In this document: positions 1 to 64,000 of the stretch, piece after piece | Layout: each line of letters starts with the position of its first letter | Numbering within the stretch: the stretch's first letter is position 1 | From: an uncultured Blastocatellaceae bacterium | GTDB taxonomy: Bacteria; Acidobacteriota; Blastocatellia; Pyrinomonadales; Pyrinomonadaceae | Direction of reading: 5' to 3' | Assembly: GCA_964487505.1 (NCBI GenBank) | Contig: CAZARD010000002.1 | Span: forward strand, 2,527-66,526 | Length of the DNA stretch: 64,000 nucleotides | The notes under the pieces: model-generated | Told to the model about the DNA's origin: nothing | What the model saw: the letters and a program-made list of their open reading frames with translations, nothing else | Databases searched by the model: none | Made by a program: the position numbers and the translations under genes

Positions 1-2
1 AA

Positions 3-629
3 CGAAACGCCGAGATCGTCTCACGTTTGAAAAAGAAATCGGCAGCGGCGAAAACATTGATGCGCCTTTCGGAGGGACATCTCGAGGTCTTTGATTTCTG
101 CGGCGAGTACCTTGATCTTGTCGATCGGGAATTGGTCAACGTTGCGACCGGTTCACCGAGGTTGGCGGCCTTTCGGCGCGGGAAAGAAGTTGCCGAAACG
201 ATCAGGCGCGACCACTTGCTTATCTGGGCCGAGATCGAATCGAAAAGGCTTACTAAAGAAGCCCAAAGCCGTGTTACAATTGCCGAAAAGATGGAAACGG
301 CGCAACGCGCCCTCGACGTGCTCGTCACTGCTCTCGGACATTATCCCGATGAAGTCGCGTTGAACGACTCCCGCGCCGCCGTCAATGAACTGCTTTGTTC
401 GATGCGCATCTCGCATTGGATCGAACAGGCGGAGCGTGCCGAATTCAAGGGAAATCACCGGCGTGCGATAAGTCATTACAAGGATGCGCTCTTCTTTATG
501 GCGCGTGAAAGCGGTCACATCCGCGATGCGGACGCTTTGGCCGAACGGATCAATGCAGAGATCGATAGAATAAACGGGTTGCCGAGAAAAAAGTCCCGCG
601 CAGCCGAACCCACAACCGACGATGATTAG
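3..629 (+). CDS. hypothetical protein, probably 5'-truncated by the window edge
   Basis: The ORF track gives 27..629 with a TTG start, but the frame stays open back to nt 3. The sequence is charged and helical, with no motif I recognise. Its stop overlaps the next ORF start by 8 nt. Confidence 0.45.
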   Translation, partial: RNAEIVSRLKKKSAAAKTLMRLSEGHLEVFDFCGEYLDLVDRELVNVATGSPRLAAFRRGKEVAETIRRDHLLIWAEIESKRLTKEAQSRVTIAEKMETAQRALDVLVTALGHYPDEVALNDSRAAVNELLCSMRISHWIEQAERAEFKGNHRRAISHYKDALFFMARESGHIRDADALAERINAEIDRINGLPRKKSRAAEPTTDDD

Positions 630-837
630 CCAAAGATGTCCTAAATGCTCAAGCAATCGGATCCGGCGGGGCTACCGCCCGACTCCGATCTGGTCGAAGA
701 TCCTTTTCCGTTACCACCTACTTTGCGACAACTGTAATTGGGAATTCAAGGGGTTTGCGGTCCCGGGAACCGTGACGGCAAAGCCGCGCCGCCGACCCAA
801 GGGCCCGAAGGAGGCGGAATCAACGGGCCGCAACTGA
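622..837 (+). CDS. small zinc-ribbon protein
   Basis: 71 aa with a CPKC...CDNC four-Cys ribbon and a basic tail. The ATG overlaps the upstream stop, suggesting translational coupling. Confidence 0.45.
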   Translation: MISQRCPKCSSNRIRRGYRPTPIWSKILFRYHLLCDNCNWEFKGFAVPGTVTAKPRRRPKGPKEAESTGRN

Positions 838-854
838 TCGGCGGATTTGATCTT

Positions 855-1829
855 ATGCGGATCCCGTTCGGATGGCCAATCGCCTGTCGTCTCGTGCTTC
901 TTGCGGCATTGATCGCTTTGCCGGGCTTTTGCGCGACGGCCCAGTCGCCGGTGACGTCTGACGCTCCCGATGAACTCGACCTTATCCATCCCGGCGACCT
1001 TTTCGAGATCGACGTCCTTGGTAGCATTGAATTCGATTGGCGGGGGCGCTTATCGCCGGAGGGCTTCGTCGTTGGATATGAAGGCAGCGCGGAAAGCATC
1101 TTCGCCCGTTGCCGTTCGGCCGAATATCTGGCCCGCACCTTCGAAAAGGCGCTTTCGACGGTTCTTCGGGAACCGAAGGTGAACGTCAGAATTCTCGACA
1201 CATCCGCGCGACCGGTTGCTGTCGTCTACGGAGCGGTTCGCGTTCCGCAGCGGTTTCAGATAAAACGGCCTGTGAACCTGAACGAATTGATCGTGCTTTC
1301 CGGAGGTTTTACCGATCAGCTCAGCGGCACCATCCAGGTCTTCCGTCCGAAAGATTCGGGTTGCGCGGCGCCGTTCGTTCCCGGGGCGGGCAACGAGTCG
1401 GGCTTTGCCGACATCAGTTTGTCGGGACTCCTGAAAGGCGATCCCGCGGCGAATGTCCGCATCTTTCCCGGAGATGTCGTGACGATCGGTGAGGCGGGGC
1501 CAGTGTTCGTCGTTGGAGGCGTGAACAACCCGAGGCCGCTGTCATTTCGCGAAGGTCTGACCTTGACGCGGGCGATCGCATCGGCCGGAGGACTGGCGAA
1601 GGATGCGCGGTCGAACGATGTAAGCATTTTTCGCAGGGGATCGGGCGCGCCGGTCACGGTCGATCTCGAGGCCGTCCGGCAGAGGAAGGCCGACGATCCG
1701 GTGCTTCAGAAGTTCGATATCGTTGATGTCGGACGCCGCGGTCGGGAGCGACGGCTCGCGCCGCTCAGCGAGACGTTGTCGGAGAATGGCTCCGATCTGT
1801 CGAGATTGCCGCTTCGGGTCATTGATTGA
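855..1829 (+). CDS. polysaccharide export protein (Wza-like, Poly_export + SLBB domains)
   Basis: I chose an internal ATG (Met40 of ORF 738..1829) that precedes a signal peptide, MRIPFGWPIACRLVLLAALIALPGFCATAQ. There is a PGD motif (IHPGDLFEIDVLG) and SLBB-like segments (IFPGDVVTIG, KFDIVDVG). Confidence 0.75.
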   Translation: MRIPFGWPIACRLVLLAALIALPGFCATAQSPVTSDAPDELDLIHPGDLFEIDVLGSIEFDWRGRLSPEGFVVGYEGSAESIFARCRSAEYLARTFEKALSTVLREPKVNVRILDTSARPVAVVYGAVRVPQRFQIKRPVNLNELIVLSGGFTDQLSGTIQVFRPKDSGCAAPFVPGAGNESGFADISLSGLLKGDPAANVRIFPGDVVTIGEAGPVFVVGGVNNPRPLSFREGLTLTRAIASAGGLAKDARSNDVSIFRRGSGAPVTVDLEAVRQRKADDPVLQKFDIVDVGRRGRERRLAPLSETLSENGSDLSRLPLRVID

Positions 1830-1925
1830 CGCGGGGATTTGTGAAAAAATTACGATTTTGCTTGGGTTGCTTTTCATTAAGCCGGTATCGGTTAAGGAGT
1901 CCTGAGGTTTCAGGAATTGTCAATT

Positions 1926-2126
1926 ATGGGAAAATCAAAGAAGTACAGCCGACGAACGGTCGCGCTCTTTTGGCTGCTGATCGTCGCGATCGTCATCGGG
2001 ACCCTGATCTATCTTGAACAGATCGCGGTCCTTTACGTGCTCGCAACATTCGCTCTCGTGGCGCTTTTACTGATCGTCGGGTTCGCCGATCTTGAAAGCA
2101 TTGGGCGGGACGACTCTGCCGCGTAA
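1926..2126 (+). CDS. small membrane protein
   Basis: ATG at Met4 of ORF 1917..2126. It has two hydrophobic helices (LFWLLIVAIVIGTLIYL, LYVLATFALVALLLIVGF). The stop lies 6 nt before the next gene. Confidence 0.45.
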   Translation: MGKSKKYSRRTVALFWLLIVAIVIGTLIYLEQIAVLYVLATFALVALLLIVGFADLESIGRDDSAA

Positions 2127-2132
2127 CGGTCT

Positions 2133-3428
2133 ATGAAGCGGTTCTCGCGCATTGTTGCCTCGCTGGTCTGCGTCGTCCTGTTGTCCGTTCTCGCGACGGC
2201 GGCGGAGTCTGCCGGCGCGAACGAACCGGGGCTCGATCGTTCATGGGCCAGGAGCCGGATACGGATCGACGCCTCCACGTCCCTTTTGCGCAATCCGGCT
2301 TCAATAAAGCCGGGCAGCGATGTGGCGGGCGCGTTGGAACGGAGTTTCGCGCAATGGACGCGTGTCACTGGGATCGAGTTCGTGATCGAATGGACGGACC
2401 GCCAATCGATAAGCCCGGCCGGGCGGTCCGGCGACGGCGTCAACCTCATCACGATCGCGCCGACGGCGGAAAATTTGGTCGCGCTCTCTTCTTCTGAAGA
2501 TGAGGAAGGGATCACCGCGAACACGCGCGTCTTTTTCGGCCGCAGGTCAGAGATTCTCGAGGCCGATATCCTGCTTAATCCGACACAACAGTTCTCTACC
2601 GACGGGTCCTTCGGCACTTTCGATCTGCAGTCGATCCTGACGCACGAGATCGGGCATCTGGTCGGTCTCGAGCATAGTCCTGTGATCGGCGCAACGATGT
2701 ACGAGCGCGATGCCCGGAACGGGATGTTCGGGCTGGACTCGTTCTCGAAAAGATCGCTTGCATCTTCGGATATCGCGGCTGCAAGATCGATCTATGCCAA
2801 CGGCCGGTCGGGAGCGATCGTCGGAAAGGTTCCCCTTCAAATGCGAAAGCGCGAAACCGCAGTCTGGGCCGAGGATTCCTCGAGCGGGCGCGTGATCGCC
2901 GGAGTCTTTTCCGACGACACCGGAGCGTTCCGGCTCGGCGGTCTCGATCCCGGCGAATATCGGTTGTTTGCGCAAACCTACGGAGGGAAGGATCCGGTGT
3001 CCGCCGAAATCGGGACCGTTTCCGTCGGCGCCGGCAGAGAGTTCAGGATCGCGCGGCCGGACCTTTGGGGAGTTTCTTCCTTTCCGGCCGATTGCCTGGG
3101 TTTCGGCGGACAGTTCGGTGACCTTCCCATAGCGGTCAACCCCGGCGGTGTCTACAGCATCGGCATACGCGACAGCCACCCGTCCGTGAGCCCCCGGTAT
3201 GCGCGGTCCGGAGCTACTATGATGGTGTTCTCTCCGGAAGGCGCAAAAGGGCATCGGCTCGGGCCGGACCTCACGATTTCCGACGCCACGTTCCGCGTTG
3301 ACGAATTCGCAGCCGACGGTGAATATTCCGTGGCGGTCGGGTCAGACGATTCGGGTGTCAAATATTTCATTGGAATTCTGATCGTCGGCGAGGTAAACAA
3401 CCCGTGGATGGTCGCAGATTTGAAATAA
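2133..3428 (+). CDS. secreted matrixin-like (metzincin, M10) zinc metalloprotease with C-terminal beta-sandwich domain
   Basis: Signal peptide present. HEIGHLVGLEH fits the HExxHxxGxxH zinc site, followed by a Met-turn candidate ATMY. A CarboxypepD_reg-like segment (GAFRLGGLDPGEYRLFAQ) follows. Confidence 0.8.
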   Translation: MKRFSRIVASLVCVVLLSVLATAAESAGANEPGLDRSWARSRIRIDASTSLLRNPASIKPGSDVAGALERSFAQWTRVTGIEFVIEWTDRQSISPAGRSGDGVNLITIAPTAENLVALSSSEDEEGITANTRVFFGRRSEILEADILLNPTQQFSTDGSFGTFDLQSILTHEIGHLVGLEHSPVIGATMYERDARNGMFGLDSFSKRSLASSDIAAARSIYANGRSGAIVGKVPLQMRKRETAVWAEDSSSGRVIAGVFSDDTGAFRLGGLDPGEYRLFAQTYGGKDPVSAEIGTVSVGAGREFRIARPDLWGVSSFPADCLGFGGQFGDLPIAVNPGGVYSIGIRDSHPSVSPRYARSGATMMVFSPEGAKGHRLGPDLTISDATFRVDEFAADGEYSVAVGSDDSGVKYFIGILIVGEVNNPWMVADLK

Positions 3429-3445
3429 CTTTTCGGGCCTGTTGG

Positions 3446-3474
3446 TTGCAAAAACAGACAAGTCGTGTCATATT
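3446..3474 (+). promoter_or_regulatory. sigma70-like promoter candidate (TTGCAA-N17-CATATT)
   Basis: -35 TTGCAA at 3446-3451, a 17-nt spacer, and -10 CATATT at 3469-3474, in the gap after the metalloprotease stop. Confidence 0.35.
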
Positions 3475-3480
3475 GGGAAT

Positions 3481-3571
3481 GCTCGCCTCCCCGGTGAGCA
3501 TTGGTCACGAGGGGTGAGGACTTGTGACCTAGGGGCGATGGTGTGGGAGACATCGCCCTGTTTTATTTTTG
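3481..3571 (+). ncRNA. candidate ~90-nt structured small RNA (or structured 3' UTR of the metalloprotease gene)
   Basis: Three consecutive hairpins: AATGCTC/GAGCATT (3478-3502), GGTCAC/GTGACC (3503-3529), and the terminator hairpin. Loop 1 carries CCUCCCC and loop 2 carries GGGGUGAGG. Confidence 0.3.
3532..3571 (+). terminator. rho-independent terminator
   Basis: 8-bp GC stem GGGCGATG/CATCGCCC (3533-3540 / 3551-3558) with a 10-nt loop, followed by GTTTTATTTTT. Confidence 0.7.
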
Positions 3572-3659
3572 GACAAACGTGATCCGGGTCGACTTGCCGC
3601 CTGCGAGCCGATCCGGCCATTCCGGCCGAATCCGAACAGCCCATAAATATGAACCTGAA

Positions 3660-3847
3660 TTGCGCCCAACAATCGCCATCCCGGATTCTTGATGAGTTTC
3701 GAAATGCTTGACATTGCGCCCTTTGCGTTCTTTGCGTGGGACAATGCCTGTTTGGCGAGGGCCTGTCGATTTCTCGCGCAAGGCCCGCCACGATCGCGAC
3801 TGCGAGAGTTATCAACATTAGCCCCATTGCGTAATCCCGGATGAATG
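3660..3847. repeat. dispersed hairpin repeat, copy 1 (diverged)
   Basis: Aligns without gaps over about 177 nt (3671-3847) to 30841-31017. Shared blocks include CCATC-CGGATTCTTGA, CCTTTGCG-TCTTTGCGTGGGA-AATGCCT-TTTGGCGAG, CTCGCGCAA and GCGTAATCCCGGATGAATG. Confidence 0.8.
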
Positions 3848-3875
3848 CATTTTGCCGGGTGATCTGGCCCAATGC

Positions 3876-3903
3876 TTGACCTGCTTCCAATTTACCGTAG
3901 AAT
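3876..3903 (+). promoter_or_regulatory. sigma70-like promoter candidate for the transporter gene (TTGACC-N16-TAGAAT)
   Basis: -35 at 3876-3881 and -10 at 3898-3903, about 100 nt upstream of the ATG at 4004. Confidence 0.45.
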
Positions 3904-4003
3904 CTCTCTTGTTCCCGTCAGTTCATGGGGTTTGTGATCGACCGCCCCTTAAGCGTTTCAAAGATTTCCCCGGAGCGATCCGGTCATTTTTTTCGAACAA
4001 GTT

Positions 4004-6004
<2,001 letters not shown>

Positions 6005-6084
6005 GATGCGTCGAGTTCGACCAGCGCGCCAAAATGCCCGAAGGCGGCGGCGGGTTAGCAAGGTTCCCGGCTGCTGAAAGAGGT

Positions 6085-6468
6085 CTATTCGCCGGCGTTC
6101 AGGATTCCGGGATTCTGTTCAAGAAAACAGCTTCGGCAAAGTACAGGGCGGCCCTGCGAAGGATAAAAGGGAACGGTAGTATAGGCGTTACAACGCGCGC
6201 AATGCACCGCGACCTCGATACGTTGTTTGATTCCGGCATTTTGAGCGGCGGTTATCGCGGCAAGCCTTTCATTCTTGGCTTTCTTGCAGCTCTTGCAGCG
6301 TTTCGGCGGGTTCTTGAGGTTCTTGTCGCGAAAGAACTGTTGTTCACCGGCGGTCCAGACAAAATCCTGGCCGCAGTCGATACAATGAATCTCTGTGTCC
6401 TTTGGTTCCGGCGGTTCGACGGATTCGGCCCCTTCGGCAGAATTTTCCGGATTTACTTGCGGCGACAT
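6085..6468 (-). CDS. zinc-ribbon domain protein (probable zinc-ribbon family, two CxxC...CxxC units)
   Basis: Contains CIDCGQDFVWTAGEQQFFRDKNLKNPPKRCKSCKK and CARCNAYTTVPFYPSQGRPVLCRSC. I chose the ATG at 6468 because the SD-like GGGAGGG lies just upstream; the track's GVT-type start at 6486 would lack an SD. Confidence 0.7.
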   Translation of the reverse strand: MSPQVNPENSAEGAESVEPPEPKDTEIHCIDCGQDFVWTAGEQQFFRDKNLKNPPKRCKSCKKAKNERLAAITAAQNAGIKQRIEVAVHCARCNAYTTVPFYPSQGRPVLCRSCFLEQNPGILNAGE

Positions 6469-6661
6469 TTTCCCTCCCTGATACACTAACGGCCATTCAT
6501 CCGTCCGCGACTGATCCGATCTTGAGGAACGCGAAAGCTGACTGCAGCGACGGTTTGATTTAGCAAAATGAATGAGTCAAACTTATTCAATTTGAAAAGA
6601 CCGAACGACCCTTTGATGAAATTATAACTTATGCAATTCACTGTCAAGTGACAGAAAAGTG

Positions 6662-7942
6662 ATGCGAAAACAGAAAATCCTGGTAATTGGATCGGGCGGT
6701 CGCGAGCACGCGATCTGCCGCGCGTTCGCGGCCGGCGAAAGGGTGGGAAAGATCTTCTGCGCGGACGGTAATGCCGGCATCGGCGCGTTTGCGGAATGTA
6801 TCGATATCAAGCCCTCCGACATTGACGGACTTTTGGACTTTGCGCTGCGGAACGCGGTCGATGTTACGTTCGCGGGCGGCGAGACCTCGCTCGCGTTGGG
6901 CGTTGCCGATCGTTTCCGGGATGCCGGGCTTATGCTCATAGGCGTCACTCAGAACGCGGCCAGACTGGAATCGTCAAAATCGTTCGCAAAGGATTTCATG
7001 CGCCGCCACTCGATCCCGACGGCCGCCTACAAGGCCGTCCGATCGACCGATGAGGCGCGACTCGCGCTCGAATCGGGGGAATTCGGCGGTCCCGACGATC
7101 CCGTCGTCGTCAAAGCCGACGGGCTCGCGGCCGGAAAGGGTGTCGTCGTCGCGACGAACCGTTCCGAAGCGCTCGCGGCCATTGATGGCCTCGGAGCGCT
7201 AGCTGGCGCTCAGGCGACCGAGATCATCGTCCTTGAGGAATGCCTTTTTGGCCGGGAAGTTTCGCTTCTTGCGTTCTGTGACGGCGCCTCCCATAAACTG
7301 ATGCCCCCGGTCCGGGACCACAAGCGGATCGGCGACGGAGACCGCGGGCCGAACACCGGTGGGATGGGAACCGTCGCGGATCCGGCTCTGATCGACGACA
7401 CGGATCTCGGTTTCATCGAACAGAACATCGTCGCCCCGACGCTCAAGGGCTGTGCTGAGGAGGGCTTTCCGTTTTCCGGGATCCTGTTCGTCGGTCTGAT
7501 GATGACCGCGGACGGACCAAAAGTTCTTGAATACAACGCCCGATTCGGCGATCCGGAGACGCAGGTCATCCTGCCTTTGCTTCGGACGGACTTTTTAGAT
7601 GTCTGCGAAGCAATTGCCGAACGGCGTCTGGCCGGGACCGAGATCGAATGGAGCGATGACCGCGCGGCGTGTGTCGTGCTCGCGGCGCGCGGGTATCCGG
7701 GCGACCCGCAGCGGGGCGATATCATTTACGGGCTCGATCTCGCCGCCCGGCACCCGAACACATTCGTCTACCACGCCGGAACGAAACGCGACGCCCGCGG
7801 GCATTTCATAACGAACGGAGGCCGCGTTCTCGGGGTCTCAGCGACGGGGGGCGGCCTTGCGGAAGCACTCGATCAGGCGTATCTTGCCGTAAACGACATT
7901 TCGTGGAACGGAATGCAATTCCGGCACGACATCGGGCGCTGA
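6662..7942 (+). CDS. purD: phosphoribosylamine--glycine ligase
   Basis: Full-length PurD pattern: KILVIGSGGREHAI at the N-terminus, an ATP-grasp core, and the RFGDPE motif. Confidence 0.95.
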   Translation: MRKQKILVIGSGGREHAICRAFAAGERVGKIFCADGNAGIGAFAECIDIKPSDIDGLLDFALRNAVDVTFAGGETSLALGVADRFRDAGLMLIGVTQNAARLESSKSFAKDFMRRHSIPTAAYKAVRSTDEARLALESGEFGGPDDPVVVKADGLAAGKGVVVATNRSEALAAIDGLGALAGAQATEIIVLEECLFGREVSLLAFCDGASHKLMPPVRDHKRIGDGDRGPNTGGMGTVADPALIDDTDLGFIEQNIVAPTLKGCAEEGFPFSGILFVGLMMTADGPKVLEYNARFGDPETQVILPLLRTDFLDVCEAIAERRLAGTEIEWSDDRAACVVLAARGYPGDPQRGDIIYGLDLAARHPNTFVYHAGTKRDARGHFITNGGRVLGVSATGGGLAEALDQAYLAVNDISWNGMQFRHDIGR

Positions 7943-8644
7943 ATGGAAAAACGCCGGTACAAATACTATGACCTGATCATGGCTGCCTTCGTGGCGGTTC
8001 TTCTCTGTTCGAACCTCATCGGGGTGCACAAGGTCTCGTCCATCGAGATCCCGTTCTATGGGACGTACATTTACGGCGCCGGCGTGCTGTTTTTTCCGAT
8101 CAGCTATCTCTTCGGCGATATTCTGACCGAGGTTTACGGTTATGCCCGTTCGCGGAAGGTCATCTGGGCCGGTTTCGGAGCGCTGATCTTCGCATCGCTG
8201 ATGGCGTTCGTTGTGACGTGGCTTCCGGCCGCTTCGACCATGGATCCGGAGAAACAGAAGGCGATCGAGATGATCTTCGGACAAACGCCACGGATCGTGC
8301 TCGCCTCGCTCACGGCTTTCTGGATGGGAGAATTCGTCAATTCTTTCGTGCTCGCCAAGATAAAGCTCTGGATGTCGGGGCGTCTGCTTTTCATCCGGAC
8401 GATCGCCTCGACGATCGCGGGCGAGATCGCCGATTCGCTCGTATTTTACCCGATCGCGTTCTACGGTATCTGGTCGAACGAGCAGCTGATCAGCGTGATG
8501 ATCGGCAATTACTTCATCAAGGTGATGTGGGAGGTCTTCGCGACCCCGTTCACCTATCTGATCGTTGGTTTTCTCAAAAGGGCCGAGCACGAGGATTATT
8601 ACGACCGCGACACGGATTTCAATCCGTTCAGTCTCGATGCCTGA
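7943..8644 (+). CDS. yhhQ: queuosine precursor transporter (YhhQ/Vut, DUF165)
   Basis: Family signature YGAGVLFFPISYLFGDILTEVYGY and 6 TM helices. It starts directly after the purD stop. Confidence 0.85.
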   Translation: MEKRRYKYYDLIMAAFVAVLLCSNLIGVHKVSSIEIPFYGTYIYGAGVLFFPISYLFGDILTEVYGYARSRKVIWAGFGALIFASLMAFVVTWLPAASTMDPEKQKAIEMIFGQTPRIVLASLTAFWMGEFVNSFVLAKIKLWMSGRLLFIRTIASTIAGEIADSLVFYPIAFYGIWSNEQLISVMIGNYFIKVMWEVFATPFTYLIVGFLKRAEHEDYYDRDTDFNPFSLDA

Positions 8645-8707
8645 TCCCGCCCGCGTTTTCACTGATCCCGTCGCCCTCAGCGCGGCGTTCCGTCACGTTA
8701 CAGACAT

Positions 8708-10987
8708 ATGAAGCTTCAGATCTCAACACCTATCGTCTCACTCGGGGAATTTCCGTTCGTCGAGATCTCGAGCGGGCACGCCACGAAACTGGCTTCGGCG
8801 GTCGCTCAGATCGCGTACAAGACGGAGATCGGCGACGCGACCGTCGGCGATCTGCTTTCGTATTTTCCGGCCCGTTACGAAGACCGCTCGAATTTCATCG
8901 GGATCGATCAACTTTCGCCGAACCTTGAGGCCTCGGTCGAGCTCTTTGTGCGGGTCTCGGGAGGTTACCGTGTCGGCCGCAACCGGTCGCCGAAGGCGCC
9001 TCCGCTCTTCATTTTTGAGGTCAACGCCGCCGATGCGGAACGGCGTATGAAGCCGGTCGTCGTCTCGTGGTTCGTTTCGGGGCGATCTGCCCCGCGGGTC
9101 ATCGAATATTACCAGCGCCGGTTCGCGATGGGCGTACGCTTCGTTGCTTTTGGGAAATGGGAATGGGACAGTCGGCGCGGAACGCTCGTGCTCCGCGTCA
9201 ACAAGCCTGACGATCTCGAGATCCTGCCTCCGATCGGGGAACAGGATAAACCAGAGGGCGCATCGCCGGGCGACTCGGACGTCTCGCTGGACGACGACGT
9301 CGGGAATCCCCGCCTGACAATGGTGCACACCGGCCGTATCGTCCCCGTTTACAGAAAACTTGGCCCGTTTCAGACAAAGCGCCTCCGGGAAATAATGTAC
9401 TGCGTGACCACGAACCTCGATCCGGCCTCGGTCGTGGATCCGCTGCCGGAAGAGAATCGGATCCGGCGCGTTCTCGTAGCTCGTTCGGAAGCGATCGCGA
9501 GGATCCATTTTCCTTCCGACGACGACCGGGCGTCCGATTACCAGCGGTTCCGGTCGGCCGCGCAGCGACGGTTCATTTATGACGAGTTCCTTTGGCTGAG
9601 CTGCGCGCTCGAGATCCGCAAGAAGCTGCGGATCGAGGACGAAAAGGCGTGCCGTTTCGATATCGGCCCGGAATTCATAGCGCGGGCCGAAAAACTGGCA
9701 CCGTTCGAACTGACCCGAGCGCAGAAGCGCGTCCTCGCGACCGTGTTCGGCGAGATGGGCTCGACGCGGCCCATGAACCGACTGATCCAGGGGGACGTCG
9801 GGAGCGGGAAGACGATAGTCGCTTTCCTCGCGATGTTCGCGGCGGTCGGGAACGGCTACCAGGCGGCTTTGATGGCGCCGACCGAGATCCTGGCGGAGCA
9901 GCATTTCCGGAACGCGACCGCGTTGTTCCGCGATCAACAGATCGAGATCGCACTTCTCACGGGAAGCCTCAAGGCCGCCGAAAAGCGCGCGGTCCGGGCC
10001 CGGATAGCCGACGGTTCGGCCCGGATCGTTATCGGTACGCACGCCATCATCCAGGACGGGGTCAATTTCGCGCGGCTGGGGCTTGCGGTGATCGACGAAC
10101 AACACCGCTTCGGCGTTCTTCAACGTGCCGAGATCCGCGCGCGCGGACTCAACCCTGACATTCTGGTCATGACCGCGACGCCGATCCCCAGATCGCTGGC
10201 GATGACGGTCTACGGCGAGCTCGACGTCTCCATCATCAACGAGATGCCGCCCGGCCGCACGGCGGTCAAGACGGTGGTCGTCGGCGAGGACCAGCGAAAC
10301 GGGGTCTATCGGGGAATGCGGCGTGAGATCGACGCCGGGCATCAGGTCTATGTCGTCTATCCGTTGGTCGAGGAATCGGAACGCTCCGACCTGAAGGCGG
10401 CGACGAAGATGTTCGAGGAGCTTCGCGACCGTGTATTCCCGGAGATACGCGTCGGATTGCTTCACGGCCGGATGAAACCGTCGGAAAAAGAATCGGTGAT
10501 GCGCGATTTCGTTGCCGGAACGATCAAGATCCTGGTCTCGACGACCGTCATCGAGGTCGGCGTCGATGTCCCGAACGCGAGCCTGATGGTCATCGAGCAC
10601 GCCGAGCGCTTCGGGCTCTCGCAGCTCCACCAGCTTCGAGGGCGCGTCGGGCGCGGCGCGAAACAGTCGTACTGCGTGCTGCTCGCCGACTACAAAAGGA
10701 CGGCGAACGCCAAGGAACGGCTCGCGATCATGGAGGAGACCGCCGACGGTTTCAAGATCGCAGACAAAGACCTGGAGATTCGCGGGCAGGGCGAAGTCCT
10801 GGGCACGCGCCAGGCGGGGATCAGGTTCTTGAAGATCGCCGATCTGTCGCGTGACCGGGCGATACTGGAAGACGCCCGCGAGGACGCGCGGGAGATCGTC
10901 GAGACGTCGGACCGGGCGCCCGGCGCGGCGCGCCTGCGCGACGCGATCGTCAATGATCCCCGATTTCAACTTGGAGGCATTCTCTGA
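8708..10987 (+). CDS. recG: ATP-dependent DNA helicase RecG
   Basis: Walker A GDVGSGKT, the DEQH box (VIDEQHRFG), motif VI QLHQLRGRVGRG, and an N-terminal wedge/OB region. Confidence 0.95.
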   Translation: MKLQISTPIVSLGEFPFVEISSGHATKLASAVAQIAYKTEIGDATVGDLLSYFPARYEDRSNFIGIDQLSPNLEASVELFVRVSGGYRVGRNRSPKAPPLFIFEVNAADAERRMKPVVVSWFVSGRSAPRVIEYYQRRFAMGVRFVAFGKWEWDSRRGTLVLRVNKPDDLEILPPIGEQDKPEGASPGDSDVSLDDDVGNPRLTMVHTGRIVPVYRKLGPFQTKRLREIMYCVTTNLDPASVVDPLPEENRIRRVLVARSEAIARIHFPSDDDRASDYQRFRSAAQRRFIYDEFLWLSCALEIRKKLRIEDEKACRFDIGPEFIARAEKLAPFELTRAQKRVLATVFGEMGSTRPMNRLIQGDVGSGKTIVAFLAMFAAVGNGYQAALMAPTEILAEQHFRNATALFRDQQIEIALLTGSLKAAEKRAVRARIADGSARIVIGTHAIIQDGVNFARLGLAVIDEQHRFGVLQRAEIRARGLNPDILVMTATPIPRSLAMTVYGELDVSIINEMPPGRTAVKTVVVGEDQRNGVYRGMRREIDAGHQVYVVYPLVEESERSDLKAATKMFEELRDRVFPEIRVGLLHGRMKPSEKESVMRDFVAGTIKILVSTTVIEVGVDVPNASLMVIEHAERFGLSQLHQLRGRVGRGAKQSYCVLLADYKRTANAKERLAIMEETADGFKIADKDLEIRGQGEVLGTRQAGIRFLKIADLSRDRAILEDAREDAREIVETSDRAPGAARLRDAIVNDPRFQLGGIL

Positions 10988-11013
10988 CGCGATCAAGTTT
11001 GTGAAGAAATTGG

Positions 11014-11041
11014 TTGAAAAAGAATTCATTTCTTGTAAAAT
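11014..11041 (+). promoter_or_regulatory. sigma70-like promoter candidate (TTGAAA-N16-TAAAAT) in an AT-rich gap
   Basis: -35 at 11014-11019 and -10 at 11036-11041. It lies in the only AT-rich stretch between recG and the rsmD-like gene. Confidence 0.4.
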
Positions 11042-11236
11042 CTATGTAGCTAAAGAACTTCCGACAGAAAATTATTTGTAGTTTTTACAATTTAACGGCG
11101 CGTAGGTAGTAATTAAGGCGTTTTACGAATCCCAATTGCGAAGTGTACCAGTTGTCTTTGGAAGCTTCGTTTTTTCGGCTTTTCTCGATTCGAGGCAGAA
11201 CGGATTTCTCATTGCGCGCGCTGAGGACAACTTCAA

Positions 11237-12124
11237 ATGGAAAACCAGAGACGAACTCCAAGTTCACCGTCAAATTTCAATCGGAACAAGAACGTTCGCA
11301 AGGGGGGCGAGCGTTCGTCATACGGATATCCGAAATACCAGAACCGCGATAACCGTGACAGCCGGGACAGCCGCGACACGCGATTCCAGCCCCGCGGCGA
11401 CAGATACCAGAAGTCGGAAGGATTTCAGTCGCGCGACGATCGTTTTGGCCGCCGTCCGGGACCGGGTCGATTTCCCGCCCGACCGGAGCGCTTTCAGGGC
11501 CGCGACAAGTTCGCGCCGAAGGGCAAGGCCCCGGCCTGGAAGAACGAACCGAAGATCAAGATCACATCCGATCTTCAGGTCACCGACGGCCGGCTGCGCG
11601 GCAAGCTGCTCAAGAACTCGGCATCGCCGAAATGCGCAGTCGTGTCTCGCCGGATCCGCGAGGCCGTCTTCAAGATCGTCTATCGCAAGATTCGTGCGCG
11701 GCGGTTTCTGGATCTCAGTGCCGGTGCCGGGATCACAGGGATCGAAGCGATTTCGCGCGGCGCGATCGTCGCGACTTTCGTGGAAAGATCGCCGAAGATG
11801 TGCAGCTTTATCCGACAGAATCTTGAAACGTGCGAGATAAAGACCGGCCACGGCGAGATCTTTGAGATCGAGACGATGCCGTTCCTGAAGCGGATCGCCA
11901 AGCGCCGAAGATTCTGGGACGTTGTTTTCTGGGACGCGAGGACCTCGTCGGACGATCAGGAGGTGATGAATCTTCTCGGCCGCGGCGTTTCCGTGAATCC
12001 CGGCGGCACCGTGATCATTCAGCATCCGGCGGAGGTCTTTCTCCCGGAACGCATGGGCATTTTGCGCCGTTGGCGCGTCGTCGTTCAGGGCGATCTCGCG
12101 ATCAGTTTCTTCGAGCGCAAGTAG
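11237..12124 (+). CDS. RsmD-like methyltransferase-fold paralog with Arg/Asp-rich N-terminal extension and degenerate motif IV
   Basis: The C-terminal ~185 aa aligns block by block with the adjacent RsmD (FLDLSAGAGITGIEAISRGA vs FLDLCSGTGAVGIEALSRGA; LRRWRVVVQGDLAISFFE vs LRRWRTVRQGESCLSFFE). WDVVFWDART replaces WDIVFFDPPY. Confidence 0.7.
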   Translation: MENQRRTPSSPSNFNRNKNVRKGGERSSYGYPKYQNRDNRDSRDSRDTRFQPRGDRYQKSEGFQSRDDRFGRRPGPGRFPARPERFQGRDKFAPKGKAPAWKNEPKIKITSDLQVTDGRLRGKLLKNSASPKCAVVSRRIREAVFKIVYRKIRARRFLDLSAGAGITGIEAISRGAIVATFVERSPKMCSFIRQNLETCEIKTGHGEIFEIETMPFLKRIAKRRRFWDVVFWDARTSSDDQEVMNLLGRGVSVNPGGTVIIQHPAEVFLPERMGILRRWRVVVQGDLAISFFERK

Positions 12125-12166
12125 GCGGTCGTCGCGGCCGGCGCGCCGCTGTGCAAGAATCCCAAG

Positions 12167-12721
12167 ATGAGGATCATCTCCGGCATCTATCGAGGCCGCG
12201 TCCTCAAGAGCCCGGCGGGCGACAGGACGCGGCCGACATCGGACCGGCTTCGTGAGACCCTTTTCAATATCATCGCTCCGAGACTCGATTCGGGGACGCG
12301 TTTTCTTGACCTTTGTTCGGGAACTGGCGCGGTCGGGATCGAGGCGCTTTCGCGCGGAGCGGCTTTCGTCGCGTTCGTTGATCGATCGCGTAAGGCCTGC
12401 GCGCTTATCGAAGAGAACCTCGATCGGCTTGAGGTTTCCGAGGAGATCACGGATATCGTCTGTGCGTCGGCCGAAACGTTTCTTACCCGAACGAATCCGC
12501 TGCCGTGGGACATTGTGTTTTTCGACCCGCCATATTCTCACGATTATGGTCCTGTTATCCACGCTTTGGGGCACCGATCCGAAGCGTTGCTCGCGAAGGG
12601 CGGCGTCCTGATCGCCGAACATCATCTCAAATCCGATCTGCCTGACCGGTCCGGCGAACTGCGTCGCTGGCGTACGGTCCGACAGGGGGAATCCTGCCTC
12701 AGTTTTTTTGAACTGGCCTAG
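12167..12721 (+). CDS. rsmD: 16S rRNA (guanine966-N2)-methyltransferase
   Basis: 184 aa with SAM motif I (LDLCSGTGAVG), the catalytic DPPY (FFDPPY) and the TRPTSDRLRE N-terminal motif. Confidence 0.9.
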   Translation: MRIISGIYRGRVLKSPAGDRTRPTSDRLRETLFNIIAPRLDSGTRFLDLCSGTGAVGIEALSRGAAFVAFVDRSRKACALIEENLDRLEVSEEITDIVCASAETFLTRTNPLPWDIVFFDPPYSHDYGPVIHALGHRSEALLAKGGVLIAEHHLKSDLPDRSGELRRWRTVRQGESCLSFFELA

Positions 12722-12859
12722 ATCCGTTCGTCGGTCCGGGCAGAGCCCTTGGTCCAAATCAACATCATCGCAAATCCTTCAGTTCTACCGTGAGGTGTAA
12801 GTCCTTGCTGACACTTGACTTGCCAGATTCAGACAAGTAGTCTGTAGTTCACTACGAAT

Positions 12860-13816
12860 ATGAACGAGCGATCAGATTTTGTCTCCGATCTCGGACTTTT
12901 GGCATTCGTCACCCGGCTCAAACGCGTGAGCGACGCGATGCTGCACGACGGCCGCAGGCTCTACCGCCAGCTCGGAATGGACATCGAACCGAATTGGTAC
13001 GTGATCTTCAAACTCCTCGAACATCAGGGGCCGTTCACCGTCACCGAGATCGCCGACCGGCTTGGTTTTGCGCATCCCTCGGTGATAACGATCGTCAACA
13101 AGATGATCAAGGCCGGATATCTCGAAGAGGCGCCGGTGAGCAACGACGGCCGCAAACGGCACCTCAAACTGACGGCGAAGGCGGCCGAGAACCTTCCGGA
13201 ATTCGAACGCGTCTGGCGCGCCGGGGCTGCGGGCCTCAAGCGAATGCTCGCCGACATCGACGCTATCGCGTTTCTCGACGCGGTTGAGGATCGGGTCGCG
13301 AAGAAGGGGTTCCGGGCGCGCGCGCTCGAAGAACTGAGAAGCGAATCGGTCATCGAGATCGTCGAGTTCCGTCCCGAATTCGGAGCCGATTTCGCGCGCC
13401 TCAACTACCAATGGATCGGCGAGTATTTTGAGATCGAGGCGCCCGATCGGCGAATACTCGAGAATCCGATCGACGAGATCATCGAACCCGGCGGAATGAT
13501 CTTCTTTGCCTTGGTTGACGGAGCGGTCGCGGGGACCGTCGCGCTGATCGTCGAGGACGAGGACACGTTCGAACTGGCGAAGATGGCCGTCGCCCCCGCC
13601 TACCGCGGCCTGAAGATCGGTGACCGCCTGATGACCGCCTGCATCGATCACGCAAAGTCGAAGGGGTTTTCGAATATCGTCCTGCTTTCGAACACAAAGC
13701 TCGTGCCGGCGATCCGGCTTTACCGAAAATTCGGCTTTCGCGAGATCCCGCTCGATCCGGCGGTCCCGTATGTACGGACGAATATCGCGATGGAACTGGT
13801 TCTGGGGGTGAATTGA
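12860..13816 (+). CDS. MarR-type HTH / GNAT N-acetyltransferase fusion protein
   Basis: N-terminal winged helix (FTVTEIADRLGFAHPSVITIVNKMIKAGYL) and a C-terminal GNAT acetyl-CoA motif (VAPAYRGLKIGDRLM). Confidence 0.8.
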   Translation: MNERSDFVSDLGLLAFVTRLKRVSDAMLHDGRRLYRQLGMDIEPNWYVIFKLLEHQGPFTVTEIADRLGFAHPSVITIVNKMIKAGYLEEAPVSNDGRKRHLKLTAKAAENLPEFERVWRAGAAGLKRMLADIDAIAFLDAVEDRVAKKGFRARALEELRSESVIEIVEFRPEFGADFARLNYQWIGEYFEIEAPDRRILENPIDEIIEPGGMIFFALVDGAVAGTVALIVEDEDTFELAKMAVAPAYRGLKIGDRLMTACIDHAKSKGFSNIVLLSNTKLVPAIRLYRKFGFREIPLDPAVPYVRTNIAMELVLGVN

Positions 13817-14704
13817 ATGAGACCGCTGCTCGTTTGGCTCTTGCTCTGCGTTGTTTGGGGGTCGACATGGATCTTCATCAAACTCGGCCTCGATTTTCTT
13901 CCGCCGTTGACATTCGCGGCTTTGCGCTTCACGGTTGCCTGCTCGTTGCTCTATCCCGCGCTGCGCATCGCGAAGATCGCGATCCCGTCGATCAGTGAGA
14001 ACTGGCGGTTTCTTGCCGTCACAGGCACGCTTCAGTTCTTCTTCAACTACGGCCTGGTTTTCTGGGGCGAGCAGTACATCAATTCCGGGCTGGCCGCGGT
14101 GCTCCAGGCGACGATCCCGGCGTTTGGCCTTATACTCGCGCGGATCTATGTCGGAGAACGGATCACCGGGCTTAAGATCGTTTCGATCCTGCTTGGAATG
14201 GGGGGCGTCGCTCTGATCTTTCGGGAGCAACTTCATCTGAACGGCGAACTTGCGTTTCTCGGGAGTCTGGCCATCGTCGTCGGCGCGTTCGGTGCTTCGT
14301 ACGCCAGTGTGCTGACAAAGGCGCGCGGTTTGACTTTCCATCCGGCGGGTCTGGTGTTGCTTCAGATGATGATCGGTCACATCCCTCTATGGATCGTCGG
14401 GATCATACGCGAAGGGAATCCGCTGAATTTCCGCTGGGCACCGTTGGCGATCGTCTGTGTTCTTTATCTCGCGATCGTTGGTTCGATTTTGGCATTTTGG
14501 CTTTATTACTGGCTTTTGTCTAAAATTGACGTCACCCGGGCAATGATGATCGCCTTCGTAACTCCGCTGATCGCGGTCGTCGTCGGCAGTTTCTTCGGGG
14601 AACGCCTCGATCTGTGGACGCTTGGCGGCGGCGCGATGATCCTTTTCAGTGTTTTCCTGATCGTCGTCAGGCCGTTGCTCGCTCGGGTGAGGGATCATAA
14701 ATGA
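13817..14704 (+). CDS. EamA/DMT family transporter
   Basis: 10 TM helices in two EamA repeats. It starts right after the upstream stop. Confidence 0.85.
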
Positions 14705-15867
14705 ACTTCAGATTCACGACCGCCGGAGAATCGCACGGCAAAGGCCTTGTTTCGATCGTCGAGGGACTGCCGGCGGGCCTTGGGATTTGCATAGAATCGA
14801 TCAACGCCGAACTGGTCCGCCGCCAACAGGGCTACGGACGCGGCGGTCGTATGAAGATCGAGACCGATTCGGTCGAGATTCTGTCCGGCGTAAGGCACGG
14901 GAGGGCGCTCGGTTCGCCCATCGCGTTGCTGATCGAGAACCGCGATTTTGTACACTGGACCGACGTGATGTCTGCGACCGAACCCGAGGATCCGCCGCGC
15001 AACCCGCGTGTCGTGAAAAGACCGCGGCCGGGCCACGCGGACCTCGCGGGCGGAGTGAAGTTCGGATCGCGCGACCTGCGCGACGTACTCGAGCGCGCCT
15101 CCGCGCGTGAGACCGCGTCGCGCGTTGCGTGCGGGGCGCTCGCAAAGCAGCTTCTCGCGGCCTTCGGCGTCGAGGTCCGAAGCCACGTCATCAAGCTCGG
15201 ACGCGTTCCCGAAACGCCGATCGAAGCTTCTTGGGATCAGATCTCGTCGATCTCCTCGGGCTCACAGCTGAACTGCGCCGATGAATCGGCCGAACGCGCG
15301 ATGATCGCCGAGATCGACCGCGCGAAGGCGGATGGCGACACGCTCGGCGGAGTTTTCGAGGTCGTCGCCCGCAACCTGCCGGTCGGACTCGGATCGCACA
15401 CGTCCTGGTCGGAGAAACTCGACGGGCGGATCGCGCAGGCGCTGATGTCGATCCAGGCGGTGAAAGCGGTCGAAATCGGCGAAGGCGTGGAGAACGCCGG
15501 CCGGTTCGGCTCGGAGGTTCACGACGAGATCTTCTACGAGACGGGTGCGTTCACACGGTTGACGAATCGCGCCGGAGGGCTCGAGGGCGGCATTACGAAC
15601 GGCGAGGAACTCCGCGTCCGCGGTTATTTGAAGCCGATCGCGACGCTTCGGAAGGCGCTGCGTTCGGTCGATATCGAAACGAAACAACCCGAAGCGGCGG
15701 CATTCGAAAGGTCGGACATCACCGCGGTTCCCGCCGCGGGCGTTATCGGCGAGGCGATGCTCGCGATCGTCCTCGCGAACGCGATGCGCGAAAAATTCGG
15801 AGGAGATTCGATCGATGAGATGCGTCGGAATTTCGATTCGTATATCAATTCCGCAAGGAGCTACTGA
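14701..15867 (+). CDS. aroC: chorismate synthase
   Basis: [10 protein letters not shown] and RPGHADLAG signatures. The ATGA start overlaps the EamA gene stop. Confidence 0.95.
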
Positions 15868-15928
15868 TCTCGGTGCTGGACGCGAGCGGGGTTGGAATAT
15901 TCGAAGCCGGTCTTGTAGTCTTTAGATT

Positions 15929-16285
15929 ATGTCACAGGAATTCAGGGCGGGCGACTATCTTATTTTTCAGATCGAAAGCGGTTACGGGTTGCTGCGGCTG
16001 CTCGCGATCGACGGCGTCGGATCGGAACGGATCTGGCACGTGGCCGGTTTTGCCGAGCTTTTTCCGGACATCGACAGCGCCGACGCGGCGCTCGCAAACC
16101 CTGAGGCGCTGACGATCTCGATGCCGCACGCGGCGCTGACGACGCGCGCGTTCGAAGCAACGCAGACCGCGCGGATGACGAACCGCGATCTCACGTCCGC
16201 CGAGACGGCGAAACTTGCCGAATGGCGCGACTCGGGAGGCGAGGTCAGCGACCGCTCGGTCCGGCTGATGCTCGGGTTAAGATGA
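15929..16285 (+). CDS. hypothetical protein
   Basis: 118-aa ORF, the only sizeable frame in this gap, with no recognised motif. Confidence 0.45.
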   Translation: MSQEFRAGDYLIFQIESGYGLLRLLAIDGVGSERIWHVAGFAELFPDIDSADAALANPEALTISMPHAALTTRAFEATQTARMTNRDLTSAETAKLAEWRDSGGEVSDRSVRLMLGLR

Positions 16286-16759
16286 ACGCCGCGGCATTTT
16301 TTCGCCGAGCCTGCGGGTCGTGTCCTCGACCACGCTCGGCGCAATGAATTCTTCAGGATTGCCTTTCGGTAGCAGCGGCCCGGTCTTCGGTGCCTGGAAA
16401 CCGGTGTTCCGGACCTTTGTTTCCGAGGGATCTTTGGGCAGGGCCTTTCTGAGCTGAATATTCCGCCATATCACCTGAACTTGCCAGAAGAAGATCGCCG
16501 TCAAGAATCCAGCCGTCAGATAGATTATGAACGGAGTGCCCGAGTCCGGCAGGAATCGTATGTAGAGCGCGATCGCCAATCCGGCAGAAACCGCGGCCGT
16601 CATTACGTTCAGGACAGAACTCGCGGTCAAATGCTGTTGCGGTGTGATCCGTTTCCGTTCGAGCGCCGCGAAATCGGGAAGAAAGTTCCCGCACTCGCGG
16701 CAGAACGTATCGGTGGCCTGATCAGACGTGCCGCAGTTCGGACAAAACATATCCCCCAT
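16277..16759 (-). CDS. zinc-ribbon membrane protein
   Basis: N-terminal CPNCG...CRECG ribbon followed by two TM helices. Its start overlaps the proline dehydrogenase stop by 1 nt. Confidence 0.6.
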   Translation of the reverse strand: MGDMFCPNCGTSDQATDTFCRECGNFLPDFAALERKRITPQQHLTASSVLNVMTAAVSAGLAIALYIRFLPDSGTPFIIYLTAGFLTAIFFWQVQVIWRNIQLRKALPKDPSETKVRNTGFQAPKTGPLLPKGNPEEFIAPSVVEDTTRRLGEKMPRRSS

Positions 16760-17937
16760 TACGACATTCTGCGTCGTTGAAGTTCCGTCTTTATGAGATC
16801 GAGCTCGCGGCTAACCTGGCCCATCACCGCCGTGTTTTCCTGAGCTCGGCGAATCAGATAAGGAACCGAATCGCGCACGGGACCGTACGGAACGTATTTC
16901 GTGACGTTGTAGCCGTGCTTGGCAAGAACGTACGAGAGATTATCGCTCATCCCGAGAAGCTGCGAGAACCAGACGTTCGGATGATCTTTGGCCAGATTCC
17001 GCCGTTCGAGTTCGGAAGCGACGAACTCCGTACTCGCCTCATTGTGAGTCGCCGCGATGAACGCCAGCGTGTCGACGTTGTCGAGACAGAACTCGAGCCC
17101 GCGGTCAAAGTCGCGATCGGTCGCCGCCTTGTCGGGTTGGATCGGCGACGGATAACCCCGTTCGGCCGCGCGGTCGCGCTCCTTTTCCATATACGCGCCG
17201 CGAACGAGTTTGATTCCGTAGAAATATCCTTTTTCTCGCGCTTCGGCGTGCTGCGCGCGGAGCATTTCCAACGCATCGGTCCGGTAGAACTGGATCGTCG
17301 TATAGACGAGCGGCCGGTCCTTGTTGTGCTTCTCCATCATCTCGGCCGCCATCATATCGATCGCGTTCTGGATCCAAGTCTCCTCGGCATCGATGAAGAT
17401 CGGCTGGCCGATCGAGGCCGCAAAATCGCATATCTCGCGCACGCGACCCTGGATTCTCTCCCATTTCATCTTGCTCTTTTCCGGCAGGTCGACGCCGGCG
17501 CTGACCTTCTCCAATGTCCCGAGGGGAGCGATGCCGGAGACCTTGAAGACCGAAAACGGGATCGCAGGATCGTCATTCGCACGCCTGATCGTCGCGATGA
17601 TCTCGTCTTTGGTCTTCTCAAAGTCCTCTTCTTCCGACTTGCCCTCGACCGAGTAGTCGAGGATGGTTCCGATCTTCGACTCATAAAGCTTCTTGATCGT
17701 CCGGTCGCACTCTTCGATCGTTTCGCCGCCGCAGAACACGGTAAAAACGGTCTTCTTTATGATCGCCGTTATCGGGAGTCCGAGGGAAAGGGCGAATTTC
17801 GTCAGTCGCGTCCCGAATCCGACGAGCGACGGGGAATTCATCATCTTAAACAGCCGGTAACGTTCCCGTAATGCTGAATTGGATTTGTCGGCGAACGCGG
17901 TCTCAGTGTCATGAAAGTCGATTTGGAAGGCGCTCAT
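16759..17937 (-). CDS. proline dehydrogenase (monofunctional PRODH)
   Basis: 392 aa with the PRODH TIM-barrel pattern, including the C-terminal YLIRRAQENT motif. Confidence 0.9.
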   Translation of the reverse strand: MSAFQIDFHDTETAFADKSNSALRERYRLFKMMNSPSLVGFGTRLTKFALSLGLPITAIIKKTVFTVFCGGETIEECDRTIKKLYESKIGTILDYSVEGKSEEEDFEKTKDEIIATIRRANDDPAIPFSVFKVSGIAPLGTLEKVSAGVDLPEKSKMKWERIQGRVREICDFAASIGQPIFIDAEETWIQNAIDMMAAEMMEKHNKDRPLVYTTIQFYRTDALEMLRAQHAEAREKGYFYGIKLVRGAYMEKERDRAAERGYPSPIQPDKAATDRDFDRGLEFCLDNVDTLAFIAATHNEASTEFVASELERRNLAKDHPNVWFSQLLGMSDNLSYVLAKHGYNVTKYVPYGPVRDSVPYLIRRAQENTAVMGQVSRELDLIKTELQRRRMS

Positions 17938-18069
17938 AGATTCAATCTATCACAAAACCGAGGTTGAGCGTGACGGCTCCGAAGGGTTTTCGGACGGCGC
18001 GTAAATTGTTTATTTGCCCTTCTTAACGTATCATTTCCTATTTGCGGACAAGTCCCGATTTTACACAGT

Positions 18070-19542
18070 ATGAGCAAAGGATTACCGAAACGCAGCGAGA
18101 ACTACTCCGAGTGGTACAACGAACTGGTCAAACGCGCCGATCTGGCCGAGAATTCGGCCGTTCGCGGATGCATGGTCATCAAGCCGTACGGCTTCGCGAT
18201 CTGGGAAAAGATGCAGCGCGCGCTGGACGACATGTTCAAGGCGACAGGCCATCAAAATGCGTATTTCCCGCTCTTCGTGCCGAAGTCGTTTCTTGAAAAA
18301 GAGGAAGAGCACGCCGAGGGGTTCGCCAAGGAATGTGCGGTCGTCACCCATTACAGGCTGAAAGCCAATCCGGAAGGGAAGGGGCTGGTCGTCGACGAGA
18401 ACGCGCGGCTCGAAGAGGAGCTCATCGTCCGCCCGACGAGTGAAACGGTTATCTGGAACACTTACCGCAATTGGATCCAGTCCTATCGCGATCTTCCGAT
18501 CCTGATCAACCAGTGGTGCAACGTCGTCCGTTGGGAAATGCGCACGCGCCTTTTCTTGAGGACCGCCGAGTTTCTCTGGCAGGAAGGCCACACGGCGCAC
18601 GCGACCCGCGAAGAGGCGATAGAGGAAACCGAGCGGATGCTCGGCGTGTATGCGGCGTTCGCCGAGGACTGGATGGCGCTGCCGGTCGTTCAGGGCACGA
18701 AAACCCCGAACGAGCGATTCGCCGGCGCCGAGGACACGCTTTGCATCGAGGCGATGATGCAGGACGGAAAGGCCCTTCAGGCCGGAACGTCGCATTTTCT
18801 CGGTCAAAACTTCGCGCGGAGCTTCGACGTCCAATTCACCAGCAAGGAAGGGAAGCTCGAATATGCCTGGGCGACGAGTTGGGGGCTCTCGACACGGATG
18901 ATGGGCGCGCTGGTGATGGCACACTCCGACGACAACGGGCTTGTATTGCCTCCGAAACTCGCCCCGATCCAGGTCGTGATTGTCCCGATCTTCAAGACCG
19001 ACGAAGAGCTCGCGATGATCTCGGAAAAGATCGATCCCATTGTCGCGGAACTGAGGTCGAAGGGCGTAACGGTCAAATTCGACACGGACGAGAAACAACG
19101 CTCGGGCTGGAAGTTCGCCGAGTACGAACTGAAGGGCGTGCCGGTCCGTTTGGCGATCGGGCTCCGCGATCTCGGGAACGGGACGATCGAGGTCGCCCGC
19201 CGCGACACGCTGGCGAAGGAATCTCGCCCGCTCGACGGCATCGCCGAATTCGTCGTCGCGCTGCTCGAGGAGATCCAGGAAACCATTTACAGAAAGGCGC
19301 TTGAGTTTCGGGAGTCGAACACGTTCGTTGTCGACACTTGGGACGAGTTCAAATCGCGGATCGAGACGGGCGGCTTTATCCTCGCACACTGGGACGGAAC
19401 GTCCGAGACGGAAGAGGCTATCAAGGCCGAAACCAAGGCGACGATCCGCTGCATTCCGTTCAATTCAGCCGAAGAGTCCGGCAAATGCGTCTTCAGCGGG
19501 AAACCGTCGGCCAAACGCGTCATCTTCGCCCGAGCGTATTGA
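18070..19542 (+). CDS. proS: proline--tRNA ligase (archaeal/eukaryote-type)
   Basis: Class II motifs, the N-terminus [15 protein letters not shown], and the C-terminal zinc-binding-like domain ending FARAY. Confidence 0.95.
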
Positions 19543-19549
19543 GCCCGAA

Positions 19550-19636
19550 TTGGATTGAAAATCCAAAGATACCGGTATCCAGGCAAGTTTTGTCGAACTG
19601 TTCGGACAAAGGCGTCGCCGTGCCCACGGCGACGCC
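19550..19636. terminator. cluster of three palindromes/hairpins between convergent proS and FHA-PrsW genes
   Basis: TTGGATT-gaa-AATCCAA (19550-19566), GATACCGGTATC (19568-19579), and GGCGTCGCCGT-gccc-ACGGCGACGCC (19611-19636). There is no clear U-run. Confidence 0.45.
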
Positions 19637-19650
19637 GGCATCCGCCATTG

Positions 19651-19692
19651 ATCGAAATCCAAAATCCCAAATCGAAAATCCAAAATCCAATC
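19651..19692. repeat. heptamer tandem array (6 units, ATCSAAA-type)
   Basis: ATCGAAA TCCAAAA TCCCAAA TCGAAAA TCCAAAA TCCAATC, abutting the stop codon at 19693. Confidence 0.8.
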
Positions 19693-21402
19693 TCAGACCT
19701 TTTCCCGCCAGCGCAGCATTTCGTTTCTGAGTATCGGATTCTGCTGAAAACTGGCGGTCTGGCCGTGGGCTTCGTTTGCGCGCTGGATATGCCAGTATGA
19801 AAGCCCGAGCTTGCCGATCGTGCGCAGATACTTGGTCCGCGCGCCGAACTTGCCCGAACCCAGCCCGGCAAACCGCCAGAACATCGATCCGAAAATGGAG
19901 GTCGCCTTGTCGGCGTGTTCCTGCGGCAAAAGCCCGCGCGCGACGTCGATCGCCAGCATCTCCTTCAGGATCCGGTTCTGCCGCACGAGCACCCAGATCG
20001 TGAAACTAACGAAGATCAGGAACAGTGGGATCTGAACGACGACGTACGAGACGCCAAAAGCGCAGATCGAGGCGAACGATTCCGCGCCCTCGCAAATCGA
20101 TCCGAGTCCGATCTGCTCCAAAATCCGCCGCGCGAAAACCGCGAGACCGTTCCAAAGCGCGTGCAGGCAGACGGCGAAAAAGTAACCGAGAAGAGGGAAG
20201 ATGAACTTCACGGCTTTGTTGTGCGACTCGCGCGCGATGCCGCAGCCAATGCCGGTCATCGATGTGAAGGTCGCGTGCGCGAACGGCGACAGCAACCCGC
20301 GGAGCACGAAAAGAAAAACAAGCGCCGCGAGCCCGCCCGCATTCAGCGCGCGCCCGTAGTAGAGAATGTTCTCGACGGCCGCGAACCCGAGCCCGACGAC
20401 GCCTGCGAAAACTATCCCGTCGAGGATATCGTCGAAATACTTCCGGAACACGACAAGAAGCAGAATGACGCCAAGCCCCTTCGAAGCCTCCTCGAATATG
20501 GGCGCCGCGACAACGGCCATAAAGCTGTCGCCGAACTCAGGATTGACAAGGACCGACGCGCCGATGCCGACGAAAGTGTTGGCGAAGAACGAAAAGGCGA
20601 TCGAGACCAATCCGCCCCACGCAAAAGCGACCGCGATGAGCCAGAGCGGTTCCGGGTCGTATCGGTCGATCAGCATGAACGGCGCGAGATAGAACACGAC
20701 CGGAACAAACGCGACGACGGTCGCGACGATCGCCGTCACGGGACCGACCGAGAGTACTGTGATCAGAACGACCAGAAGCAAACAGATCAAGCCGCCGATT
20801 ATCGCCCCGACCAACCCTATGACCAGCAAAGGATTGCTTTTCTCGGGCTCCGGAACATATTCGCGCGGCATCGAGCCGACGCTGAAATGCGAGATCGAGT
20901 TCCGAAGCGACGGCGGCGGCGGAGCGACGACCTCGGCGCCGGGCGCCTGACCAGGGAAACTCGGCACCGGTTGGTGCAGCACCGTCTGTTGGGAAACCGG
21001 CGCCACGGGGACCGAAGGGGCGTGAAACACGGTTGGCTGAGACGGCGCGGGCGCCGCGGCCGGAATGACGCTGGTGACGGCGCTCGAACTGTCGTCCTCG
21101 AATATCTCGACCCTTGCCGTGACGCCGTTTTTTCCGAACTGGATCCGGTCGCCGGAACGCAGCGCGGCAGAGTCGGTTCGCTCGCCGTTGACATAGGTTC
21201 CGTTCGTGCTCTGCTTGTCGGAGATCCGGAATCCGTCAGGACCGGACTCGATGACGCAATGTAACTTCGACATCACGCGTTCGGTAAGCGGGTCGAATCG
21301 GACCGAGCATTGCTCGCCGCGGCCGATCGACATCGTGCCGTCGCAAAGGTCAAAGCTTCGCCCGGCAAACGAACCGGAATCGATCGTCAGTGATAGTTTC
21401 AT
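19693..21402 (-). CDS. FHA domain - PrsW-family intramembrane metalloprotease fusion protein
   Basis: N-terminal FHA (GRSFDL..MSIGRG..SKLHCVI..DKQSTNGTYVNG), a Pro-rich linker, and a C-terminal polytopic PrsW pattern (FEEASKG, FAHATFT, HALWNG). I chose the start at Met35 of the track ORF; the upstream part is a terminator hairpin plus T-run. Confidence 0.8.
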   Translation of the reverse strand: MKLSLTIDSGSFAGRSFDLCDGTMSIGRGEQCSVRFDPLTERVMSKLHCVIESGPDGFRISDKQSTNGTYVNGERTDSAALRSGDRIQFGKNGVTARVEIFEDDSSSAVTSVIPAAAPAPSQPTVFHAPSVPVAPVSQQTVLHQPVPSFPGQAPGAEVVAPPPPSLRNSISHFSVGSMPREYVPEPEKSNPLLVIGLVGAIIGGLICLLLVVLITVLSVGPVTAIVATVVAFVPVVFYLAPFMLIDRYDPEPLWLIAVAFAWGGLVSIAFSFFANTFVGIGASVLVNPEFGDSFMAVVAAPIFEEASKGLGVILLLVVFRKYFDDILDGIVFAGVVGLGFAAVENILYYGRALNAGGLAALVFLFVLRGLLSPFAHATFTSMTGIGCGIARESHNKAVKFIFPLLGYFFAVCLHALWNGLAVFARRILEQIGLGSICEGAESFASICAFGVSYVVVQIPLFLIFVSFTIWVLVRQNRILKEMLAIDVARGLLPQEHADKATSIFGSMFWRFAGLGSGKFGARTKYLRTIGKLGLSYWHIQRANEAHGQTASFQQNPILRNEMLRWREKV

Positions 21403-21408
21403 AATCGG

Positions 21409-21441
21409 AAAAAAAAGCCCAAGCAGGAGAAGCCGCTTGAG
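21409..21441 (-). terminator. rho-independent terminator-like hairpin plus T8 run after the LVIVD/FG-GAP gene
   Basis: On the minus strand, CTCAAGCGG-cttctc-CTGCTTGGG (7 of 9 bp paired) is followed by CTTTTTTTT. It ends 6 nt before the FHA-PrsW ATG. Confidence 0.45.
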
Positions 21442-21475
21442 CTTTGGACCTTTCGAAATCGAAATGAACGCGCTG

Positions 21476-23542
21476 TTACGGCTGGACCGATGTCGGCGAA
21501 GCAATATCGCCGTTGATCCCGAACGCCCGCGAACTGAAGGCGCCGTTCGCGCTGCTCAGGCGGTACCAGACGTTGTTGTCGGGTCTGAACACCGCGATAT
21601 CCGCGCCGCCGTCGCCGTCGTAGTCGGCCGGGACCGGAACATCGGTCGCGAGCCCGAACCTTGTGATCGAGACCTGGTTGGTGGCCGACCTGATCGTGTA
21701 CCAATTTCCTTCCGACGGACGATAAACCGTGAAATCACTTCGCCCGTCGGCATCAAAATCCGCCACGACCGGTTTGTCGGTAGAGAGGCCCCAAGTGTAG
21801 ATCAAGGGCAGGCTCGACGAACTCTGCATCACGTACCAGACACCGGTGCTGGGGCGAAAGATCGCCATATCCGATTTGCCGTCTCCTTCGAAATCGCCGG
21901 TCAGCGCGGTATCGGTGCTCAGTCCCCAGTTCTGGATCAGGACGCCGAGCGTGCTCTGCATGATGAACCAGGTTCCGGTCGAAGGCCTCCAGACCGCGAC
22001 ATCTGTCCGCCCGTCGGCATCGTAATCGCCTTCGACCGGATTGTCGCCGTTGAGACCGAACTGGACCTGATAGAAAGTGTTGTTGGAACTGTTGATTCGG
22101 TACCACGTGCCGTTCGAAGGCCTCCACAGCGAAATGTCCGAACGGCCGTCGCCGTCGTAGTCGCCCGTCGTCAGGCGGTCGCCCGAGAGGCCGAAAGTCG
22201 ACTGCGAGAAGGCCCCGTTCGAACTGCGTTCGATGTTCCACGTTCCGGTCGCCGGGCTGAAAGTCGAAAGATCCGTCTTGCCGTCGCCGTCGAAATCCGA
22301 AATCCGGTTGCGCGGCGGCGCGGTCGAGCGCGAGACGTCGACGATTACGAGCCCATAGGTAAGGTCGCCGAGCAGGACCTTGTCCTCGCCGAGAAACGGG
22401 AAGACCGCCCAGTTGCCGTCATAGGACGTCGGCAGGACGTTCTGAAGATTCTCGCTCCCGCACACAATGTCCCAGGGCTCTTCGGTAAGGCCCTGGACAT
22501 CTGTTGGAACGAACGTCTGCTGGTATGTATCATACTGACCGATCCGCTTCGGCTGTTGCGGGACCGCGAGGTCGAACAACTGAAGTCCCGCCTGATACCA
22601 CGAAACATAGAGTTTGCTGCCCATCACGACCGGATTGTGGGGTGTGACGGCGTTAAGGGCGAGACCGTCCATCGTTTGCCGGTCGACGAGGACCGGAGCG
22701 GAAGGGACGGTGATGTCGTAGACGCGTATGTCGCCCGAGCCGTTGGTTGTTTCTCGAGCGCTGTAAAGCGTGTTGCCGTCCTCGCTCGACCAACTGCTGT
22801 GCATGCTGTTGCCGGCCGTGACCGAGGTCGTGTCCTCGATGAAACCCAGAAGCACGGGCGCCTGCGTCGCGATATTCGAGATGTCGTAGATCTCAGTGCG
22901 CCCGCGGTTCGTCGAATTTCCCCAACCCGAAGTGATCATTCGGTTTCCGCGAATGTGCATCGCGTGGACCCATTGCGGTTCGGTCGGATTCAGATCGCGC
23001 ACGAAAACCGGCGCGGCAGGGTTCGTGACGTTGATGAACTTGATGATCTTGTTTGATAGCGAATTCGAGTTCTCGATCAGATACGTTTGTCCGTTCTGCG
23101 AGATGACCATCATCTCGTGGATCGAGTTGTGACCGTTGCCGTTCGTCGATGTCACCTGCCCAAGGAGCACCGGATTCGAAGGGTTCGTCAGATCGACGAT
23201 GTGGACGCCGCCGCCGTTCCCACTCCCGAAATACCCGCGGTTCCCGACGACGATCGCCTCAAGGAACTGCTGGTTCGCTCCCGGGTTGTACCACGACGAA
23301 AGCGTCGGCGCGTCGGGGTTGGAAATATCGTAGATGAACGCGCCGCGGCAATTGTAGCTGCCCTGGACGGCGATGTTGCCGTCGGCGTAAATATCCGAGA
23401 ACTTCCAGCGCGACGTTCCGCTCGAACAGGTCGGCGTGATCTGAGAGCGGAGCCGGACCTTCTGCGCCACGACCTCGGCAACAAAAGCCGTTGACAAAAA
23501 CACTCCGACCAACAAAAACAAGACAAGCGATCTCTTCTTCAT
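21476..23542 (-). CDS. secreted LVIVD-repeat beta-propeller / FG-GAP (VCBS) repeat protein
   Basis: Signal peptide MKKRSLVLFLLVGVFLSTAFVAEVVAQ (start at Met15 of the track ORF). It has an LVIVD motif (GLVIVDVS) and about 7 C-terminal repeats of the form DFDGDGKTD..W...S. Confidence 0.8.
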   Translation of the reverse strand: MKKRSLVLFLLVGVFLSTAFVAEVVAQKVRLRSQITPTCSSGTSRWKFSDIYADGNIAVQGSYNCRGAFIYDISNPDAPTLSSWYNPGANQQFLEAIVVGNRGYFGSGNGGGVHIVDLTNPSNPVLLGQVTSTNGNGHNSIHEMMVISQNGQTYLIENSNSLSNKIIKFINVTNPAAPVFVRDLNPTEPQWVHAMHIRGNRMITSGWGNSTNRGRTEIYDISNIATQAPVLLGFIEDTTSVTAGNSMHSSWSSEDGNTLYSARETTNGSGDIRVYDITVPSAPVLVDRQTMDGLALNAVTPHNPVVMGSKLYVSWYQAGLQLFDLAVPQQPKRIGQYDTYQQTFVPTDVQGLTEEPWDIVCGSENLQNVLPTSYDGNWAVFPFLGEDKVLLGDLTYGLVIVDVSRSTAPPRNRISDFDGDGKTDLSTFSPATGTWNIERSSNGAFSQSTFGLSGDRLTTGDYDGDGRSDISLWRPSNGTWYRINSSNNTFYQVQFGLNGDNPVEGDYDADGRTDVAVWRPSTGTWFIMQSTLGVLIQNWGLSTDTALTGDFEGDGKSDMAIFRPSTGVWYVMQSSSSLPLIYTWGLSTDKPVVADFDADGRSDFTVYRPSEGNWYTIRSATNQVSITRFGLATDVPVPADYDGDGGADIAVFRPDNNVWYRLSSANGAFSSRAFGINGDIASPTSVQP

Positions 23543-23787
23543 TAAATGGTGCTCCAAATGCGGATGAATACCCTGGTATGGCAAATCGATAAATTCTGAC
23601 CTATTTCACCCGAAAATACAAGGCCTAACGGCGATTTGCATGATCGTTCGGGCGCCGGCGCGGCACGCGAAGCACGGCCGAACGGAGCGCGCTGAGCGGC
23701 GAAGGCAACTCAAGCGGCGGCGAAACCGGCGGCGAGGAAAGTTCAAGGTCCGAAAACTGCCGCAAAAAACCGATGCGAAGCGTCGAT

Positions 23788-23816
23788 TTGAACGGTCGCG
23801 TCAAACGTCTTAAACT
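23788..23816 (+). promoter_or_regulatory. sigma70-like promoter candidate for the thiolase gene (TTGAAC-N17-TAAACT)
   Basis: -35 at 23788-23793 and -10 at 23811-23816. An AAGGA RBS precedes the ATG at 23866. Confidence 0.35.
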
Positions 23817-23865
23817 GGAATTTGACCGAACGATAGTATTCACCGATCAAGGAACATAAATATTT

Positions 23866-25047
23866 ATGAGAGAAGCAGTTATCATCAGTGCCGTGCGCAC
23901 TCCGACAGGCAAGTTCCAAGGCATGCTCAAAGGATTCAGCGCGACGGATCTCGGCGCGATCGCCGTCAGGGAAGCGGTTCGTCGTGCGGGCATCGATGCC
24001 GGGAACGTCGATGAGGTCATCATGGGGTGCGTCGTCCAGGCCGGGCTCGGTCAGGCGCCCGCCAGGCAGGCGGCGCTGAAGGCCGGTCTTCCGCCGGAGG
24101 TTTCGGCGCTCACCGTCAATATGGTCTGCGGATCCGGTTTGCGCGCCGTCAGTCTCGCCGCCCAGGCGATCAAGCTTGGCGACGCCGACTTTGTCGTTGC
24201 CGGCGGCATGGAATCGATGTCGAACATTCCGTATTCGATGCCCGGCGCGCGCGACGGTTACCGCATGGGCCATCAGACCGTGACCGATCTGATGATTGGC
24301 GACGGCCTGTGGTGTCCGTTCGAGAACTGGCATATGGGCAACACCGGCGAGGTCGTGGCCGAAAAGCATCAGATCACGCGCGAGATGCAGGACGAGTTCG
24401 CCGCCGCATCGCATCAGAAGGCTGCGGCGGCGCAGGCCAACGGGATTTTTCGGGATGAGATCGTTCCGATCGAGATCCCGCAGAAGAAGGGCGATCCGAT
24501 CATTTTCGACTACGACGAGCCGGTACGGCCCGACACGACCGCCGAAGGGCTTGCAAAACTCAAGCCGGCGTTCAAGCGCGACGGCGGCACGGTGACGGCC
24601 GGCAACGCGCCGGGCGTCAACGACGGCGCGTCGGCGCTGGTCGTGACCTCGGCCGAAAAGGCCGCCGAACTCGGCGTCGAACCGCTCGCAAGGGTCGTCT
24701 CGTACGCGACGTCCGGGATCGAGCCGAAACTGATCATGCTCGCTCCGGTCGAGGGCGTGCGGCGCGCGGTGGCGAAGCCCGGTTGGGGGCTTTCGGATGT
24801 CGATCTTTTCGAACTTAACGAAGCTTTCTCGGTCCAGGCGCTCGGCGTCATGAAGGAACTCGGAATCGATCCGGCGCGGGTCAACGTCAACGGCGGCGCG
24901 GTGGCGCTCGGTCACGCCATCGGAAACTCGGGAAGCCGCGTGCTGACGACGCTGCTTTATGAAATGAAGCGTCGCGGTGCGAGCAAAGGTGTCGCCGGTC
25001 TTTGTCTCGGCGGCGGGAACTCGGTGGCGATGGCGGTCACACGCTAG
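23866..25047 (+). CDS. acetyl-CoA C-acetyltransferase (thiolase II)
   Basis: Active-site Cys in VNMVCGSG, plus [14 protein letters not shown] and [12 protein letters not shown] near the C-terminus. Confidence 0.95.
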
Positions 25048-25063
25048 GGGATCTTCGCGGACC

Positions 25064-25105
25064 TGAACGCGATCGCGAACATCGATCGCGTTCAAGCACA
25101 GTTTT
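25064..25105 (+). terminator. 12-bp perfect inverted repeat (terminator-like hairpin or operator)
   Basis: TGAACGCGATCG-N7-CGATCGCGTTCA (25064-25094), with a short GTTTT 7 nt downstream. Confidence 0.35.
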
Positions 25106-25134
25106 CGACCGATGCAACGGATCCTTTCTTCAAG

Positions 25135-26868
25135 ATGTCTGTGATCGCCGGAATTCACGCCCTTGATCCGGACGCGCGCGTGCCCGGCGCGTTCGCGGAC
25201 GAACTGCGTTCACGTCTTTCGAGGCGCGAGGGCGCGTCGGTATTCGAACTGTCGAACGGGCGCACGGTCTTTTTCGGAAGCGATGCCGGCGGCCTTCGCG
25301 GCGATTGGGTCTTCGCCGCGGGTAGTTCGGATTTCTCGATGATCGCCGGCGAGACGCTTCAGGCCAGGCCGGCCTCGCCGCCCGACCGCGGCGCCGATCT
25401 TCGCGAGATTCACAACGATATCGCCAATGGCCGCACCGACACGCTGAAACGCTGTCGCGGAACGTTCGCTATCGTCAGCGCCCAGCGGGGATCGTTGAGC
25501 CTGATCGCGGACAAACTCGGCGTTCGGCAGCTATTCTACTGGATCGGGGACGACTTCGTCGTTTTCGCGTCGGCGCTTCGGATCATCGAGTCGCTGGGCT
25601 TCATCAAGCGCAGACTGAATCTTCGGGGCGTCATAGAGCATCTCGCTCTCGGTTATCCGCTCGCCGACCGAACGCCGTACGAAAGCGTTTTCGCGATGCG
25701 CGCCGGAGAGGTCCTGCAGTTTCGCGACCGCCGGACGCTGCGTTGCCGGTATTGGAAATGGGACGAGTTCCCGCCGTCCGAACAACCCAAGGATGTCCTC
25801 CTCGATCGGCTCTTCGGGACGTTTCGCGACGCCGTCCGGATGCGGCTCGGAAGCGACCGCGGTACGATCGCGTATCTTTCGGGCGGTCTCGACTCGCGGT
25901 GCGTTGTATCCGCGCTGCAGACCGAGGGCGCTGCGGTCCACACTTTCAACTTCGCGCGTCCCGGAACCAAGGACCTCGTGTACGGCGCGCGTTTCGCCGA
26001 CGCCGCCGGAACCATCCACAATGAGTTCCCGAAGGAAGCGGGAGACGACGTGCCCGATTATTCGGCCAAGATCGCCGCGGCGTGGTATGATTCGCCGACG
26101 CGCGACGTCGTGCCGGTCGAACGCGCGAACGTGGTTTGGAGCGGCGAGGGCGGGAGCGTTGCGCTGGGACACGTCCACTTTGCGCGGCGCATCGCGGAAC
26201 TCGTCCGTGAACGCGAGATCGACGCCGCGATCGAGCTGTTTTTCGAACGGGAATCGATCCATCTTTCGCCGAAGATCTTCAGGCGCGAGTTTGCCGAACG
26301 CCCGATCGAAATGGTTCGCCAGGGGATCAGGGAAGAGATGGCGCAGTTCGCGAGCTGCGACCCGGCCCGGAATTTCTACCTCTTCCTGATGCTCAACGAC
26401 CAGCGCCGGAAGCTGCACTCGCATTTCGAGAATATCGACGTGCATCGGATCGAATTTCAGCTGCCGTTCTTCGACGCGGAATTTCTCCGCGCGGTTCTTG
26501 AAGTACCGTCCGATCTTTGTTTTGAGCACGCCTTGTATGTCGATTGGCTGTCGCGCTTCCCGACGGAAGTGAGGTCGGTGCCGTGGCAATCGTATCCGGG
26601 CCACGTCACGTGCCCGGTCGCCGATGACACGGAACTCGCGGACCAGTGGGGAAGCGGCTACCGGCGCGGCGAACGGAAGGTGATCGCCGCTAAGCTTCGG
26701 CGCGAGGCCCGCGAGATTCTGACTTCGCCGCATTTTCCGTCTGAAATACTCCGCCGGTCGGGTTTCAGGGTCGCGTATATGCTCCATCGGTCAGGTTTGC
26801 GCGATTACGGGTATTTGATCGCGACGGCGGCAACGCTCGAACGGTTCGCGCGCAATTGCGTTCGCTGA
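25135..26868 (+). CDS. asparagine synthase (AsnB)-family protein lacking the N-terminal Cys nucleophile
   Basis: PP-loop motif YLSGGLDSRCV in the synthetase domain. The N-terminus is MSVIAGI, where glutamine-hydrolysing AsnB has MCGI. Confidence 0.75.
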   Translation: MSVIAGIHALDPDARVPGAFADELRSRLSRREGASVFELSNGRTVFFGSDAGGLRGDWVFAAGSSDFSMIAGETLQARPASPPDRGADLREIHNDIANGRTDTLKRCRGTFAIVSAQRGSLSLIADKLGVRQLFYWIGDDFVVFASALRIIESLGFIKRRLNLRGVIEHLALGYPLADRTPYESVFAMRAGEVLQFRDRRTLRCRYWKWDEFPPSEQPKDVLLDRLFGTFRDAVRMRLGSDRGTIAYLSGGLDSRCVVSALQTEGAAVHTFNFARPGTKDLVYGARFADAAGTIHNEFPKEAGDDVPDYSAKIAAAWYDSPTRDVVPVERANVVWSGEGGSVALGHVHFARRIAELVREREIDAAIELFFERESIHLSPKIFRREFAERPIEMVRQGIREEMAQFASCDPARNFYLFLMLNDQRRKLHSHFENIDVHRIEFQLPFFDAEFLRAVLEVPSDLCFEHALYVDWLSRFPTEVRSVPWQSYPGHVTCPVADDTELADQWGSGYRRGERKVIAAKLRREAREILTSPHFPSEILRRSGFRVAYMLHRSGLRDYGYLIATAATLERFARNCVR

Positions 26869-26928
26869 CCGGGTGGTCGATCGAAGAGTTTTTGATAATA
26901 AACCAAATATAAGAGGAAATTGATCTAT

Positions 26929-27777
26929 ATGAGTCAGATAATCGGAGTGATCGGCGCCGGGACGATGGGGAACGGCATTGCCCAAACGGCCGCGGCGTCA
27001 GGATTCGACGTCGTGATGTGCGACGTCAGGGAAGAGTTCGTCAAACGCGGATTTGACACGATAGGCAAGAGCCTCGACCGGTTCGTCAAGAAAGAAACGA
27101 TGACCGAGGAGACGAAGAACGAGATCCTCGGACGCATCCGCACGACGACGGCGCTCGAGGACCTCAAGGATTGCTTCCTGGTCGTCGAGGCGGCGACCGA
27201 GAGTTTCGAGATCAAAAAGCAGATTTTTGAAAAGATCGACGCCATCACTGGACCGGACTGCATTCTGGCATCGAACACGTCGTCGATCTCGATCACGAAG
27301 ATCGCCGCCGTGACGGGCCGCCCGGACAAGGTCATCGGGATGCATTTTATGAATCCGGTGCCGTTGATGAAGCTTGTTGAGGTGATCCGCGGCATCGCGA
27401 CGTCCGATGAGACATACGACAAGGTCCGCGAGCTTTCCGAGAAGATGGGCAAGACGCCGCTCGATTGCCAGGATTTCCCGGGTTTCGTCGCGAACCGGAT
27501 CCTTCTGCCGATGATCAACGAGGCCGTCTTCGCGCTCCACGAGGGCGTCGCGACGCGCGAAAGCATCGACGGGATAATGAAACTCGGGATGAATCACCCG
27601 ATGGGGCCGCTGACGCTGGCGGACTTCATCGGCCTCGACGTCTGTCTCGCGATCCTGCGCGTGATGCACGAAGGGCTCGGCGACCCGAAATACCGCCCGT
27701 GCCCGCTTTTGATCAAAATGGTCGATGCCGGATGGCTCGGGCGCAAGACGGGAAAGGGATTCTACGACTATCAATAG
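26929..27777 (+). CDS. hbd: 3-hydroxybutyryl-CoA dehydrogenase
   Basis: Rossmann motif [15 protein letters not shown] and the 3HCDH N- and C-terminal domains. I chose the ATG at Met4 of the track ORF. Confidence 0.9.
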
Positions 27778-27880
27778 TTCGAGGTCATTGTTCGGCCACG
27801 ATCGATTCTCATTGATTCGCTTTCTTGTTGATGTGAGGTTCGTGGCTGGAGGTGTTCCTCAGGCATAACCCTAAAGATAT

Positions 27881-29230
27881 ATGATGAAACGACTTTTGCT
27901 TCCTTTGAGTTTGATCCTTCTGGCCGCGTTCGGCATCTTCGTCGAGGCGCAGGTCCGGGTTGCGCCGCTCGACATCAAGCAACGAACGCTTGCGAACGGG
28001 CTGCGGGTCGTTTCCGTGCGGGACACTTCCAGTCCGACCGTTTCGATCCACGTTTGGTACGACGTCGGCGGAAAGAACGATCCGCCCGGCCGGTCCGGCT
28101 TCGCCCATATGTTCGAGCATATGATGTTCAAATCGACGAAGAACATGAAGAGCGAGATGATGGACCGGCTGACGGAGGACGTCGGCGGGTTCAACAACGC
28201 TTCGACGTGGGACGATTTCACGAACTACTACGAGGTCGTGCCGTCGAACCATCTCGAGCGGCTTCTGTGGGCCGAAAGCGACCGGATGGTGAACCTCAAC
28301 GTCGATGAGGCGAACTTCGCTTCGGAGCGAGATGTCGTCAAGGAAGAGTACCGGCAGTCGGTGCTGGCGCAGACCTACGGACGGTTCTTCGAATATGTCA
28401 GCGCGCTCTCTTACGAGGTTCATCCGTACAAACGGGGCGTCATCGGCAACCTCGACGAACTGAACGCCGCGACGCGCGAGGACGCCGACCGGTTCTATCG
28501 CACGTACTACCGCCCGGACAACGCGTGGCTGATCGTCGTCGGCGATTTCGATCAGGCGCAGTTCGACGGTTGGGTCGACAGGTATTTCGGCCGGATCCCG
28601 AAGCCTTCGGGCGTGATCCCGCGCGTCACCGAGGTCGAACCCGAACGGACCAAATCCAAACGGTTCGACAAGACCGCGCCGAAGGTCCGGTTTCCATCCG
28701 TCGCCCTGACGTATCTCGGGCCGCCGTCGCGGAGCGCCGATATGCCGGCGCTGCGGGTCGCCGAATCGATCCTTTCGGGCGGCGAAAGCACGCGGCTCTA
28801 TCTCGGTCTGGTCCGGCCCGGAACGGCGCAGGAAGTCAATTTCTACATCGATCTGCGGGTCGATCGATCCTTGCTGGTGGTCTACGCGATCGCGGCCGAA
28901 GGCTCGACGCCGGAGGATATGGAAAAGGCGATACTTGCCGAGATCGCCAAGATGCAGCGTGTCGCAGTCAGCCCGAAAGAGCTGCAGAAGGCGAAAAACC
29001 AACTCGTGGCGCGAGCTCTCCAAGGCCGCGAGACGCACGACGGGAAAGCGATCGCGATCGAGAACGCGGTCGCGTATCTCGGCGACCCGTTGGAGGTCAA
29101 CGGCGATATCGAGAAGCTTCAGAAAGTGACGGCCGCCGATGTTCAGCGCGTTATGAAGAAGTATTTTCCGGCGAATCTGCGGTACGTCATCAATTACCGG
29201 AACGAAGGAGGTGCGTCAGATGCCAAATAG
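27881..29230 (+). CDS. M16 (pitrilysin) family zinc peptidase, catalytic subunit
   Basis: Signal peptide and the inverted zinc motif HxxEH (GFAHMFEHMMFK). Confidence 0.85.
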   Translation: MMKRLLLPLSLILLAAFGIFVEAQVRVAPLDIKQRTLANGLRVVSVRDTSSPTVSIHVWYDVGGKNDPPGRSGFAHMFEHMMFKSTKNMKSEMMDRLTEDVGGFNNASTWDDFTNYYEVVPSNHLERLLWAESDRMVNLNVDEANFASERDVVKEEYRQSVLAQTYGRFFEYVSALSYEVHPYKRGVIGNLDELNAATREDADRFYRTYYRPDNAWLIVVGDFDQAQFDGWVDRYFGRIPKPSGVIPRVTEVEPERTKSKRFDKTAPKVRFPSVALTYLGPPSRSADMPALRVAESILSGGESTRLYLGLVRPGTAQEVNFYIDLRVDRSLLVVYAIAAEGSTPEDMEKAILAEIAKMQRVAVSPKELQKAKNQLVARALQGRETHDGKAIAIENAVAYLGDPLEVNGDIEKLQKVTAADVQRVMKKYFPANLRYVINYRNEGGASDAK

Positions 29231-30707
29231 GCTGAGATCGATATTCGCGGCGTTTATTGTTGCTTTCGCTTCGGTCCACGCAATCGCTCAGAGCGATCTT
29301 CCCGAGCCCGGCCCGCCGCGTCCGTTCGTCGTTCCCGATGTCGTCGAGGCGAAATTGCCGAACGGGCTGACGGTAGCCACCGTGCAGCGAAGCAACGTCC
29401 CGCTTGTCACTGTCCGGCTGATGATCCGCAGCGGCGCGAGCGAAGAGTCAGGAGAAAAGGCCGGGCTTGCCGATCTCACGGCAGCGCTGATGACAAAACG
29501 GACTCGAACGCGGACGGCGGACCAGATCGCCGAGCAGATGGAGTTTCTCGGGGGCAGTCTTGTTTCGGGCGCCGACTGGAATAAAACAGTCTTCACGTTC
29601 ACGGTCGCGAGCGACAAACTCGATGCCGCGATGGCGATCCTCGGCGATGTCATTCTGAATTCGACGCTCGACGCGAAGGAACTTGAACTGATCCGCTCGC
29701 AGGCGCTCGACACCCTCGCCGCCGATCTGAAAGAGCCGGCGTTTCTCGCCAACTATGCCGCGAGCCGTTTCAGTTTCGGCGAGCATCCGCCGGGCGGGAC
29801 GCCGGAAAGCCTGAAGTCGATAAGGCGGTCGGATATCGCGCGGTTTCGGTCAGTCAAGTACAGACCCGACAACAGCGTTCTGGTTCTTGTCGGAGACGTC
29901 GACGGGAAGCGCGCTAAATCAGTTGGCGCGCGCTTTCTTGGCGCTTGGCGTTCGGCAATTGGACGTACGATCAAGATTAAGGGCGCCACGAACACGAAGG
30001 TAGACCAACGTGATAATGGAAACGCACGGATCTTGGTTGTTGACTTGCCGGATTCCGGACAATCTGCAGTCACATATTCGAGGGCAATACGCAATTCCGG
30101 GCGGGTGGTCTGTCTACTGCCGTTCGAATGTGAGTCGAATCCCATCTTTCATCCCGCCTCGGTCGCGAATTCGGTTCTTGGCGGCGGTTATTCGTCGCGG
30201 CTCAATCAGGAGATACGCATCAAACGCGGGCTGAGCTACGGCGCGGGAAGCGGCTTCAGCTGGCGTGGCTCGAAGACGAATTTCTCGACCCGGACGCAGA
30301 CCAAGGACGAATCGGCGGCCGAGGTCGCCCGGATCGTCGTCGACGAGATCTCGAAACTAGGCAATTCAGACGCTGCGGAGGCCGAACTTGCGGCACGGAA
30401 ACTCGTGATCAACGGCGACTACAGCCGGGAATTCGAGACGACGGCCGACCTTGCCGAAACGGTGAGCGTCGTCTATTCTTTCGCCCTTTCGACCTCGGAG
30501 ATGAAATCGTTCGCGGCAAGCATTAATGCGGTGACCGCCGCCGATGTCAGAAAATTCGCCGCCGACTATCTGCTGAACGGCGACATCGTCATTGCGGGCG
30601 ACTACCGCAAGTTCAAGGACGATCTCGCAAAACGATTTCCTGGAGCGTCGGTCCGAGTCATCGAGGCCGCAAGGCTCGATCTGTCCCGGGAATCGCTGGA
30701 GAATTGA
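29220..30707 (+). CDS. M16 family peptidase, non-catalytic partner subunit
   Basis: M16 fold without HxxEH (GLADLTAALMTK at that position), with a signal peptide. The ATG at 29220 follows an AGGAGG and overlaps the upstream gene by 11 nt. Confidence 0.8.
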   Translation: MPNRLRSIFAAFIVAFASVHAIAQSDLPEPGPPRPFVVPDVVEAKLPNGLTVATVQRSNVPLVTVRLMIRSGASEESGEKAGLADLTAALMTKRTRTRTADQIAEQMEFLGGSLVSGADWNKTVFTFTVASDKLDAAMAILGDVILNSTLDAKELELIRSQALDTLAADLKEPAFLANYAASRFSFGEHPPGGTPESLKSIRRSDIARFRSVKYRPDNSVLVLVGDVDGKRAKSVGARFLGAWRSAIGRTIKIKGATNTKVDQRDNGNARILVVDLPDSGQSAVTYSRAIRNSGRVVCLLPFECESNPIFHPASVANSVLGGGYSSRLNQEIRIKRGLSYGAGSGFSWRGSKTNFSTRTQTKDESAAEVARIVVDEISKLGNSDAAEAELAARKLVINGDYSREFETTADLAETVSVVYSFALSTSEMKSFAASINAVTAADVRKFAADYLLNGDIVIAGDYRKFKDDLAKRFPGASVRVIEAARLDLSRESLEN

Positions 30708-30821
30708 ACGAACGCCGTCGCATGGTCGGCGTTGAAGACTCCGAGATGCCCTAGAGGCGAGTGTCTTGCCCGTTGTCTGTGCGTGTTTCGCGACCTTGGC
30801 GGGAACGAAATCCCTCGAATG

Positions 30822-31017
30822 AATCCAAATTACGTCTTAGGGTTTCCATCGCGGATTCTTGACGGGTTTCGGACTGGCTGACGTTCCGCCCTTCGCGGAC
30901 TTTGCGTGGGAAAATGCCTTTTTGGCGAGTGGACGCCGGTTCCTCGCGCAAAGCCCGCAAAGATCGCAACGGCGACAATCATAAAGATTCGCCTCGATGC
31001 GTAATCCCGGATGAATG
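30822..31017. repeat. dispersed hairpin repeat, copy 2
   Basis: By eye about 85-90 percent identical to 44121-44312. It contains paired arms CGTTCCG..CTTCGCG..CTTTGCG / CGCAAAG..CGCAAAG..CGCAACG. Confidence 0.85.
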
Positions 31018-31235
31018 TTCGGTCGGCGGTGGAGCGCGAGCGAGAATGTTCCGGATGTCAGCTGAAAATAAACAGCTCACAGCAAATGTTTCGTACATTC
31101 TCTTGCGTCGCAGTCGGACCCGTCCGGGTCGAGCGGAATCTGATTCCGTGCAACACGATAGGTCGGCCGTCTCCTTGTTTTTCTGCTTTTCAACTTGAGT
31201 CGCAACGAACGGTTTGCTTGAATTGAGGCAACGCG

Positions 31236-32993
31236 ATGCACCGCAATCTTCGAACATTCATTGAACAACTTCGCGCCGAGAACGATCTCGTCGAGATCGG
31301 CGCAGAGGTCGATCCCTATCTGGAGATCGCCGAGATCCACCGCCGAGTCATTGAGGAAGGCGGGAAGGCCCTTCTGTTCACGAACGTCAAGGGATCCGGG
31401 TTTCCCGTCGTGACGAATCTTTTCGGGACCGCGAAACGCATCGATCTCGCGTTCGGAAAGAAACCGCAGCGACTTGTCCGGCGCGCGGTCGAAGCGGTCG
31501 AGGTCCTTTTGCCGCCGAAACCGAAGGAACTCTGGAATTACCGCGATCTCGCGTTCGCGGCCCTCAAGCTCGGCACCAAAAAGGTCGGCCGCGCGCCCGT
31601 TCTCGAGGTCTCGCAGACGCCGGTCGATCTCGAAGCGATTCCGTTGCTCCAGCTTTGGCACGAGGACGGAGGGCATTTCGTCACTTTGCCGCTCGTTTAC
31701 ACCGAAAGCCCGGTGTCGGGCAAGCACAACCTCGGAATGTACCGGATCCAGCGATACGACAAGACTTCGACCGGGATCCATTGGCAGATCGGCAAGGGCG
31801 GCGGATTTCATTACCACGAAGCCGAAAAGCAGGGAAACGACCTGCCGGTGACGATCTTTCTCGGCGGCTCGCCGGCGATGATCCTCGCGGCGATCGCGCC
31901 TTTGCCCGAGGACGTGCCCGAACTCGTGCTGGCGTCGGTGCTTGCCGACGGCAAGATCGAGACCGTCGCGAACCCGATCGAAGGTCATCACCGCCTGATC
32001 GCGGAGGCCGAATTCGCCATCTGCGGGAGCGTCGCGCCGCACGAACGCCGGCCCGAGGGCCCGTTCGGTGATCACTACGGTTATTATTCGCTGGTCCACG
32101 ATTATCCCGTTTTCCGCGCGAAGGCGGTATATCACCGGCGCGACGCGATCTATCCGGCGACGGTCGTCGGAAAACCGCGCCAGGAAGATTTTTTCATCGG
32201 CGATTATCTGCAGGAACTGCTTTCACCGCTCTTTCCGCTCGTTATGCCGGCGGTGCGCGATCTTTGGAGCTATGGCGAGACGGGGTTTCACTCGCTCGCC
32301 GCGGCGGTCGTCCGCGAGCGTTACGGGCGCGAGGCACTGTCGGCGGGCTTTCGGATTCTCGGCGAAGGGCAGCTGTCGCTGACCAAGTTCCTTCTGCTTA
32401 CGGACCGGCCGCAGGATCTGCGCGATTTTCCGCGGGTCCTCGAATCGGTCCTCGAACGCGTCGATTGGGCGAGCGATTTCTTCATCTTCGACCGGACATC
32501 GTTCGACACTCTCGATTACGCGTCGGGCAAGATAAACCATGGATCCAAAGCGCTTCTGGTCGGCGTCGGCGAACCGCGCCGCGAACTGGCGCGCGAATTT
32601 CGCGGTTCGTTGCCGAGGGGCGTCACGGCGGCGCGCGTTTTCTGCGGTGGATGTCTCGCGCTCGAAGCGGAATCCTACGCGTCCGATAAGGAACTTGCGG
32701 GACGGATCGCGAGCGACGACGCGTTCCGCGAGTTCGAAATGGTCGTCGTTCTGGACTCGATCGATCTTGCACGCTCGACGGAGAAATTCCTTTGGGCGAC
32801 TTGGACGCGTTTCAATCCCTCGACCGACATCCGCGCGCGCGGCGTCGAGGTTCGGAACAATCATATCAGCTACGATTCGCCGATCGTCATCGACTCGCGA
32901 ATGAAGCCTTGGTATCCGGCCGAGGTCGAAGTCCGACCCGACATCGCCGAACTGGTCGACCGCCGCTGGCTCGAGTACTTTCCGAACAAATGA
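31236..32993 (+). CDS. UbiD-family (prenyl-FMN dependent) decarboxylase
   Basis: 585 aa with the typical N-terminus LRTFIEQLRAENDLVEI and UbiD core blocks (GMYRIQ, IHWQIGKGGG). Confidence 0.9.
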   Translation: MHRNLRTFIEQLRAENDLVEIGAEVDPYLEIAEIHRRVIEEGGKALLFTNVKGSGFPVVTNLFGTAKRIDLAFGKKPQRLVRRAVEAVEVLLPPKPKELWNYRDLAFAALKLGTKKVGRAPVLEVSQTPVDLEAIPLLQLWHEDGGHFVTLPLVYTESPVSGKHNLGMYRIQRYDKTSTGIHWQIGKGGGFHYHEAEKQGNDLPVTIFLGGSPAMILAAIAPLPEDVPELVLASVLADGKIETVANPIEGHHRLIAEAEFAICGSVAPHERRPEGPFGDHYGYYSLVHDYPVFRAKAVYHRRDAIYPATVVGKPRQEDFFIGDYLQELLSPLFPLVMPAVRDLWSYGETGFHSLAAAVVRERYGREALSAGFRILGEGQLSLTKFLLLTDRPQDLRDFPRVLESVLERVDWASDFFIFDRTSFDTLDYASGKINHGSKALLVGVGEPRRELAREFRGSLPRGVTAARVFCGGCLALEAESYASDKELAGRIASDDAFREFEMVVVLDSIDLARSTEKFLWATWTRFNPSTDIRARGVEVRNNHISYDSPIVIDSRMKPWYPAEVEVRPDIAELVDRRWLEYFPNK

Positions 32994-33877
32994 AGAGAAT
33001 CCTGATCGCGTTCGCGGCGTTGGTCGCCGTCACCGGGGTGGTCTGCCTCGGATATGCGTATTTCGTCGAACCGTTCCGCCTGGTCATCAATCAGCGCCGT
33101 TTGCCGGTCGCGAACTGGAATCAGGCCTACAACGGACTGCGGATCGTCGCGATCAGCGATATTCACGGCGGATCTCGGGGCGTCACCGAGGAGAAGATCA
33201 AACAGGTCGCGGACGCGGCGAACGCGCAGAATCCTGACATCATCGTCCTGCTCGGCGATTTCGTGTCCGAGGAACGGACCGACAGGACGAAACTCAAAAT
33301 GCCGCTCGCGACGATCGCGGCCAACCTTCGCGGGTTGCGCGCGCCGCTCGGGGTCTACGCCGTTCTCGGCAATCACGACGGTTGGCACGACGATGCGGCG
33401 GTCGCCGCCGCGCTTCGGAAAGAAGGGCTGCGGGTACTCGAGAACGAGATCGCCGTCGTTGAACGCAACGGAAGAAAACTGAGGATCTTGGGGCTCCGCG
33501 ATCATATGAAGCTCACGCCGAACTGGCAGAAGCTCTCGAACGAGCTCAAGGAACTCATCGCCGCGAGCCCGGGCGACTCAGACCTGATCGTGCTGCAGCA
33601 CAGCCCCGACGTGCTGCCGATGATCACCGGCGGGTTGCTGATCTCCAGCGATCTGCGGCTGATCCTCGCGGGCCACACGCACGGAGGTCAGGTTTGGTTG
33701 CCGCTGATCGGAACCCCGATCGTGCCTTCCAGCTATGGACAAAAATACTCGTACGGGGCGGTGCGCGAGAACGGAATCGATATGTTCGTAACGACGGGAG
33801 TCGGCACGAGCATCCTGCCGATCCGATTCATGATGCCGCCCGAGATCGCCGTCCTCGAGATCGTCTCCGAAAACTGA
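32990..33877 (+). CDS. membrane-anchored metallophosphoesterase
   Basis: Motifs SDIHGG, LGDFV, GNHD and GHTHGG. The ATGA start overlaps the UbiD gene stop (Met67 of the track ORF). Confidence 0.85.
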   Translation: MKRILIAFAALVAVTGVVCLGYAYFVEPFRLVINQRRLPVANWNQAYNGLRIVAISDIHGGSRGVTEEKIKQVADAANAQNPDIIVLLGDFVSEERTDRTKLKMPLATIAANLRGLRAPLGVYAVLGNHDGWHDDAAVAAALRKEGLRVLENEIAVVERNGRKLRILGLRDHMKLTPNWQKLSNELKELIAASPGDSDLIVLQHSPDVLPMITGGLLISSDLRLILAGHTHGGQVWLPLIGTPIVPSSYGQKYSYGAVRENGIDMFVTTGVGTSILPIRFMMPPEIAVLEIVSEN

Positions 33878-33897
33878 CCGCGGGCTATACGACTGCT

Positions 33898-33932
33898 CTC
33901 ACCGCTCACCGCTTGCTGCCCACCGCTCACCG
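33898..33932. repeat. short CTCACCG heptamer repeat between convergent genes
   Basis: CTCACCG CTCACCG cttgctgcc CACCG CTCACCG. The last unit overlaps the NPP gene stop. Confidence 0.6.
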
Positions 33933-35168
33933 TCTCAACATCGAACGGACGTTCTCGATCCGGCCATCGTTCGGTGCGGGTTTGAGACCGAGAATCTCGC
34001 ACATCAGGTTGTATACCTCGACGTTCGCGAACGGCTCGGCGACGAAGGACCGTTTGAAGGCCGGACCGTGCGCGACGAATGTCGCCTGCATCGACTGATA
34101 CTTGTTGTCGTAGCCGTGAGCGCCGCGCGGGCGGGCGGGATCATCGATGTCCTTGGTCAGATCCTCGTAGCGTTTCCGGCTCGTCGTCAGCCATCCTTCC
34201 TCGCTCGAGCAGACGATCGGCGCCACGCGCTTGCCTTGCCGGTAATTGAGGCGCTCGGGGATGTCTTCCTTTTTCCAGCAGGTCGCGTGCTCGAGTTTCG
34301 AGATCTTCGCAAAGATCCCGTCGATCTTGCCGGGCTTCGGAAAGATCTGGATGATCTCGTTCGTCCAAAGAATCCGTTCGGCGAGGTCGAAATCGAAGTG
34401 ATCGTCAAGGAACGTTCTTTGGGTGTAATAGACGGGCGCCATTCCGTGATCTGAAACGATCATCACGTTCACTTTGTTGTCGATCTTGCGCGCCCGAAGT
34501 CCGTTCATCAGGCGTTCGAGATAGCTGTCTACGTTCCAAACGGCGTACTTCGTCTCCTCGGCATCGGGGCCGAACGCGTGGCCCGCGTCGTCCGTGTCGG
34601 AAAAATAGAGCGTCATCATCGTCGGCCGTTTTTCCTTCGGAAGATCGAACCAGCCCAGGACCTTGTCGACACGCATCTGGGGCGGGACGTCGCCGTCGTA
34701 TCTCCGCCAGAACGTCGGTTGCTCGCCGTTTATCAGGGTTTCGGACCCGACGAAGAAATACGACGCCGCGATCCGGCCCTGTTTTTCGGCGGTCACCCAG
34801 ATCGGCTCGCCGCCCCACCAGCGCGGATTCTCGACCTCCTTGCGTTTCGACATCGAGAATACTTCCCCGAAATCGAACACGTTGTTCTCGACGATGCCGT
34901 GGTTTGCGGGGTAAAGCCCGGTCGCTATCGTGTAGTGATTCGGAAAGGTCTTCGTCGGGAAAGACGGGACCATCCACTTCGCCCGGACGCCCTCGCGCGC
35001 CAGGCGGCGCAATGTCGGCGGAGAGAACTTGTCGATGTAATCGTACCGGAACCCGTCAAGCGAGATCAGGATCACGGTCGGCTCGAGATCCCGTACGGGC
35101 TGTTGGGCGAACGCGGTCGTGGCCGGGAACGCGACAAACAAGAGCAGCAGTCGGAAAAGCATCTTCAT
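33927..35168 (-). CDS. ectonucleotide pyrophosphatase/phosphodiesterase (NPP, alkaline-phosphatase superfamily)
   Basis: Signal peptide, SLDGFRYDY, the catalytic Thr block PTKTFPNHYTIATGLYP, and HGYDN. Confidence 0.9.
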   Translation of the reverse strand: MKMLFRLLLLFVAFPATTAFAQQPVRDLEPTVILISLDGFRYDYIDKFSPPTLRRLAREGVRAKWMVPSFPTKTFPNHYTIATGLYPANHGIVENNVFDFGEVFSMSKRKEVENPRWWGGEPIWVTAEKQGRIAASYFFVGSETLINGEQPTFWRRYDGDVPPQMRVDKVLGWFDLPKEKRPTMMTLYFSDTDDAGHAFGPDAEETKYAVWNVDSYLERLMNGLRARKIDNKVNVMIVSDHGMAPVYYTQRTFLDDHFDFDLAERILWTNEIIQIFPKPGKIDGIFAKISKLEHATCWKKEDIPERLNYRQGKRVAPIVCSSEEGWLTTSRKRYEDLTKDIDDPARPRGAHGYDNKYQSMQATFVAHGPAFKRSFVAEPFANVEVYNLMCEILGLKPAPNDGRIENVRSMLRR

Positions 35169-35325
35169 AGAGAGAAAACTACTTCAATTTCGGGACATTT
35201 TCAAAAGTTCAGATATCAAGTCCGACAAACGCACTTGCCTCCAGAAAAATCTTGGCAAAAAGAGATCGCCGCTGCCGTCTTCAGTTTTTGTTCCGAAAGC
35301 AATCATTCAAGGAGACTCAAGAATA

Positions 35326-35814
35326 ATGTCGATAACAAAACTCGCCAACGTCCCATTGGTACCGCAGCCGACCGACGGAGTATGCTGGTATGCCTGCTCG
35401 CGCATGCTGTACAGATGGTCGCAGGCCACCGGACGCGGCGTGATGAAAAACCCGCAGGACGACTGCGGGTATTACACGCGGTTTCAGAACAACGGCGACA
35501 TCGCGGCGTTCCAGAACAATCACCTGGGGCGCGCGTTGAACATGAAACTGCATTCGAGCCTTTCTCTGGACTATGAGTCGGTGCTTTCTTTCCTTCAAGA
35601 TCACGGACCGATATGGACGGGACTCAGGAAGAACTGGGGCGGAAACGATCACGGACACGTCGTCGTCATTTGCGGCGTGGCCGATACCGGCGTCTTCATA
35701 CACGATCCCGAACCGGTCAAACAGGGCAGCACGTTTTGGCTGACGTGGGACCAGATCAAAAAAGCGGTCGCCGGCGAACCCAAGTCGGATCCGCCGTTCA
35801 TGACCGCCGCGTAG
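35326..35814 (+). CDS. papain-fold cysteine peptidase, C70 (AvrRpt2)-like / C39-like
   Basis: 162 aa. The candidate Cys-His-Asp triad sits in GVCWYACSRM, GHVVVICG and FIHDPEP with C70-like spacing. An AGGAG RBS is present, and there is no signal peptide. Confidence 0.6.
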   Translation: MSITKLANVPLVPQPTDGVCWYACSRMLYRWSQATGRGVMKNPQDDCGYYTRFQNNGDIAAFQNNHLGRALNMKLHSSLSLDYESVLSFLQDHGPIWTGLRKNWGGNDHGHVVVICGVADTGVFIHDPEPVKQGSTFWLTWDQIKKAVAGEPKSDPPFMTAA

Positions 35815-36270
35815 CTAATTGCCGAACCCGCCGATCTCTTTGAGTTTGGCCCGGAAGCGGGCGTCGTGCCCGGTCTGAATGCCTTGCGCGCAGAACCAGG
35901 CGTGGGTCAACTCGTGTTTGAGGATATTCGTGATCTGCTGGTTCGGGGCTTTCGTTAGGAAAGCCTTTTTCACATAGACGGTCGGGACCTTGCCGGGCGA
36001 GCAGGTGGTATATGCGACGCCCGGTTCGACCGCGATGTTCTTCGGCTGGATGGGTTCATCGACGACGAAGACCGCGACCTTCGGCATCGATCCGAAAAGC
36101 GGCGTGATGCGATCGGCTTCGGCTTGGATCTTGGAATCTCTTACCCCTTTGTGATCGGGCGTGACCGCCGCTGAAGGGATCGTGTTCGTCGAATTCGTCG
36201 TCTCGGGCACGCGCGAGCAGGCGAACGAAACCGCCGCCGCGAGGATGATCGAGATCGTTCGTAATTTCAT
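35815..36270 (-). CDS. SprT-like zinc-metallopeptidase-motif lipoprotein
   Basis: Lipobox AAAVSFAC and HELTHAW-x9-GH (HExxH plus a third His, as in SprT-like domains). Its stop abuts the stop of the C70-like gene. Confidence 0.55.
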   Translation of the reverse strand: MKLRTISIILAAAVSFACSRVPETTNSTNTIPSAAVTPDHKGVRDSKIQAEADRITPLFGSMPKVAVFVVDEPIQPKNIAVEPGVAYTTCSPGKVPTVYVKKAFLTKAPNQQITNILKHELTHAWFCAQGIQTGHDARFRAKLKEIGGFGN

Positions 36271-36293
36271 TTTCGGCCCGATTAGGCTTCACC

Positions 36294-36442
36294 GATCCAA
36301 GATTCAAGAGTCAAGATTCAAGAGTCAAGATTCAAGAGTCAAGATTCAAGAAATCCAAATTCCAAATTCCAAATTCCAAAATCCCAGATCCCAGATCCCA
36401 GATCCCAGATCCCAAATCCCAAATCCCAAATGCCAAATGCCA
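36294..36442. repeat. 149-bp in-phase heptamer array (about 21 units)
   Basis: GATCCAA, then (GATTCAA GAGTCAA)x3.5, GAAATCCAA, (ATTCCAA)x3, AATCCCA, (GATCCCA)x4, (AATCCCA)x2, (AATGCCA)x2. It runs from the asnS stop codon to 24 nt before the lipoprotein ATG. Confidence 0.95.
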
Positions 36443-37753
36443 TCAAGGTCTCAACCGGTAAAGCATCCTCGGGAACGGAATCGTCTCACGGATATGCTCG
36501 ATGCCGCACATCCAGGCGGTGCAGCGCTCGATTCCCATTCCAAACCCGGCGTGCGGGACGCCGCCGAACCGCCGCAGATCTAAATACCACTCAAACGCTT
36601 CTTTGGGAAGATCGTGCGCCGCGATCTGCTTTTCGAGAAACTCCAGATCGAACGCGCGCTCGCCGCCGCCGATGATCTCTCCGTATCCTTCGGGCGCCAA
36701 TAGATCCACGCCGAGCGCCAACTCGGGACGGTCCTTGTCGCGCTCAAAATAGAACGCCTTGATCGCGGCCGGGAAGTGGTGCACGAACACCGGCTGGCCA
36801 AACTGGCTCGACAGATAGGTCTCGTCGGGCGCGCCGAAATCGCCGCCCCATTCGAAAGTGTTCTCGAGTTCGCCTTTCGCGTGTCCTTCCTGAAGCATCT
36901 TGACGGCATCGTCGTAATGGACCCGCGGGAAAGGCGCGGAGATGGCTTCGAGTTTCGTGATATCTCGCTCGAGGACGTTGAGATCGTCGCGACGATCCTC
37001 AAGCACGCGGCCGGCGATGAACGTGATCATGCGTTCGCCGAGGTCCATCACGTCGGCGAGATGCGCGTATGCCATTTCCGGTTCGACCATCCAGAATTCG
37101 GTCAAATGGCGCCGGGTCTTGGACTTTTCCGCACGGAACGTCGGTCCGAAAGCGTACGAGCGACCGAATGCGGCAGCCGTCGCCTCGTTGTACAGCTGCC
37201 CGCTTTGCGTCAGATATGCCTTGTCGTCGCCGAAATAATCGACCTCGAACAACGTGGTCGTCCCCTCGCAGGCAGCGGGAGTGAAGATCGGCGTGTCGGC
37301 GAGGATAAAGCCGTTGGAGTCGAAGAAATCGCGGACGGCCTTGATGACCGTATGCCGTACGCGCAGGACCGCGTGCTGCTTCTTGGAGCGGATCCACAAA
37401 TGCCGGTGGTCCATTAGAAACTCGGTACCGTGCTCTTTCGGTGTGATCGGGTAGTCGTGGGCGTTCTGAATCACCTCGAGCCCGGTGACATCGAGTTCGA
37501 CGCCGATCGGCGAACGCGCATCTTCCTTGACGTTGCCGCGAACGACGATAGACGATTCCTGCCCGAGCCCTTTGGCCCTCTCGAAAAGCTCTTCGTTGTT
37601 CGGTTTGAAACAGACGCACTGGACGATTCCCGTACCGTCGCGAAGTTGAAGGAACGCGAGTTTGCCGCTTGAACGCGAGTTGTAGAGCCAGCCCTTGAGG
37701 GTTACCGCCTCGCCGATGTGATTCTTTAGTTCGTTGATATATGTTTGGTTCAT
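36443..37753 (-). CDS. asnS: asparagine--tRNA ligase
   Basis: Class IIb aaRS with an OB anticodon domain, motif 2 [21 protein letters not shown] and motif 3 GFGMGIER. The start is at MNQTYINEL (Met27 of the track ORF). Confidence 0.95.
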
Positions 37754-37929
37754 TGTCGAAAGCGCTCGGATCGGATCGGTGATCCCGAATCCCGACGCAA
37801 CGTTCATTCTAGCGAAAATCTCGAATGGCAAAAAGTCGGCAAGCGCGGGGCGTCCGGCGGCGGGCGCGACCTGCCCGGACCGAACATCGATTTGACATTT
37901 TGAAAGTATGTAACTAATCTGGTTACACT

Positions 37930-38433
37930 ATGGCGGGGAATTCGAAGTTTGCGACCGCGATCCACGTTGCCGGGGTTCTCTCGTTCGCGGAGCGGATGCC
38001 GGTCACGTCCGAAGCGATCGCCGAAAGCTGCGGTACGAATCCGGTCGTCATCCGAAGAATCATCGGGCTTCTGACAAAACACGGCTTGGTCGAGGTCAAG
38101 AAAGGAGCCGGCGGCGGCGCGCGATTGACGCGCGATCCGGCGCGCATTTCGCTGGCGACGATCTATGACGCGCTCGAGGAAGACCCGGTTTTCGACGTTC
38201 CGCAGTTCGATGAGGGCCACGCCTGCGCCGTCGGAAAGATCGTCAGGCCGGTCCTGGCCGAGGTCCTGCGCGAGGCCGAAGACGATCTCCGCGCGAGCCT
38301 CCGTGAACGCTCGCTGGCCGAGGTTATCGAACTCGTCCGACTTAGACTTGTCGACGAATGCGGCAGCGAATCGAAAACGGGCGGCGTCGTTCGGAAGTCC
38401 ACGATCCAGAATCCGAGTTTGCAACGTGTCTGA
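37930..38433 (+). CDS. Rrf2/BadM family transcriptional regulator
   Basis: N-terminal winged HTH (SKFATAIHVAGVL...SEAIAESCGTNPVVIRRIIGLLTKHGLV). Confidence 0.85.
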   Translation: MAGNSKFATAIHVAGVLSFAERMPVTSEAIAESCGTNPVVIRRIIGLLTKHGLVEVKKGAGGGARLTRDPARISLATIYDALEEDPVFDVPQFDEGHACAVGKIVRPVLAEVLREAEDDLRASLRERSLAEVIELVRLRLVDECGSESKTGGVVRKSTIQNPSLQRV

Positions 38434-40270
38434 ATCCAAAAAGAAAAAAAAGATCGATTACACACGGGCCTGGGCCGAAGCGCGAAAGCTGATCTGGAGC
38501 TACCGCTGGCGGCTGCTCGTCGGACTGGGACTGATGCTCGCAAGCCGCGCCGCCGGAATGGTCCTTCCGTACTCGACGAAGTTCCTGGTCGACAACGTGT
38601 TCGGCGAGCGGCATTTCGAACTGCTCGGCTGGATCGCGCTCGCCGTCGGCCTGTCGACGGTTTTTCAGGCGGTGACATCGTTCACGCTTTCGCAGGTTCT
38701 CGGCGTCGCCGCGCAGCGCGCGATCACGGAGATGCGCAAGCGCGTGCAGGCGCACATTGAGCGCCTGCCGACCTCCTATTTCGATTCGACGCAGACCGGA
38801 CAGTTGATCTCGCGGATCATGCGCGATGCCGAAGGGATAAGGAACCTCGTCGGAACAGGGCTCGGCCAGATAGTCGGCGGACTGCTGTCGGCGCTCGTTT
38901 CGATGATCGTTCTGTTCTATCTGAACTGGCAGATCACGCTGATAACGCTCGCTGTGCTCGCGATCTTCGGATATGTATTGAGCTACGCATTCAAGCAGTT
39001 GCGTCCTTTGTTCCGTGACCGCGGCGAGATCGAGGCCGAGGTCACGGGCCGTCTCAACGAAGGCTTGGGCGGAATCCGAATCGTCAAAGCATATACTGCG
39101 GAGAAGCGCGAAGAACTCTCGTTCGCGCGCGGGGCGCACAAGCTTTTCAGAAACATCGCTAGATCGATGACCGGCGTTTCGGCGACGGGCGCGTTTGCTT
39201 CGGTGATCATCGGCGCGATCGCGGTCATCATGATCTGGTTCGGAGGCAACGCGGTCATCGCTAACATGCAGGATCCGACGCGTGGAATGACCTCGGGCGA
39301 TTTTACAATGTACATCGCGTTTACGATCTTCATGGTCATCCCGATCGTCGATCTGGCGAACATCGGAACGCAGATCACCGAAGCGTTCGCCGGGCTCGAC
39401 CGGATCTCGGAGGTCTTCGCGATGCGGACCGAGACCGACGAGGACAAGAACAAGGCAGCGATTCCGAGGCTCGACGGGGCCGTCGATTTTGAGGACGTTC
39501 ATTTCGAGTATGAGGCGGGCGTGCCGGTTCTAAAGGGCGTCTCATTCCACGCTGCCGCGGGAACGACGACGGCGCTCGTCGGGTCGAGCGGGTCAGGGAA
39601 ATCGACGATCCTGAGCCTCGTTCTGAACTTCATACAGCCCGGCCGCGGCCGCGTTCTGATAGACGGGCGCGACCTCGGATCCGTCAAGCTTCAAGACTAC
39701 CGGCGACATCTCGGGGTCGTGCTCCAGGACAACTTCCTGTTTGACGGAACGATACTCTCGAACATTAGATTTGCGAATCCGCACGCGGATTTCGACAAGA
39801 TCCGCGAGGTCTGCAGGATCGCGAACGCCGATGAGTTCATCGACAAGTTCCCGGACAAGTACGATACCGTCGTCGGCGAGCGTGGTGTCAAACTGTCGGG
39901 CGGCCAAAGGCAGCGGATCGCGATCGCCCGCGCGCTGCTTGCGAATCCGCGGATCCTGATACTCGACGAGGCGACGAGTTCGCTCGATTCCGAAAGCGAG
40001 GCGTTGATCCAGGAAGGCCTCCGCCGCCTGCGCGAGGGCCGAACGACATTCGTCATCGCCCACCGCCTTTCGACCATTCGTTCGGCGGATCAGATCCTGG
40101 TCGTCGAGGCCGGCGCAATACTCGAGCGCGGCACGCACGAAGAACTGATCGCGATCGGCGGCCGCTACAAGCAGCTTTACGACAAGCAGTACCGGTTCGA
40201 ACAGAACCTCTTTGTCAACCCCGGCGAAGAAATTCTAAATGAGGAGAACAACGCAGTTTCGAAACTATAG
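38426..40270 (+). CDS. ABC transporter, fused permease/ATPase (exporter type)
   Basis: 6-TM domain followed by Walker A GSSGSGKST, signature LSGGQRQR, Walker B ILILDEATS and H-loop AHRLST. The GTG start at 38426 overlaps the Rrf2 stop by 8 nt. Confidence 0.9.
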   Translation: MSESKKKKKIDYTRAWAEARKLIWSYRWRLLVGLGLMLASRAAGMVLPYSTKFLVDNVFGERHFELLGWIALAVGLSTVFQAVTSFTLSQVLGVAAQRAITEMRKRVQAHIERLPTSYFDSTQTGQLISRIMRDAEGIRNLVGTGLGQIVGGLLSALVSMIVLFYLNWQITLITLAVLAIFGYVLSYAFKQLRPLFRDRGEIEAEVTGRLNEGLGGIRIVKAYTAEKREELSFARGAHKLFRNIARSMTGVSATGAFASVIIGAIAVIMIWFGGNAVIANMQDPTRGMTSGDFTMYIAFTIFMVIPIVDLANIGTQITEAFAGLDRISEVFAMRTETDEDKNKAAIPRLDGAVDFEDVHFEYEAGVPVLKGVSFHAAAGTTTALVGSSGSGKSTILSLVLNFIQPGRGRVLIDGRDLGSVKLQDYRRHLGVVLQDNFLFDGTILSNIRFANPHADFDKIREVCRIANADEFIDKFPDKYDTVVGERGVKLSGGQRQRIAIARALLANPRILILDEATSSLDSESEALIQEGLRRLREGRTTFVIAHRLSTIRSADQILVVEAGAILERGTHEELIAIGGRYKQLYDKQYRFEQNLFVNPGEEILNEENNAVSKL

Positions 40271-40272
40271 CT

Positions 40273-40707
40273 ATGGCAGAATCACAGAATTTTCAGAACC
40301 ACGTCCGCTGGTTTCCGCTTTTCCATTTCGTTATCTTTCCGCTTCTGGTTTTTAATCTGGTTTGGCAATCGGTCAGGCTGTATCAGGAACCGAGTTGGGA
40401 TCGCGCCGAATGGGTGCTGATTTCGTTCGTTTTCATCCTGATGATACTCGCAGCGCGCCTCCAGGCACTGCGGGCGCAAGACCGGGTCATCCGGTTGGAG
40501 GAAAGGCTTCGGTACGATTCGGTACTTTCGCCGGAACTTGCGGCGAAGGCCAGGAATCTCCGAACCTCCGACATCATCGCGCTTCGGTTCGCCTCGGACG
40601 AGGAACTTCCTGATCTGGCCGCGCGTGCGGTCAACGGCGAGTTCAAGTCCCAAAAGGACATCAAACTGGCGATCCGGAACTGGCGCGGGGATCATTTGCG
40701 GGTCTGA
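40273..40707 (+). CDS. small two-TM membrane protein (DUF6526-like)
   Basis: 144 aa with two N-terminal TM helices and a charged helical tail. It starts 2 nt after the ABC gene stop. Confidence 0.55.
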   Translation: MAESQNFQNHVRWFPLFHFVIFPLLVFNLVWQSVRLYQEPSWDRAEWVLISFVFILMILAARLQALRAQDRVIRLEERLRYDSVLSPELAAKARNLRTSDIIALRFASDEELPDLAARAVNGEFKSQKDIKLAIRNWRGDHLRV

Positions 40708-40821
40708 TCGGACAAAATGCGCCCCGGCGCACAATTCGCCGAATTTTGTTTTGACTTTATGACAAATTCGGAATAGTCTTGTCGAACCAAACAAATACCT
40801 TCAGCGAGGAACTAGAAAAAG

Positions 40822-41619
40822 ATGAAAAATATTCAAGCATCAGGCTGGATCCGGCGTTTGACCGCACTTTCTTTGGCGGTCGTCCTGTATTCCACTTCGG
40901 TCGCGTTTTTGTTCGCCGCCACGTCGGCGAGGGCGCTTGGCGAGATCTCAGTCAGCGGAGGCAGCAGTACCGCCCGCTTTGTTTGGGTGAACGGCGAAAA
41001 GGCCTTCAGCGGCCGGACCTTCGTGTCGGGCGCATTGATCGCGACCGAGGCTGACAGCGCCGCCGTCCGGCTCAATAACGGTTCCTCGATCCGTCTTGAG
41101 GCGAACAGTTCGGTCGAATTGAGCTTTTCGGAAACGTCGATCGGCGGACGCGTCATCTCCGGGAAGGTTGATGTTTTCGCCGCCCAGGGAGTCGATGTGA
41201 ACGTGACGACGCCAGACGCTGTGATCTCCGATGAGAATGCCGATGCAAAACGCTTTACGCTTGACCTTAATTCGGGAACCACGACCATGAATGTCGAAAC
41301 CGGCTCGGTCCTACTCAGCAACGGCAACGGCGCGGTCCCGGTCAGTGTCGGCGGTGACGACGAACGCGACGGCAGCGGGAAATGCGTCGACACCGACAAG
41401 GACGGCAAGCTGGAGTGCGATTGTGACAGCGACGACAAGAAAGACAGCAACGGCAACTGCGTCGATACCGACAAGGACGGCGTGCTTGAATGCGGTTGCG
41501 GCGGCGGCGGCGGAATGGCCGCCTGGAAGCCGGCGGCGCTCTTTGCGGGAATAATCGGAACGGCGGTCGTCGCGCTATTGATCGCGACCCGTGACAACGA
41601 AGAGAGCCCGCGCCGCTGA
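40822..41619 (+). CDS. secreted FecR-like domain protein with Asp-rich Ca-binding-type repeats and C-terminal Gly-run + TM anchor
   Basis: Signal/anchor, then two CVDTDKDG(K/V)LEC repeats (DxDxDG), then GCGGGGG followed by the helix AALFAGIIGTAVVALLIA and a charged tail. Confidence 0.55.
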   Translation: MKNIQASGWIRRLTALSLAVVLYSTSVAFLFAATSARALGEISVSGGSSTARFVWVNGEKAFSGRTFVSGALIATEADSAAVRLNNGSSIRLEANSSVELSFSETSIGGRVISGKVDVFAAQGVDVNVTTPDAVISDENADAKRFTLDLNSGTTTMNVETGSVLLSNGNGAVPVSVGGDDERDGSGKCVDTDKDGKLECDCDSDDKKDSNGNCVDTDKDGVLECGCGGGGGMAAWKPAALFAGIIGTAVVALLIATRDNEESPRR

Positions 41620-41643
41620 GCCCGGTTCGAAGATTTATTGGAG

Positions 41644-41676
41644 AAAAAGACCGGATTCGATCCCGGTCTTTTTCTT
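41644..41676. terminator. bidirectional rho-independent terminator
   Basis: AAAAAGACCGG-attcgatc-CCGGTCTTTTT, with an A-run and T-run on either side. A second hairpin GGAAAGCCG...CGGCTTTCC lies at 41682-41709, next to the tRNA 3' end. Confidence 0.7.
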
Positions 41677-41723
41677 TGCCAGGAAAGCCGCCCGACGGGA
41701 CGGCTTTCCTTGCGATCCAAGAA

Positions 41724-41799
41724 TGGTGAGTCGTGCAGGGCTCGAACCTGCGACCCGAAGATTAAGAGTCTTCTGCTCTACCAACTGAGCTAACGACCC
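41724..41799 (-). tRNA. tRNA-Lys (anticodon CUU), CCA encoded
   Basis: The reverse complement GGGTCGTTAGCTCAGTTGGTAGAGCAGAAGACTCTTAATCTTCGGGTCGCAGGTTCGAGCCCTGCACGACTCACCA folds as a 76-nt cloverleaf. The anticodon loop is CT-CTT-AA. Confidence 0.95.
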
Positions 41800-41816
41800 A
41801 TAACTGAACGATTTAG

Positions 41817-41846
41817 ATTATAAACATATTCACCGGGAAATTTCAA
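41817..41846 (-). promoter_or_regulatory. near-consensus sigma70 promoter of tRNA-Lys (TTGAAA-N18-TATAAT)
   Basis: On the minus strand, -35 is TTGAAA (41846-41841) and -10 is TATAAT (41822-41817), 17 nt upstream of the mature tRNA 5' end. Confidence 0.6.
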
Positions 41847-41982
41847 AATCGGAAAAACGCAAGACCGACGGCCGATGCGATATCCCGCGCGGGTTCGGCA
41901 GGCAAACTGCGGCTGCAAAAAATCCGTCGCCGATCGTTCCATATTTGGCAAAATCAGGGCTTACGGCGAAAATAGAGCGTAG

Positions 41983-43656
41983 ATGAAGGAATGTCCGGAA
42001 TGCAAGGTCTGTTACGGCGACAATGTCGCGATGTGTCCTGCCGACCGCAAGGAGACGCGATTCTCGTTGCCCGGGGACCAGTTGCTCGCAGGCCGTTACT
42101 TTCTTGAGCGCCAGCTTGGAAAAGGCGCGATGGGGCAGGTCTATCTCGCGCGCGACAAGAAATTCGACGCGCGCTGGGTCGCGGTCAAGACCGTGCGTCA
42201 GGATCTGCTGAGTTCAGATGACCTTCAGGAAGGCGAGGCGATCGCCCGGTTCGAGCGCGAAGCGCAATCGGCCGCCTCGATCCAGCATCCCAACACCGTT
42301 TCGGTCACGGATTTCGGTGAAACGCCGGAAGGCGTGTTCTATCTCGTGATGGAATACGTGGAGGGAGAGACTCTCCATCGACTACTGCGCCGCGAAGGCA
42401 CGCTCTCGATCAAACGTGCGGTCAGGCTGCTTCGTCAGATCGCCGACGGCGTCGAGGCGGCCCACGACCGGGGCATCCTTCACCGCGACCTGAAGCCGGC
42501 GAACATCTTCCTTATGTCGAAAGGTCGTCCCGGAGACGACGGATTTATCAAGGTGGGCGATTTCGGTCTCGCGAAGATCGTGAACCAAACCGCAACCGAT
42601 ATCAATTCGAAGAATTCTCCGTCGTCGCGGGGCATCATCGGCACGCCCGAGTTCATGGCACCCGAGCAGATGCAGCCCGAACTCGGCGTCGACGTCAGGG
42701 CCGATATCTATGCGCTTGGAACGATCGCGTACCTGATGCTCGGTGGCCGGACCCCGTTCACGGGCGATCTGATGCAGCTCGTGATGCAAAAGGTAATGCA
42801 GTCGCCGCCGGCGCTCTCGACGATACGAACCGACATTCCGGCGGATGTCGAACGGGTGATTATGAGGGCGCTCGAGACCGACAAGGGCCGGCGACCGGCG
42901 ACGGTCGGCGAGTGGATCGGCGAACTTGAGCAGGCATCGGGCGATGTCGACGAACCGCGCGGCAGCGGTTCGGCCCGGCTGGTTATCTTGGCGCCGGTCG
43001 GCGCCGAGGTCTACGTGGATGACGAAAGGCGCGGGAGCATTGGGAGTTCGGGTCGGCTGGTGCTCGCCAACGTTCCGGCCGGACAGCATGTTCTGCGCGT
43101 CTCGAACGCCGGCGACAAGGATGACGAGCGGGTCATCGAACTGCGCGAAGGCGGTGAAGAGCAGGTCATACAGGCGCAGCTCAGGAGTGTGAAGGCGTCT
43201 TCGAGCCAGCCGTCGCCGTCACAGGGAAGCCAGAGCGGGACCGCGCAGTCGAGCATTATGCCGGGCATCGTCGCGTGCGCGAACTGCGGAGCGCGGTTTG
43301 CCGAAGGCGTCAAATTCTGCGGACGTTGCGGGAACCGGAGTTTCACCGCCGTGAGCGCCGGACCTAACTCGCGCAGCTATTCGACTTGTCCGCGCTGTTC
43401 CGCGATGCTCCCGCAGGATGCCAAGTTTTGCGGCAAATGCGGCGCGCAGTTCGGCCATCTGACGGCCTCGCCGCCTGTCTCCGGCGTCGCGCCCTTCGTG
43501 AATCCGGGCGTCACCTATCCGCCGCCGGTGACGCCGCCGACCTTCACCGCGCCGATGCAACCGCCGGTTAGCGTTCAGAGAATCTGCCCCCGATGCGGAA
43601 ATGTGGTATCCCCCGGATCGCGTTTCTGCGGCAAGTGTGGCGGACCCGTGGCCTGA
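41983..43656 (+). CDS. Ser/Thr protein kinase with N-terminal zinc ribbon, PEGA domain and three C-terminal zinc ribbons
   Basis: Kinase motifs GKGAMGQVY, VAVK, HRDLKPANI, DFG and APE. A PEGA-like segment (LVILAPVGAEVYVDDERRG) follows. Three CxxC..FCGxCG ribbons lie at the C-terminus. Confidence 0.9.
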   Translation: MKECPECKVCYGDNVAMCPADRKETRFSLPGDQLLAGRYFLERQLGKGAMGQVYLARDKKFDARWVAVKTVRQDLLSSDDLQEGEAIARFEREAQSAASIQHPNTVSVTDFGETPEGVFYLVMEYVEGETLHRLLRREGTLSIKRAVRLLRQIADGVEAAHDRGILHRDLKPANIFLMSKGRPGDDGFIKVGDFGLAKIVNQTATDINSKNSPSSRGIIGTPEFMAPEQMQPELGVDVRADIYALGTIAYLMLGGRTPFTGDLMQLVMQKVMQSPPALSTIRTDIPADVERVIMRALETDKGRRPATVGEWIGELEQASGDVDEPRGSGSARLVILAPVGAEVYVDDERRGSIGSSGRLVLANVPAGQHVLRVSNAGDKDDERVIELREGGEEQVIQAQLRSVKASSSQPSPSQGSQSGTAQSSIMPGIVACANCGARFAEGVKFCGRCGNRSFTAVSAGPNSRSYSTCPRCSAMLPQDAKFCGKCGAQFGHLTASPPVSGVAPFVNPGVTYPPPVTPPTFTAPMQPPVSVQRICPRCGNVVSPGSRFCGKCGGPVA

Positions 43657-43664
43657 ACGTTCCG

Positions 43665-43811
43665 GAGATTCCAGATTTCGGGGATTCCAGATTCCAGATT
43701 CCAAGATTCCAAGATTCCGGAGAAAGCGGAGAAAGCAGAGATCCCGGAGGTTCCAAAGATTCCAAAATTTCAGATTCCGGGGATTCCAGATTCCAGGGAT
43801 TCCAGATTCAG
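43665..43811. repeat. GATTCCA-type tandem array (7-9 bp units), forward polarity
   Basis: GAGATTCCA GATTTCG GGGATTCCA GATTCCA GATTCCA AGATTCCA AGATTCCG ... GGGATTCCA GATTCAGG. It begins 8 nt after the kinase stop. Confidence 0.9.
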
Positions 43812-43839
43812 GTCCTTCGAAAAACCGGAGCCACCGACC

Positions 43840-43867
43840 GTTCGTGTCGAGTTCGTGCTGCTTCGTG
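43840..43867. promoter_or_regulatory. three direct repeats GTTCGTG spaced 10-11 bp (possible response-regulator-type binding site)
   Basis: GTTCGTG (43840-46), GTTCGTG (43851-57) and CTTCGTG (43861-67). A 9-bp hairpin CGTGGATGA/TCATCCACG at 43864-43890 overlaps the last repeat. Confidence 0.25.
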
Positions 43868-44024
43868 GATGAAAAACGCTGTCATCCACGATTCCAGATT
43901 CCAAGATCAATCCCATATTACGCATTGGAGAAATTTGCCCGCGAATCCTCGCGAATTCGAGCGAACAAGGCAATTGTTCGGGATCGAATGCCTGAGATCT
44001 TATGCTGGTGTGTTTTCCAAGTTA

Positions 44025-44060
44025 TTGACATTGTTGATGTTATCAGAAGACAACAGTCAA
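44025..44060. other. AT-rich hairpin
   Basis: TTGAC(at)TGTTG - 14-nt loop - CAACAGTCAA, a 10-bp stem with a 2-nt bulge. Confidence 0.5.
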
Positions 44061-44120
44061 TGGCGGATTCGCGAAGATTGGCGGAGATTAGCGGTCTGAT
44101 TCCTATCGTTCAATTTGGGT

Positions 44121-44312
44121 TAATCCCAAATTCCGCGTTAGGATTTCCATCGCGGATTCCTGACCTGTTTCGGACTGCCTGACGTTGCGCCCTTTGCGGT
44201 CTTTGCGTGGGAAAATGCCTTTTTGGCGAGTGGATGCCGGTTCCTCGCGCAAAGCGCGCAAAGATCGCAACGGCGACAATCATAATGATTCCCCTCTATT
44301 GCGTGATCCCGG
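44121..44312. repeat. dispersed hairpin repeat, copy 3
   Basis: The best-preserved long hairpin: arms CGTTGCG-cc-CTTTGCG-gt-CTTTGCG pair with CGCAAAG-cg-CGCAAAG-at-CGCAACG. It has the same orientation as copies 1 and 2. Confidence 0.85.
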
Positions 44313-44314
44313 TT

Positions 44315-44463
44315 AATCTTGGAATCTCTGGAATCTTGGAATCTTGGAATCTTGGGATCTCAGGAATCCTGGAATCTGGAATCTTGAATCTTGAATCTGG
44401 AAACTCTGGAATCTGGAATCTTGAATCCCTCGAATCCAAGAACTCCAAATTCCAAAATCCATC
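44315..44463. repeat. TGGAATC-type tandem array (inverted polarity relative to 43665-43811)
   Basis: AATCTTGGAATCTCTGGAATCTTGGAATCTTGGAATCTTGGGATCTCAGGAATCCTGGAATCTGGAATCTTGAATC... The polarity switches back to forward over the last ~35 nt. Confidence 0.9.
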
Positions 44464-44520
44464 ATCCCGGACAAATCCCCTGACGCGATTTATCGAGGAA
44501 TATGCTAATCTTTTACCGCT

Positions 44521-45003
44521 ATGAAGATCTGCCCGCAATGCCGGCAAACCTATTCCGATGACGGTCTGAACTTCTGCCTCACCGACGGGAGCATTCTCGA
44601 TTTCCAACGGCCGACGGAAGCCCGGACGATGGTGTTCGAACAGCCACGCGTGACCAACGAATTCCGTCCCGTGCAGCAGTCTCAGCCGCCGGCGGTATGG
44701 CAGGGACAGCAGTCGGTCCAGCCCGCCCAATACGGAGCGGTTGCGCAAAGGGTCGGAAACACGGACCGTTCGCTCCCGATCATCTCGCTCCTGCTCGGGA
44801 TCTTCTCGATAATTCTCGGTTGTTTTCTGATCGGCATTCCTTTGGGGATCGGGGCAATAGTTACCGGCGGTTTTGCGATCCGGAACGAGAACAACGAACC
44901 CGATCGATACGGCGGCCGCGGGATGGCGATAGGCGGGGTCGTGACCGGCGCCGTCGGACTCGCGATCGGGCTTATCTTCGCCGTTTTATATATGGTAACC
45001 TGA
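44521..45003 (+). CDS. zinc-ribbon / DUF4190-like membrane protein
   Basis: The N-terminal MKICPQCRQTYSDDGLNFC ribbon has the same module as the kinase at 41983. A Gln/Pro-rich linker follows, then two Gly-rich TM helices. Confidence 0.7.
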   Translation: MKICPQCRQTYSDDGLNFCLTDGSILDFQRPTEARTMVFEQPRVTNEFRPVQQSQPPAVWQGQQSVQPAQYGAVAQRVGNTDRSLPIISLLLGIFSIILGCFLIGIPLGIGAIVTGGFAIRNENNEPDRYGGRGMAIGGVVTGAVGLAIGLIFAVLYMVT

Positions 45004-45032
45004 TGATATAGAATGGTTTATTATCTGATCCG

Positions 45033-46340
45033 ATGCGAGTTACACTTCGCGTAGTCGCCGGGCCCCAGACGGGCCGCGTATTTACGTTTGACCAACACGA
45101 CACCTTTATGATCGGGCGCAGCGAGGACTCGCACTTCTGCCTGCCCCAGGACAAGTATTTCTCTCGCCACCATTGTCTTGTCGAGATCGCGCCGCCGCAG
45201 GCGTTCCTTCGCGATCTCGGGTCGACGAACGGCACGTTCGTCAACGGCGTCCGCGTCGAATCGGTCTACCTCAAGAGCGGCGACCGCATCCAGGGTGGCG
45301 AAACCGTGCTTGAGGTCGAGGTGACCGGCGATCCGGAGACGCGGCCGGAGTTTCCACTCGAAGCGGGAATGCGCACGACGCCGTCGATGATTACGGTCCA
45401 GTGCCTGAATTGCGGGCTTCCTTCGAAGGCCGAGGTTTCGCGGCCCGATGCGAAGATGACGTTTCTCTGCGACGACTGCCGCGAGACGCTGAAGGCGAAC
45501 CCGCAGCCCATCCCGAATTATCAGATGATCCGCGTTCTCGGGCAGGGCGGTATGGGAAGCGTGATGCTCGCGCGGCATATCACCGACGGAAGGCCGGTCG
45601 CGATAAAGACCCTGTTGCCCGAAGTTGCGGTCTCGGAGCAGTCGCTCAAACGGTTCATGCGCGAGATCGAGGTTGCCGCATCGCTCAGGCATCCGTACAT
45701 CGTGAGCTATATCGAGCACGGCACGCACAATGGAGTCGTCTATCTTGTGACCGAATTCGTGAGCGGAATGGACGCGTCAAAGCTCGCTCGCTCGCGCGGC
45801 GGGAAACTTCCGTACCCAGAGGTCGTCAAGATCATCGAGCAGACGCTTTCCGCGCTTGATTTCGCCCACTCGCAGGGATTCGTCCACCGCGACATCAAGG
45901 AGCAGAACATTCTGGTGACCGGAAATTATCCGGGCTACGTCTCGAAACTCACCGATTTCGGGCTCGCGAAGAGTTACAAGCAGACCGGAATGAGCGGCGT
46001 AACGATGGTCGGCGACGTTGCCGGCACGATCGCGTACATGCCGCCCGAACAGGTCCGCGATTTCAAAGAGGTCCAGCCGCCGTCGGACATCTACGCGACC
46101 GGGATGACGGCCTACTCGCTTCTGACGGGGGCGCACGCGCTCGACATTTCGCCGCGCGCCGGGATCGCGGAGACAGTCAAGGCGATCTTCGAAAAGCCGA
46201 TCATTCCGATCAGCCAGCGGACCAGCGATATACCGATCCGCGTCGCGAGCGTTATCGAAACGGCGATCGCGAAGCAGGTCGAACTGCGTTGGCGATCGGC
46301 GGGCGAAATGCGCGACGCGCTGTTGCGGGCGATGAACTGA
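45033..46340 (+). CDS. FHA domain - zinc ribbon - Ser/Thr protein kinase
   Basis: FHA (GRVFTF..FMIGRS..SRHHCLV..GSTNGTFVNG), then CLNCG...CDDC, then kinase motifs GQGGMGSVM, AIK, HRDIKEQNI, DFG and PPE. Confidence 0.9.
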   Translation: MRVTLRVVAGPQTGRVFTFDQHDTFMIGRSEDSHFCLPQDKYFSRHHCLVEIAPPQAFLRDLGSTNGTFVNGVRVESVYLKSGDRIQGGETVLEVEVTGDPETRPEFPLEAGMRTTPSMITVQCLNCGLPSKAEVSRPDAKMTFLCDDCRETLKANPQPIPNYQMIRVLGQGGMGSVMLARHITDGRPVAIKTLLPEVAVSEQSLKRFMREIEVAASLRHPYIVSYIEHGTHNGVVYLVTEFVSGMDASKLARSRGGKLPYPEVVKIIEQTLSALDFAHSQGFVHRDIKEQNILVTGNYPGYVSKLTDFGLAKSYKQTGMSGVTMVGDVAGTIAYMPPEQVRDFKEVQPPSDIYATGMTAYSLLTGAHALDISPRAGIAETVKAIFEKPIIPISQRTSDIPIRVASVIETAIAKQVELRWRSAGEMRDALLRAMN

Positions 46341-46374
46341 TCGTGCAAACCGTCTTCGGCGATCGATCCTTCCG

Positions 46375-47664
46375 TCACGAGTTCCGCCGGTCCTGTGACT
46401 CCGCGTTATCGCGGATTCGCACGGCCGCGAGCATCGCTCCCATCAGCAGCCACAGGTGCCGCGCATCTTCGAACGAGCCTGTTAGACCCTGATAGAAAAA
46501 ACCGCATATTAGGCCGACCGCAAGCGTCCGCGACAATCGATCGGACCGCCAGGACCGTCGGCATAAGGGGATGACGATCGCCAGAAGCGAGATGAGTCCG
46601 ATCAATCCAGAATCTGCCGCGACATTTATGAAGGTATTGTGCGCATCGGCCAGCGTTTGCGTCCTGCCTGACGGATCGATGTAACTGATACGAAAGGGAT
46701 CGACTCCGGTGCCGCGGCCGAGGATCGGATCCGCTACGAACGCCGCGAGACCCGCCTGCCAGGTTATGAACCGTGCGCTCGGTTCAAAATGAACGCTGGC
46801 GACGTCGAACGAGAAGAGCGAATCGGGCTGCCGGGCATACGAGACGGCCGAGGCGATGAAGAACGTGAACGCGGCGCACGCGAGCGCCAACGTCAGAGTC
46901 GGGCGCAGCCAGACGGCCCGCGGCATCTGGAGATCGGAATATGCAAACAGCGCGGCCGCCAGAAATATGCCTCCGACTCCGGGCGAGATCGTCAACAACG
47001 CGCAGAGCCCGACGACGGTTAGCAGAATCGCGGCGAGCCCGCGTCCGATAACGTCGGTTCGGAGTCCGGCAACGACGATCACGGCGCCGACGTTGAGGTA
47101 GTTCGCGAGCATATTGGCGTTCACGAAGGTCGCCGCGACACGCGGATAGTCCCCTGGCGGCAGCGTGCCTTTGTGAAACAGCGTGTAAGAAAGAACGGGA
47201 TTGTCGGGCGCGATGTAGAACAGAACGGCCGACAGCACGCCCGACAACGACACGACCGAAACCGCGGCGATCCAGACCCGTAGAACAAGCTTCAGATCCT
47301 CATCGTTTCGGACCATCAGGAACGTAATGAACGGTATCGACGCCAAATAGAGTTTCCCGATCAGTTTGATCAGGCTTTGCCACGGATCGGCCGAGAACAG
47401 CGTGGAGAGTGTCAGCGCAATTGCCAAGCTTGCGGCCGGGATCAAGTAGCTGTCCCACCGGAGTTGTATCGAATGCGCAAGCAACGAGACGAAGACCGCG
47501 ACGCAAACGACCGCGAAGACGGCGTCCGATATCTGAACCGATACACCCGCGACCTTCAACGCCGGCTGCATGAACCCGAGCGCGAAGACATACAGAAGAA
47601 AGAGCCAAAATGCAGGTCTAGCCGACATCTTTGAGCAGCCTTGCGATGGCGTCCGCGAACTCAT
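46375..47664 (-). CDS. O-antigen ligase / polymerase family membrane protein (Wzy_C-like)
   Basis: About 11 TM helices and a large periplasmic loop followed by the HNTFINVAADSGLIGL block typical of the family. An alternative start is Met13 (47628). Confidence 0.7.
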   Translation of the reverse strand: MSSRTPSQGCSKMSARPAFWLFLLYVFALGFMQPALKVAGVSVQISDAVFAVVCVAVFVSLLAHSIQLRWDSYLIPAASLAIALTLSTLFSADPWQSLIKLIGKLYLASIPFITFLMVRNDEDLKLVLRVWIAAVSVVSLSGVLSAVLFYIAPDNPVLSYTLFHKGTLPPGDYPRVAATFVNANMLANYLNVGAVIVVAGLRTDVIGRGLAAILLTVVGLCALLTISPGVGGIFLAAALFAYSDLQMPRAVWLRPTLTLALACAAFTFFIASAVSYARQPDSLFSFDVASVHFEPSARFITWQAGLAAFVADPILGRGTGVDPFRISYIDPSGRTQTLADAHNTFINVAADSGLIGLISLLAIVIPLCRRSWRSDRLSRTLAVGLICGFFYQGLTGSFEDARHLWLLMGAMLAAVRIRDNAESQDRRNS

Positions 47665-48526
47665 TTATCTCGAAGTTCTGCGGATCGTCGTGGGCATCCT
47701 TGATTCCGGCGTCGATCGCCGAGTGATACGCCGGGACAAGCCACGATCCGCGCCTCGCGCTCGCCGCGAGATAAAGCAGCGCGAGCCGTTCGTATTGCGC
47801 GTCAGAAAAACCCGGGATCGGCGCGATCAGATCATTGTTCGGATTGGCCGACGCCGGATCGCGCCGCCGCGGCTGAACAAGTTCGATATGGATCTGAAGC
47901 CCCTTCGCTTCAGTCTTCAGGAAATCGCGCGCGAATTTCGTGCCGAACCCCTTTCTGACCGGTTCGGCAAAAGGCGTCGCGGTGAGCGACGCGCCAAGCC
48001 GGTTGACGAACACGTGCGCCACCGGCTGATTGATCCAAACCGAGAGCTTGTTTCCGCGCGCCGCCGGATTCGTGTCGAGATCGGCAGGGAACTCGGCGTC
48101 GATCAGGTTCGGCGTCGACGTGTCGTGGATGATGAAATAGAGCGCCGTAATCGTGGAGCCATCGGGAAGCCGGGCCGAAGACAACGGAAGATTGAGGTCG
48201 CCACCGATCTCGTCCTCGGCGATGCCCCTTTTCTCAAGATACTTCCGGATCTTGTCGCGATTCGGTTTGACGGGCTTGCCGATCAGCCTTTCAAGCGGCG
48301 CCGGCAGTTTCCGAAGCGCTTCGCCGAGCGCTCCGCCTTTGCCGTTCGGCCTCAGCAGGCAGCGGGCCTGCTCGACGGGGCTGCCCGCAAACTGCAGCGT
48401 CGCAGGGTCGAACGCACAGGGTTGGTTCTGCGCCCAAACGTCCATAAACGAGAGAACGACCATCGCCGCCGCACAGACAGATCGCCGCAGAATGGCCGTT
48501 GATTCAGGGGACTTCGTCGATTCCAT
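47618..48526 (-). CDS. secreted Amidase_2/PGRP-like (N-acetylmuramoyl-L-alanine amidase fold) protein, tentative
   Basis: Signal peptide, then blocks FIIHDTS, HVFVNRLG, HIELV and YHSAID..KDAHDDPQNF that resemble the AmpD/T7-lysozyme zinc-amidase layout. It overlaps the ligase gene start. Confidence 0.45.
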   Translation of the reverse strand: MESTKSPESTAILRRSVCAAAMVVLSFMDVWAQNQPCAFDPATLQFAGSPVEQARCLLRPNGKGGALGEALRKLPAPLERLIGKPVKPNRDKIRKYLEKRGIAEDEIGGDLNLPLSSARLPDGSTITALYFIIHDTSTPNLIDAEFPADLDTNPAARGNKLSVWINQPVAHVFVNRLGASLTATPFAEPVRKGFGTKFARDFLKTEAKGLQIHIELVQPRRRDPASANPNNDLIAPIPGFSDAQYERLALLYLAASARRGSWLVPAYHSAIDAGIKDAHDDPQNFEINEFADAIARLLKDVG

Positions 48527-48807
48527 GATTCCAGGGATGTCGTCGAATCGAGGGATTCCACGAATTCAAAAGTTCCAGAGATTCCAAGGATTCCAAGATT
48601 CCACGGATTCCAAGATTCCAGGGATTCGAATGATTCCAGAGATTCCAAGGATTCCAAGATTTCACGGATTCCAAGATTCCAGGGATGCCGTCGATTCCAA
48701 GGATTCCAAGGATTCCAAGATTCCAGAGCTTCTTAGGATGCCATAATTCCACGAATTTCTTCGATTCCAGAGATTGGGGCGATTTCAGGAATTCCAGCGC
48801 TTCCAGG
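48519..48807. repeat. 290-bp GATTCCA-type tandem array with 61-bp higher-order repeat
   Basis: Units are (R)(R)GATTCCA. Positions 48575-48635 and 48636-48696 form a near-identical 61-bp duplication. The ATG at 48526 lies inside the first unit. Confidence 0.95.
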
Positions 48808-48910
48808 CTCGTGGAGATGTCTCAAAAATCTAACGCTGTCCGTTGGCGAACGCCGACCAGCTTCTGGATTTCAAAGCTTGACAAACCACCCCAAGAAGAA
48901 AGAAATCCTT

Positions 48911-48994
48911 CCAAAATCCAAAATCCAAAATCCAAAATCCGAAATCCAAAATCCGAAATCCAAAATCCGAAATCCAAAATCCAAAATCCCAAAT
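48911..48994. repeat. 12-unit heptamer array CCAAAAT/CCGAAAT
   Basis: Perfectly in-phase 7-mers ending 8 nt from the SIS gene stop codon (49003). Confidence 0.95.
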
Positions 48995-49002
48995 GGCTCC
49001 GC

Positions 49003-50037
49003 TCAGATCGTCTTCGTGACCTTTGAAAGCGAGCGCGGAGCGTCGGCGTCGAGCCCTTTCTCGCGGGCGAGCATCGCGGCGAACAACTGGGCCGGAATTA
49101 TGAACGGGATTGGCGACAGAAACTCGTCGATCTCCGACGGCATCAGCAGCGATCTGGAGCTGAGTTTCGCGATCTCCGGATCGTTCGTTATCGCGAGGGA
49201 GTCGGCGTGAAGCTCGCGAAGGCGGTTCAACAGATCGACATTGCTCGCGCGCGTGACGCCCGACGGCCCGAAGAGTATCACCGGAAAGCGGCGCTCGACT
49301 ATCGCCAGAGGCCCGTGGAAGAAATCGGCGGACGAAAAGCGCTCGGCGACGACGTAACAGGTCTCCATCAGTTTGAGCGCGAGTTCGTATGAGTTTCCGT
49401 AGTTCAGGCCGCGACCGACGACGACGCAGTTTTCCATAAAGACGTAACGCCGCACGAGTTCCTCGACCTCGGATGTGAGCTGCAGCGCCTGGGCCGCGAA
49501 ATGCGGGATACGTTCATAATCGATCTCGCTTGCGCCAAGCGCCGCGGCGAGCATGTAAAAATGGAGCATCTGGCCGGAGTAGGTCTTGGTCGCGGCGACC
49601 GACTTTTCACGTCCGGCGTGAATCAGCAGCGTCTCATCCGCGATTTGCGCCATCGAAGAGCCGGATTCGTTCGTGATCGCGAGAGTGAGCGCTCCGGAAG
49701 CCTTGGCCTTCTCGAGCACCTCGTTGATGTCCGTGCCCTCGCCTGACTGCGATACGCCGATGACGAGCGCCCGCTTCAGGTTGAGCGTCGCTCCATAAAG
49801 CGTGAAGACCGACGGCGCCGACAGCGATACCGGGATTCCGGTCGTGATCTCAAGCAGATATCTTCCGAAGAAGGAGGCATTGTCCGAACTGCCGCGTGCG
49901 ACGAGCACGATCAGATCGATCTCGCGCGACTCAAGCGTTCGGCGCAGCGCGGCGTATTTGGCGCGTTCAGCCTGAATGGTTCGTTCGAGGACCACCGGTT
50001 GTTCGGCGATCTCCTGCAGCATTATCGACATAGTCAA
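49003..50037 (-). CDS. SIS-domain sugar-phosphate isomerase/deaminase (GlmS C-terminal-like)
   Basis: Two SIS domains, with the VARGSSDNA and GVSQSGEGTD motifs. Confidence 0.85.
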   Translation of the reverse strand: MTMSIMLQEIAEQPVVLERTIQAERAKYAALRRTLESREIDLIVLVARGSSDNASFFGRYLLEITTGIPVSLSAPSVFTLYGATLNLKRALVIGVSQSGEGTDINEVLEKAKASGALTLAITNESGSSMAQIADETLLIHAGREKSVAATKTYSGQMLHFYMLAAALGASEIDYERIPHFAAQALQLTSEVEELVRRYVFMENCVVVGRGLNYGNSYELALKLMETCYVVAERFSSADFFHGPLAIVERRFPVILFGPSGVTRASNVDLLNRLRELHADSLAITNDPEIAKLSSRSLLMPSEIDEFLSPIPFIIPAQLFAAMLAREKGLDADAPRSLSKVTKTI

Positions 50038-50915
50038 ACGATCTCCGCGGAGGCCGATGCCATTGCCCCGCGCATCTTGTTAAGTTCTTTCAGGACCGCA
50101 TTTATCGCTCCGCCGACGAGTATGACCAACGCTGTCAAATACAGCCAAAGCATCAGGATGATGACGGCGCCGAGCGATCCGTACGTCCTATTGTAGGTGT
50201 TGAAGTACTCAAGATAAAGGCGGAACCCGTTTGTCAGCAACAGCCAGAGTACTATGGCGACGATCGAACCGGGCGTGATCCAGCGCCATTCAGCTTCCGG
50301 ATACGACGGCATCAGATTGTAGATCAGTTCGCAGGCGAACAGCATTATCGCGAGCATCGCGATCCACTCGACCGTGACGAGCGCGAGCGGCGACGTCAGA
50401 CCGATACCGACCGATGCGAGACCGAGCTGCACGATCTGCCATCCGTAAAAGACAAACGCGAGCACGAGCGCGGCGAGGATCGTCAGCGCGATCGTCATAC
50501 CGATCGAAAGCGCCTTGGTCTTGAACCAGACGCGCGTCTCCTTGACGCCGTAAACCGAATTCAGGGCGATCCGCAGCGAATCCATCCCCGCCGAAGCCGA
50601 CCAGACCGCGATCAGGATACCGATCGTCAGTTTGCCGCCGGAACTGTTCGCGATGATCTCTTCGACAGTTCGCTGGACCAGGTCAAATGCCGTGAGCGGC
50701 ATCAACTGGCGCATATAGGCATAAAGTTCCGTCTTAAGTTCGGCGGTCGAGTCGAGGACGAGTCCGAAAAGCGAGACGAGGAAAAAGAGGAGCGGAAAAA
50801 TCGAGAACGAGAAATAGAAGGCGACCTGCGCCGCCCGGCTGAAGATATCGTCGTGAAACGCCTTCCTGTATAGAAGTCGGACGAAATCGATGACGTTGAA
50901 CAATGCGTCGATCAT
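50034..50915 (-). CDS. YihY/BrkB family membrane protein
   Basis: 6-TM pattern with the conserved N-terminus FHDDIFSRAAQVAFYFSFSIFPLL. A 4-nt overlap links it to the SIS gene. Confidence 0.85.
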   Translation of the reverse strand: MIDALFNVIDFVRLLYRKAFHDDIFSRAAQVAFYFSFSIFPLLFFLVSLFGLVLDSTAELKTELYAYMRQLMPLTAFDLVQRTVEEIIANSSGGKLTIGILIAVWSASAGMDSLRIALNSVYGVKETRVWFKTKALSIGMTIALTILAALVLAFVFYGWQIVQLGLASVGIGLTSPLALVTVEWIAMLAIMLFACELIYNLMPSYPEAEWRWITPGSIVAIVLWLLLTNGFRLYLEYFNTYNRTYGSLGAVIILMLWLYLTALVILVGGAINAVLKELNKMRGAMASASAEIV

Positions 50916-50939
50916 TCAGCCGGACAGCGATCGGTCTTG

Positions 50940-51527
50940 TTAGCCGCGGGAGCGCTCGAGAAGCACCATCATCAGAACGCTGAGAAGCACGCGCGTCTCC
51001 TCGTCCGCCGACATCTGCCCGGCCGGTTCGAGATTGAACTTGCCCTCGAACATCGCTGCCTGCTTGCTGAGGCGGGCGACCGGCGACCCGTCGGTCCGCG
51101 TAACGAGGTACGTCGGATTGAAGACATAGCCCGAAAGAATCCCGATGATCGGCAGCTCTCCGAAAAGCGCATCGGCAACCTTGACCCAGCCGTTCTCTTC
51201 GTTGATCTTCATCACTTGGTTGCCGGAGGCGTCGAAGATGTCGTAGTTGGCCTTCCAGATCGAACGCATTCCCTGGCGTTTGATGGCCCCTATGACCGAG
51301 CCGCCCGCGTTCGTGAAGGTATAGTTCGCGGACCAGTCGATAACGCGGTCGGCCTTGATGTTGAACAGAAGCTGCGTTTGCGCCTCATCGGCAAAGATGT
51401 TGATGTCTTCCTTGAGCTTGAACATCTTCTGTTTGAGATATCCGATCAAGGCACCCGTGCCGTCGTTGATGTAGATCTGATTGGCAAGCGCCAACAGCTT
51501 GAAACTCAATGAAATGGGGTAATTCAT
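50940..51527 (-). CDS. LURP-one-related / YxjI-like (tubby C-terminal fold) protein, tentative
   Basis: 195 aa. A repeated beta-strand pattern (KQKMFKLKEDINIF...) resembles the B. subtilis YxjI / DUF567 family. Confidence 0.4.
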   Translation of the reverse strand: MNYPISLSFKLLALANQIYINDGTGALIGYLKQKMFKLKEDINIFADEAQTQLLFNIKADRVIDWSANYTFTNAGGSVIGAIKRQGMRSIWKANYDIFDASGNQVMKINEENGWVKVADALFGELPIIGILSGYVFNPTYLVTRTDGSPVARLSKQAAMFEGKFNLEPAGQMSADEETRVLLSVLMMVLLERSRG

Positions 51528-51548
51528 ATGTTTATTGAACTCTCACTC

Positions 51549-51569
51549 GGAAAATCGAAAATCGAAGAT
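51549..51569. repeat. mini heptamer repeat (GAAAATC x2-3)
   Basis: GGAAAATCGAAAATCGAAGAT, about 20 nt upstream of the ATG at 51527. Confidence 0.6.
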
Positions 51570-51686
51570 AGTGTAATTGAAAACGGGCGAGGTTCAAAGA
51601 CGGAAGATGACGGAACGCAAAGGCGATCCGACCGGACGTGCGGCCGATTTCGCCGCCCGGCCGCTTATGCGTCCGATAACGCGGTT

Positions 51687-52337
51687 TCACATCAGGCGGC
51701 GGTATTCGTCCGCCGTGCCGTCGGCCACCGCGGACCGTTGTTCCTCAAGTAACGCTTCGAGCCCGGCGGCCATCGCGGACGCGGAAAGCGTGCCGGGAGG
51801 GAACGGCTCGCCGGCCCGGGCGAAAATGTCTGGCTTGAACTCCCGACCGAACGAATAACTCAGCGCGAGCGGGACGAGCCGGCATTCGGGAACCCGATCG
51901 GCGATCTTCCGGATCCCCGATTCGAAAGTGATCGGCCGGCGATCGGCGGGCTCGATCTTGCCCTGTGGAAAGATGAGCAGCGCCCGCGAAGGCGATCCCG
52001 CAAGCAGCGCGGCGGCGTAGTCTATGCTTTCGAGCGCCGACCGCGCGTTGCCGCGATCGACCGAAAACGCGCCGAGAAGACGGAACAGGGGATACCGTCG
52101 CAGATTCTTCTCCTCCATCATGACGAAGAGGTCCGCACCCGCGCGGCGCATCAGTTCGTAGCAAACGAGCCCGTCCCACCAGCTTGAGTGATTCGCAAAG
52201 ACGATTTTCGGAACGTCGGCCGGCGCGAGCGATTCAATGTCCCGCGCCCACAAGGCATTGAAACGCCGCCGAAGCAGATTGCGGTTGTAGGCGCGAAACA
52301 CGGTATCGAACCAGCGGTTTTTTCTTGCGGTCAGCAT
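51687..52337 (-). CDS. lysophospholipid (1-acylglycerol-3-phosphate-type) acyltransferase
   Basis: HX4D motif (NHSSWWD) and an FPQGK block. Confidence 0.8.
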   Translation of the reverse strand: MLTARKNRWFDTVFRAYNRNLLRRRFNALWARDIESLAPADVPKIVFANHSSWWDGLVCYELMRRAGADLFVMMEEKNLRRYPLFRLLGAFSVDRGNARSALESIDYAAALLAGSPSRALLIFPQGKIEPADRRPITFESGIRKIADRVPECRLVPLALSYSFGREFKPDIFARAGEPFPPGTLSASAMAAGLEALLEEQRSAVADGTADEYRRLM

Positions 52338-52357
52338 ATCGACGCACCGGCGCCAAC

Positions 52358-53512
52358 TCAGGCCAGTCTCGGTTCTCCCGATTCAAGAAAAACGCGCGGC
52401 ACGCGCCTGCTGATGCCGCACGTGATCTCGTATGAAATCGTACCGGCCTGGCGGGCCACTTCCTCGGCCTTCGGCGCGATTCCGTTCCGGTCCCCGAAGA
52501 GGCAAACCTCGTCGTCCAGAGAGGCGTCCGGGATATCCGTGACGTCGATGATCGTCCAGTCCATCGATACGCGTCCGACGATCGGTGCCGCCTTTCCGCG
52601 GACCGCGATCGACCCGACGTTGGAAAGCGAGCGGGGCAATCCGTCCTGATAGCCGATCGGCAGCGTCGCGATCAGGGAATCCCGTTCCGCGACGAAGGTT
52701 CGTCCGTAACCGATCGATTCGCCCGCAGCGACCCGTTTCAAATGCGCGATCCGCGTGCGAAGGCTCATCACCGGGCGAAGTTCGGGCTTTTCCGCGCCCG
52801 GGGGGAGAACGTCATCGCCGAGTCCGTAGAGGATGCCGCCAAGCCTCACAAGGTTTCGGCGAGACTCGGGGTGAGCGATCGCCCCGGGCGAATTCGCGAG
52901 ATTGAAGTAAACCGGATTCAACCCTTTCGACCGGAATCTGGCGACGGCGGCGTCGAACCGTTCGATCTGCGCCCGCGTGAAATCCGGGTCCGAGTCGGCA
53001 GCGCCGAAATGCGTCATCACGCCGGCAACGCGGAGATTCCGCATCACCGAAAGGCGATCGATGAACCGTTCCAATTCGTCGGGGCGGACGCCGACGCGAC
53101 CCATTCCCGTGTCGATCTTGACGTGCACATCGGCGACCAGGCCCCGGGCCGCCGCGGCCCGGTCAAAAAGGGAAGCCCGGTCCGCATTGAAGACCACCGG
53201 AGTGATGTGATTATCGAAAAGGAGTTCCTCCTGCCCGGGCCAAAAACTGCCGAGACAGAGAATGAGCTTCCTGATGCCCGCCTGTCGCAATTCGACGCCC
53301 TCCTGCGGGAGCGCGACGCCGAACCAGTCGACGCCCTCGCGCTCGAGCCGGCGGGCACATTCGACGGCGCCGTGCCCGTAGGCGTCCGCCTTGACCACTG
53401 CCATGATCTTGGCGTCGCCGCCGATGAAGGCCTTCGCCGAATGGAAGTTGAACGCGAGATTGTCGAGATCGATCTCGGCCCAGGTCGGACGCTGTATCGC
53501 GATTTTCGGCAT
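52358..53512 (-). CDS. alr: alanine racemase
   Basis: PLP-lysine motif VVKADAYGHGA and the full-length Alr pattern. Confidence 0.95.
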   Translation of the reverse strand: MPKIAIQRPTWAEIDLDNLAFNFHSAKAFIGGDAKIMAVVKADAYGHGAVECARRLEREGVDWFGVALPQEGVELRQAGIRKLILCLGSFWPGQEELLFDNHITPVVFNADRASLFDRAAAARGLVADVHVKIDTGMGRVGVRPDELERFIDRLSVMRNLRVAGVMTHFGAADSDPDFTRAQIERFDAAVARFRSKGLNPVYFNLANSPGAIAHPESRRNLVRLGGILYGLGDDVLPPGAEKPELRPVMSLRTRIAHLKRVAAGESIGYGRTFVAERDSLIATLPIGYQDGLPRSLSNVGSIAVRGKAAPIVGRVSMDWTIIDVTDIPDASLDDEVCLFGDRNGIAPKAEEVARQAGTISYEITCGISRRVPRVFLESGEPRLA

Positions 53513-53601
53513 TCGGAAAACTTAAAGTGATGCCTGAAGCGTGCGGCGCAAGACCTCACAGATTGCATTAGGTGTCTGCGCCGCAACAGTTCAAGTGCTT
53601 T

Positions 53602-55164
53602 CTAAAGCGGAATATTTCCGTGTTTTTTCGGCGGGTTCGAATCGCTCTTGTTCTGGAGAAGCTGAAGAGCGCGTATCAGTTTCGGCCTCGTGGCCTTTGG
53701 CTCGATGACCTCGTCGACGAAGCCGCGTTCGGCCGCGACATACGGGTTTGCGAATTTCTCGTTGAACTCGTTGATCAAGTCGGTCCGGGTCTGTTCCGGA
53801 TTCGTCGTCTCGAGCAGGTCCTTGCGGTAAAGCAGTCCGACCGCGCCTTCCGCGCCCATCACGGCGATCTCGGCCGAAGGGTACGCGAAGTTGATGTCGG
53901 TGCGGATATGCTTGGAGGCCATGACGCAGTAGGCGCCGCCGTACGCCTTGCGCGTGATGACGGTGATCTTCGGCACCGTCGCTTCGGCAAATGCGTAAAG
54001 CAGCTTCGCGCCGTGTCGAATGATCCCGAAATGCTCCTGATTGACGCCCGGCAGGAAGCCCGGGACATCCTCGAACGTGATCAGGGGGATATTGAAACAG
54101 TCGCAGAAACGCACGAAACGCGCGGCTTTGACGGACGCGTCGATGTCCAGCACGCCGGCCAGAAAAGCGGGTTGGTTGGCGACGATCCCTACCGAGAATC
54201 CGCCGAGCCTTGCGAACCCGACGACGATGTTCTGCGCGTAATGCTCCTGGATCTCGAAAAAGTAGTTCTCGTCGACGACGCTCCGGACGATGTCGCGGAT
54301 GTCGTACGGCTGGTTCGACGACTCCGGGACGACCGTGTTCAGCTTTTCGTCCATACGGTCGGGCGGATCGTTCGTCGGCACGAACGGCGGGTTCTCGCGG
54401 TTGTTGAGCGGCATGAACGACAGCAGTTCGCGCGTGATCCGCAGGGCGTGTTCGTCGGAATCGGCGGCGAAATGCGCGACGCCGGATTTTGCATTGTGCG
54501 TCAGCGCGCCGCCGAGCTCGTCCTTGGTTACCTCTTCGTGCGTCACGGTCTTGATGACGTCCGGACCGGTTATGAACATATACGACGTGTTCTTGACCAT
54601 GACGTTGAAGTCCGTTATCGCCGGCGAATAAACGGCGCCGCCGGCGCAGGGACCGAGGATGCAGCTGATCTGCGGCACGACGCCGCTCGCGAGCGTGTTC
54701 CTGAGAAAGATGTCGGCATATCCGCCAAGACTTACGACGCCCTCCTGGATGCGCGCGCCGCCCGAGTCGTTGAGTCCGATAACGGGCGCGCCGATCTTCA
54801 TCGCAAGATCCATTACCTTGCAGATCTTCTCGGCGTGCGTTTCGCTGAGACTGCCCCCGAAGACCGTGAAATCCTGGGCGAAAACGAAGACCGGTCGGCC
54901 GTCGACAAGACCGTGGCCGGTGACGACGCCGTCGCCGGGGAAACGTTGTTCGTCGAGACCGAAATCGTGGGACCTGTGCGCGACGAACTTGTCGAATTCC
55001 TCGAAGGTTCCTTCGTCGAGGAAGAAATCGACGCGCTCGCGGGCGGTCATTTTGCCGCCTTTGCGTTGCTTCTCGAGTCGCGCTTCGCCGCCGCCAAGCT
55101 CGGCTTGCCGCGAACGTTCGCGGAGTTGGTCAAGTTTGTTTATGGTTTGAGTTTTGGGTTCCAT
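53602..55164 (-). CDS. acyl-CoA carboxylase carboxyltransferase (beta) subunit, propionyl/methylmalonyl-CoA type
   Basis: 520 aa with two crotonase-like CT domains. The N-terminus [33 protein letters not shown] is typical. Confidence 0.95.
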
Positions 55165-55654
55165 ATGGTTCTTCTTCGATGTTGCCGAACGGAAAATCGC
55201 CGCGTTCGACCATCGCCGTCAGGGTGCTGAGCGCTTGATGCGCGCTATCCCGGACGCTTTGCGGATAATTGTATTGCCGCGCGTTCGACTCGAAATCGTC
55301 GAGATCAAGGATCTCGGGCGCGAGTCCCGGCCAGACGAGAACGTCGAGGTCGAGATCGATGTAATCGAGAACCCCGTCGTTGAACGTCGGCGGCATATTG
55401 ACGTTGCAGTAAAAGTTCCGGAACCGGCCGTCCGGTTGCTGGAACCTGAAGACGTTGTACCAGCGGTCGAGCCAGTAATATTCATAGGAGACCGTACCGC
55501 GTTCGATGGTTCCGAGTTCGGGATGGTCCACCTCCCGATCGAAGACTCCCCGGAAGATCAGCAACCGCGAATCGCTCCGGATCAGTTCGGCCTTCCAGGA
55601 TCGGTGCACCGTACCGTCGAATTTCCGGGCGTTGATCGTTGTTTCGCCGATCAT
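55130..55654 (-). CDS. DUF402 (FomD-like nucleoside di/triphosphatase fold) protein
   Basis: Core WYNVF..FYCNV..P......DYIDLDLD. The start at Met11 overlaps the USP stop (ATGA). The 3' end overlaps the carboxyltransferase start by 35 nt. Confidence 0.7.
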
Positions 55655-56103
55655 TCGCCCCCGCGCACCACGAGCACCGAACACGGCGCGTGGTGCACGA
55701 CCGAATCGGACACGGAGCCGAGCAAGAGCCGTTCCCAGCGATTGTATCCGTGAGAGCCGACCACGATCATGTCGGCGCCGAATTCCTCGGCGGTCTCGAC
55801 GATGCGGCTTTCGGGAGATCCGTGAAGCACTTCGCTTGAAACGAGAACCTTTTTGCCCTCGAAGAAACCGGCGATCTTCTCACGCGTTGTCTCGAGGACC
55901 TTTTCCGTATTCTCTTTGACAGCCGCCTCGATATCGGTCGATGACGGCAAATAGCCGGCATAGATGTCCATCGCGAGCGGGACAGCCATATCGACCACCG
56001 AAACCACCTTGACCTCGTCGCCGTCCGAAAGGTTCAGATTCCTGACGATCTCGACAGCGGCGTCGCTGTGCCCCGTCCCGTCGGTTGCTAGAATCACCTT
56101 CAT
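55651..56103 (-). CDS. universal stress protein (UspA family)
   Basis: ATP-binding motif VVGSHGYNRWERLLLGSVS. The start is at MKVILATDG (Met38 of the track ORF). Confidence 0.85.
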   Translation of the reverse strand: MKVILATDGTGHSDAAVEIVRNLNLSDGDEVKVVSVVDMAVPLAMDIYAGYLPSSTDIEAAVKENTEKVLETTREKIAGFFEGKKVLVSSEVLHGSPESRIVETAEEFGADMIVVGSHGYNRWERLLLGSVSDSVVHHAPCSVLVVRGGE

Positions 56104-56191
56104 ATATCCGTCTCCTGTTCGTAATGCCTTTCCTGACTTGATTTTAGTATTTTTCGGCAACTGACGGCAACGAGATCGCGCATTCCCCGGA

Positions 56192-56599
56192 TTATTGCGG
56201 CAACTTTGCGACAAGCATCGAAAACATCAGCAATTCGGCATCTGAAAGCGCGCCGAAATGCCTTTCGCCGGCGTTTGTCCAGCACGTCGCGATGGCCTCG
56301 TTCAGCGCCGCGGCCTTTTCGCAGCGAAAGACGCGGACCGTTCGGGAATCGTCCGGGCACGGCTCGCAGCGGACAAGACCGCGGGCGGCGAGGATCCTCA
56401 CGGTCTTGTTGACGGTCGGCGCCGACACGCCGAGGTCCCGCGCCAGATCAGCCTGCGAAATGCCCGCGCCTTGATCGAGGCGCGAAAGGAGTGCGACCTG
56501 GCCGGCATTCAGGCCAAGCGCCGCGAACTCGCGATCGACCGAGATCCTGTAAGCGGCCGCGACGCGGGCGAAAATTGACGCGAATTCGGATCTTTTCAT
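56192..56599 (-). CDS. MarR family transcriptional regulator
   Basis: Winged HTH (ISQADLARDLGVSAPTVNKTVRILAARGLV). I chose the ATG at Met5 of the track ORF. Confidence 0.8.
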   Translation of the reverse strand: MKRSEFASIFARVAAAYRISVDREFAALGLNAGQVALLSRLDQGAGISQADLARDLGVSAPTVNKTVRILAARGLVRCEPCPDDSRTVRVFRCEKAAALNEAIATCWTNAGERHFGALSDAELLMFSMLVAKLPQ

Positions 56600-56705
56600 C
56601 CGGCAAATCAAAGCCGGTTAACAGAAAACGGGTAGCCGGCTAATTAAATATGCAAAGATATGCGGCGGAATATGCAAATCCCGCCGCATAAAGCGCTTGC
56701 TTTCC

Positions 56706-57356
56706 TTACCCGCGACCGCTTTTCTTCCAGTCGCTTAAGAAAGCGTCGAGGCCTTTGTCAGTAAGCGGATGGCCGACAAGCTGGCGGATGACCTTGAACG
56801 GGATCGTGGCGACGTCCGCCCCGGCGAGCGCCGAATCGACGATATGCATCGGATGGCGTATCGACGCCGCGAGCACCTCGGTCGTGTATCCGTAATTGCC
56901 GTAGATCTGAACGATATCGCGTATGAGCTGCATCCCGTCCTGCCCGATATCGTCGAGACGTCCGATGAACGGCGAGATGTAGGACGCGCCGGCCTTCGCC
57001 GCGAGCAGCGCCTGGGCCGCAGAAAAGCATAGGGTGACGTTCACCTTGGTGCCTTCCGCTCGGAAAATGCGCGTCGCTTTGAGTCCGTCGAGCGTCAAAG
57101 GGCATTTGATGACGACGTTCGGCGCGATCTTAGCGAGCTCGCGGCCCTCGCGGACCATGCCTTCGGTATCGAGCGCCGTGACCTCTGCCGAAACGTCCCC
57201 CGCGACGATCGAACAGATCTTTGCGATGTGTTCCTTAAAGTCGATGTCTCCCTCTTTCGCGACGAGCGAGGGGTTCGTAGTAACGCCGTCGATGAGCCCG
57301 AGTTCATTCGCCTCGCGGATCTCGTCCAGATTTGCTGTATCAATAAAGAATTTCAT
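56706..57356 (-). CDS. tal: transaldolase type 3B / fructose-6-phosphate aldolase family
   Basis: 216 aa, collinear with the short Bacillus-type transaldolase ([28 protein letters not shown]). Confidence 0.9.
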
Positions 57357-57371
57357 AAGCTCCTGATAGTT

Positions 57372-58139
57372 CTATGCGATCGGGTTGCTGAGCCTGCCGA
57401 TTCCTTCGACCTCGACCTCGCAGACGTCGCCGGATCTCAACCGCGAAACGCCGGAAGGCGTGCCGGTGGCGATGATATCGCCGGAACACAAGGTCATCTG
57501 ATTCGAGATGTATCGTATCAAAAACGCGACCGGGAACGCCATTTGCGACGTCCGCCCGTCCTGGCGGACCTCGCCGTTCACGCGGCAGACGACGCGCAGG
57601 TCGGTCGGGTCGAGCTCAGTCTCGACGAACGCCCCGACCGGGCAGAACGTATCGAACGACTTTCCCCTGGTAAATTGAACGTCGCGCCGCTGCAGGTCGC
57701 GGGCCGTGACATCGTTAAGGCACGTGTAGCCGAAGACGTATTCGAACGGATCATCGTCGGGGCCGAGCTTCGAACAGGTCTTCGCGATCACGACCGCCAG
57801 TTCCGCTTCGTGCTCGACCTGTTCGGATTGGGCGGGAATCTCGATCGCCTCGCCCTCGGTGATCAGCGCCGACGGAGCCTTGAGGAACAGAAGCGGCTCG
57901 GAAGGCATGGGATTGCCGAGTTCGGCGGCATGCTCGGCATAATTCCTTCCGACGCAGACGATCTTCGACGGCGACATGGGAGGCAGGAACTGTACGAGGC
58001 CGGGATCGACGCTCCGCGTCAGGCGCAGGTCCTCTTCGGCGGCGTCCGTTTCCAAGGTCTCCGGAAAGGGGAATATCCGGCCATTTTCAAAGGCGCCCCA
58101 ATACTCCCGTTCGCGGAAGCGGAAATGACATATCTTCAT
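57372..58139 (-). CDS. fumarylacetoacetate hydrolase (FAH) family protein
   Basis: C-terminal FAH domain blocks (CVGRNYAEHAAE, GDIIATGTPSGV). Confidence 0.9.
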   Translation of the reverse strand: MKICHFRFREREYWGAFENGRIFPFPETLETDAAEEDLRLTRSVDPGLVQFLPPMSPSKIVCVGRNYAEHAAELGNPMPSEPLLFLKAPSALITEGEAIEIPAQSEQVEHEAELAVVIAKTCSKLGPDDDPFEYVFGYTCLNDVTARDLQRRDVQFTRGKSFDTFCPVGAFVETELDPTDLRVVCRVNGEVRQDGRTSQMAFPVAFLIRYISNQMTLCSGDIIATGTPSGVSRLRSGDVCEVEVEGIGRLSNPIA

Positions 58140-58143
58140 AGGA

Positions 58144-59226
58144 TTACGGCACGGTGTCGCCGACGATCTCCGAGATCTTGCTGACGTTCCCGAAGCGGTC
58201 GATCGCGGTCACGCAGTAAAAGTAGGTCTTCCCGGACTCGACCGACGAGTCCTGAAACGTGTTGACCGGTATCGGGTTCGGCGTCAGGCGCGTCCATTGA
58301 TCCGGCGGAAGCGACCGGTCGGTAGAGCGGTAGATCGTGTACCCTACGACGTCGGTTTCGGTATTCACGGCGAAGAAGATCGATATCTGGTTCGGCGACG
58401 CCGCGATCGTCAAAGCGGCCGGCGGGGCGGGCGCGAACGTATCCTTCGGAGTGATATCGACGCGCGTCGAATCGATGCTTTCAACGGGTTCGGCATCGAT
58501 CCCGAGAGAAACGGTGCGCACGAAATAGACGTACTTCGACCCGAACTCGAAGGACCGGTCGGCGAATGCCGGGCCGCCGACCGGCGTCGCGTTCAGCTTG
58601 CGCTCAAGGTTCTTCTCGATGCGGTAAACGTTGTAACCGATGACGTTGGCCGGGCTCGAACCGTCGATGTTCGACGCGGGCGGCTGCCACGAAACGGTCA
58701 ATGCCTCCTGCGACGGCGTGAGTTCGAGCGCGCGCGGCGGCTGGGCGACGGTGGCGGCCGGCTCGATCAGGAAGAAATTCGAAAACGCGGCTTTCTGTCC
58801 GGAACGGTTCGCATATCGGGCCGCGTACCGGAGTCGCGCCTTCTGGCCCGCCAGGCTCAGGACGTCCTCGTACACCATCTGCTTGCGGCCGAAATCGTCG
58901 GCGCCGATGGGAATCGTGGCGATCAAGGTGCTGCGGGCCGAGAACTCTTCCTCCGAAAGCACGAGCGGCGACCCGAGCGGTTCCGCGAGCCGGAAAAGGT
59001 CGATGCGGTCTATATTCAGGACGCTGTTCGAGCCCGCGTTGCGGGCCGGTGTCGTCCAGGTCAGAAAGATCCGATCGCCCCTCTGAGCCCCTGAGATCTC
59101 CGCCCTCTGCGGCACGCGTTCGGTCGGCGGTACGGGCGGCGTGCGTTTCCCGCAAGCGGTAAGCAAAGCACAAAGTGTAAACGCTAACGCTGTTTGCTTT
59201 TTTAAGGAGTTAAGTGCTTTAAGCAT
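58144..59226 (-). CDS. lipoprotein with fibronectin type III-like domains
   Basis: Lipobox LLTAC and repeated beta-sandwich segments (GYNVYR, GYTIYRS). Confidence 0.6.
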   Translation of the reverse strand: MLKALNSLKKQTALAFTLCALLTACGKRTPPVPPTERVPQRAEISGAQRGDRIFLTWTTPARNAGSNSVLNIDRIDLFRLAEPLGSPLVLSEEEFSARSTLIATIPIGADDFGRKQMVYEDVLSLAGQKARLRYAARYANRSGQKAAFSNFFLIEPAATVAQPPRALELTPSQEALTVSWQPPASNIDGSSPANVIGYNVYRIEKNLERKLNATPVGGPAFADRSFEFGSKYVYFVRTVSLGIDAEPVESIDSTRVDITPKDTFAPAPPAALTIAASPNQISIFFAVNTETDVVGYTIYRSTDRSLPPDQWTRLTPNPIPVNTFQDSSVESGKTYFYCVTAIDRFGNVSKISEIVGDTVP

Positions 59227-59234
59227 TGTGTTTG

Positions 59235-60638
59235 CTAAAGGATGTACCTGCTTAAATCTTGGTTCCGGACGAGGTCCGCAAGTCGCTTCGTTACGAAAGA
59301 GGAATCTATCACCTGGTGCTTCTCTGCGAGATCGGAGCCCTCGAAACTGATCTCCTCGAGAAGTTTCTCGAGCAGGGTGTGGAGACGTCTGGCGCCTATA
59401 TCTTCTGTGTTTCGGTTGATCTCGACGGCGTGTTCGGCAAGCCTCGCGACCGCGTCTTCCGTGAATTCCAGCCGGATGCCTTCGGTCTCGAGAAGCGCTT
59501 TATACTGCTTAATAAGCGAATTCTTAGGTTGCGTTAAGATGCGCTTAAAATCGTCCAGATTGAGCGATTCCAACTCGACACGGATCGGAAAACGGCCCTG
59601 CAGTTCCGGGATCAGGTCGGAAGGTTTCGAAACATGGAACGCGCCCGCGGCGATGAAGAGGATATGCTCGGTGTTCACGAGGCCGTAGCGCGTATTGACG
59701 TTTGTCCCCTCGATGATCGGCAAAAGATCCCGCTGGACCCCTTCCCGGGATACATCCGGGCCGGCCGCCGATTCACGGCCCGCGATCTTGTCGATCTCGT
59801 CGAGGAAGACGATCCCCGAGGACTGCGTGCGCTCGATGGCGTCGCGGGTGACGCGCTCCATGTCGATCAGGTTCTCGGTTTCGTCGCGAAGCAGGGCGTT
59901 GCGGGCCTCCGCGACGCGGACCTTGCGGCGGACCGTTTTTGTCGGGAAGATGCTTCCGAACATATCCCGCAGATTGACGCCCATTTCCTCCATGCCCTGG
60001 CCGCCGACGAAGTCGATCATCGTGTTCGAACGGTCCTGGGTCTCGATCTCGATCTGCCTGGAATCCAGCTCGCCCCGGCGGTATTGGTCGCGCAGTTTTT
60101 CGCGGGTCCGCGTCCGCGACGCGATCTCGGCGCGGAGCGACTCGTCATCGTCGTCGGCGAAGCCGAAATCCGGTCCCGGCAGCAAAGCGTCGAGGATGCG
60201 TTCTTCGACGTTCTCCTCGGCCTGTTGGCGGACGACCTCGAACGCGACCTGGCGGGCCATGTCGACCGCCACTTCCGTGAGTTCGCGGACGATGCTTTCG
60301 ACATCCCGGCCGACATATCCGACCTCGGTGAACTTCGACGCCTCGATCTTTATGAACGGCGAATTCGCGATCCGCGAAAGCCGGCGCGCGATCTCCGTCT
60401 TTCCGACGCCCGTCGACCCGATCATCAGGATGTTCTTCGGCAGAACGTCGCGCGCGATCTCCGGAGGGAGTTTCTGGCGCCTGACGCGGTTGCGGAGCGC
60501 GACGGCGACGGCGCGTTTGGCGGCCGCCTGGCCGACGACGTACCGGTCGAGTTCGGCGACGATCTCGCGCGGCGTCAGATCGTCAAGTTTTCGTTGCGGC
60601 TCCGAATCCGGAGTTCCGCCGCCCAAAAGTATTGCCAT
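59235..60638 (-). CDS. hslU: ATP-dependent protease ATPase subunit HslU
   Basis: Walker A GSTGVGKTEIARRL with the I-domain insertion. The start at Met19 of the track ORF overlaps the hslV stop by 1 nt. Confidence 0.95.
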   Translation of the reverse strand: MAILLGGGTPDSEPQRKLDDLTPREIVAELDRYVVGQAAAKRAVAVALRNRVRRQKLPPEIARDVLPKNILMIGSTGVGKTEIARRLSRIANSPFIKIEASKFTEVGYVGRDVESIVRELTEVAVDMARQVAFEVVRQQAEENVEERILDALLPGPDFGFADDDDESLRAEIASRTRTREKLRDQYRRGELDSRQIEIETQDRSNTMIDFVGGQGMEEMGVNLRDMFGSIFPTKTVRRKVRVAEARNALLRDETENLIDMERVTRDAIERTQSSGIVFLDEIDKIAGRESAAGPDVSREGVQRDLLPIIEGTNVNTRYGLVNTEHILFIAAGAFHVSKPSDLIPELQGRFPIRVELESLNLDDFKRILTQPKNSLIKQYKALLETEGIRLEFTEDAVARLAEHAVEINRNTEDIGARRLHTLLEKLLEEISFEGSDLAEKHQVIDSSFVTKRLADLVRNQDLSRYIL

Positions 60639-61210
60639 CACGGTTCCTGCCTGATCTCCTCGATGATCACGTTGTGATTCGTATAGATGCATATCTCGCC
60701 GGCGATCGAAAGCGCCTCGAGCGCGATCTCGGCGGCCGGCAGCGATGTATGTTTCAAGAGGGCGCGCGCCGCCGCGAGAGCGTACATGCTGCCAGACCCG
60801 ACGGCCAGAAGTCCGTCGTCCGAGGAGATGACGTCGCCCTTGCCCGAGATCAGGAACGCGGCGCTGCGGTCGGCCACGATCAGCAGGGATTCGAGGTTCC
60901 GCAAATACTTGTCGGTTCGCCAGTCCTTGCTGAGTTCGACCGCGGCGCGTTCGAGCTGCCCCTGAAACTGTTCGAGTTTCGTCTCGAATCTGCCGAGAAG
61001 CGTGAAGGCGTCGGCCGTCGAGCCGGCAAATCCCGCCAGCACGCGGTCGTTGTAGATCCGGCGGACCTTTCGCGCGTTGCCCTTGATAATTGCCTCGCCG
61101 AGCGTCACCTGGCCGTCGCCGGCCATCGCCAGATCGCCGTCGCGGCGGACGAGGAGCACGGTCGTCGAGCGGATCTTTGACGTGGAAGCATCGCGTGACA
61201 TGGATTTCAT
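60638..61210 (-). CDS. hslV: ATP-dependent protease subunit HslV
   Basis: [10 protein letters not shown]...GDGQVT...[14 protein letters not shown] pattern. About 15 residues precede the catalytic Thr. Confidence 0.9.
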
Positions 61211-61278
61211 CTTAATTCCTAAAATTCAAATGCTCAAATTGACAGGAGATAAGGACTTATTTGAACATTGTAGGGTTT

Positions 61279-61995
61279 ATGGCAAAACGGCCCGTGATCG
61301 GCATAACGATGCGTCTCGAGATCGAAACCAACCGGTTCTATCTCGGGCGGGACTACAGCGAAGCGCTAGCGGGGCTCGGAGCGGTTCCGTTCCATATGAG
61401 CCTCATCCCCGACCCGGAGTATGTCGCACGCGTCCTTGACCTCGTCGACGGCGTGCTGCTGCCCGGAAGCGACACCGACGTCGACCCGCTGCTTTACGGC
61501 GCCGAGCCGCATCCGCGACTCAAGAAGACGATCGATCTCAAGGACGCGACGGATCTCGCCGTGCTTGACCGCATCGAGGCGACAGGCATGCCTCTGCTCG
61601 CGATCTGCTACGGGATGCAGGCGCTGAACGTTTCGCGGGGCGGGAGCCTGATCCAGGACGTCGAGGCCGAGATCGAGGATTGCCTCAAGCACGAACAGGG
61701 AATACCGCTTGACCGCAACTCGCACACGATCGCCATCGTTCCGGAGTCGCGCCTTGGCGGGCTCGCGCGCGAGGCCACGGTCAATTCGCACCATCATCAG
61801 GCAGTGCGGAACCTCGGCCGGGATCTGCGGGCGACGGCCTGGGCCAAGGACGGCGTGATCGAGTGCGTCGAGGACACGCGCGAAGACCGTTTCGCGTTCG
61901 GCGTTCAGTGGCATCCGGAACTGTCGTGGAAATGGGACGAACTTTCACGAAGGATCTTCGAAGAGTTCATAAGCGCCTGCAGGAATCGGGAATAA
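61279..61995 (+). CDS. class I glutamine amidotransferase-like gamma-glutamyl hydrolase (PuuD/peptidase C26 family)
   Basis: Nucleophile elbow LAICYGMQ and the His/Glu block VQWHPE. I chose the ATG at Met7 of the track ORF. Confidence 0.85.
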   Translation: MAKRPVIGITMRLEIETNRFYLGRDYSEALAGLGAVPFHMSLIPDPEYVARVLDLVDGVLLPGSDTDVDPLLYGAEPHPRLKKTIDLKDATDLAVLDRIEATGMPLLAICYGMQALNVSRGGSLIQDVEAEIEDCLKHEQGIPLDRNSHTIAIVPESRLGGLAREATVNSHHHQAVRNLGRDLRATAWAKDGVIECVEDTREDRFAFGVQWHPELSWKWDELSRRIFEEFISACRNRE

Positions 61996-61998
61996 GTT

Positions 61999-63183
61999 GT
62001 GAAAACACTTGAAGTGAAGAGCGTTAAATTGGGTCTTGAAAGGGTGTTAGGAGATCGCCGGGATCTGCTCCGAGGGCGTGTCGGATTGATCTGCAATCAG
62101 GCGACTGTCGACAAACGGTACGCGCACGCGGCCGATATCTTCTACGAAGACCCGGGCATCGCGCTGACGACCCTCTTCGGTCCGCAGCACGGCATACGCG
62201 GCGACGTTCAGGACAATATGATCGAGACCGCCCACACCAACGACAAGCGGACCGGACTGCCGGTCTACTCCCTCTACAGCGAAACGCGCGAACCGACCGA
62301 GGAAATGCTTCGTAATACGGACGTGCTCGTTTTCGACCTGCAGGATGTCGGTTGCCGGGTCTATACGTTCATATACACGATGGCGAACTCCATGATCGCG
62401 GCCCGCAAGTACGGCAAGCGGTTCGTCGTTCTCGACCGGCCGAACCCGATCGGCGGATCGGCGATCGAAGGCCATACGCTCGAACCCGGCCACGAATCCT
62501 TCGTTGGAATGTTCCCGATCCCCATGCGCCACGGGATGACGATCGGCGAACTCGCGCTGATGTTCAACGGGGAATTCGGCATCGGCTGCGACCTTGAGGT
62601 GGTCCGGATGGACGGTTGGGACCGCGACCGCTACATCGATGAGACCGATGCTCCCTGGGCGATGCCCTCGCCCAATATGCCGACTCCCGACACGGCCGTA
62701 GTGTTTCCGGGGACGGTGTATTTCGAGGGGACACGGGTTTCTGAAGGGCGCGGCACGACGCACCCGTTCGAGATGGTCGGCGCGGGCTTCATCGACGGGT
62801 ATGAGTTCGGGGAAGCATTGACGGCGATCGGGCTTCCGGGCGTCGTCTTCAGGCCGGTGAACTTTCTGCCGACCTTCCAGAAGGAGGCAGGCAAGACCTG
62901 CGGCGGCGTTTTCCTGCACGTTACGGACCGGCGCGCGTTCGAGCCCGTATACACGGGACTGTCGATGGTCAAGACCCTTTTTGATCTTTACGGCGATCGC
63001 TTCGAATGGAAAGAGCCGCCGTACGAGTATGTTTATGACCGCAACCCTTTCGACGTCATCGACGGCGGAAAGCGGTCGCGCGGACTGTTCGAGGCGGGCG
63101 GCACTTTCGGCGAACTTCGGAAACTTTGCTCGGACGGGGTCGGCGATTTCAGGTCGCGACGCGAGCGGTATCTTATTTACTGA
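61999..63183 (+). CDS. DUF1343 family protein (NamZ-like exo-beta-N-acetylmuramidase)
   Basis: Family-typical blocks GLICNQATV, LFGPQHGIRG and DLQDVGCRVYTF. The start is a GTG. Confidence 0.85.
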   Translation: MKTLEVKSVKLGLERVLGDRRDLLRGRVGLICNQATVDKRYAHAADIFYEDPGIALTTLFGPQHGIRGDVQDNMIETAHTNDKRTGLPVYSLYSETREPTEEMLRNTDVLVFDLQDVGCRVYTFIYTMANSMIAARKYGKRFVVLDRPNPIGGSAIEGHTLEPGHESFVGMFPIPMRHGMTIGELALMFNGEFGIGCDLEVVRMDGWDRDRYIDETDAPWAMPSPNMPTPDTAVVFPGTVYFEGTRVSEGRGTTHPFEMVGAGFIDGYEFGEALTAIGLPGVVFRPVNFLPTFQKEAGKTCGGVFLHVTDRRAFEPVYTGLSMVKTLFDLYGDRFEWKEPPYEYVYDRNPFDVIDGGKRSRGLFEAGGTFGELRKLCSDGVGDFRSRRERYLIY

Positions 63184-63311
63184 GACGTTAAAGTGTTTTC
63201 TAGCTTCTTAAATTGCGTGTTTCGAATACTTAGTGGCGATAGTGAAGGTGGTTTCTGGGCGTCGGAGCGCACACGCTTGAGAGATCGGTTGAAGTTTGAA
63301 TCGAGTTTGAT

Positions 63312-63692
63312 ATGAATAATCCTTTCGCGATCGGAGCGGTGTCGTGGTTTTTGCCGGGCGTCGGTCATATATTGCAGGGACGCGTGAAGCGCGGGATCCT
63401 GATCGGTGTCGTTGTCTGGGCGATGTTCATTATCGCAGCGGTCGGCGGCGGGCTCTATTACCCGGGGTTTCCTTTCAAGGACGGCGGGCTTCTTTATTTG
63501 CTCAACGTCTTCGCGAAGCTCGGGAACGGGCTCGGGTCGGTGATCGGATTCGTCGCGCAGGCGAATCCGCCGAAGAATGTCGCGGCGTGGGCAACGTTCG
63601 AATACGGCGGCAGGTTCCTTGAGGTTGCCGGACTTCTCAATTACCTCGCGGTGATGGACGCGGCGGACATCCAGAGCGGGAGGAAGGAATGA
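63312..63692 (+). CDS. membrane protein
   Basis: 126 aa with three to four hydrophobic helices. Function is not recognised. Confidence 0.5.
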   Translation: MNNPFAIGAVSWFLPGVGHILQGRVKRGILIGVVVWAMFIIAAVGGGLYYPGFPFKDGGLLYLLNVFAKLGNGLGSVIGFVAQANPPKNVAAWATFEYGGRFLEVAGLLNYLAVMDAADIQSGRKE

Positions 63693-63859
63693 TACATTTT
63701 CTTTATTTGCTGGGATTCAGCGTCCTCGTTTCCGTGGCCTTCGCCGTTTTCAGCGACGGCAACGCGACGGATCGCCTCAAATACGGGCTCAAGACGTTCG
63801 CTCAGTTCTTTTTGATCAGCCTCGCGATGGCCTGGGTCTTCTATTTCATCCCCTGGTAA
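63689..63859 (+). CDS. small membrane protein (56 aa, below the ORF-track cut-off)
   Basis: Hand translation gives MIHFLYLLGFSVLVSVAFAVFSDGNATDRLKYGLKTFAQFFLISLAMAWVFYFIPW. The ATGA start overlaps the upstream stop, and its TAA overlaps the recO ATG. Confidence 0.4.
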   Translation: MIHFLYLLGFSVLVSVAFAVFSDGNATDRLKYGLKTFAQFFLISLAMAWVFYFIPW

Positions 63860-64000
63860 TGGGCCTTCACGAGACAGAGGCGCTGGTTCTCCGGAGTTAC
63901 CCGTTGGCGGAGGCGGACCGTATCGTCGTCCTGCTGACGCGCGAGCAGGGGATCGTGCGCGGCGTCGCCAAGGGCGCGAAACGTCTCAACAGCAGGTTCG
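63859..64000 (+). CDS. recO: DNA repair protein RecO, N-terminal fragment (continues past the window)
   Basis: Hand translation MGLHETEALVLRSYPLAEADRIVVLLTREQGIVRGVAKGAKRLNSRF matches the RecO OB-fold N-terminus. Confidence 0.8.
   Translation, partial: MGLHETEALVLRSYPLAEADRIVVLLTREQGIVRGVAKGAKRLNSRF

Follow-up and report, generated by a model that had tools for sequence, protein, structure and literature searches.

An 864-bp gene-free island in an uncultured Blastocatellaceae bacterium is a patchwork of opposed simple-sequence repeat arrays, an inserted MITE-like repeat and unique DNA

Does a gene-free gap dense with repeats constitute a single genetic element, or has it been assembled from unrelated parts? 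The question is raised by an 864-bp gap without genes in an uncultured Blastocatellaceae bacterium, located between a kinase stop codon (43654-43656) and the ATG at 44521 of the 64,000-nucleotide stretch analysed here (the window). The original prediction listed six sub-observations for this island, and all six were found in the sequence at about the coordinates given (Table 1). The gap is genuine but ordinary for this soil Acidobacteria family, and the island is not a single element but a patchwork of four parts: two opposed blocks of simple-sequence repeats, hypervariable and built of GATTCC units with one to three further bases; a palindromic, MITE-like dispersed repeat of ~190 nt that has inserted on the inner side of the right-hand block; ~310 bp of unique sequence with many small and decayed inverted repeats; and a unique leader or promoter segment of 59 nt. 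We hold this anatomy, and the slippage dynamics described below, with high confidence.

Table 1. Features of the island, its flanking genes and the sister arrays in the window
Feature	Position	Strand	Basis or remark
Sister array, AAATCCA x5	19655-19690	+	2 nt from stop of PrsW/FHA gene (- strand gene)
Sister array, GATTCAA, AAATTCC, AGATCCC and AAATCCC units	36294-36442	+	Single polarity; 0 nt from aaRS stop
Ser/Thr protein kinase, C-terminal zinc ribbons	41983-43656	+	Pfam Pkinase 6.6e-47, DZR, Zn_Ribbon_1
Array a, ~15 GATTCC(+1-3 nt) units	43666-43809	+	TRF, unit parsing
GTTCGTG, GTTCGTG, cTTCGTG	43840-43867	+	Starts at 43840, 43851, 43861
9-bp hairpin CGTGGATGA/TCATCCACG, 9-nt loop, no T-tract	43864-43890	+	Sequence, folds
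Mini-array GATTCCAGATTCCAAGAT	43890-43907	+	Identical to 43690-43707
Inner inverted repeat CGCGAATCC / GGATTCGCG	43940-43948 / 44065-44073		Paired in minimum-energy folds
AT-rich hairpin, 11 pairs, 2-nt bulge	44024-44061		
Degenerate 10-nt-period GATT repeat (GATTAGCGGA x2.9)	44066-44094	+	TRF
Dispersed repeat copy 3, ~190 nt, long central hairpin	44122-44314	+	MITE-like
Array f, ~15 GATTCC(+1-3 nt) units	44315-44461	-	TGGAATC on + strand; TRF, unit parsing
Unique 59 nt before ATG	44462-44520	+	Weak -10-like hexamers TATGCT, GCTAAT; no Shine-Dalgarno
Zinc-ribbon/DUF4190 membrane protein	44521-45003	+	Pfam
FHA-domain Ser/Thr kinase	45033-46340	+	Pfam
Sister array, GATTCCA-type	48518-48774	+	Same polarity as next
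Sister array, AAATCCA x12	48910-48994	+	Same polarity as previous

Array a begins 9 nt past the kinase stop, where 8 nt had been predicted, and is broken at 43718-43741 by 2.7 copies of CGGAGAAAG. Array f, described earlier as ending ~55 nt before the next ATG, was resolved by TRF into a reverse-polarity stretch (44315-44427) and a short tail of opposite polarity (44433-44461), with 59 nt remaining to the ATG. TRF assigned the tandem arrays a period of 7-8 and 7-14.5 copies; as GATTCC is followed by one to three spacer bases, giving 7, 8 or 9 nt, the units of both arrays are not strict heptamers. Within the window the pattern GATTCC-N1-3-GATTCC has 25 occurrences where 0.15 would be expected, all of them in array a, in array f or at 48519-48724. 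Both arrays are ~145 nt long, belong to one unit family, and lie inverted with 505 nt between them. Their complementarity is 70-96% over short stretches, the repeats being in multiple registers, and the predicted co-fold of the two reached -148 kcal/mol, compared with -72 +/- 3.5 kcal/mol for a shuffled partner and -93 kcal/mol for a same-polarity control. The units are contiguous and 7-9 nt long, rather than the 24-48-nt repeats with unique spacers of a CRISPR. The units of arrays a and f contain GG only and do not provide the four or more runs of at least three G, with short loops, of a G-quadruplex; such G runs were found only in a sister array, at 36380-36430, whose minus strand reads GGGATCT and GGGATTT.

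GC skew is positive throughout, and the C-rich strand is the plus strand in five of six arrays, a small sample. Of the four arrays in the window that abut a stop codon, array a has a C-rich sense strand and the other three a G/T-rich one, for which reason a Rho-utilisation role (C-rich RNA) was rejected. The arrays were also considered as clusters of GANTC methylation sites (GATTC, GAATC, GAGTC), but the site is missing from AAATCCA and AAATCCC units, and we could link no methyltransferase to it.

Comparison of the window with JGI contig L001, which is 99.28% identical over 20.5 kb, revealed that six of seven indel events fall inside arrays, which make up ~4% of the sequence; the seventh is a GCG codon outside them. 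The array indels measure -14, -14, +7, +10/+1 and +16 nt. Array a has one additional GATTCCA unit in L001, array f varies in its 5' part, the sister array at 36294-36442 carries two 14-nt deletions in L001, and the sister arrays at 48518-48994 differ by a 16-nt indel. Alleles recur in independent Logan assemblies: for array f the L001 allele was seen three times, and for array a that of the window, also three times. In its 5' part, array f has a window allele that only the window shows, and short-read assemblies may collapse array lengths. Three Logan contigs (L171-L173) stop at ~43880, just 5' of the mini-array. Because strain indels are almost confined to the arrays, we regard them as hypervariable simple-sequence repeats. 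The gain or loss of a unit or two among strains so nearly identical suggests slippage during replication, or unequal exchange. The length polymorphism expected of the island was thus found, in arrays a and f. Since the same arrays appear in the JGI contig and in several Logan assemblies, they are not assembly artefacts.

The arrays are not peculiar to this gap. The motif family occurs unpaired in three further intergenic gaps of the window, and the distances of the window arrays from stop codons are 0, 2, 8 and 9 nt (8 nt separating the AAATCCA array at 48910-48994 from the stop of the SIS gene). The arrays at 36294-36442 and 48518-48994 are of single polarity, so pairing is not obligatory in this genome. 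The aaRS sequence assigns the organism to Pyrinomonadaceae. In a survey of 1.14 Mb of related loci, anchored on aaRS genes from 80 GTDB genomes and lacking the kinase/zinc-ribbon synteny, 63 of 79 tandem arrays had period 7, and units were genome-specific but recurred within one genome. Adjacent arrays were inverted in 19 cases and direct in one, with 5-79 nt between the arms, and such compact pairs form long hairpins; a T-tract follows 6 or 7 of 18 of them, and some have AAAAGC...GCTTTT feet. Per kb of intergenic DNA, convergent gaps had 0.82 arrays, codirectional gaps 0.32 and divergent gaps 0.10. In codirectional gaps the median distance from the upstream stop to the array was 4 nt (16 of 21 at no more than 9 nt); genes were called as greedy longest ORFs, so that distances to start codons are underestimates. 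The arrays belong to a class found across the lineage, in Pyrinomonadaceae and in other Acidobacteriota, with genome-specific units: head-to-tail repeats in the 5-11-nt range of long simple-sequence repeats, non-coding, close to stops and sparse between divergent genes.

The synteny of the zinc-ribbon and FHA-kinase genes was found at ~70 metagenome loci, and an FHA-kinase scan of metagenome contigs gave 40 orthologous kinase-to-zinc-ribbon gaps. Twelve of these are 91-313 nt long, all with a conserved TATAAT box and several with a long-stem hairpin; 27, of 1.04-1.16 kb, hold an additional gene; the remaining gap measures 4.1 kb. None of the 40 contains the arrays, the core or the dispersed repeat. 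The idea that the island is a degenerate remnant of the additional zinc-ribbon gene was rejected, because the 27 proteins, used as tblastn queries, had no match in the core and aligned solely with the N-terminal part of the intact gene downstream.

The dispersed hairpin repeat was recovered as predicted, its third copy aligning at 44126-44312 with 90% identity to 30825-31010 and 79% to 3676-3840 (the other window copies span about 30825-31012 and 3655-3845). No arrays adjoin copies 1 and 2, and the genes downstream of the three copies are unrelated to one another; on these grounds we conclude that the repeat is an insertion independent of the arrays. The direct repeat GGTTAATC lies on both sides of copy 3, and ATGAAT-like repeats lie beside copies 1 and 2, where they may belong to the element rather than being target duplications, as they have nearly the same sequence. 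No further copies turned up when metagenome contigs were scanned for exact matches to the core of the repeat, in a collection evidently without L001, which carries it. MITEs and ERIC-like repeats are dispersed palindromic repeats. The repeat resembles them in being short (~190 nt), non-coding and present in multiple intergenic copies (three, at 79-90% identity), in its long central hairpin, and in the short direct repeats at both ends of every copy; unlike MITEs, it has only weakly inverted termini (about CC-N3-ATTACG). We know of no partner transposase for it.

The rest of the core is unique: a second copy was found neither in the window, nor in the 20-kb sister contig outside the locus, nor in 1.1 Mb of related DNA. 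The three GTTCGTG repeats of the original prediction proved to be two exact copies and an imperfect third (cTTCGTG), with the 10-11 bp spacing upheld (11 and 10 nt). The 9-bp hairpin and the mini-array behind it were confirmed, as were the CGCGAAT repeats (two copies, at 43940 and 43950), the short ~10-nt repeats and the AT-rich hairpin, which has one pair more than the 10 proposed and is surrounded by the inner inverted repeat (43940-44073). The open reading frames spanning the island are translations of the repeats or Arg-rich reads of the palindrome, in agreement with the view that it holds no credible gene.

No terminator-like site was found in 43300-44800, and neither array a nor array f is followed by a T-tract, so the GC-rich stem-loop with T-tract of an intrinsic terminator is lacking in the island. 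A consensus promoter scan of the island found none; by eye, the weak -10-like hexamers lie 12-20 nt upstream of the ATG, and a CATAAT without a -35 lies inside the dispersed repeat.

Similar repeats are known elsewhere. Heptamer tandem repeats have been recognised as over-represented in bacterial intergenic DNA since work of 1990-2007, with their function left open (PMC4692102), and intergenic heptamers were described by Rehm et al. 2015 in Xanthomonas (GGGAATC) and Nostoc PCC 7120 (GGGGAYT); those of Xanthomonas have a mean distance of 28 nt to the ORF upstream, vary in length between species and form 70-75 inverted pairs per genome (PMC4692102). The arrays here are like them in their ~7-nt unit of nearly the same sequence (TGGAATC, GGGATCT and GGGATTT against GGGAATC), in a strongly intergenic location near the upstream stop (28 nt on average there, a median of 4 nt here), in the many convergent inverted pairs and few between divergent genes, in big length differences among close relatives, and in having no single functional gene class. 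They differ in belonging to Acidobacteriota, and the island differs further in units with GG only, lacking the G3 runs for G-quadruplexes, in mixing 7, 8 and 9 nt around a conserved GATTCC core, and in having 505 nt, including a mobile repeat, between its arms. The TAACTGA repeats of marine Beggiatoaceae and some Cyanobacteria are likewise abundant intergenic tandem heptamers with a genome-specific unit; they lie mostly directly upstream of starts, forward and in 2-6 copies, with one inverted case only (PMC4679880), whereas the arrays here lie at stop codons, have 4-30 units and mostly form inverted pairs.

The arrays also correspond to the long simple-sequence repeats (LSSR) of prokaryotes with 5-11-nt units (Mrazek et al. 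2007, as summarised in PMC4679880 and PMC4692102) and to the STRR heptamers of Calothrix and Anabaena (as cited in PMC4692102). So far as those summaries go, the likeness lies in dominant heptanucleotide units (63 of 79 here), non-coding location, genome-specific units and slippage-type changes in copy number. In the searchable part of the literature on LSSR surveys we found neither coverage of Acidobacteria, nor anchoring at stop codons, nor a 19:1 excess of inverted pairs. REP and BIME sequences of Enterobacteria and Pseudomonas are species-specific and intergenic, lie mostly just past stop codons, and occur as inverted pairs in many copies; REP units are single 20-40-nt imperfect palindromes and are linked to RAYT transposases. 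The inverted pairs described here are like REP and BIME in being genome-specific, intergenic, close behind stop codons and present in many copies, and would likewise form hairpins at the mRNA 3' end, but they are built of tandem 7-nt arrays. This locus adds to the known cases a phylum with an unusually clean heptamer pattern, in its period-7 dominance, genome-specific units, stop anchoring and 19:1 inversion.

The reading that we prefer, and to which we give an even chance, is that the island is a repeat hairpin of the sort common in this lineage, anchored at a stop codon and made larger by insertions. Array a would be the arm next to the stop and array f the arm complementary to it, with ~500 bp between them instead of the usual 5-80 nt, of which the MITE insertion would account for 190 bp. 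That the two arrays were once adjacent is possible but rather doubtful. The compact pairs of relatives would most likely be hairpins at transcript 3' ends, serving as terminator, 3'-end protection or insulation, a function that we put forward tentatively, as somewhat short of an even chance. A read-through kinase transcript could then pair both arms into an imperfect ~140-bp duplex, a plausible RNase III substrate that might separate the kinase mRNA from that of the zinc-ribbon/FHA-kinase operon, and the array sequence itself would require no specific reader. The island itself needs no new mechanism. Against the hairpin reading, the 505-nt separation of the arms is far beyond the 5-79 nt of compact pairs, and neither a consensus promoter nor a consensus terminator was found in the island, where both arms lack a following T-tract. 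Chance alone would give an inverted arrangement in half of all gaps with two arrays. The single-polarity sister arrays, and the C-rich sense strand that sets array a apart from the other arrays at stop codons, also speak against it. A bolder form of the hairpin reading, which we consider distinctly unlikely, is that heptamer hairpins at stops are a distinct, actively maintained, REP-like 3'-end class of Acidobacteriota, and that the island uncouples two kinase operons. The hairpins would then act as terminators or RNase III insulators and be spread or homogenised by template switching between arms or by an unknown heptamer-reading protein; the island would be one such element split by insertions, with arms still able to form the ~140-bp duplex.

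The arrays may instead be a neutral by-product, functionless slippage tracts in the least constrained DNA after stops, with neither their inversion nor the island having a role. This is unlikely but by no means negligible: turnover is fast, with arrays absent from all orthologous gaps and units differing between genomes; the site 3' of the aaRS gene has arrays of unrelated units in different genomes; the array indels are of slippage type; no function was found for the comparable repeats of Xanthomonas and Nostoc (PMC4692102); and a heptamer bias has been linked to the DNA polymerase footprint (work cited in PMC4679880 and PMC4692102). Slippage alone, however, leaves unexplained the 19:1 inversion of adjacent arrays, the terminator-like feet with T-tracts on many pairs, and identical variant-bearing arms at separate loci of one genome (L034, at 5129 and 11331), and the gradient from convergent through codirectional to divergent gaps suggests a link to gene 3' ends. 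Stop anchoring in itself could reflect expansion up to the coding sequence in the least constrained part of an intergenic region. A regulatory platform, as originally suggested, would place array f in a promoter or 5'-UTR where its unit number might tune the zinc-ribbon/FHA-kinase operon in a phase-variable manner. A model for this is hmw1A of Haemophilus influenzae, whose (ATCTTTC)n array forms a 5'-UTR RNA hairpin that is cut by RNase III (PMC12721329). In both, an upstream heptamer repeat has a complementary arm with which it forms, or in the island is predicted to form, a long hairpin, and the number of units varies between strains; the hmw1A array has been shown to be transcribed, cut and to set expression, steps that for the island would be conjecture, and the complementary arm is nearby G-rich unique sequence in hmw1A but a second array 500 nt off in the island. 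Array f does lie 59-206 nt upstream of the ATG with a strain-variable 5' part, and arrays of TKGAATC polarity also precede the starts of an SprT-like gene and a 302-aa gene. But unlike hmw1A, arrays here associate mainly with stop codons rather than starts, following housekeeping genes as well (aaRS, SIS, the ProRS region); relatives drive the operon from the conserved TATAAT box without arrays, the promoter scan located none, and the variable units are promoter-distal in array f, so that spacing of -35 and -10 would not change if the promoter lay in the last 59 nt. We consider this reading quite improbable.

The two remaining proposals are far less probable than any of these. A composite mobile element or an invertible switch, in which the ~150-bp arrays are terminal inverted repeats or recombination arms around a 500-bp core, would fit two inverted arms of similar length and the same unit family, with CCGGA just outside both. 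CCGGA is not a convincing target duplication, since it also occurs inside array a, and the multiple copies and target-site duplications of a composite or foldback element were not found: the core is single-copy, the arms are multi-register repeats that also occur alone (at 19655, 36294-36442 and 48518-48994), the dispersed repeat is independent, and the 40 orthologous gaps are empty of all three. We therefore abandon the single composite non-autonomous element. As to inversion, no transposase, invertase or recombinase was found among the neighbouring genes, no promoter-like site was located, and the window and L001, the two assemblies to cover the island from end to end, show one and the same orientation, with partial Logan contigs collinear. 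A structured non-coding RNA or a hidden small protein gene in the core is equally hard to credit. The large RNA locus originally envisaged retains its folding potential, in that the arms can pair and folds beat shuffles strongly for the whole island (z = -10.3) and slightly for the core (z = -1.9) and the dispersed repeat (z = -2.05), and JGI gene calling placed ORFs of 80 and 48 aa in the island. What it lacks is a match and conservation: Rfam 15 gave no island match at the gathering threshold (tRNA-Lys was the only one in the window) and at E <= 1 only chance matches to miRNA models, on an array; the core is absent from all relatives; a single compensatory pair was seen among the three copies of the dispersed repeat, too few for covariation; and the ORFs are the repeat and palindrome reads noted above.

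Whatever their role, heptamer arrays of this type break short-read assemblies and draw spurious gene calls, and they are good strain-typing markers (VNTRs) for uncultured Pyrinomonadaceae.

All of the features listed in the original prediction were found in the sequence between the kinase stop codon and the ATG at 44521, with some corrections of detail. The third of the direct repeats read as GTTCGTG is actually cTTCGTG, and the AT-rich hairpin is present but contains a 2-nt bulge. The heptamer-type arrays exist as described but are not made of strict heptamers: unit parsing resolved them into a constant GATTCC core plus 1-3 bases, giving units of 7, 8 or 9 nt. Across the window the pattern GATTCC-N1-3-GATTCC was counted 25 times, versus 0.15 expected, and it is confined to array a (following the kinase gene), array f (its reverse-polarity counterpart), the mini-array and 48519-48724. 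As predicted, the island, the gene-free gap between the kinase and zinc-ribbon genes, holds no credible ORF, those present being translations of the repeats. The island is a patchwork of independent parts, namely SSR arrays, a dispersed repeat and unique DNA, and the proposal that it is a composite non-autonomous element was rejected.

Features of the island and its surroundings, related arrays, and array indels (window positions unless a locus is named)
Feature	Position	Remarks
Ser/Thr kinase with zinc ribbons	41983-43656	upstream of island
Kinase stop codon	43654-43656	next ATG at 44521
GATTCC-type arrays (array a)	43666-43718, 43757-43809	Tandem Repeats Finder
9-mer repeat	43718-43741	between the two GATTCC-type blocks; Tandem Repeats Finder
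Mini-array	43885-43907	Tandem Repeats Finder
10-nt-period repeat	44066-44094	Tandem Repeats Finder
Reverse-polarity array (array f)	44315-44427	short tail 44433-44461; Tandem Repeats Finder
Zinc-ribbon/DUF4190 membrane protein	44521-45003	downstream of island
FHA-domain kinase	45033-46340	downstream of zinc-ribbon gene
Dispersed repeat (~190 nt), three copies	~3655-3845, 30825-31012, 44122-44314	same orientation
AAATCCA-unit array	19655-19690	
GATTCAA, AAATTCC, AGATCCC and AAATCCC-unit arrays	36294-36442	
Class II aminoacyl-tRNA synthetase (aaRS)	36443-37831	
GATTCCA-type and AAATCCA-unit arrays	48518-48774, 48910-48994	
Heptamer/octamer arrays just 3' of aaRS stop in related loci	L034 11331, L035 2726, L038 11387, L051 1985, L061 11348, L082 11320	
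Array indels, window versus L001	36298, 36381	-14 nt each
Array a indel, window versus L001	43682	+7 nt (one GATTCCA)
Array f indels, window versus L001	44336-44344	+10 and +1 nt
Array indel, window versus L001	48936	+16 nt

Base-by-base comparison of window positions 34508-54987 with L001, a JGI metagenome contig of a near-identical strain (99.28% identity), revealed seven indel events, six of them inside tandem arrays, which make up about 4% of the stretch compared. The sole exception was a GCG codon at 41498, in the poly-Gly tract of a FecR-domain protein. The L001 allele of array f recurs in three independent runs of the Logan short-read assemblies and the window allele of array a in three Logan runs; therefore the variation is real and not assembly noise, the 5' part of the window allele of array f being the only piece without independent confirmation. 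The arrays are hypervariable SSRs that change by gain and loss of units, and the suspected length polymorphism of the island was thus borne out. They also degrade both assembly and annotation: the Logan contigs carrying the flanking genes (L002-L009, L171-L173) all stop at repeats (~43880 and 44325-44368), and JGI gene calling placed spurious genes of 80 and 48 aa within the island.

The zinc-ribbon protein is encoded in exactly the same form by JGI contig Ga0082021_1157289 (L001) and several Logan assemblies, and the order of kinase, zinc-ribbon and FHA-kinase genes is conserved in metagenome loci. The gap was measured in the 40 metagenome loci with both flanking genes complete, which fell into two main classes and one 4.1-kb outlier. 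The short class (12 loci, 91-313 nt) is AT-rich, with a long-stem hairpin in several gaps, followed by a T-tract in two of them; every gap of this class has a conserved CGTATAAT-like box, which ends ~28-60 nt before the zinc-ribbon gene ATG. Loci listed with this -10 box are L090, L091, L093, L099, L101, L102, L107, L114, L145, L152 and L159; both L090 and L101 also contain the same long GC-rich hairpin, which begins GGCAGAAACC and is followed by a T-tract. Neither the box nor this type of hairpin and T-tract is found at the equivalent place in the window. The long class (27 loci, 1.04-1.16 kb) contains an extra gene, a paralogue of the DUF4190 gene, for a protein of ~320 aa combining a zinc ribbon at its N-terminus (MKxCPTCRKTYSDDGLNFC) with a single transmembrane segment and a ~200-aa C-terminal domain; extra-gene loci are L108, L116-L134, L143, L147-L148 and L157-L169. 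No remnant of this gene was detected in the island or the window lineage. As GATTCC arrays, core (the DNA between arrays a and f) and dispersed repeat are absent from all 40 orthologous gaps, the island is most probably a recent, lineage-specific enlargement of a spacer that elsewhere appears to comprise a terminator and a promoter.

The dispersed repeat has a conserved long central hairpin and is MITE-like, though its terminal inverted repeats are weak; direct repeats flank it (GGTTAATC at copy 3, ATGAAT-like at copies 1 and 2). All copies are intergenic, 160-230 nt upstream of a + strand gene, and the downstream genes are unrelated (unknown protein, UbiD and zinc-ribbon protein). Arrays adjoin neither of the first two copies. 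Copy 3 abuts the inner edge of array f exactly, and without it the arms would lie ~315 nt apart. Copy 3 contains CATAATGATT, similar to the TATAATGATT promoter box of relatives.

GATTCC-type arrays are not special to the island gap. Three further intergenic gaps of the window carry arrays of the same family, all of single polarity. Four arrays of the window abut stop codons, at distances of 0, 2, 8 and 9 nt. The window was pooled with 35 Pyrinomonadaceae-type genome loci and 80 metagenome loci, 1.14 Mb in all; of the 79 tandem arrays in this pool that reach 3.5 copies or more, 63 show a period of 7. Units are genome-specific (AGTGACA, CGTGAAT, GGTAAAT, ATCAGTA, GATTCAA and others) and repeat within one genome, where separate loci sometimes carry identical variant units (e.g. 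L034 5129 and 11331). The 34 neighbouring array pairs comprise 21 inverted, 3 direct and 10 unrelated; excluding the window, 19 are inverted versus 1 direct, with arms 5-79 nt apart, forming long hairpins. By greedy longest-ORF gene calls, array-bearing gaps per kb of intergenic DNA number 0.82 for convergent, 0.32 for codirectional and 0.10 for divergent genes. Among 21 gaps of codirectional genes, the median distance from upstream stop to array is 4 nt (16 within 9 nt), several arrays overlapping the stop codon itself; the median to the downstream start, an underestimate, is 42 nt. Throughout the lineage, arrays like those of the island are linked with stop codons and with an inverted, paired arrangement. 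In at least six other Acidobacteriota genomes the site 3' of the aaRS gene also bears arrays, built of unrelated units, so arrays seem to have originated recurrently and independently at gene 3' ends. In L082 the first unit begins within the aaRS TAG stop codon.

Arrays a and f are 70-96% complementary in many registers. Their co-fold reached -148 kcal/mol, versus -72 +/- 3.5 after shuffling and -93 in a same-polarity control. For the 864-nt island the fold had -351 kcal/mol (z = -10.3), the arms pairing with each other and enclosing the core. Among 18 compact pairs, 6-7 are followed by a T-tract, and some have AAAAGC...GCTTTT feet, a mark of bidirectional intrinsic terminators. We propose that compact pairs may act as mRNA 3'-end hairpins, and that array a would correspond to the stop-anchored arm normally seen, with array f as its partner, the two pulled apart by insertions; in a read-through transcript the arms could still pair into a ~140-bp duplex, a possible target of RNase III. 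Against this split hairpin, no consensus terminator or promoter was found in the island, its arm spacing is far beyond the normal range, unpaired arrays also occur in the same genome, and the strand composition of array a is opposite to that of the other arrays abutting stop codons. A serious rival is that the arrays and the island arose by neutral processes alone. Composite transposon, inverton, ncRNA gene and small protein were rejected on combined evidence, including a core without a second copy in the window or in 1.1 Mb of related DNA and Rfam, neighbour-gene, promoter/terminator and extra-gene scans.

The nearest described system is the heptameric SSRs of Xanthomonas (GGGAATC) and Nostoc (GGGGAYT), which are intergenic and variable in length, lie at a mean distance of 28 nt from the upstream ORF and are under-represented between divergent genes; each genome has 70-75 convergent inverted pairs of them, and they have no known function (PMC4692102). 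Heptamers are the most abundant class of long SSRs in many bacteria (summarised in PMC4679880), and the Haemophilus hmw array (ATCTTTC)n shows that heptamers can act via a long RNA hairpin, which RNase III cuts (PMC12721329). No paper on heptamer repeats in Acidobacteria was found in the literature searched. In its defining traits the island matches the class of intergenic heptamer SSRs, and it lacks the hallmarks of G-quadruplex repeats, intrinsic terminators, composite transposons, invertons, CRISPR arrays and Rfam families. It is real, statistically robust and polymorphic, and belongs to a known kind of repeat, not a new system. More interesting than the island is the rule seen across the lineage, that heptamer hairpins are anchored at stop codons and mostly inverted.

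Other repeats of the window were also recorded. Read along the strand that is sense for the aaRS and SprT-like genes, 36380-36442 (- strand) is (GGGATCT)x4 (GGGATTT)x3 (GGCATTT)x2, 0 nt from the aaRS stop codon, a canonical G3-N4 quadruplex motif as in the Xanthomonas and Nostoc repeats. Seven nt past the ProRS stop lies a single-unit inverted pair, TTGGATT gaa AATCCAA (19549-19566), then a GC-rich hairpin, GGCGTCGCCGTG/CGGCGACGCC (19611-19637), and the AAATCCA array, which adjoins the stop of a convergent gene. A heptamer array of unrelated GC-rich unit (CTCACCG x5.6, 33898-33937) lies between convergent genes, overlapping the end of a - strand ORF. GC skew is positive in all 8-kb bins, and the C-rich strand is + in 5 of 6 GATTCCA/AAATCCA-family arrays, array f being the exception. 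The best relatives of the aaRS are Pyrinomonadaceae MAGs (up to 89% amino-acid identity), placing the window in an uncultured member of this Acidobacteriota family. Rfam and ARAGORN searches over the window matched only a tRNA-Lys (CTT) at 41724-41799 (- strand), between the FecR-like and kinase genes. Coding repeats comprise six tandem units of 132-135 nt (21565-22300) inside a large - strand ORF (21476-23584), and a 75-nt duplication (41356-41505) in the FecR-domain protein gene, encoding DTDKDGxLEC-type motifs.

Follow-up and report, generated by a model that had tools for sequence, protein, structure and literature searches.

In an uncultured acidobacterium, the 476-nt gap between the gene of a SIS-domain protein and that of a 302-aa secreted protein (48527-49002, minus strand) probably arose by lineage-specific expansion of heptamer-class simple-sequence repeats (SSRs), a family with units of the type T-G-G-R-A-T-Y that occurs genome-wide. 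It is a new example of a poorly understood class of bacterial heptamer repeats rather than a demonstrated switch. We consider the expansion lineage-specific because the junction is tight in most relatives, where the two genes overlap by ATGA or lie tens of nucleotides apart. At 33 of the 41 loci where a SIS C-terminal motif could be detected, 50-137 nt separate the SIS stop codon from the mature N-terminus of the downstream protein, ATGA overlaps included, versus 569 nt in the window (the whole 64-kb stretch of DNA analyzed here) and 585 nt in L001, a separate strain or assembly that is 99.59% identical to it. Repeat expansion would be what separated two genes that most relatives have side by side or overlapping. 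The arrays grow, shrink and reshuffle between near-identical strains by slippage of whole units, and larger blocks, such as a 61-nt repeat, are duplicated.

The gap contains two arrays, A and B, in the same orientation and with no inverted partner. The sequence-only reading took the entire gap to be repetitive; its individual features are found where it placed them, but only about 72% of the gap is repetitive, the rest being unique. Array A (48910-48994, minus strand; TRF period 7, 12.1 copies, 91% matches, 0 indels) begins 8 nt past the SIS stop codon (49003-49005) and consists on the sense (minus) strand of 12 in-phase heptamers TGGATTT/CGGATTT, or equivalently 12 units TTTTGGA/TTTCGGA, precisely the phased tract that had been described. 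Its unit variants are CCAAAAT (n = 8), CCGAAAT (n = 3) and CCCAAAT (n = 1). The non-repetitive spacer (48775-48909, minus strand) lies outside every TRF row and measures about 135 nt; the earlier figure of about 100 nt holds if the degenerate units in its 3' part are counted as array. Array B, the main array (48518/48519-48774, minus strand, 257 nt; TRF periods 9, 17, 61 and 87), can be divided on the minus strand into about 30 units, each a TGGAATC followed by 1-2 nt, with higher-order periods of 17 and 61 nt. It had been described as made of (R)(R)GATTCCA units: the heptamer core is there, but the units are 8-9 nt long and none is a pure heptamer. The 61-nt period extends over 48554-48725 (2.8 copies, 87% matches by TRF), and the duplication proposed within it (48575-48635 and 48636-48696, minus strand) is near-identical indeed, at 55 of 61 positions.

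Array B meets the ATG of the downstream gene at 48526, which is thus embedded in the array, as the sequence-only reading had recognized; the start codon itself (48526-48524) is the junction of two repeat units (TGGAATC-ATGGAATC). There is no upstream in-frame start codon for the 302-aa ORF. The last units of array B form both the context of the start codon and the first codons. Residues 1-10 (MESTKSPEST) are encoded by degenerate repeat units and are followed by a signal-peptide-like segment ending in ...VWA/QN, in line with the AXA-QN signal peptides of the orthologs. The ATG and the first ~10 codons were probably recruited from the last repeat units.

Both flanking genes lie on the minus strand. 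The upstream one (49003..50037) encodes a SIS-domain protein (Pfam PF01380, E 1e-33), of which identical copies are present on one JGI contig and seven Logan contigs. The downstream one (47618..48526; ORF and translation) encodes the 302-aa secreted, weakly Amidase_2-like protein, whose orthologs were found by an alignment-based genome scan, a single-protein query having returned none. The previous label 'amidase-like' survives in part: PF01510 (Amidase_2) weakly matches 7 of 26 orthologs (best E 2.5e-4), but the protein of the window has no Pfam match. A PDB sequence search with it gave no match either, its AlphaFold model is poor (pLDDT 66), and a Foldseek search of PDB with this model returned nothing below E 0.06. 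Further downstream is a gene for a Wzy_C/O-antigen-ligase-like protein.

The repeat family is not confined to this junction. TGGAATC occurs 44 times in the window compared to 11.3 +/- 3.5 in shuffled sequences, with none of 100 shuffles reaching 44, and 37 of the 44 copies fall into two gaps (18 in 48519-48769 and 19 in the gap 43657-44520). Arrays of T-G-G-R-A-T-Y units are found in four intergenic gaps of the window, the gap 48527-49002 and three others. In one of the latter, an array upstream of a DUF4190 gene (44315..44461, plus strand; TRF) consists of TGGAATC-type units followed by a short inverted TGGATTT-type tract, and TGGAATC-type arrays at 43666..43907 (minus strand; TRF) begin 10 nt past a kinase stop codon and are antisense to the flanking plus-strand genes. 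Another array (36294..36442, minus strand) fills the gap between the Asp/Asn-tRNA synthetase gene (stop at 36443) and a SprT-like gene with TGGCATT, TGGGATT, TGGGATC, TGGAATT and TTGAATC/TTGACTC units. Five TGGATTT-type units (19655..19690, minus strand) lie 2 nt past the stop codon of a PrsW-FHA protease gene. All window arrays of at least 3.5 copies are intergenic and 0-10 nt from a stop codon; relative to the flanking genes, four are in sense and two in antisense orientation. Neighbors of the family include Asp/Asn-tRNA synthetase, Pro-tRNA synthetase, the PrsW-FHA protease and Ser/Thr kinases. Since the same repeats stand beside housekeeping genes and, in a relative, in a convergent gap, they are a genome-wide feature rather than a contingency locus, and the link to an 'envelope operon' drawn from the sequence alone is not supported.

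Arrays are hypermutable, with whole units gained, lost and reshuffled between near-identical strains. Nine of the ten indels between the window and L001 fall inside arrays, the tenth being a (GCG)n unit. L001 has 7 nt more at 43683, i.e., one additional GATTCCA unit, 11 nt more at 44337-44357 within the 44315-44461 array and 16 nt more (7+9, two units) at 48934-48937 in array A, where the T/C unit variants also follow in a different order. Similarly, L002, a Logan contig that shows 3 SNPs over 4.2 kb, has a differing order of units in the 44315 array. The comparison of close relatives proposed earlier thus reveals a difference in unit number at this very locus. By contrast, array B is base-for-base the same in the window and L001 over all 257 nt, including the 61-nt duplication; its own instability is suggested by the behavior of the sister arrays and by the internal duplication.

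The agreement of these two assemblies over array B also speaks against misassembly of the tract or of the 61-nt duplication from short reads, an explanation which we regard as almost certainly wrong. Copy number is hard to assemble where repeats exceed the k-mer length, and short-read unitigs do break in the arrays: the Logan contigs all end inside one, including array A and, 93 nt upstream of the ATG, array B, which makes them unusable for sizing. However, the edges of the arrays are reproduced by 13 Logan contigs from 11 distinct sequencing runs as well as by one JGI contig, and arrays occupy the same place in orthologs of other species.

Polymorphism in unit number between 99.6%-identical strains, array A included, is what would be expected of a phase-variable contingency locus, where slippage heritably and reversibly switches or tunes the downstream envelope genes. 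The nature of the downstream products, a secreted, weakly Amidase_2-like protein and a Wzy_C/O-antigen-ligase-like protein, would fit such a role, as would the heptamer repeats that several relatives have within the 5' coding region of the ortholog, a place in which gain or loss of one unit would shift the frame. Nevertheless, phase variation is very unlikely here. The tandem units of the window are located upstream of the ATG and the part of the tract within the ORF is degenerate, so that unit changes cannot shift the frame; our scan gave no promoter hexamers whose spacing could change; and array B does not differ between the two strains compared. Thus, the tract resembles phase-variable SSR loci in its hypermutability but differs from them in its placement relative to frame and promoter and in not being restricted to surface genes. 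Of the three regulatory mechanisms originally proposed (phase variation, a protein-sponge RNA and an epigenetic switch), the underlying idea that simple-sequence tracts are hypermutable stands, but none of the regulatory models is supported.

Transcription most likely continues across the tract, which would then serve as intercistronic spacer and 5' leader. We predict this because the genes are on the same strand and coupled in relatives, and no promoter or terminator was detected in the gap: a sigma-70 promoter scan, to which Acidobacteriota promoters may not conform, found nothing relevant, and a scan for intrinsic terminators found none. A 4-nt Shine-Dalgarno-like motif precedes only 12 of 56 gene starts, hence its absence from the 302-aa gene is normal in this organism. 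Any effect of the tract on expression would probably be quantitative, through leader length or lost translational coupling, and would not amount to an on/off switch, a protein sponge or a methylation switch.

As had been noticed, a transcript of the gap would carry dozens of GGA motifs: the sense strand has 36 in 476 nt versus 8.8 expected, a density comparable to that of CsrB. A CsrB/RsmY-like RNA that sequesters CsrA through these motifs is, nonetheless, highly improbable. Only 2 of the 36 GGA are in an A-N-GGA context and none in a GGAUG context, and most are predicted to be paired (mean P(unpaired) 0.20 versus 0.32 overall, with 1 of 36 above 0.7), unlike in CsrB, RsmY and RsmZ. No Rfam family was matched at E<=1, the only hit over 43000-50000 being a chance miRNA match. 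Furthermore, the tract lacks a terminator and runs into the start codon, and thus is no stand-alone sRNA gene, and sister arrays are also found antisense to the flanking genes.

The third proposed mechanism, an epigenetic switch operated by a CcrM- or HinfI-type methyltransferase on clustered GANTC sites, starts from a correct count. The gap does contain 20 such pentamers, that is, 42 per kb compared to 5 per kb elsewhere. However, the pentamer simply comes with the GATTC core that the TGGAATC unit contains. It is absent from array A (TTTTGGA) and from sister arrays with TGGATTT, TGGGATT, TGGGATC and TGGCATT units, and outside the arrays it occurs at about the frequency expected from composition, with no sign of avoidance. 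The pentamers are therefore incidental to the repeat, and there is scarcely any chance that they form a switch.

Non-B structure, i.e., G-quadruplexes, i-motifs or long hairpins, could also be what matters functionally, a proposal made for GGGAATC repeats. Eight TGGGATY units with G3 runs are present in the sister array at 36351-36442, and many arrays in relatives and metagenomes form inverted pairs able to fold into 30-65-bp stems. For the gap itself this explanation is extremely unlikely, because the units of arrays A and B have only GG runs, which makes a three-tetrad quadruplex impossible and sets them apart from the G-quadruplex GGGAATC subtype with at least four GGG runs per array, and the two arrays are co-oriented. 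RNA folds were predicted for the entire leader, on either strand, and for four segments of it; their stability does not exceed that of shuffled sequences (z from -0.52 to +0.65; values +0.65, +0.51, -0.04, -0.20 and -0.52, with -0.04 for the spacer).

Among the long simple-sequence repeats of bacteria, heptamers are the most over-represented, and to our knowledge no explanation of their function has emerged in the more than 30 years since the description of cyanobacterial STRRs (short tandemly repeated repetitive sequences). The latter are heptanucleotides reportedly found by Mazel et al. in 1990 to be tandemly amplified. PMC4692102 cites them as the heptanucleotides of Calothrix PCC 7601. The repeats of the window resemble STRRs in that few families of heptamer units are present per genome, in tandem and in many intergenic regions; units and phylum differ, and we found no STRR with an array-embedded start codon in the literature.

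The closest published analogues are the tandem heptamers GGGAATC of Xanthomonas and GGGGA(C/T)T of Nostoc/Anabaena, known from ~180 loci, 89-93% of them intergenic (Rehm et al. 2015, PMC4692102). Their arrays have 2-26 units, often form inverted pairs and usually lie a very short distance from where the preceding ORF ends; they accompany genes of every class, are transcribed and vary in length and sequence between close relatives, and no function has been identified for them (PMC4692102). The units of the window are near-identical to these (TGGAATC to GGGAATC, TGGGATT to GGGGATT), and its arrays are likewise intergenic, near stop codons, beside mixed gene classes and length-variable. Since the published analogues behave alike in being intergenic, near ORF 3' ends and variable in length (PMC4692102), they support expansion of a genome-wide repeat family as the best explanation of the gap. 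Nevertheless, the window repeats are from Acidobacteriota and have T in place of the first G, array B has 8-9-nt units and higher-order periods of 17 and 61 nt, the combined tract of ~42 units and 342 nt exceeds the longest one reported there, and it splits an otherwise tight operon and supplies a start codon. Our literature search, which covered the exact strings of the repeats as well as any repeats in Pyrinomonadaceae, Blastocatellia or Chloracidobacterium, did not turn up a description. The earlier statement that the family had not been described is thus consistent with what we found for Acidobacteriota, but similar GGGAATC and GGGGA(C/T)T families have been published (PMC4692102).

A second analogue, although with an unrelated unit, is the TAACTGA repeat, which occupies many intergenic regions in marine Beggiatoaceae, some cyanobacteria and Bacteroidetes (MacGregor 2015, PMC4679880). 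It frequently ends a few nucleotides before a start codon devoid of a Shine-Dalgarno sequence, shows indels in 7-nt steps between strains, and has been hypothesized, without proof, to be recognized by a post-transcriptional binding protein (PMC4679880). Similarly, arrays of the window type reach the ATG in three lineages and the genome is poor in Shine-Dalgarno motifs; unlike TAACTGA repeats, mostly of 2-6 copies, they also follow stop codons and occur in both orientations. The window repeats also compare with the long SSRs with 5-11-nt units, in which, as cited in PMC4679880 and PMC4692102, Mrazek, Guo and Shah (2007) found heptanucleotides to be most abundant. According to the same citations, these repeats occur in genomes that are large, not host-adapted and higher in GC, and polymerase slippage is given as their origin. 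Likewise, of 105 tandem arrays detected in 900 kb of DNA from the window and its Pyrinomonadaceae relatives, 74 have period 7, though the long SSRs of Mrazek are a statistical class rather than a mechanism. The window repeats share the features of the heptamer class: head-to-tail units of 5-11 nt, predominantly 7 nt, a related unit at many loci (four gaps in 64 kb), non-coding bias, mixed gene classes and, with array B unchanged, whole-unit variation between close relatives.

The T-G-G-R-A-T-Y family is also present in more distant relatives (L008, L009, L208 and L209), at three of them at the same junction. In L208, the ortholog of which is 84% identical, TGGAATCYY units extend up to the ATG. 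In L209 (72%), ~100 nt of TGGAATT units end 12 nt before the ATG, and in L008 (71%) seven TTTGGAA units directly follow the SIS stop codon. In the 69% relative L009, a (TGGAATCYY)x22 array of 190 nt is located elsewhere in the same cluster, in a gap between convergent genes. Persistence of the unit type across 70-84% protein identity despite fast turnover hints at selection or active homogenizing or seeding, beyond pure drift.

Recurrence of one unit family, both in four window gaps and in relatives whose proteins are 69-84% identical, raises the question of whether the repeats are functional cis-elements, that is, whether a protein recognizes tandem T-G-G-R-A-T-Y units at many genes. Candidates would be a single-strand binder of the cold-shock or S1 type acting on mRNA, or a DNA-binding nucleoid protein, with control of translation initiation, mRNA stability or local chromosome structure as possible outputs. 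Arrays come within 0-10 nt of stop codons and, in three lineages, within 0-12 nt of start codons; the organism is poor in Shine-Dalgarno motifs, like the Bacteroidetes, cyanobacteria and Beggiatoaceae with heptamers next to start codons (PMC4679880); the near-identical units GGGAATC and GGGGATT are enriched in unrelated phyla (PMC4692102); and among metagenome contigs with a GC content of 50-72%, arrays of TGGAATC are common. Yet no binding protein is known, and arrays in the window occur in both orientations relative to the flanking genes. Over 36 arrays in co-oriented gaps there is no sense-strand bias for G/C or T/A (20 versus 16; crude gene caller), and the number of arrays per gap is alike in co-oriented, convergent and divergent gaps (Fisher p = 1; crude home-made gene caller). 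The 120 metagenome loci with TGGAATC arrays, often in inverted pairs, have gene calls too unreliable for orientation. Array length varies freely between near-identical strains, and, while one unit family dominates the genome of the window, other Pyrinomonadaceae carry many differing, unrelated heptamers. Finally, no regulatory effect of the Xanthomonas repeats was seen in published work (PMC4692102). On balance, a role as cis-elements is possible but unlikely.

Still, a single dominant unit family that is near-identical in Xanthomonas and Nostoc may leave room for a sequence-specific role. In its broadest form, tandem (T/G)GG(A/G)AT(C/T) heptamers would be a functional element across phyla, spanning Xanthomonas, Nostoc, a clade of Pyrinomonadaceae and many uncultured high-GC soil bacteria, and would be bound at mRNA 3' ends and at 5' leaders devoid of Shine-Dalgarno sequences by a conserved single-strand-binding protein or by the transcription or translation machinery. 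Here, the element would have taken over a formerly translationally coupled junction, supplying the start codon. In relatives, inverted arrays enclose the start codon of the ortholog in a 27-39-bp stem, the complementarity of which is kept despite sequence change. We consider this broad version quite doubtful. Spread of the repeats by phages is unsupported as well: a scan of viral contigs gave 77 matches, nearly all of them 9-nt-period repeats (probably coding) in large viruses, and only one pure heptamer array.

As a probable expansion of a genome-wide repeat family, the locus adds Acidobacteriota to the groups with heptamer repeats, its unit differing by one base from that of Xanthomonas, and directly shows gain and loss of units between strains that are 99.6% identical. 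It is also an unusually clean natural experiment, in which a gene pair overlapping by ATGA in many relatives is split by 476 nt of repeats. The junction is therefore suitable for asking whether arrays of this kind merely space genes neutrally or have an influence on coupling, on translation initiation or on the fate of the mRNA. In practical terms, the arrays break short-read assemblies and yield spurious ORF calls in these MAGs.

The gap between the SIS-domain gene (Pfam PF01380; 49003-50037, minus strand) and the downstream 302-aa ORF (47618-48526, minus strand), which is followed by a Wzy_C/O-antigen-ligase-like gene, is 476 nt long and has a GC content of 44%, versus 59% for the window. 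In the sense of the genes it consists of three parts. A heptamer tract of twelve in-phase TGGATTT/CGGATTT units (48994-48910, minus strand) begins 8 nt past the SIS stop and is followed by a non-repetitive spacer of about 135 nt and by a main array of about 30 units of TGGAATC plus 1-2 nt (48774-48519, minus strand). The main array has higher-order periods of 17, 61 and 87 nt, and the two copies of its 61-nt duplication are identical at 55/61 positions. Two units meet to form the ATG at 48526 (TGGAATC-ATGGAATC), and degenerate units encode the first ~10 codons of the ORF (MESTKSPEST). No in-frame start is found upstream of this ATG, and initiation at the next in-frame ATG would make the signal peptide too short. 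The gap holds 20 GANTC sites and 36 GGA motifs, versus about 9 GGA expected. The sequence-only reading had thus described the tract accurately, from the phased heptamers and the near-identical duplication to the embedded start codon, the roughly twenty GANTC sites and the dozens of GGA; its spacer length and unit size were slightly off. Two ORFs annotated by JGI, of 56 aa (48822-48992, minus strand) and 80 aa (43619-43861, plus strand), are mostly translated heptamer arrays and almost certainly spurious gene calls from the repeats. Absence of a Shine-Dalgarno (SD) sequence at the ATG is normal here, because only 12/56 predicted starts of the window have an SD-like 4-nt match at -22..-4 (5/56 for 5 nt). 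Most translation in this organism seems to start without an SD, as in the Bacteroidetes and cyanobacteria for which heptamers beside start codons were reported (PMC4679880).

The repeats are not restricted to this gap. TGGAATC occurs 44 times in the window versus 11.3 +/- 3.5 expected, a four-fold excess, and 37/44 copies lie in two intergenic gaps. TRF, run over the whole window, places similar arrays in three further gaps: TGGATTT x5 (19655-19690), 2 nt past the stop of a PrsW-FHA protease gene; TGGCATT, TGGGATT, TGGGATC, TGGAATT and TTGAATC units (36294-36442), filling the gap from the Asp/Asn-tRNA synthetase gene to the SprT-like gene; and TGGAATC-type arrays of opposite orientations (43666-43907 and 44315-44461) between Ser/Thr kinase and DUF4190 genes. 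Every window array of at least 3.5 copies is intergenic and begins 0-10 nt from a stop codon; the gene calls used for statistics are our own (GC3- or RNY-based). The common unit is T-G-G-R-A-T-Y. These data show that the tract belongs to a dispersed family of heptamer-class SSRs. GATTC, hence GANTC, is confined to one unit variant. The methylation switch that had been proposed for the GANTC sites is accordingly very improbable: the gap's own heptamer tract and most sister arrays lack the pentamer, which is not avoided elsewhere.

The repeats closest to ours were described by Rehm et al. (2015, PMC4692102): GGGAATC in Xanthomonas campestris and X. axonopodis pv. citri (Xcc, Xac), and GGGGA(C/T)T in Nostoc/Anabaena. 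Their study reports about 180 loci per genome, 89-93% of them intergenic and at a mean distance of 28 nt from the upstream ORF, with 2-26 units, frequently in inverted pairs, next to genes of all classes; the GGGAATC repeats differ between Xcc and Xac, and the repeats are transcribed, no function having been found. Comparable too are the cyanobacterial STRR heptamers and the TAACTGA repeats of Beggiatoaceae, cyanobacteria and Bacteroidetes, which often stop just before SD-less start codons and vary by 7-nt steps (MacGregor 2015, PMC4679880). Our tract also fits the statistical class of long SSRs with heptanucleotide units (Mrazek et al. 2007, as presented in PMC4692102 and PMC4679880). Our tract shows every tested feature of heptamer-class intergenic SSRs, and our literature search found no paper describing such repeats in Acidobacteriota; it is therefore a new instance, in Acidobacteriota, of a known class. 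The suspicion that the family was undescribed agrees with our search for this phylum but does not hold for its published GGGAATC and GGGGA(C/T)T analogues. Besides the phylum, our tract differs from known heptamer repeats in its units starting with T, which precludes G3 runs, in the 8-9-nt architecture and higher-order repeats of its main array, in its larger size, and in its position inside an operon with an embedded start codon.

Comparing the locus between close strains, a check suggested along with the sequence-only reading, reveals differences in unit number. The comparison involves two assemblies, the window and a JGI contig from a near-identical strain (L001), which is not the window itself (99.59% identity over 20.9 kb). 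They differ at 49 mismatched positions (45 substitution events when grouped) and by 10 gap openings, 9 of which fall in arrays. L001 has one additional GATTCCA at 43683, 11 additional nt at 44337-44357 and, in the heptamer tract of the gap, 16 additional nt at 48934-48937 (a 7-nt and a 9-nt unit); three substitutions reshuffle T/C variants of the latter tract. In a Logan contig with 3 SNPs in 4.2 kb, the unit order differs at the end of the 44315 array. The arrays are hypermutable, and the family changes by whole-unit slippage and block duplication. An assembly artefact is scarcely credible, since the 257-nt main array is the same in both assemblies and short-read contigs confirm the edges: 13 of them, from 11 distinct runs, terminate inside arrays, either 93 nt before the ATG or 26-43 nt past the SIS stop, which prevents sizing. 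Hypermutability is the part of the earlier phase-variation proposal that stands. The tandem part lies upstream of the ATG, so unit changes cannot alter the frame; no promoter hexamers were found in the gap, and the family has no tie to surface genes, making phase variation of the window's gene quite unlikely. The only indel outside arrays is a GCG unit in a (GCG)x5 run (41498-41500) of a FecR-like gene (40822-41619), an in-frame alanine/arginine-run length polymorphism. The SNPs of L001 are clustered, twelve of them in about 150 nt at the 5' end of a BrkB-like gene (50718-50871) and others at 38914-38953 and 39268-39844, the remainder of the 20.9 kb being nearly identical, which suggests local recombination between strains.

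A JGI metagenome contig of 110.8 kb and Logan assemblies from several runs encode the 302-aa protein without a single residue changed, and its homologues come almost exclusively from MAGs of Pyrinomonadaceae/Blastocatellia (Acidobacteriota). The SIS gene overlaps the ortholog (ATATGA), or lies tens of nucleotides from it, in most Pyrinomonadaceae. The SIS C-terminal motif could be detected at 41 loci; at 33 of these, 50-137 nt separate the SIS stop from the conserved mature N-terminus (A-Q-N-x-x-C), versus 569 nt for the window and 585 nt for the JGI contig. The ancestral state was therefore a co-transcribed pair, probably translationally coupled. Judging from these junctions, the gap is a lineage-specific expansion, with repeats inserted or expanded between the members of the pair. 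We consider it probable that transcription runs through this slippage-prone heptamer-class SSR, which would serve as a spacer between the cistrons and as a 5' leader. It would have uncoupled two formerly adjacent cistrons, repeat units having supplied the start codon and N-terminal codons of the downstream gene, and any effect on expression would be graded. The excess of GGA is what speaks for a CsrA sponge, the CsrB-type RNA of the sequence-only reading. Such a role is highly unlikely: no Rfam family matches the tract at E<=1, only 2/36 GGA motifs have the A-N-GGA context, the predicted probability of being unpaired is lower for GGA triplets than for the average base (0.20 versus 0.32), and no terminator was found in the gap, the tract running on into the ORF. 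Nor do the folds of the leader RNA or its parts exceed dinucleotide shuffles in stability, which makes a non-B structure equally hard to credit.

An unlikely but more serious alternative to the slippage-prone spacer is a sequence-specific cis-element recognised by a protein. One unit family is kept, despite fast turnover, across relatives with 70-84% identity in the 302-aa protein, arrays lie close to stop and start codons of an SD-poor organism, and near-identical units occur in unrelated phyla. TGGAAT-type repeats are indeed common to the closest relatives. At 84% protein identity (L208), TGGAATCYY units reach the ATG and the contig breaks within the array; at 72% (L209), about 100 nt of TGGAATT units stop 12 nt before the ATG; at 71% (L008), (TTTGGAA)x7 immediately follows the SIS stop. 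At 69% (L009), the SIS-gene gap is without an array and a 190-nt (TGGAATCYY)x22 lies between the convergent Wzy_C-like and kinase genes. The latter gap, where the kinase gene is of the FHA-kinase type, is filled in L009 by (TCGGAWT)x~10 plus (TGGAATCYY)x22 (8049-8327); in the window it measures just 34 nt and has no repeats. L009 also has a 225-nt (TTCCCCTT)x28 array (2991-3215). Over 900 kb, comprising the window and 81 related loci, 74/105 tandem arrays have period 7, periods 6 and 8 accounting for 2 and 7 arrays; the whole lineage is therefore prone to heptamer repeats. The analysis as a whole covered 64 kb of the genome studied here and pieces of 12-20 kb from relatives. Arrays in relatives have many different units, often as inverted pairs of about 4-5 copies beside gene ends.

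The junctions of relatives have features of their own. In several, two tandem arrays are inverted complements of each other: a (CACAGAGA)-type array just 5' of the ATG and a (TCTCTGTG)-type array within the stretch that encodes the signal peptide (LCVSVSLW). These are L036:5912-6037, L024:5915-6029, L044:5933-6026, L027:5952-6057 and L022:1565-1687. The arms, of 27-39 nt, are 79-92% complementary and 37-66 nt apart, enclosing the start codon. Their sequence varies by species (ACAGAGAC, ACAGATGA, ACAGATAG, GCAGAGAC) while complementarity is kept, which suggests a conserved hairpin that could gate translation of the ortholog. In many orthologs heptamer repeats encode the signal peptide itself, e.g. 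ATG(AATTCAA)x4.7 ... (CTTCTGT)x3.9, giving MNSKFKIQNSKFVLL...FCLLSS (L014:5923-6003, L034:5917, L030:5580, L031:5941, L033:2029, L017:2385, L011:5980, L026:5938, L039:1832 and L041:5932). Since a one-unit change would shift the frame, genuine phase variation is conceivable for these orthologs, in contrast to the window's gene.

Inverted pairs of unrelated heptamers, with ~4-5 copies and arms 15-55 nt apart (typically ~45), sit within a few nucleotides of gene ends or starts in Pyrinomonadaceae: L040:11071-11178 (also L045, L046, L048), L044:10811-10885, L067:4903-4996, 7016-7087 and 8587-8673, and L069:9078-9191 and 10130-10231. The L040 pair, (TGTTCGT)x4.4 ... (CAACGAA)x4.4, has a canonical terminator before it and an ATG 5 nt after it. 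The recurring size of ~four units, with units that are not G-rich, does not fit the G-quadruplex account of the four-unit preference in Xanthomonas. GATTCCA/TGGAATC inverted pairs occur in many metagenome matches (L094, L102, L106, L118, L123, L143, L156, L202, L204). In L187, a metagenome contig with 64% GC from an unrelated organism, the TGGAATC heptamer forms a dispersed REP/MITE-like repeat, a ~170-nt palindrome with arms of (GAATCTG)n and a CAGGGCATC core, present in three copies in 2 kb (133-306, 408-548, 1667-1843).

The 864-nt window gap 43657-44520, between two plus-strand genes, has oppositely oriented TGGAATC-type arrays at both ends. The second (44315-44427) is followed by a short re-inverted tract (44433-44461), and together with the first (43666-43907) it flanks a dispersed element of ~170-190 nt (44126-44316), which directly adjoins the array at 44315. 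The layout of the gap resembles two inverted arrays around a long loop, or else a composite insertion. No Rfam match was found for this copy in a scan of 43000-50000, and the element is not present in the examined loci of relatives. Its other window copies (30825-31010 and 3676-3840) are 90% and 79% identical to the first; all three have the same orientation and lie in long gaps, 160-230 nt upstream of a plus-strand gene. The element includes CGCAAAG-type short repeats, and JGI called a 48-aa ORF on its minus strand.
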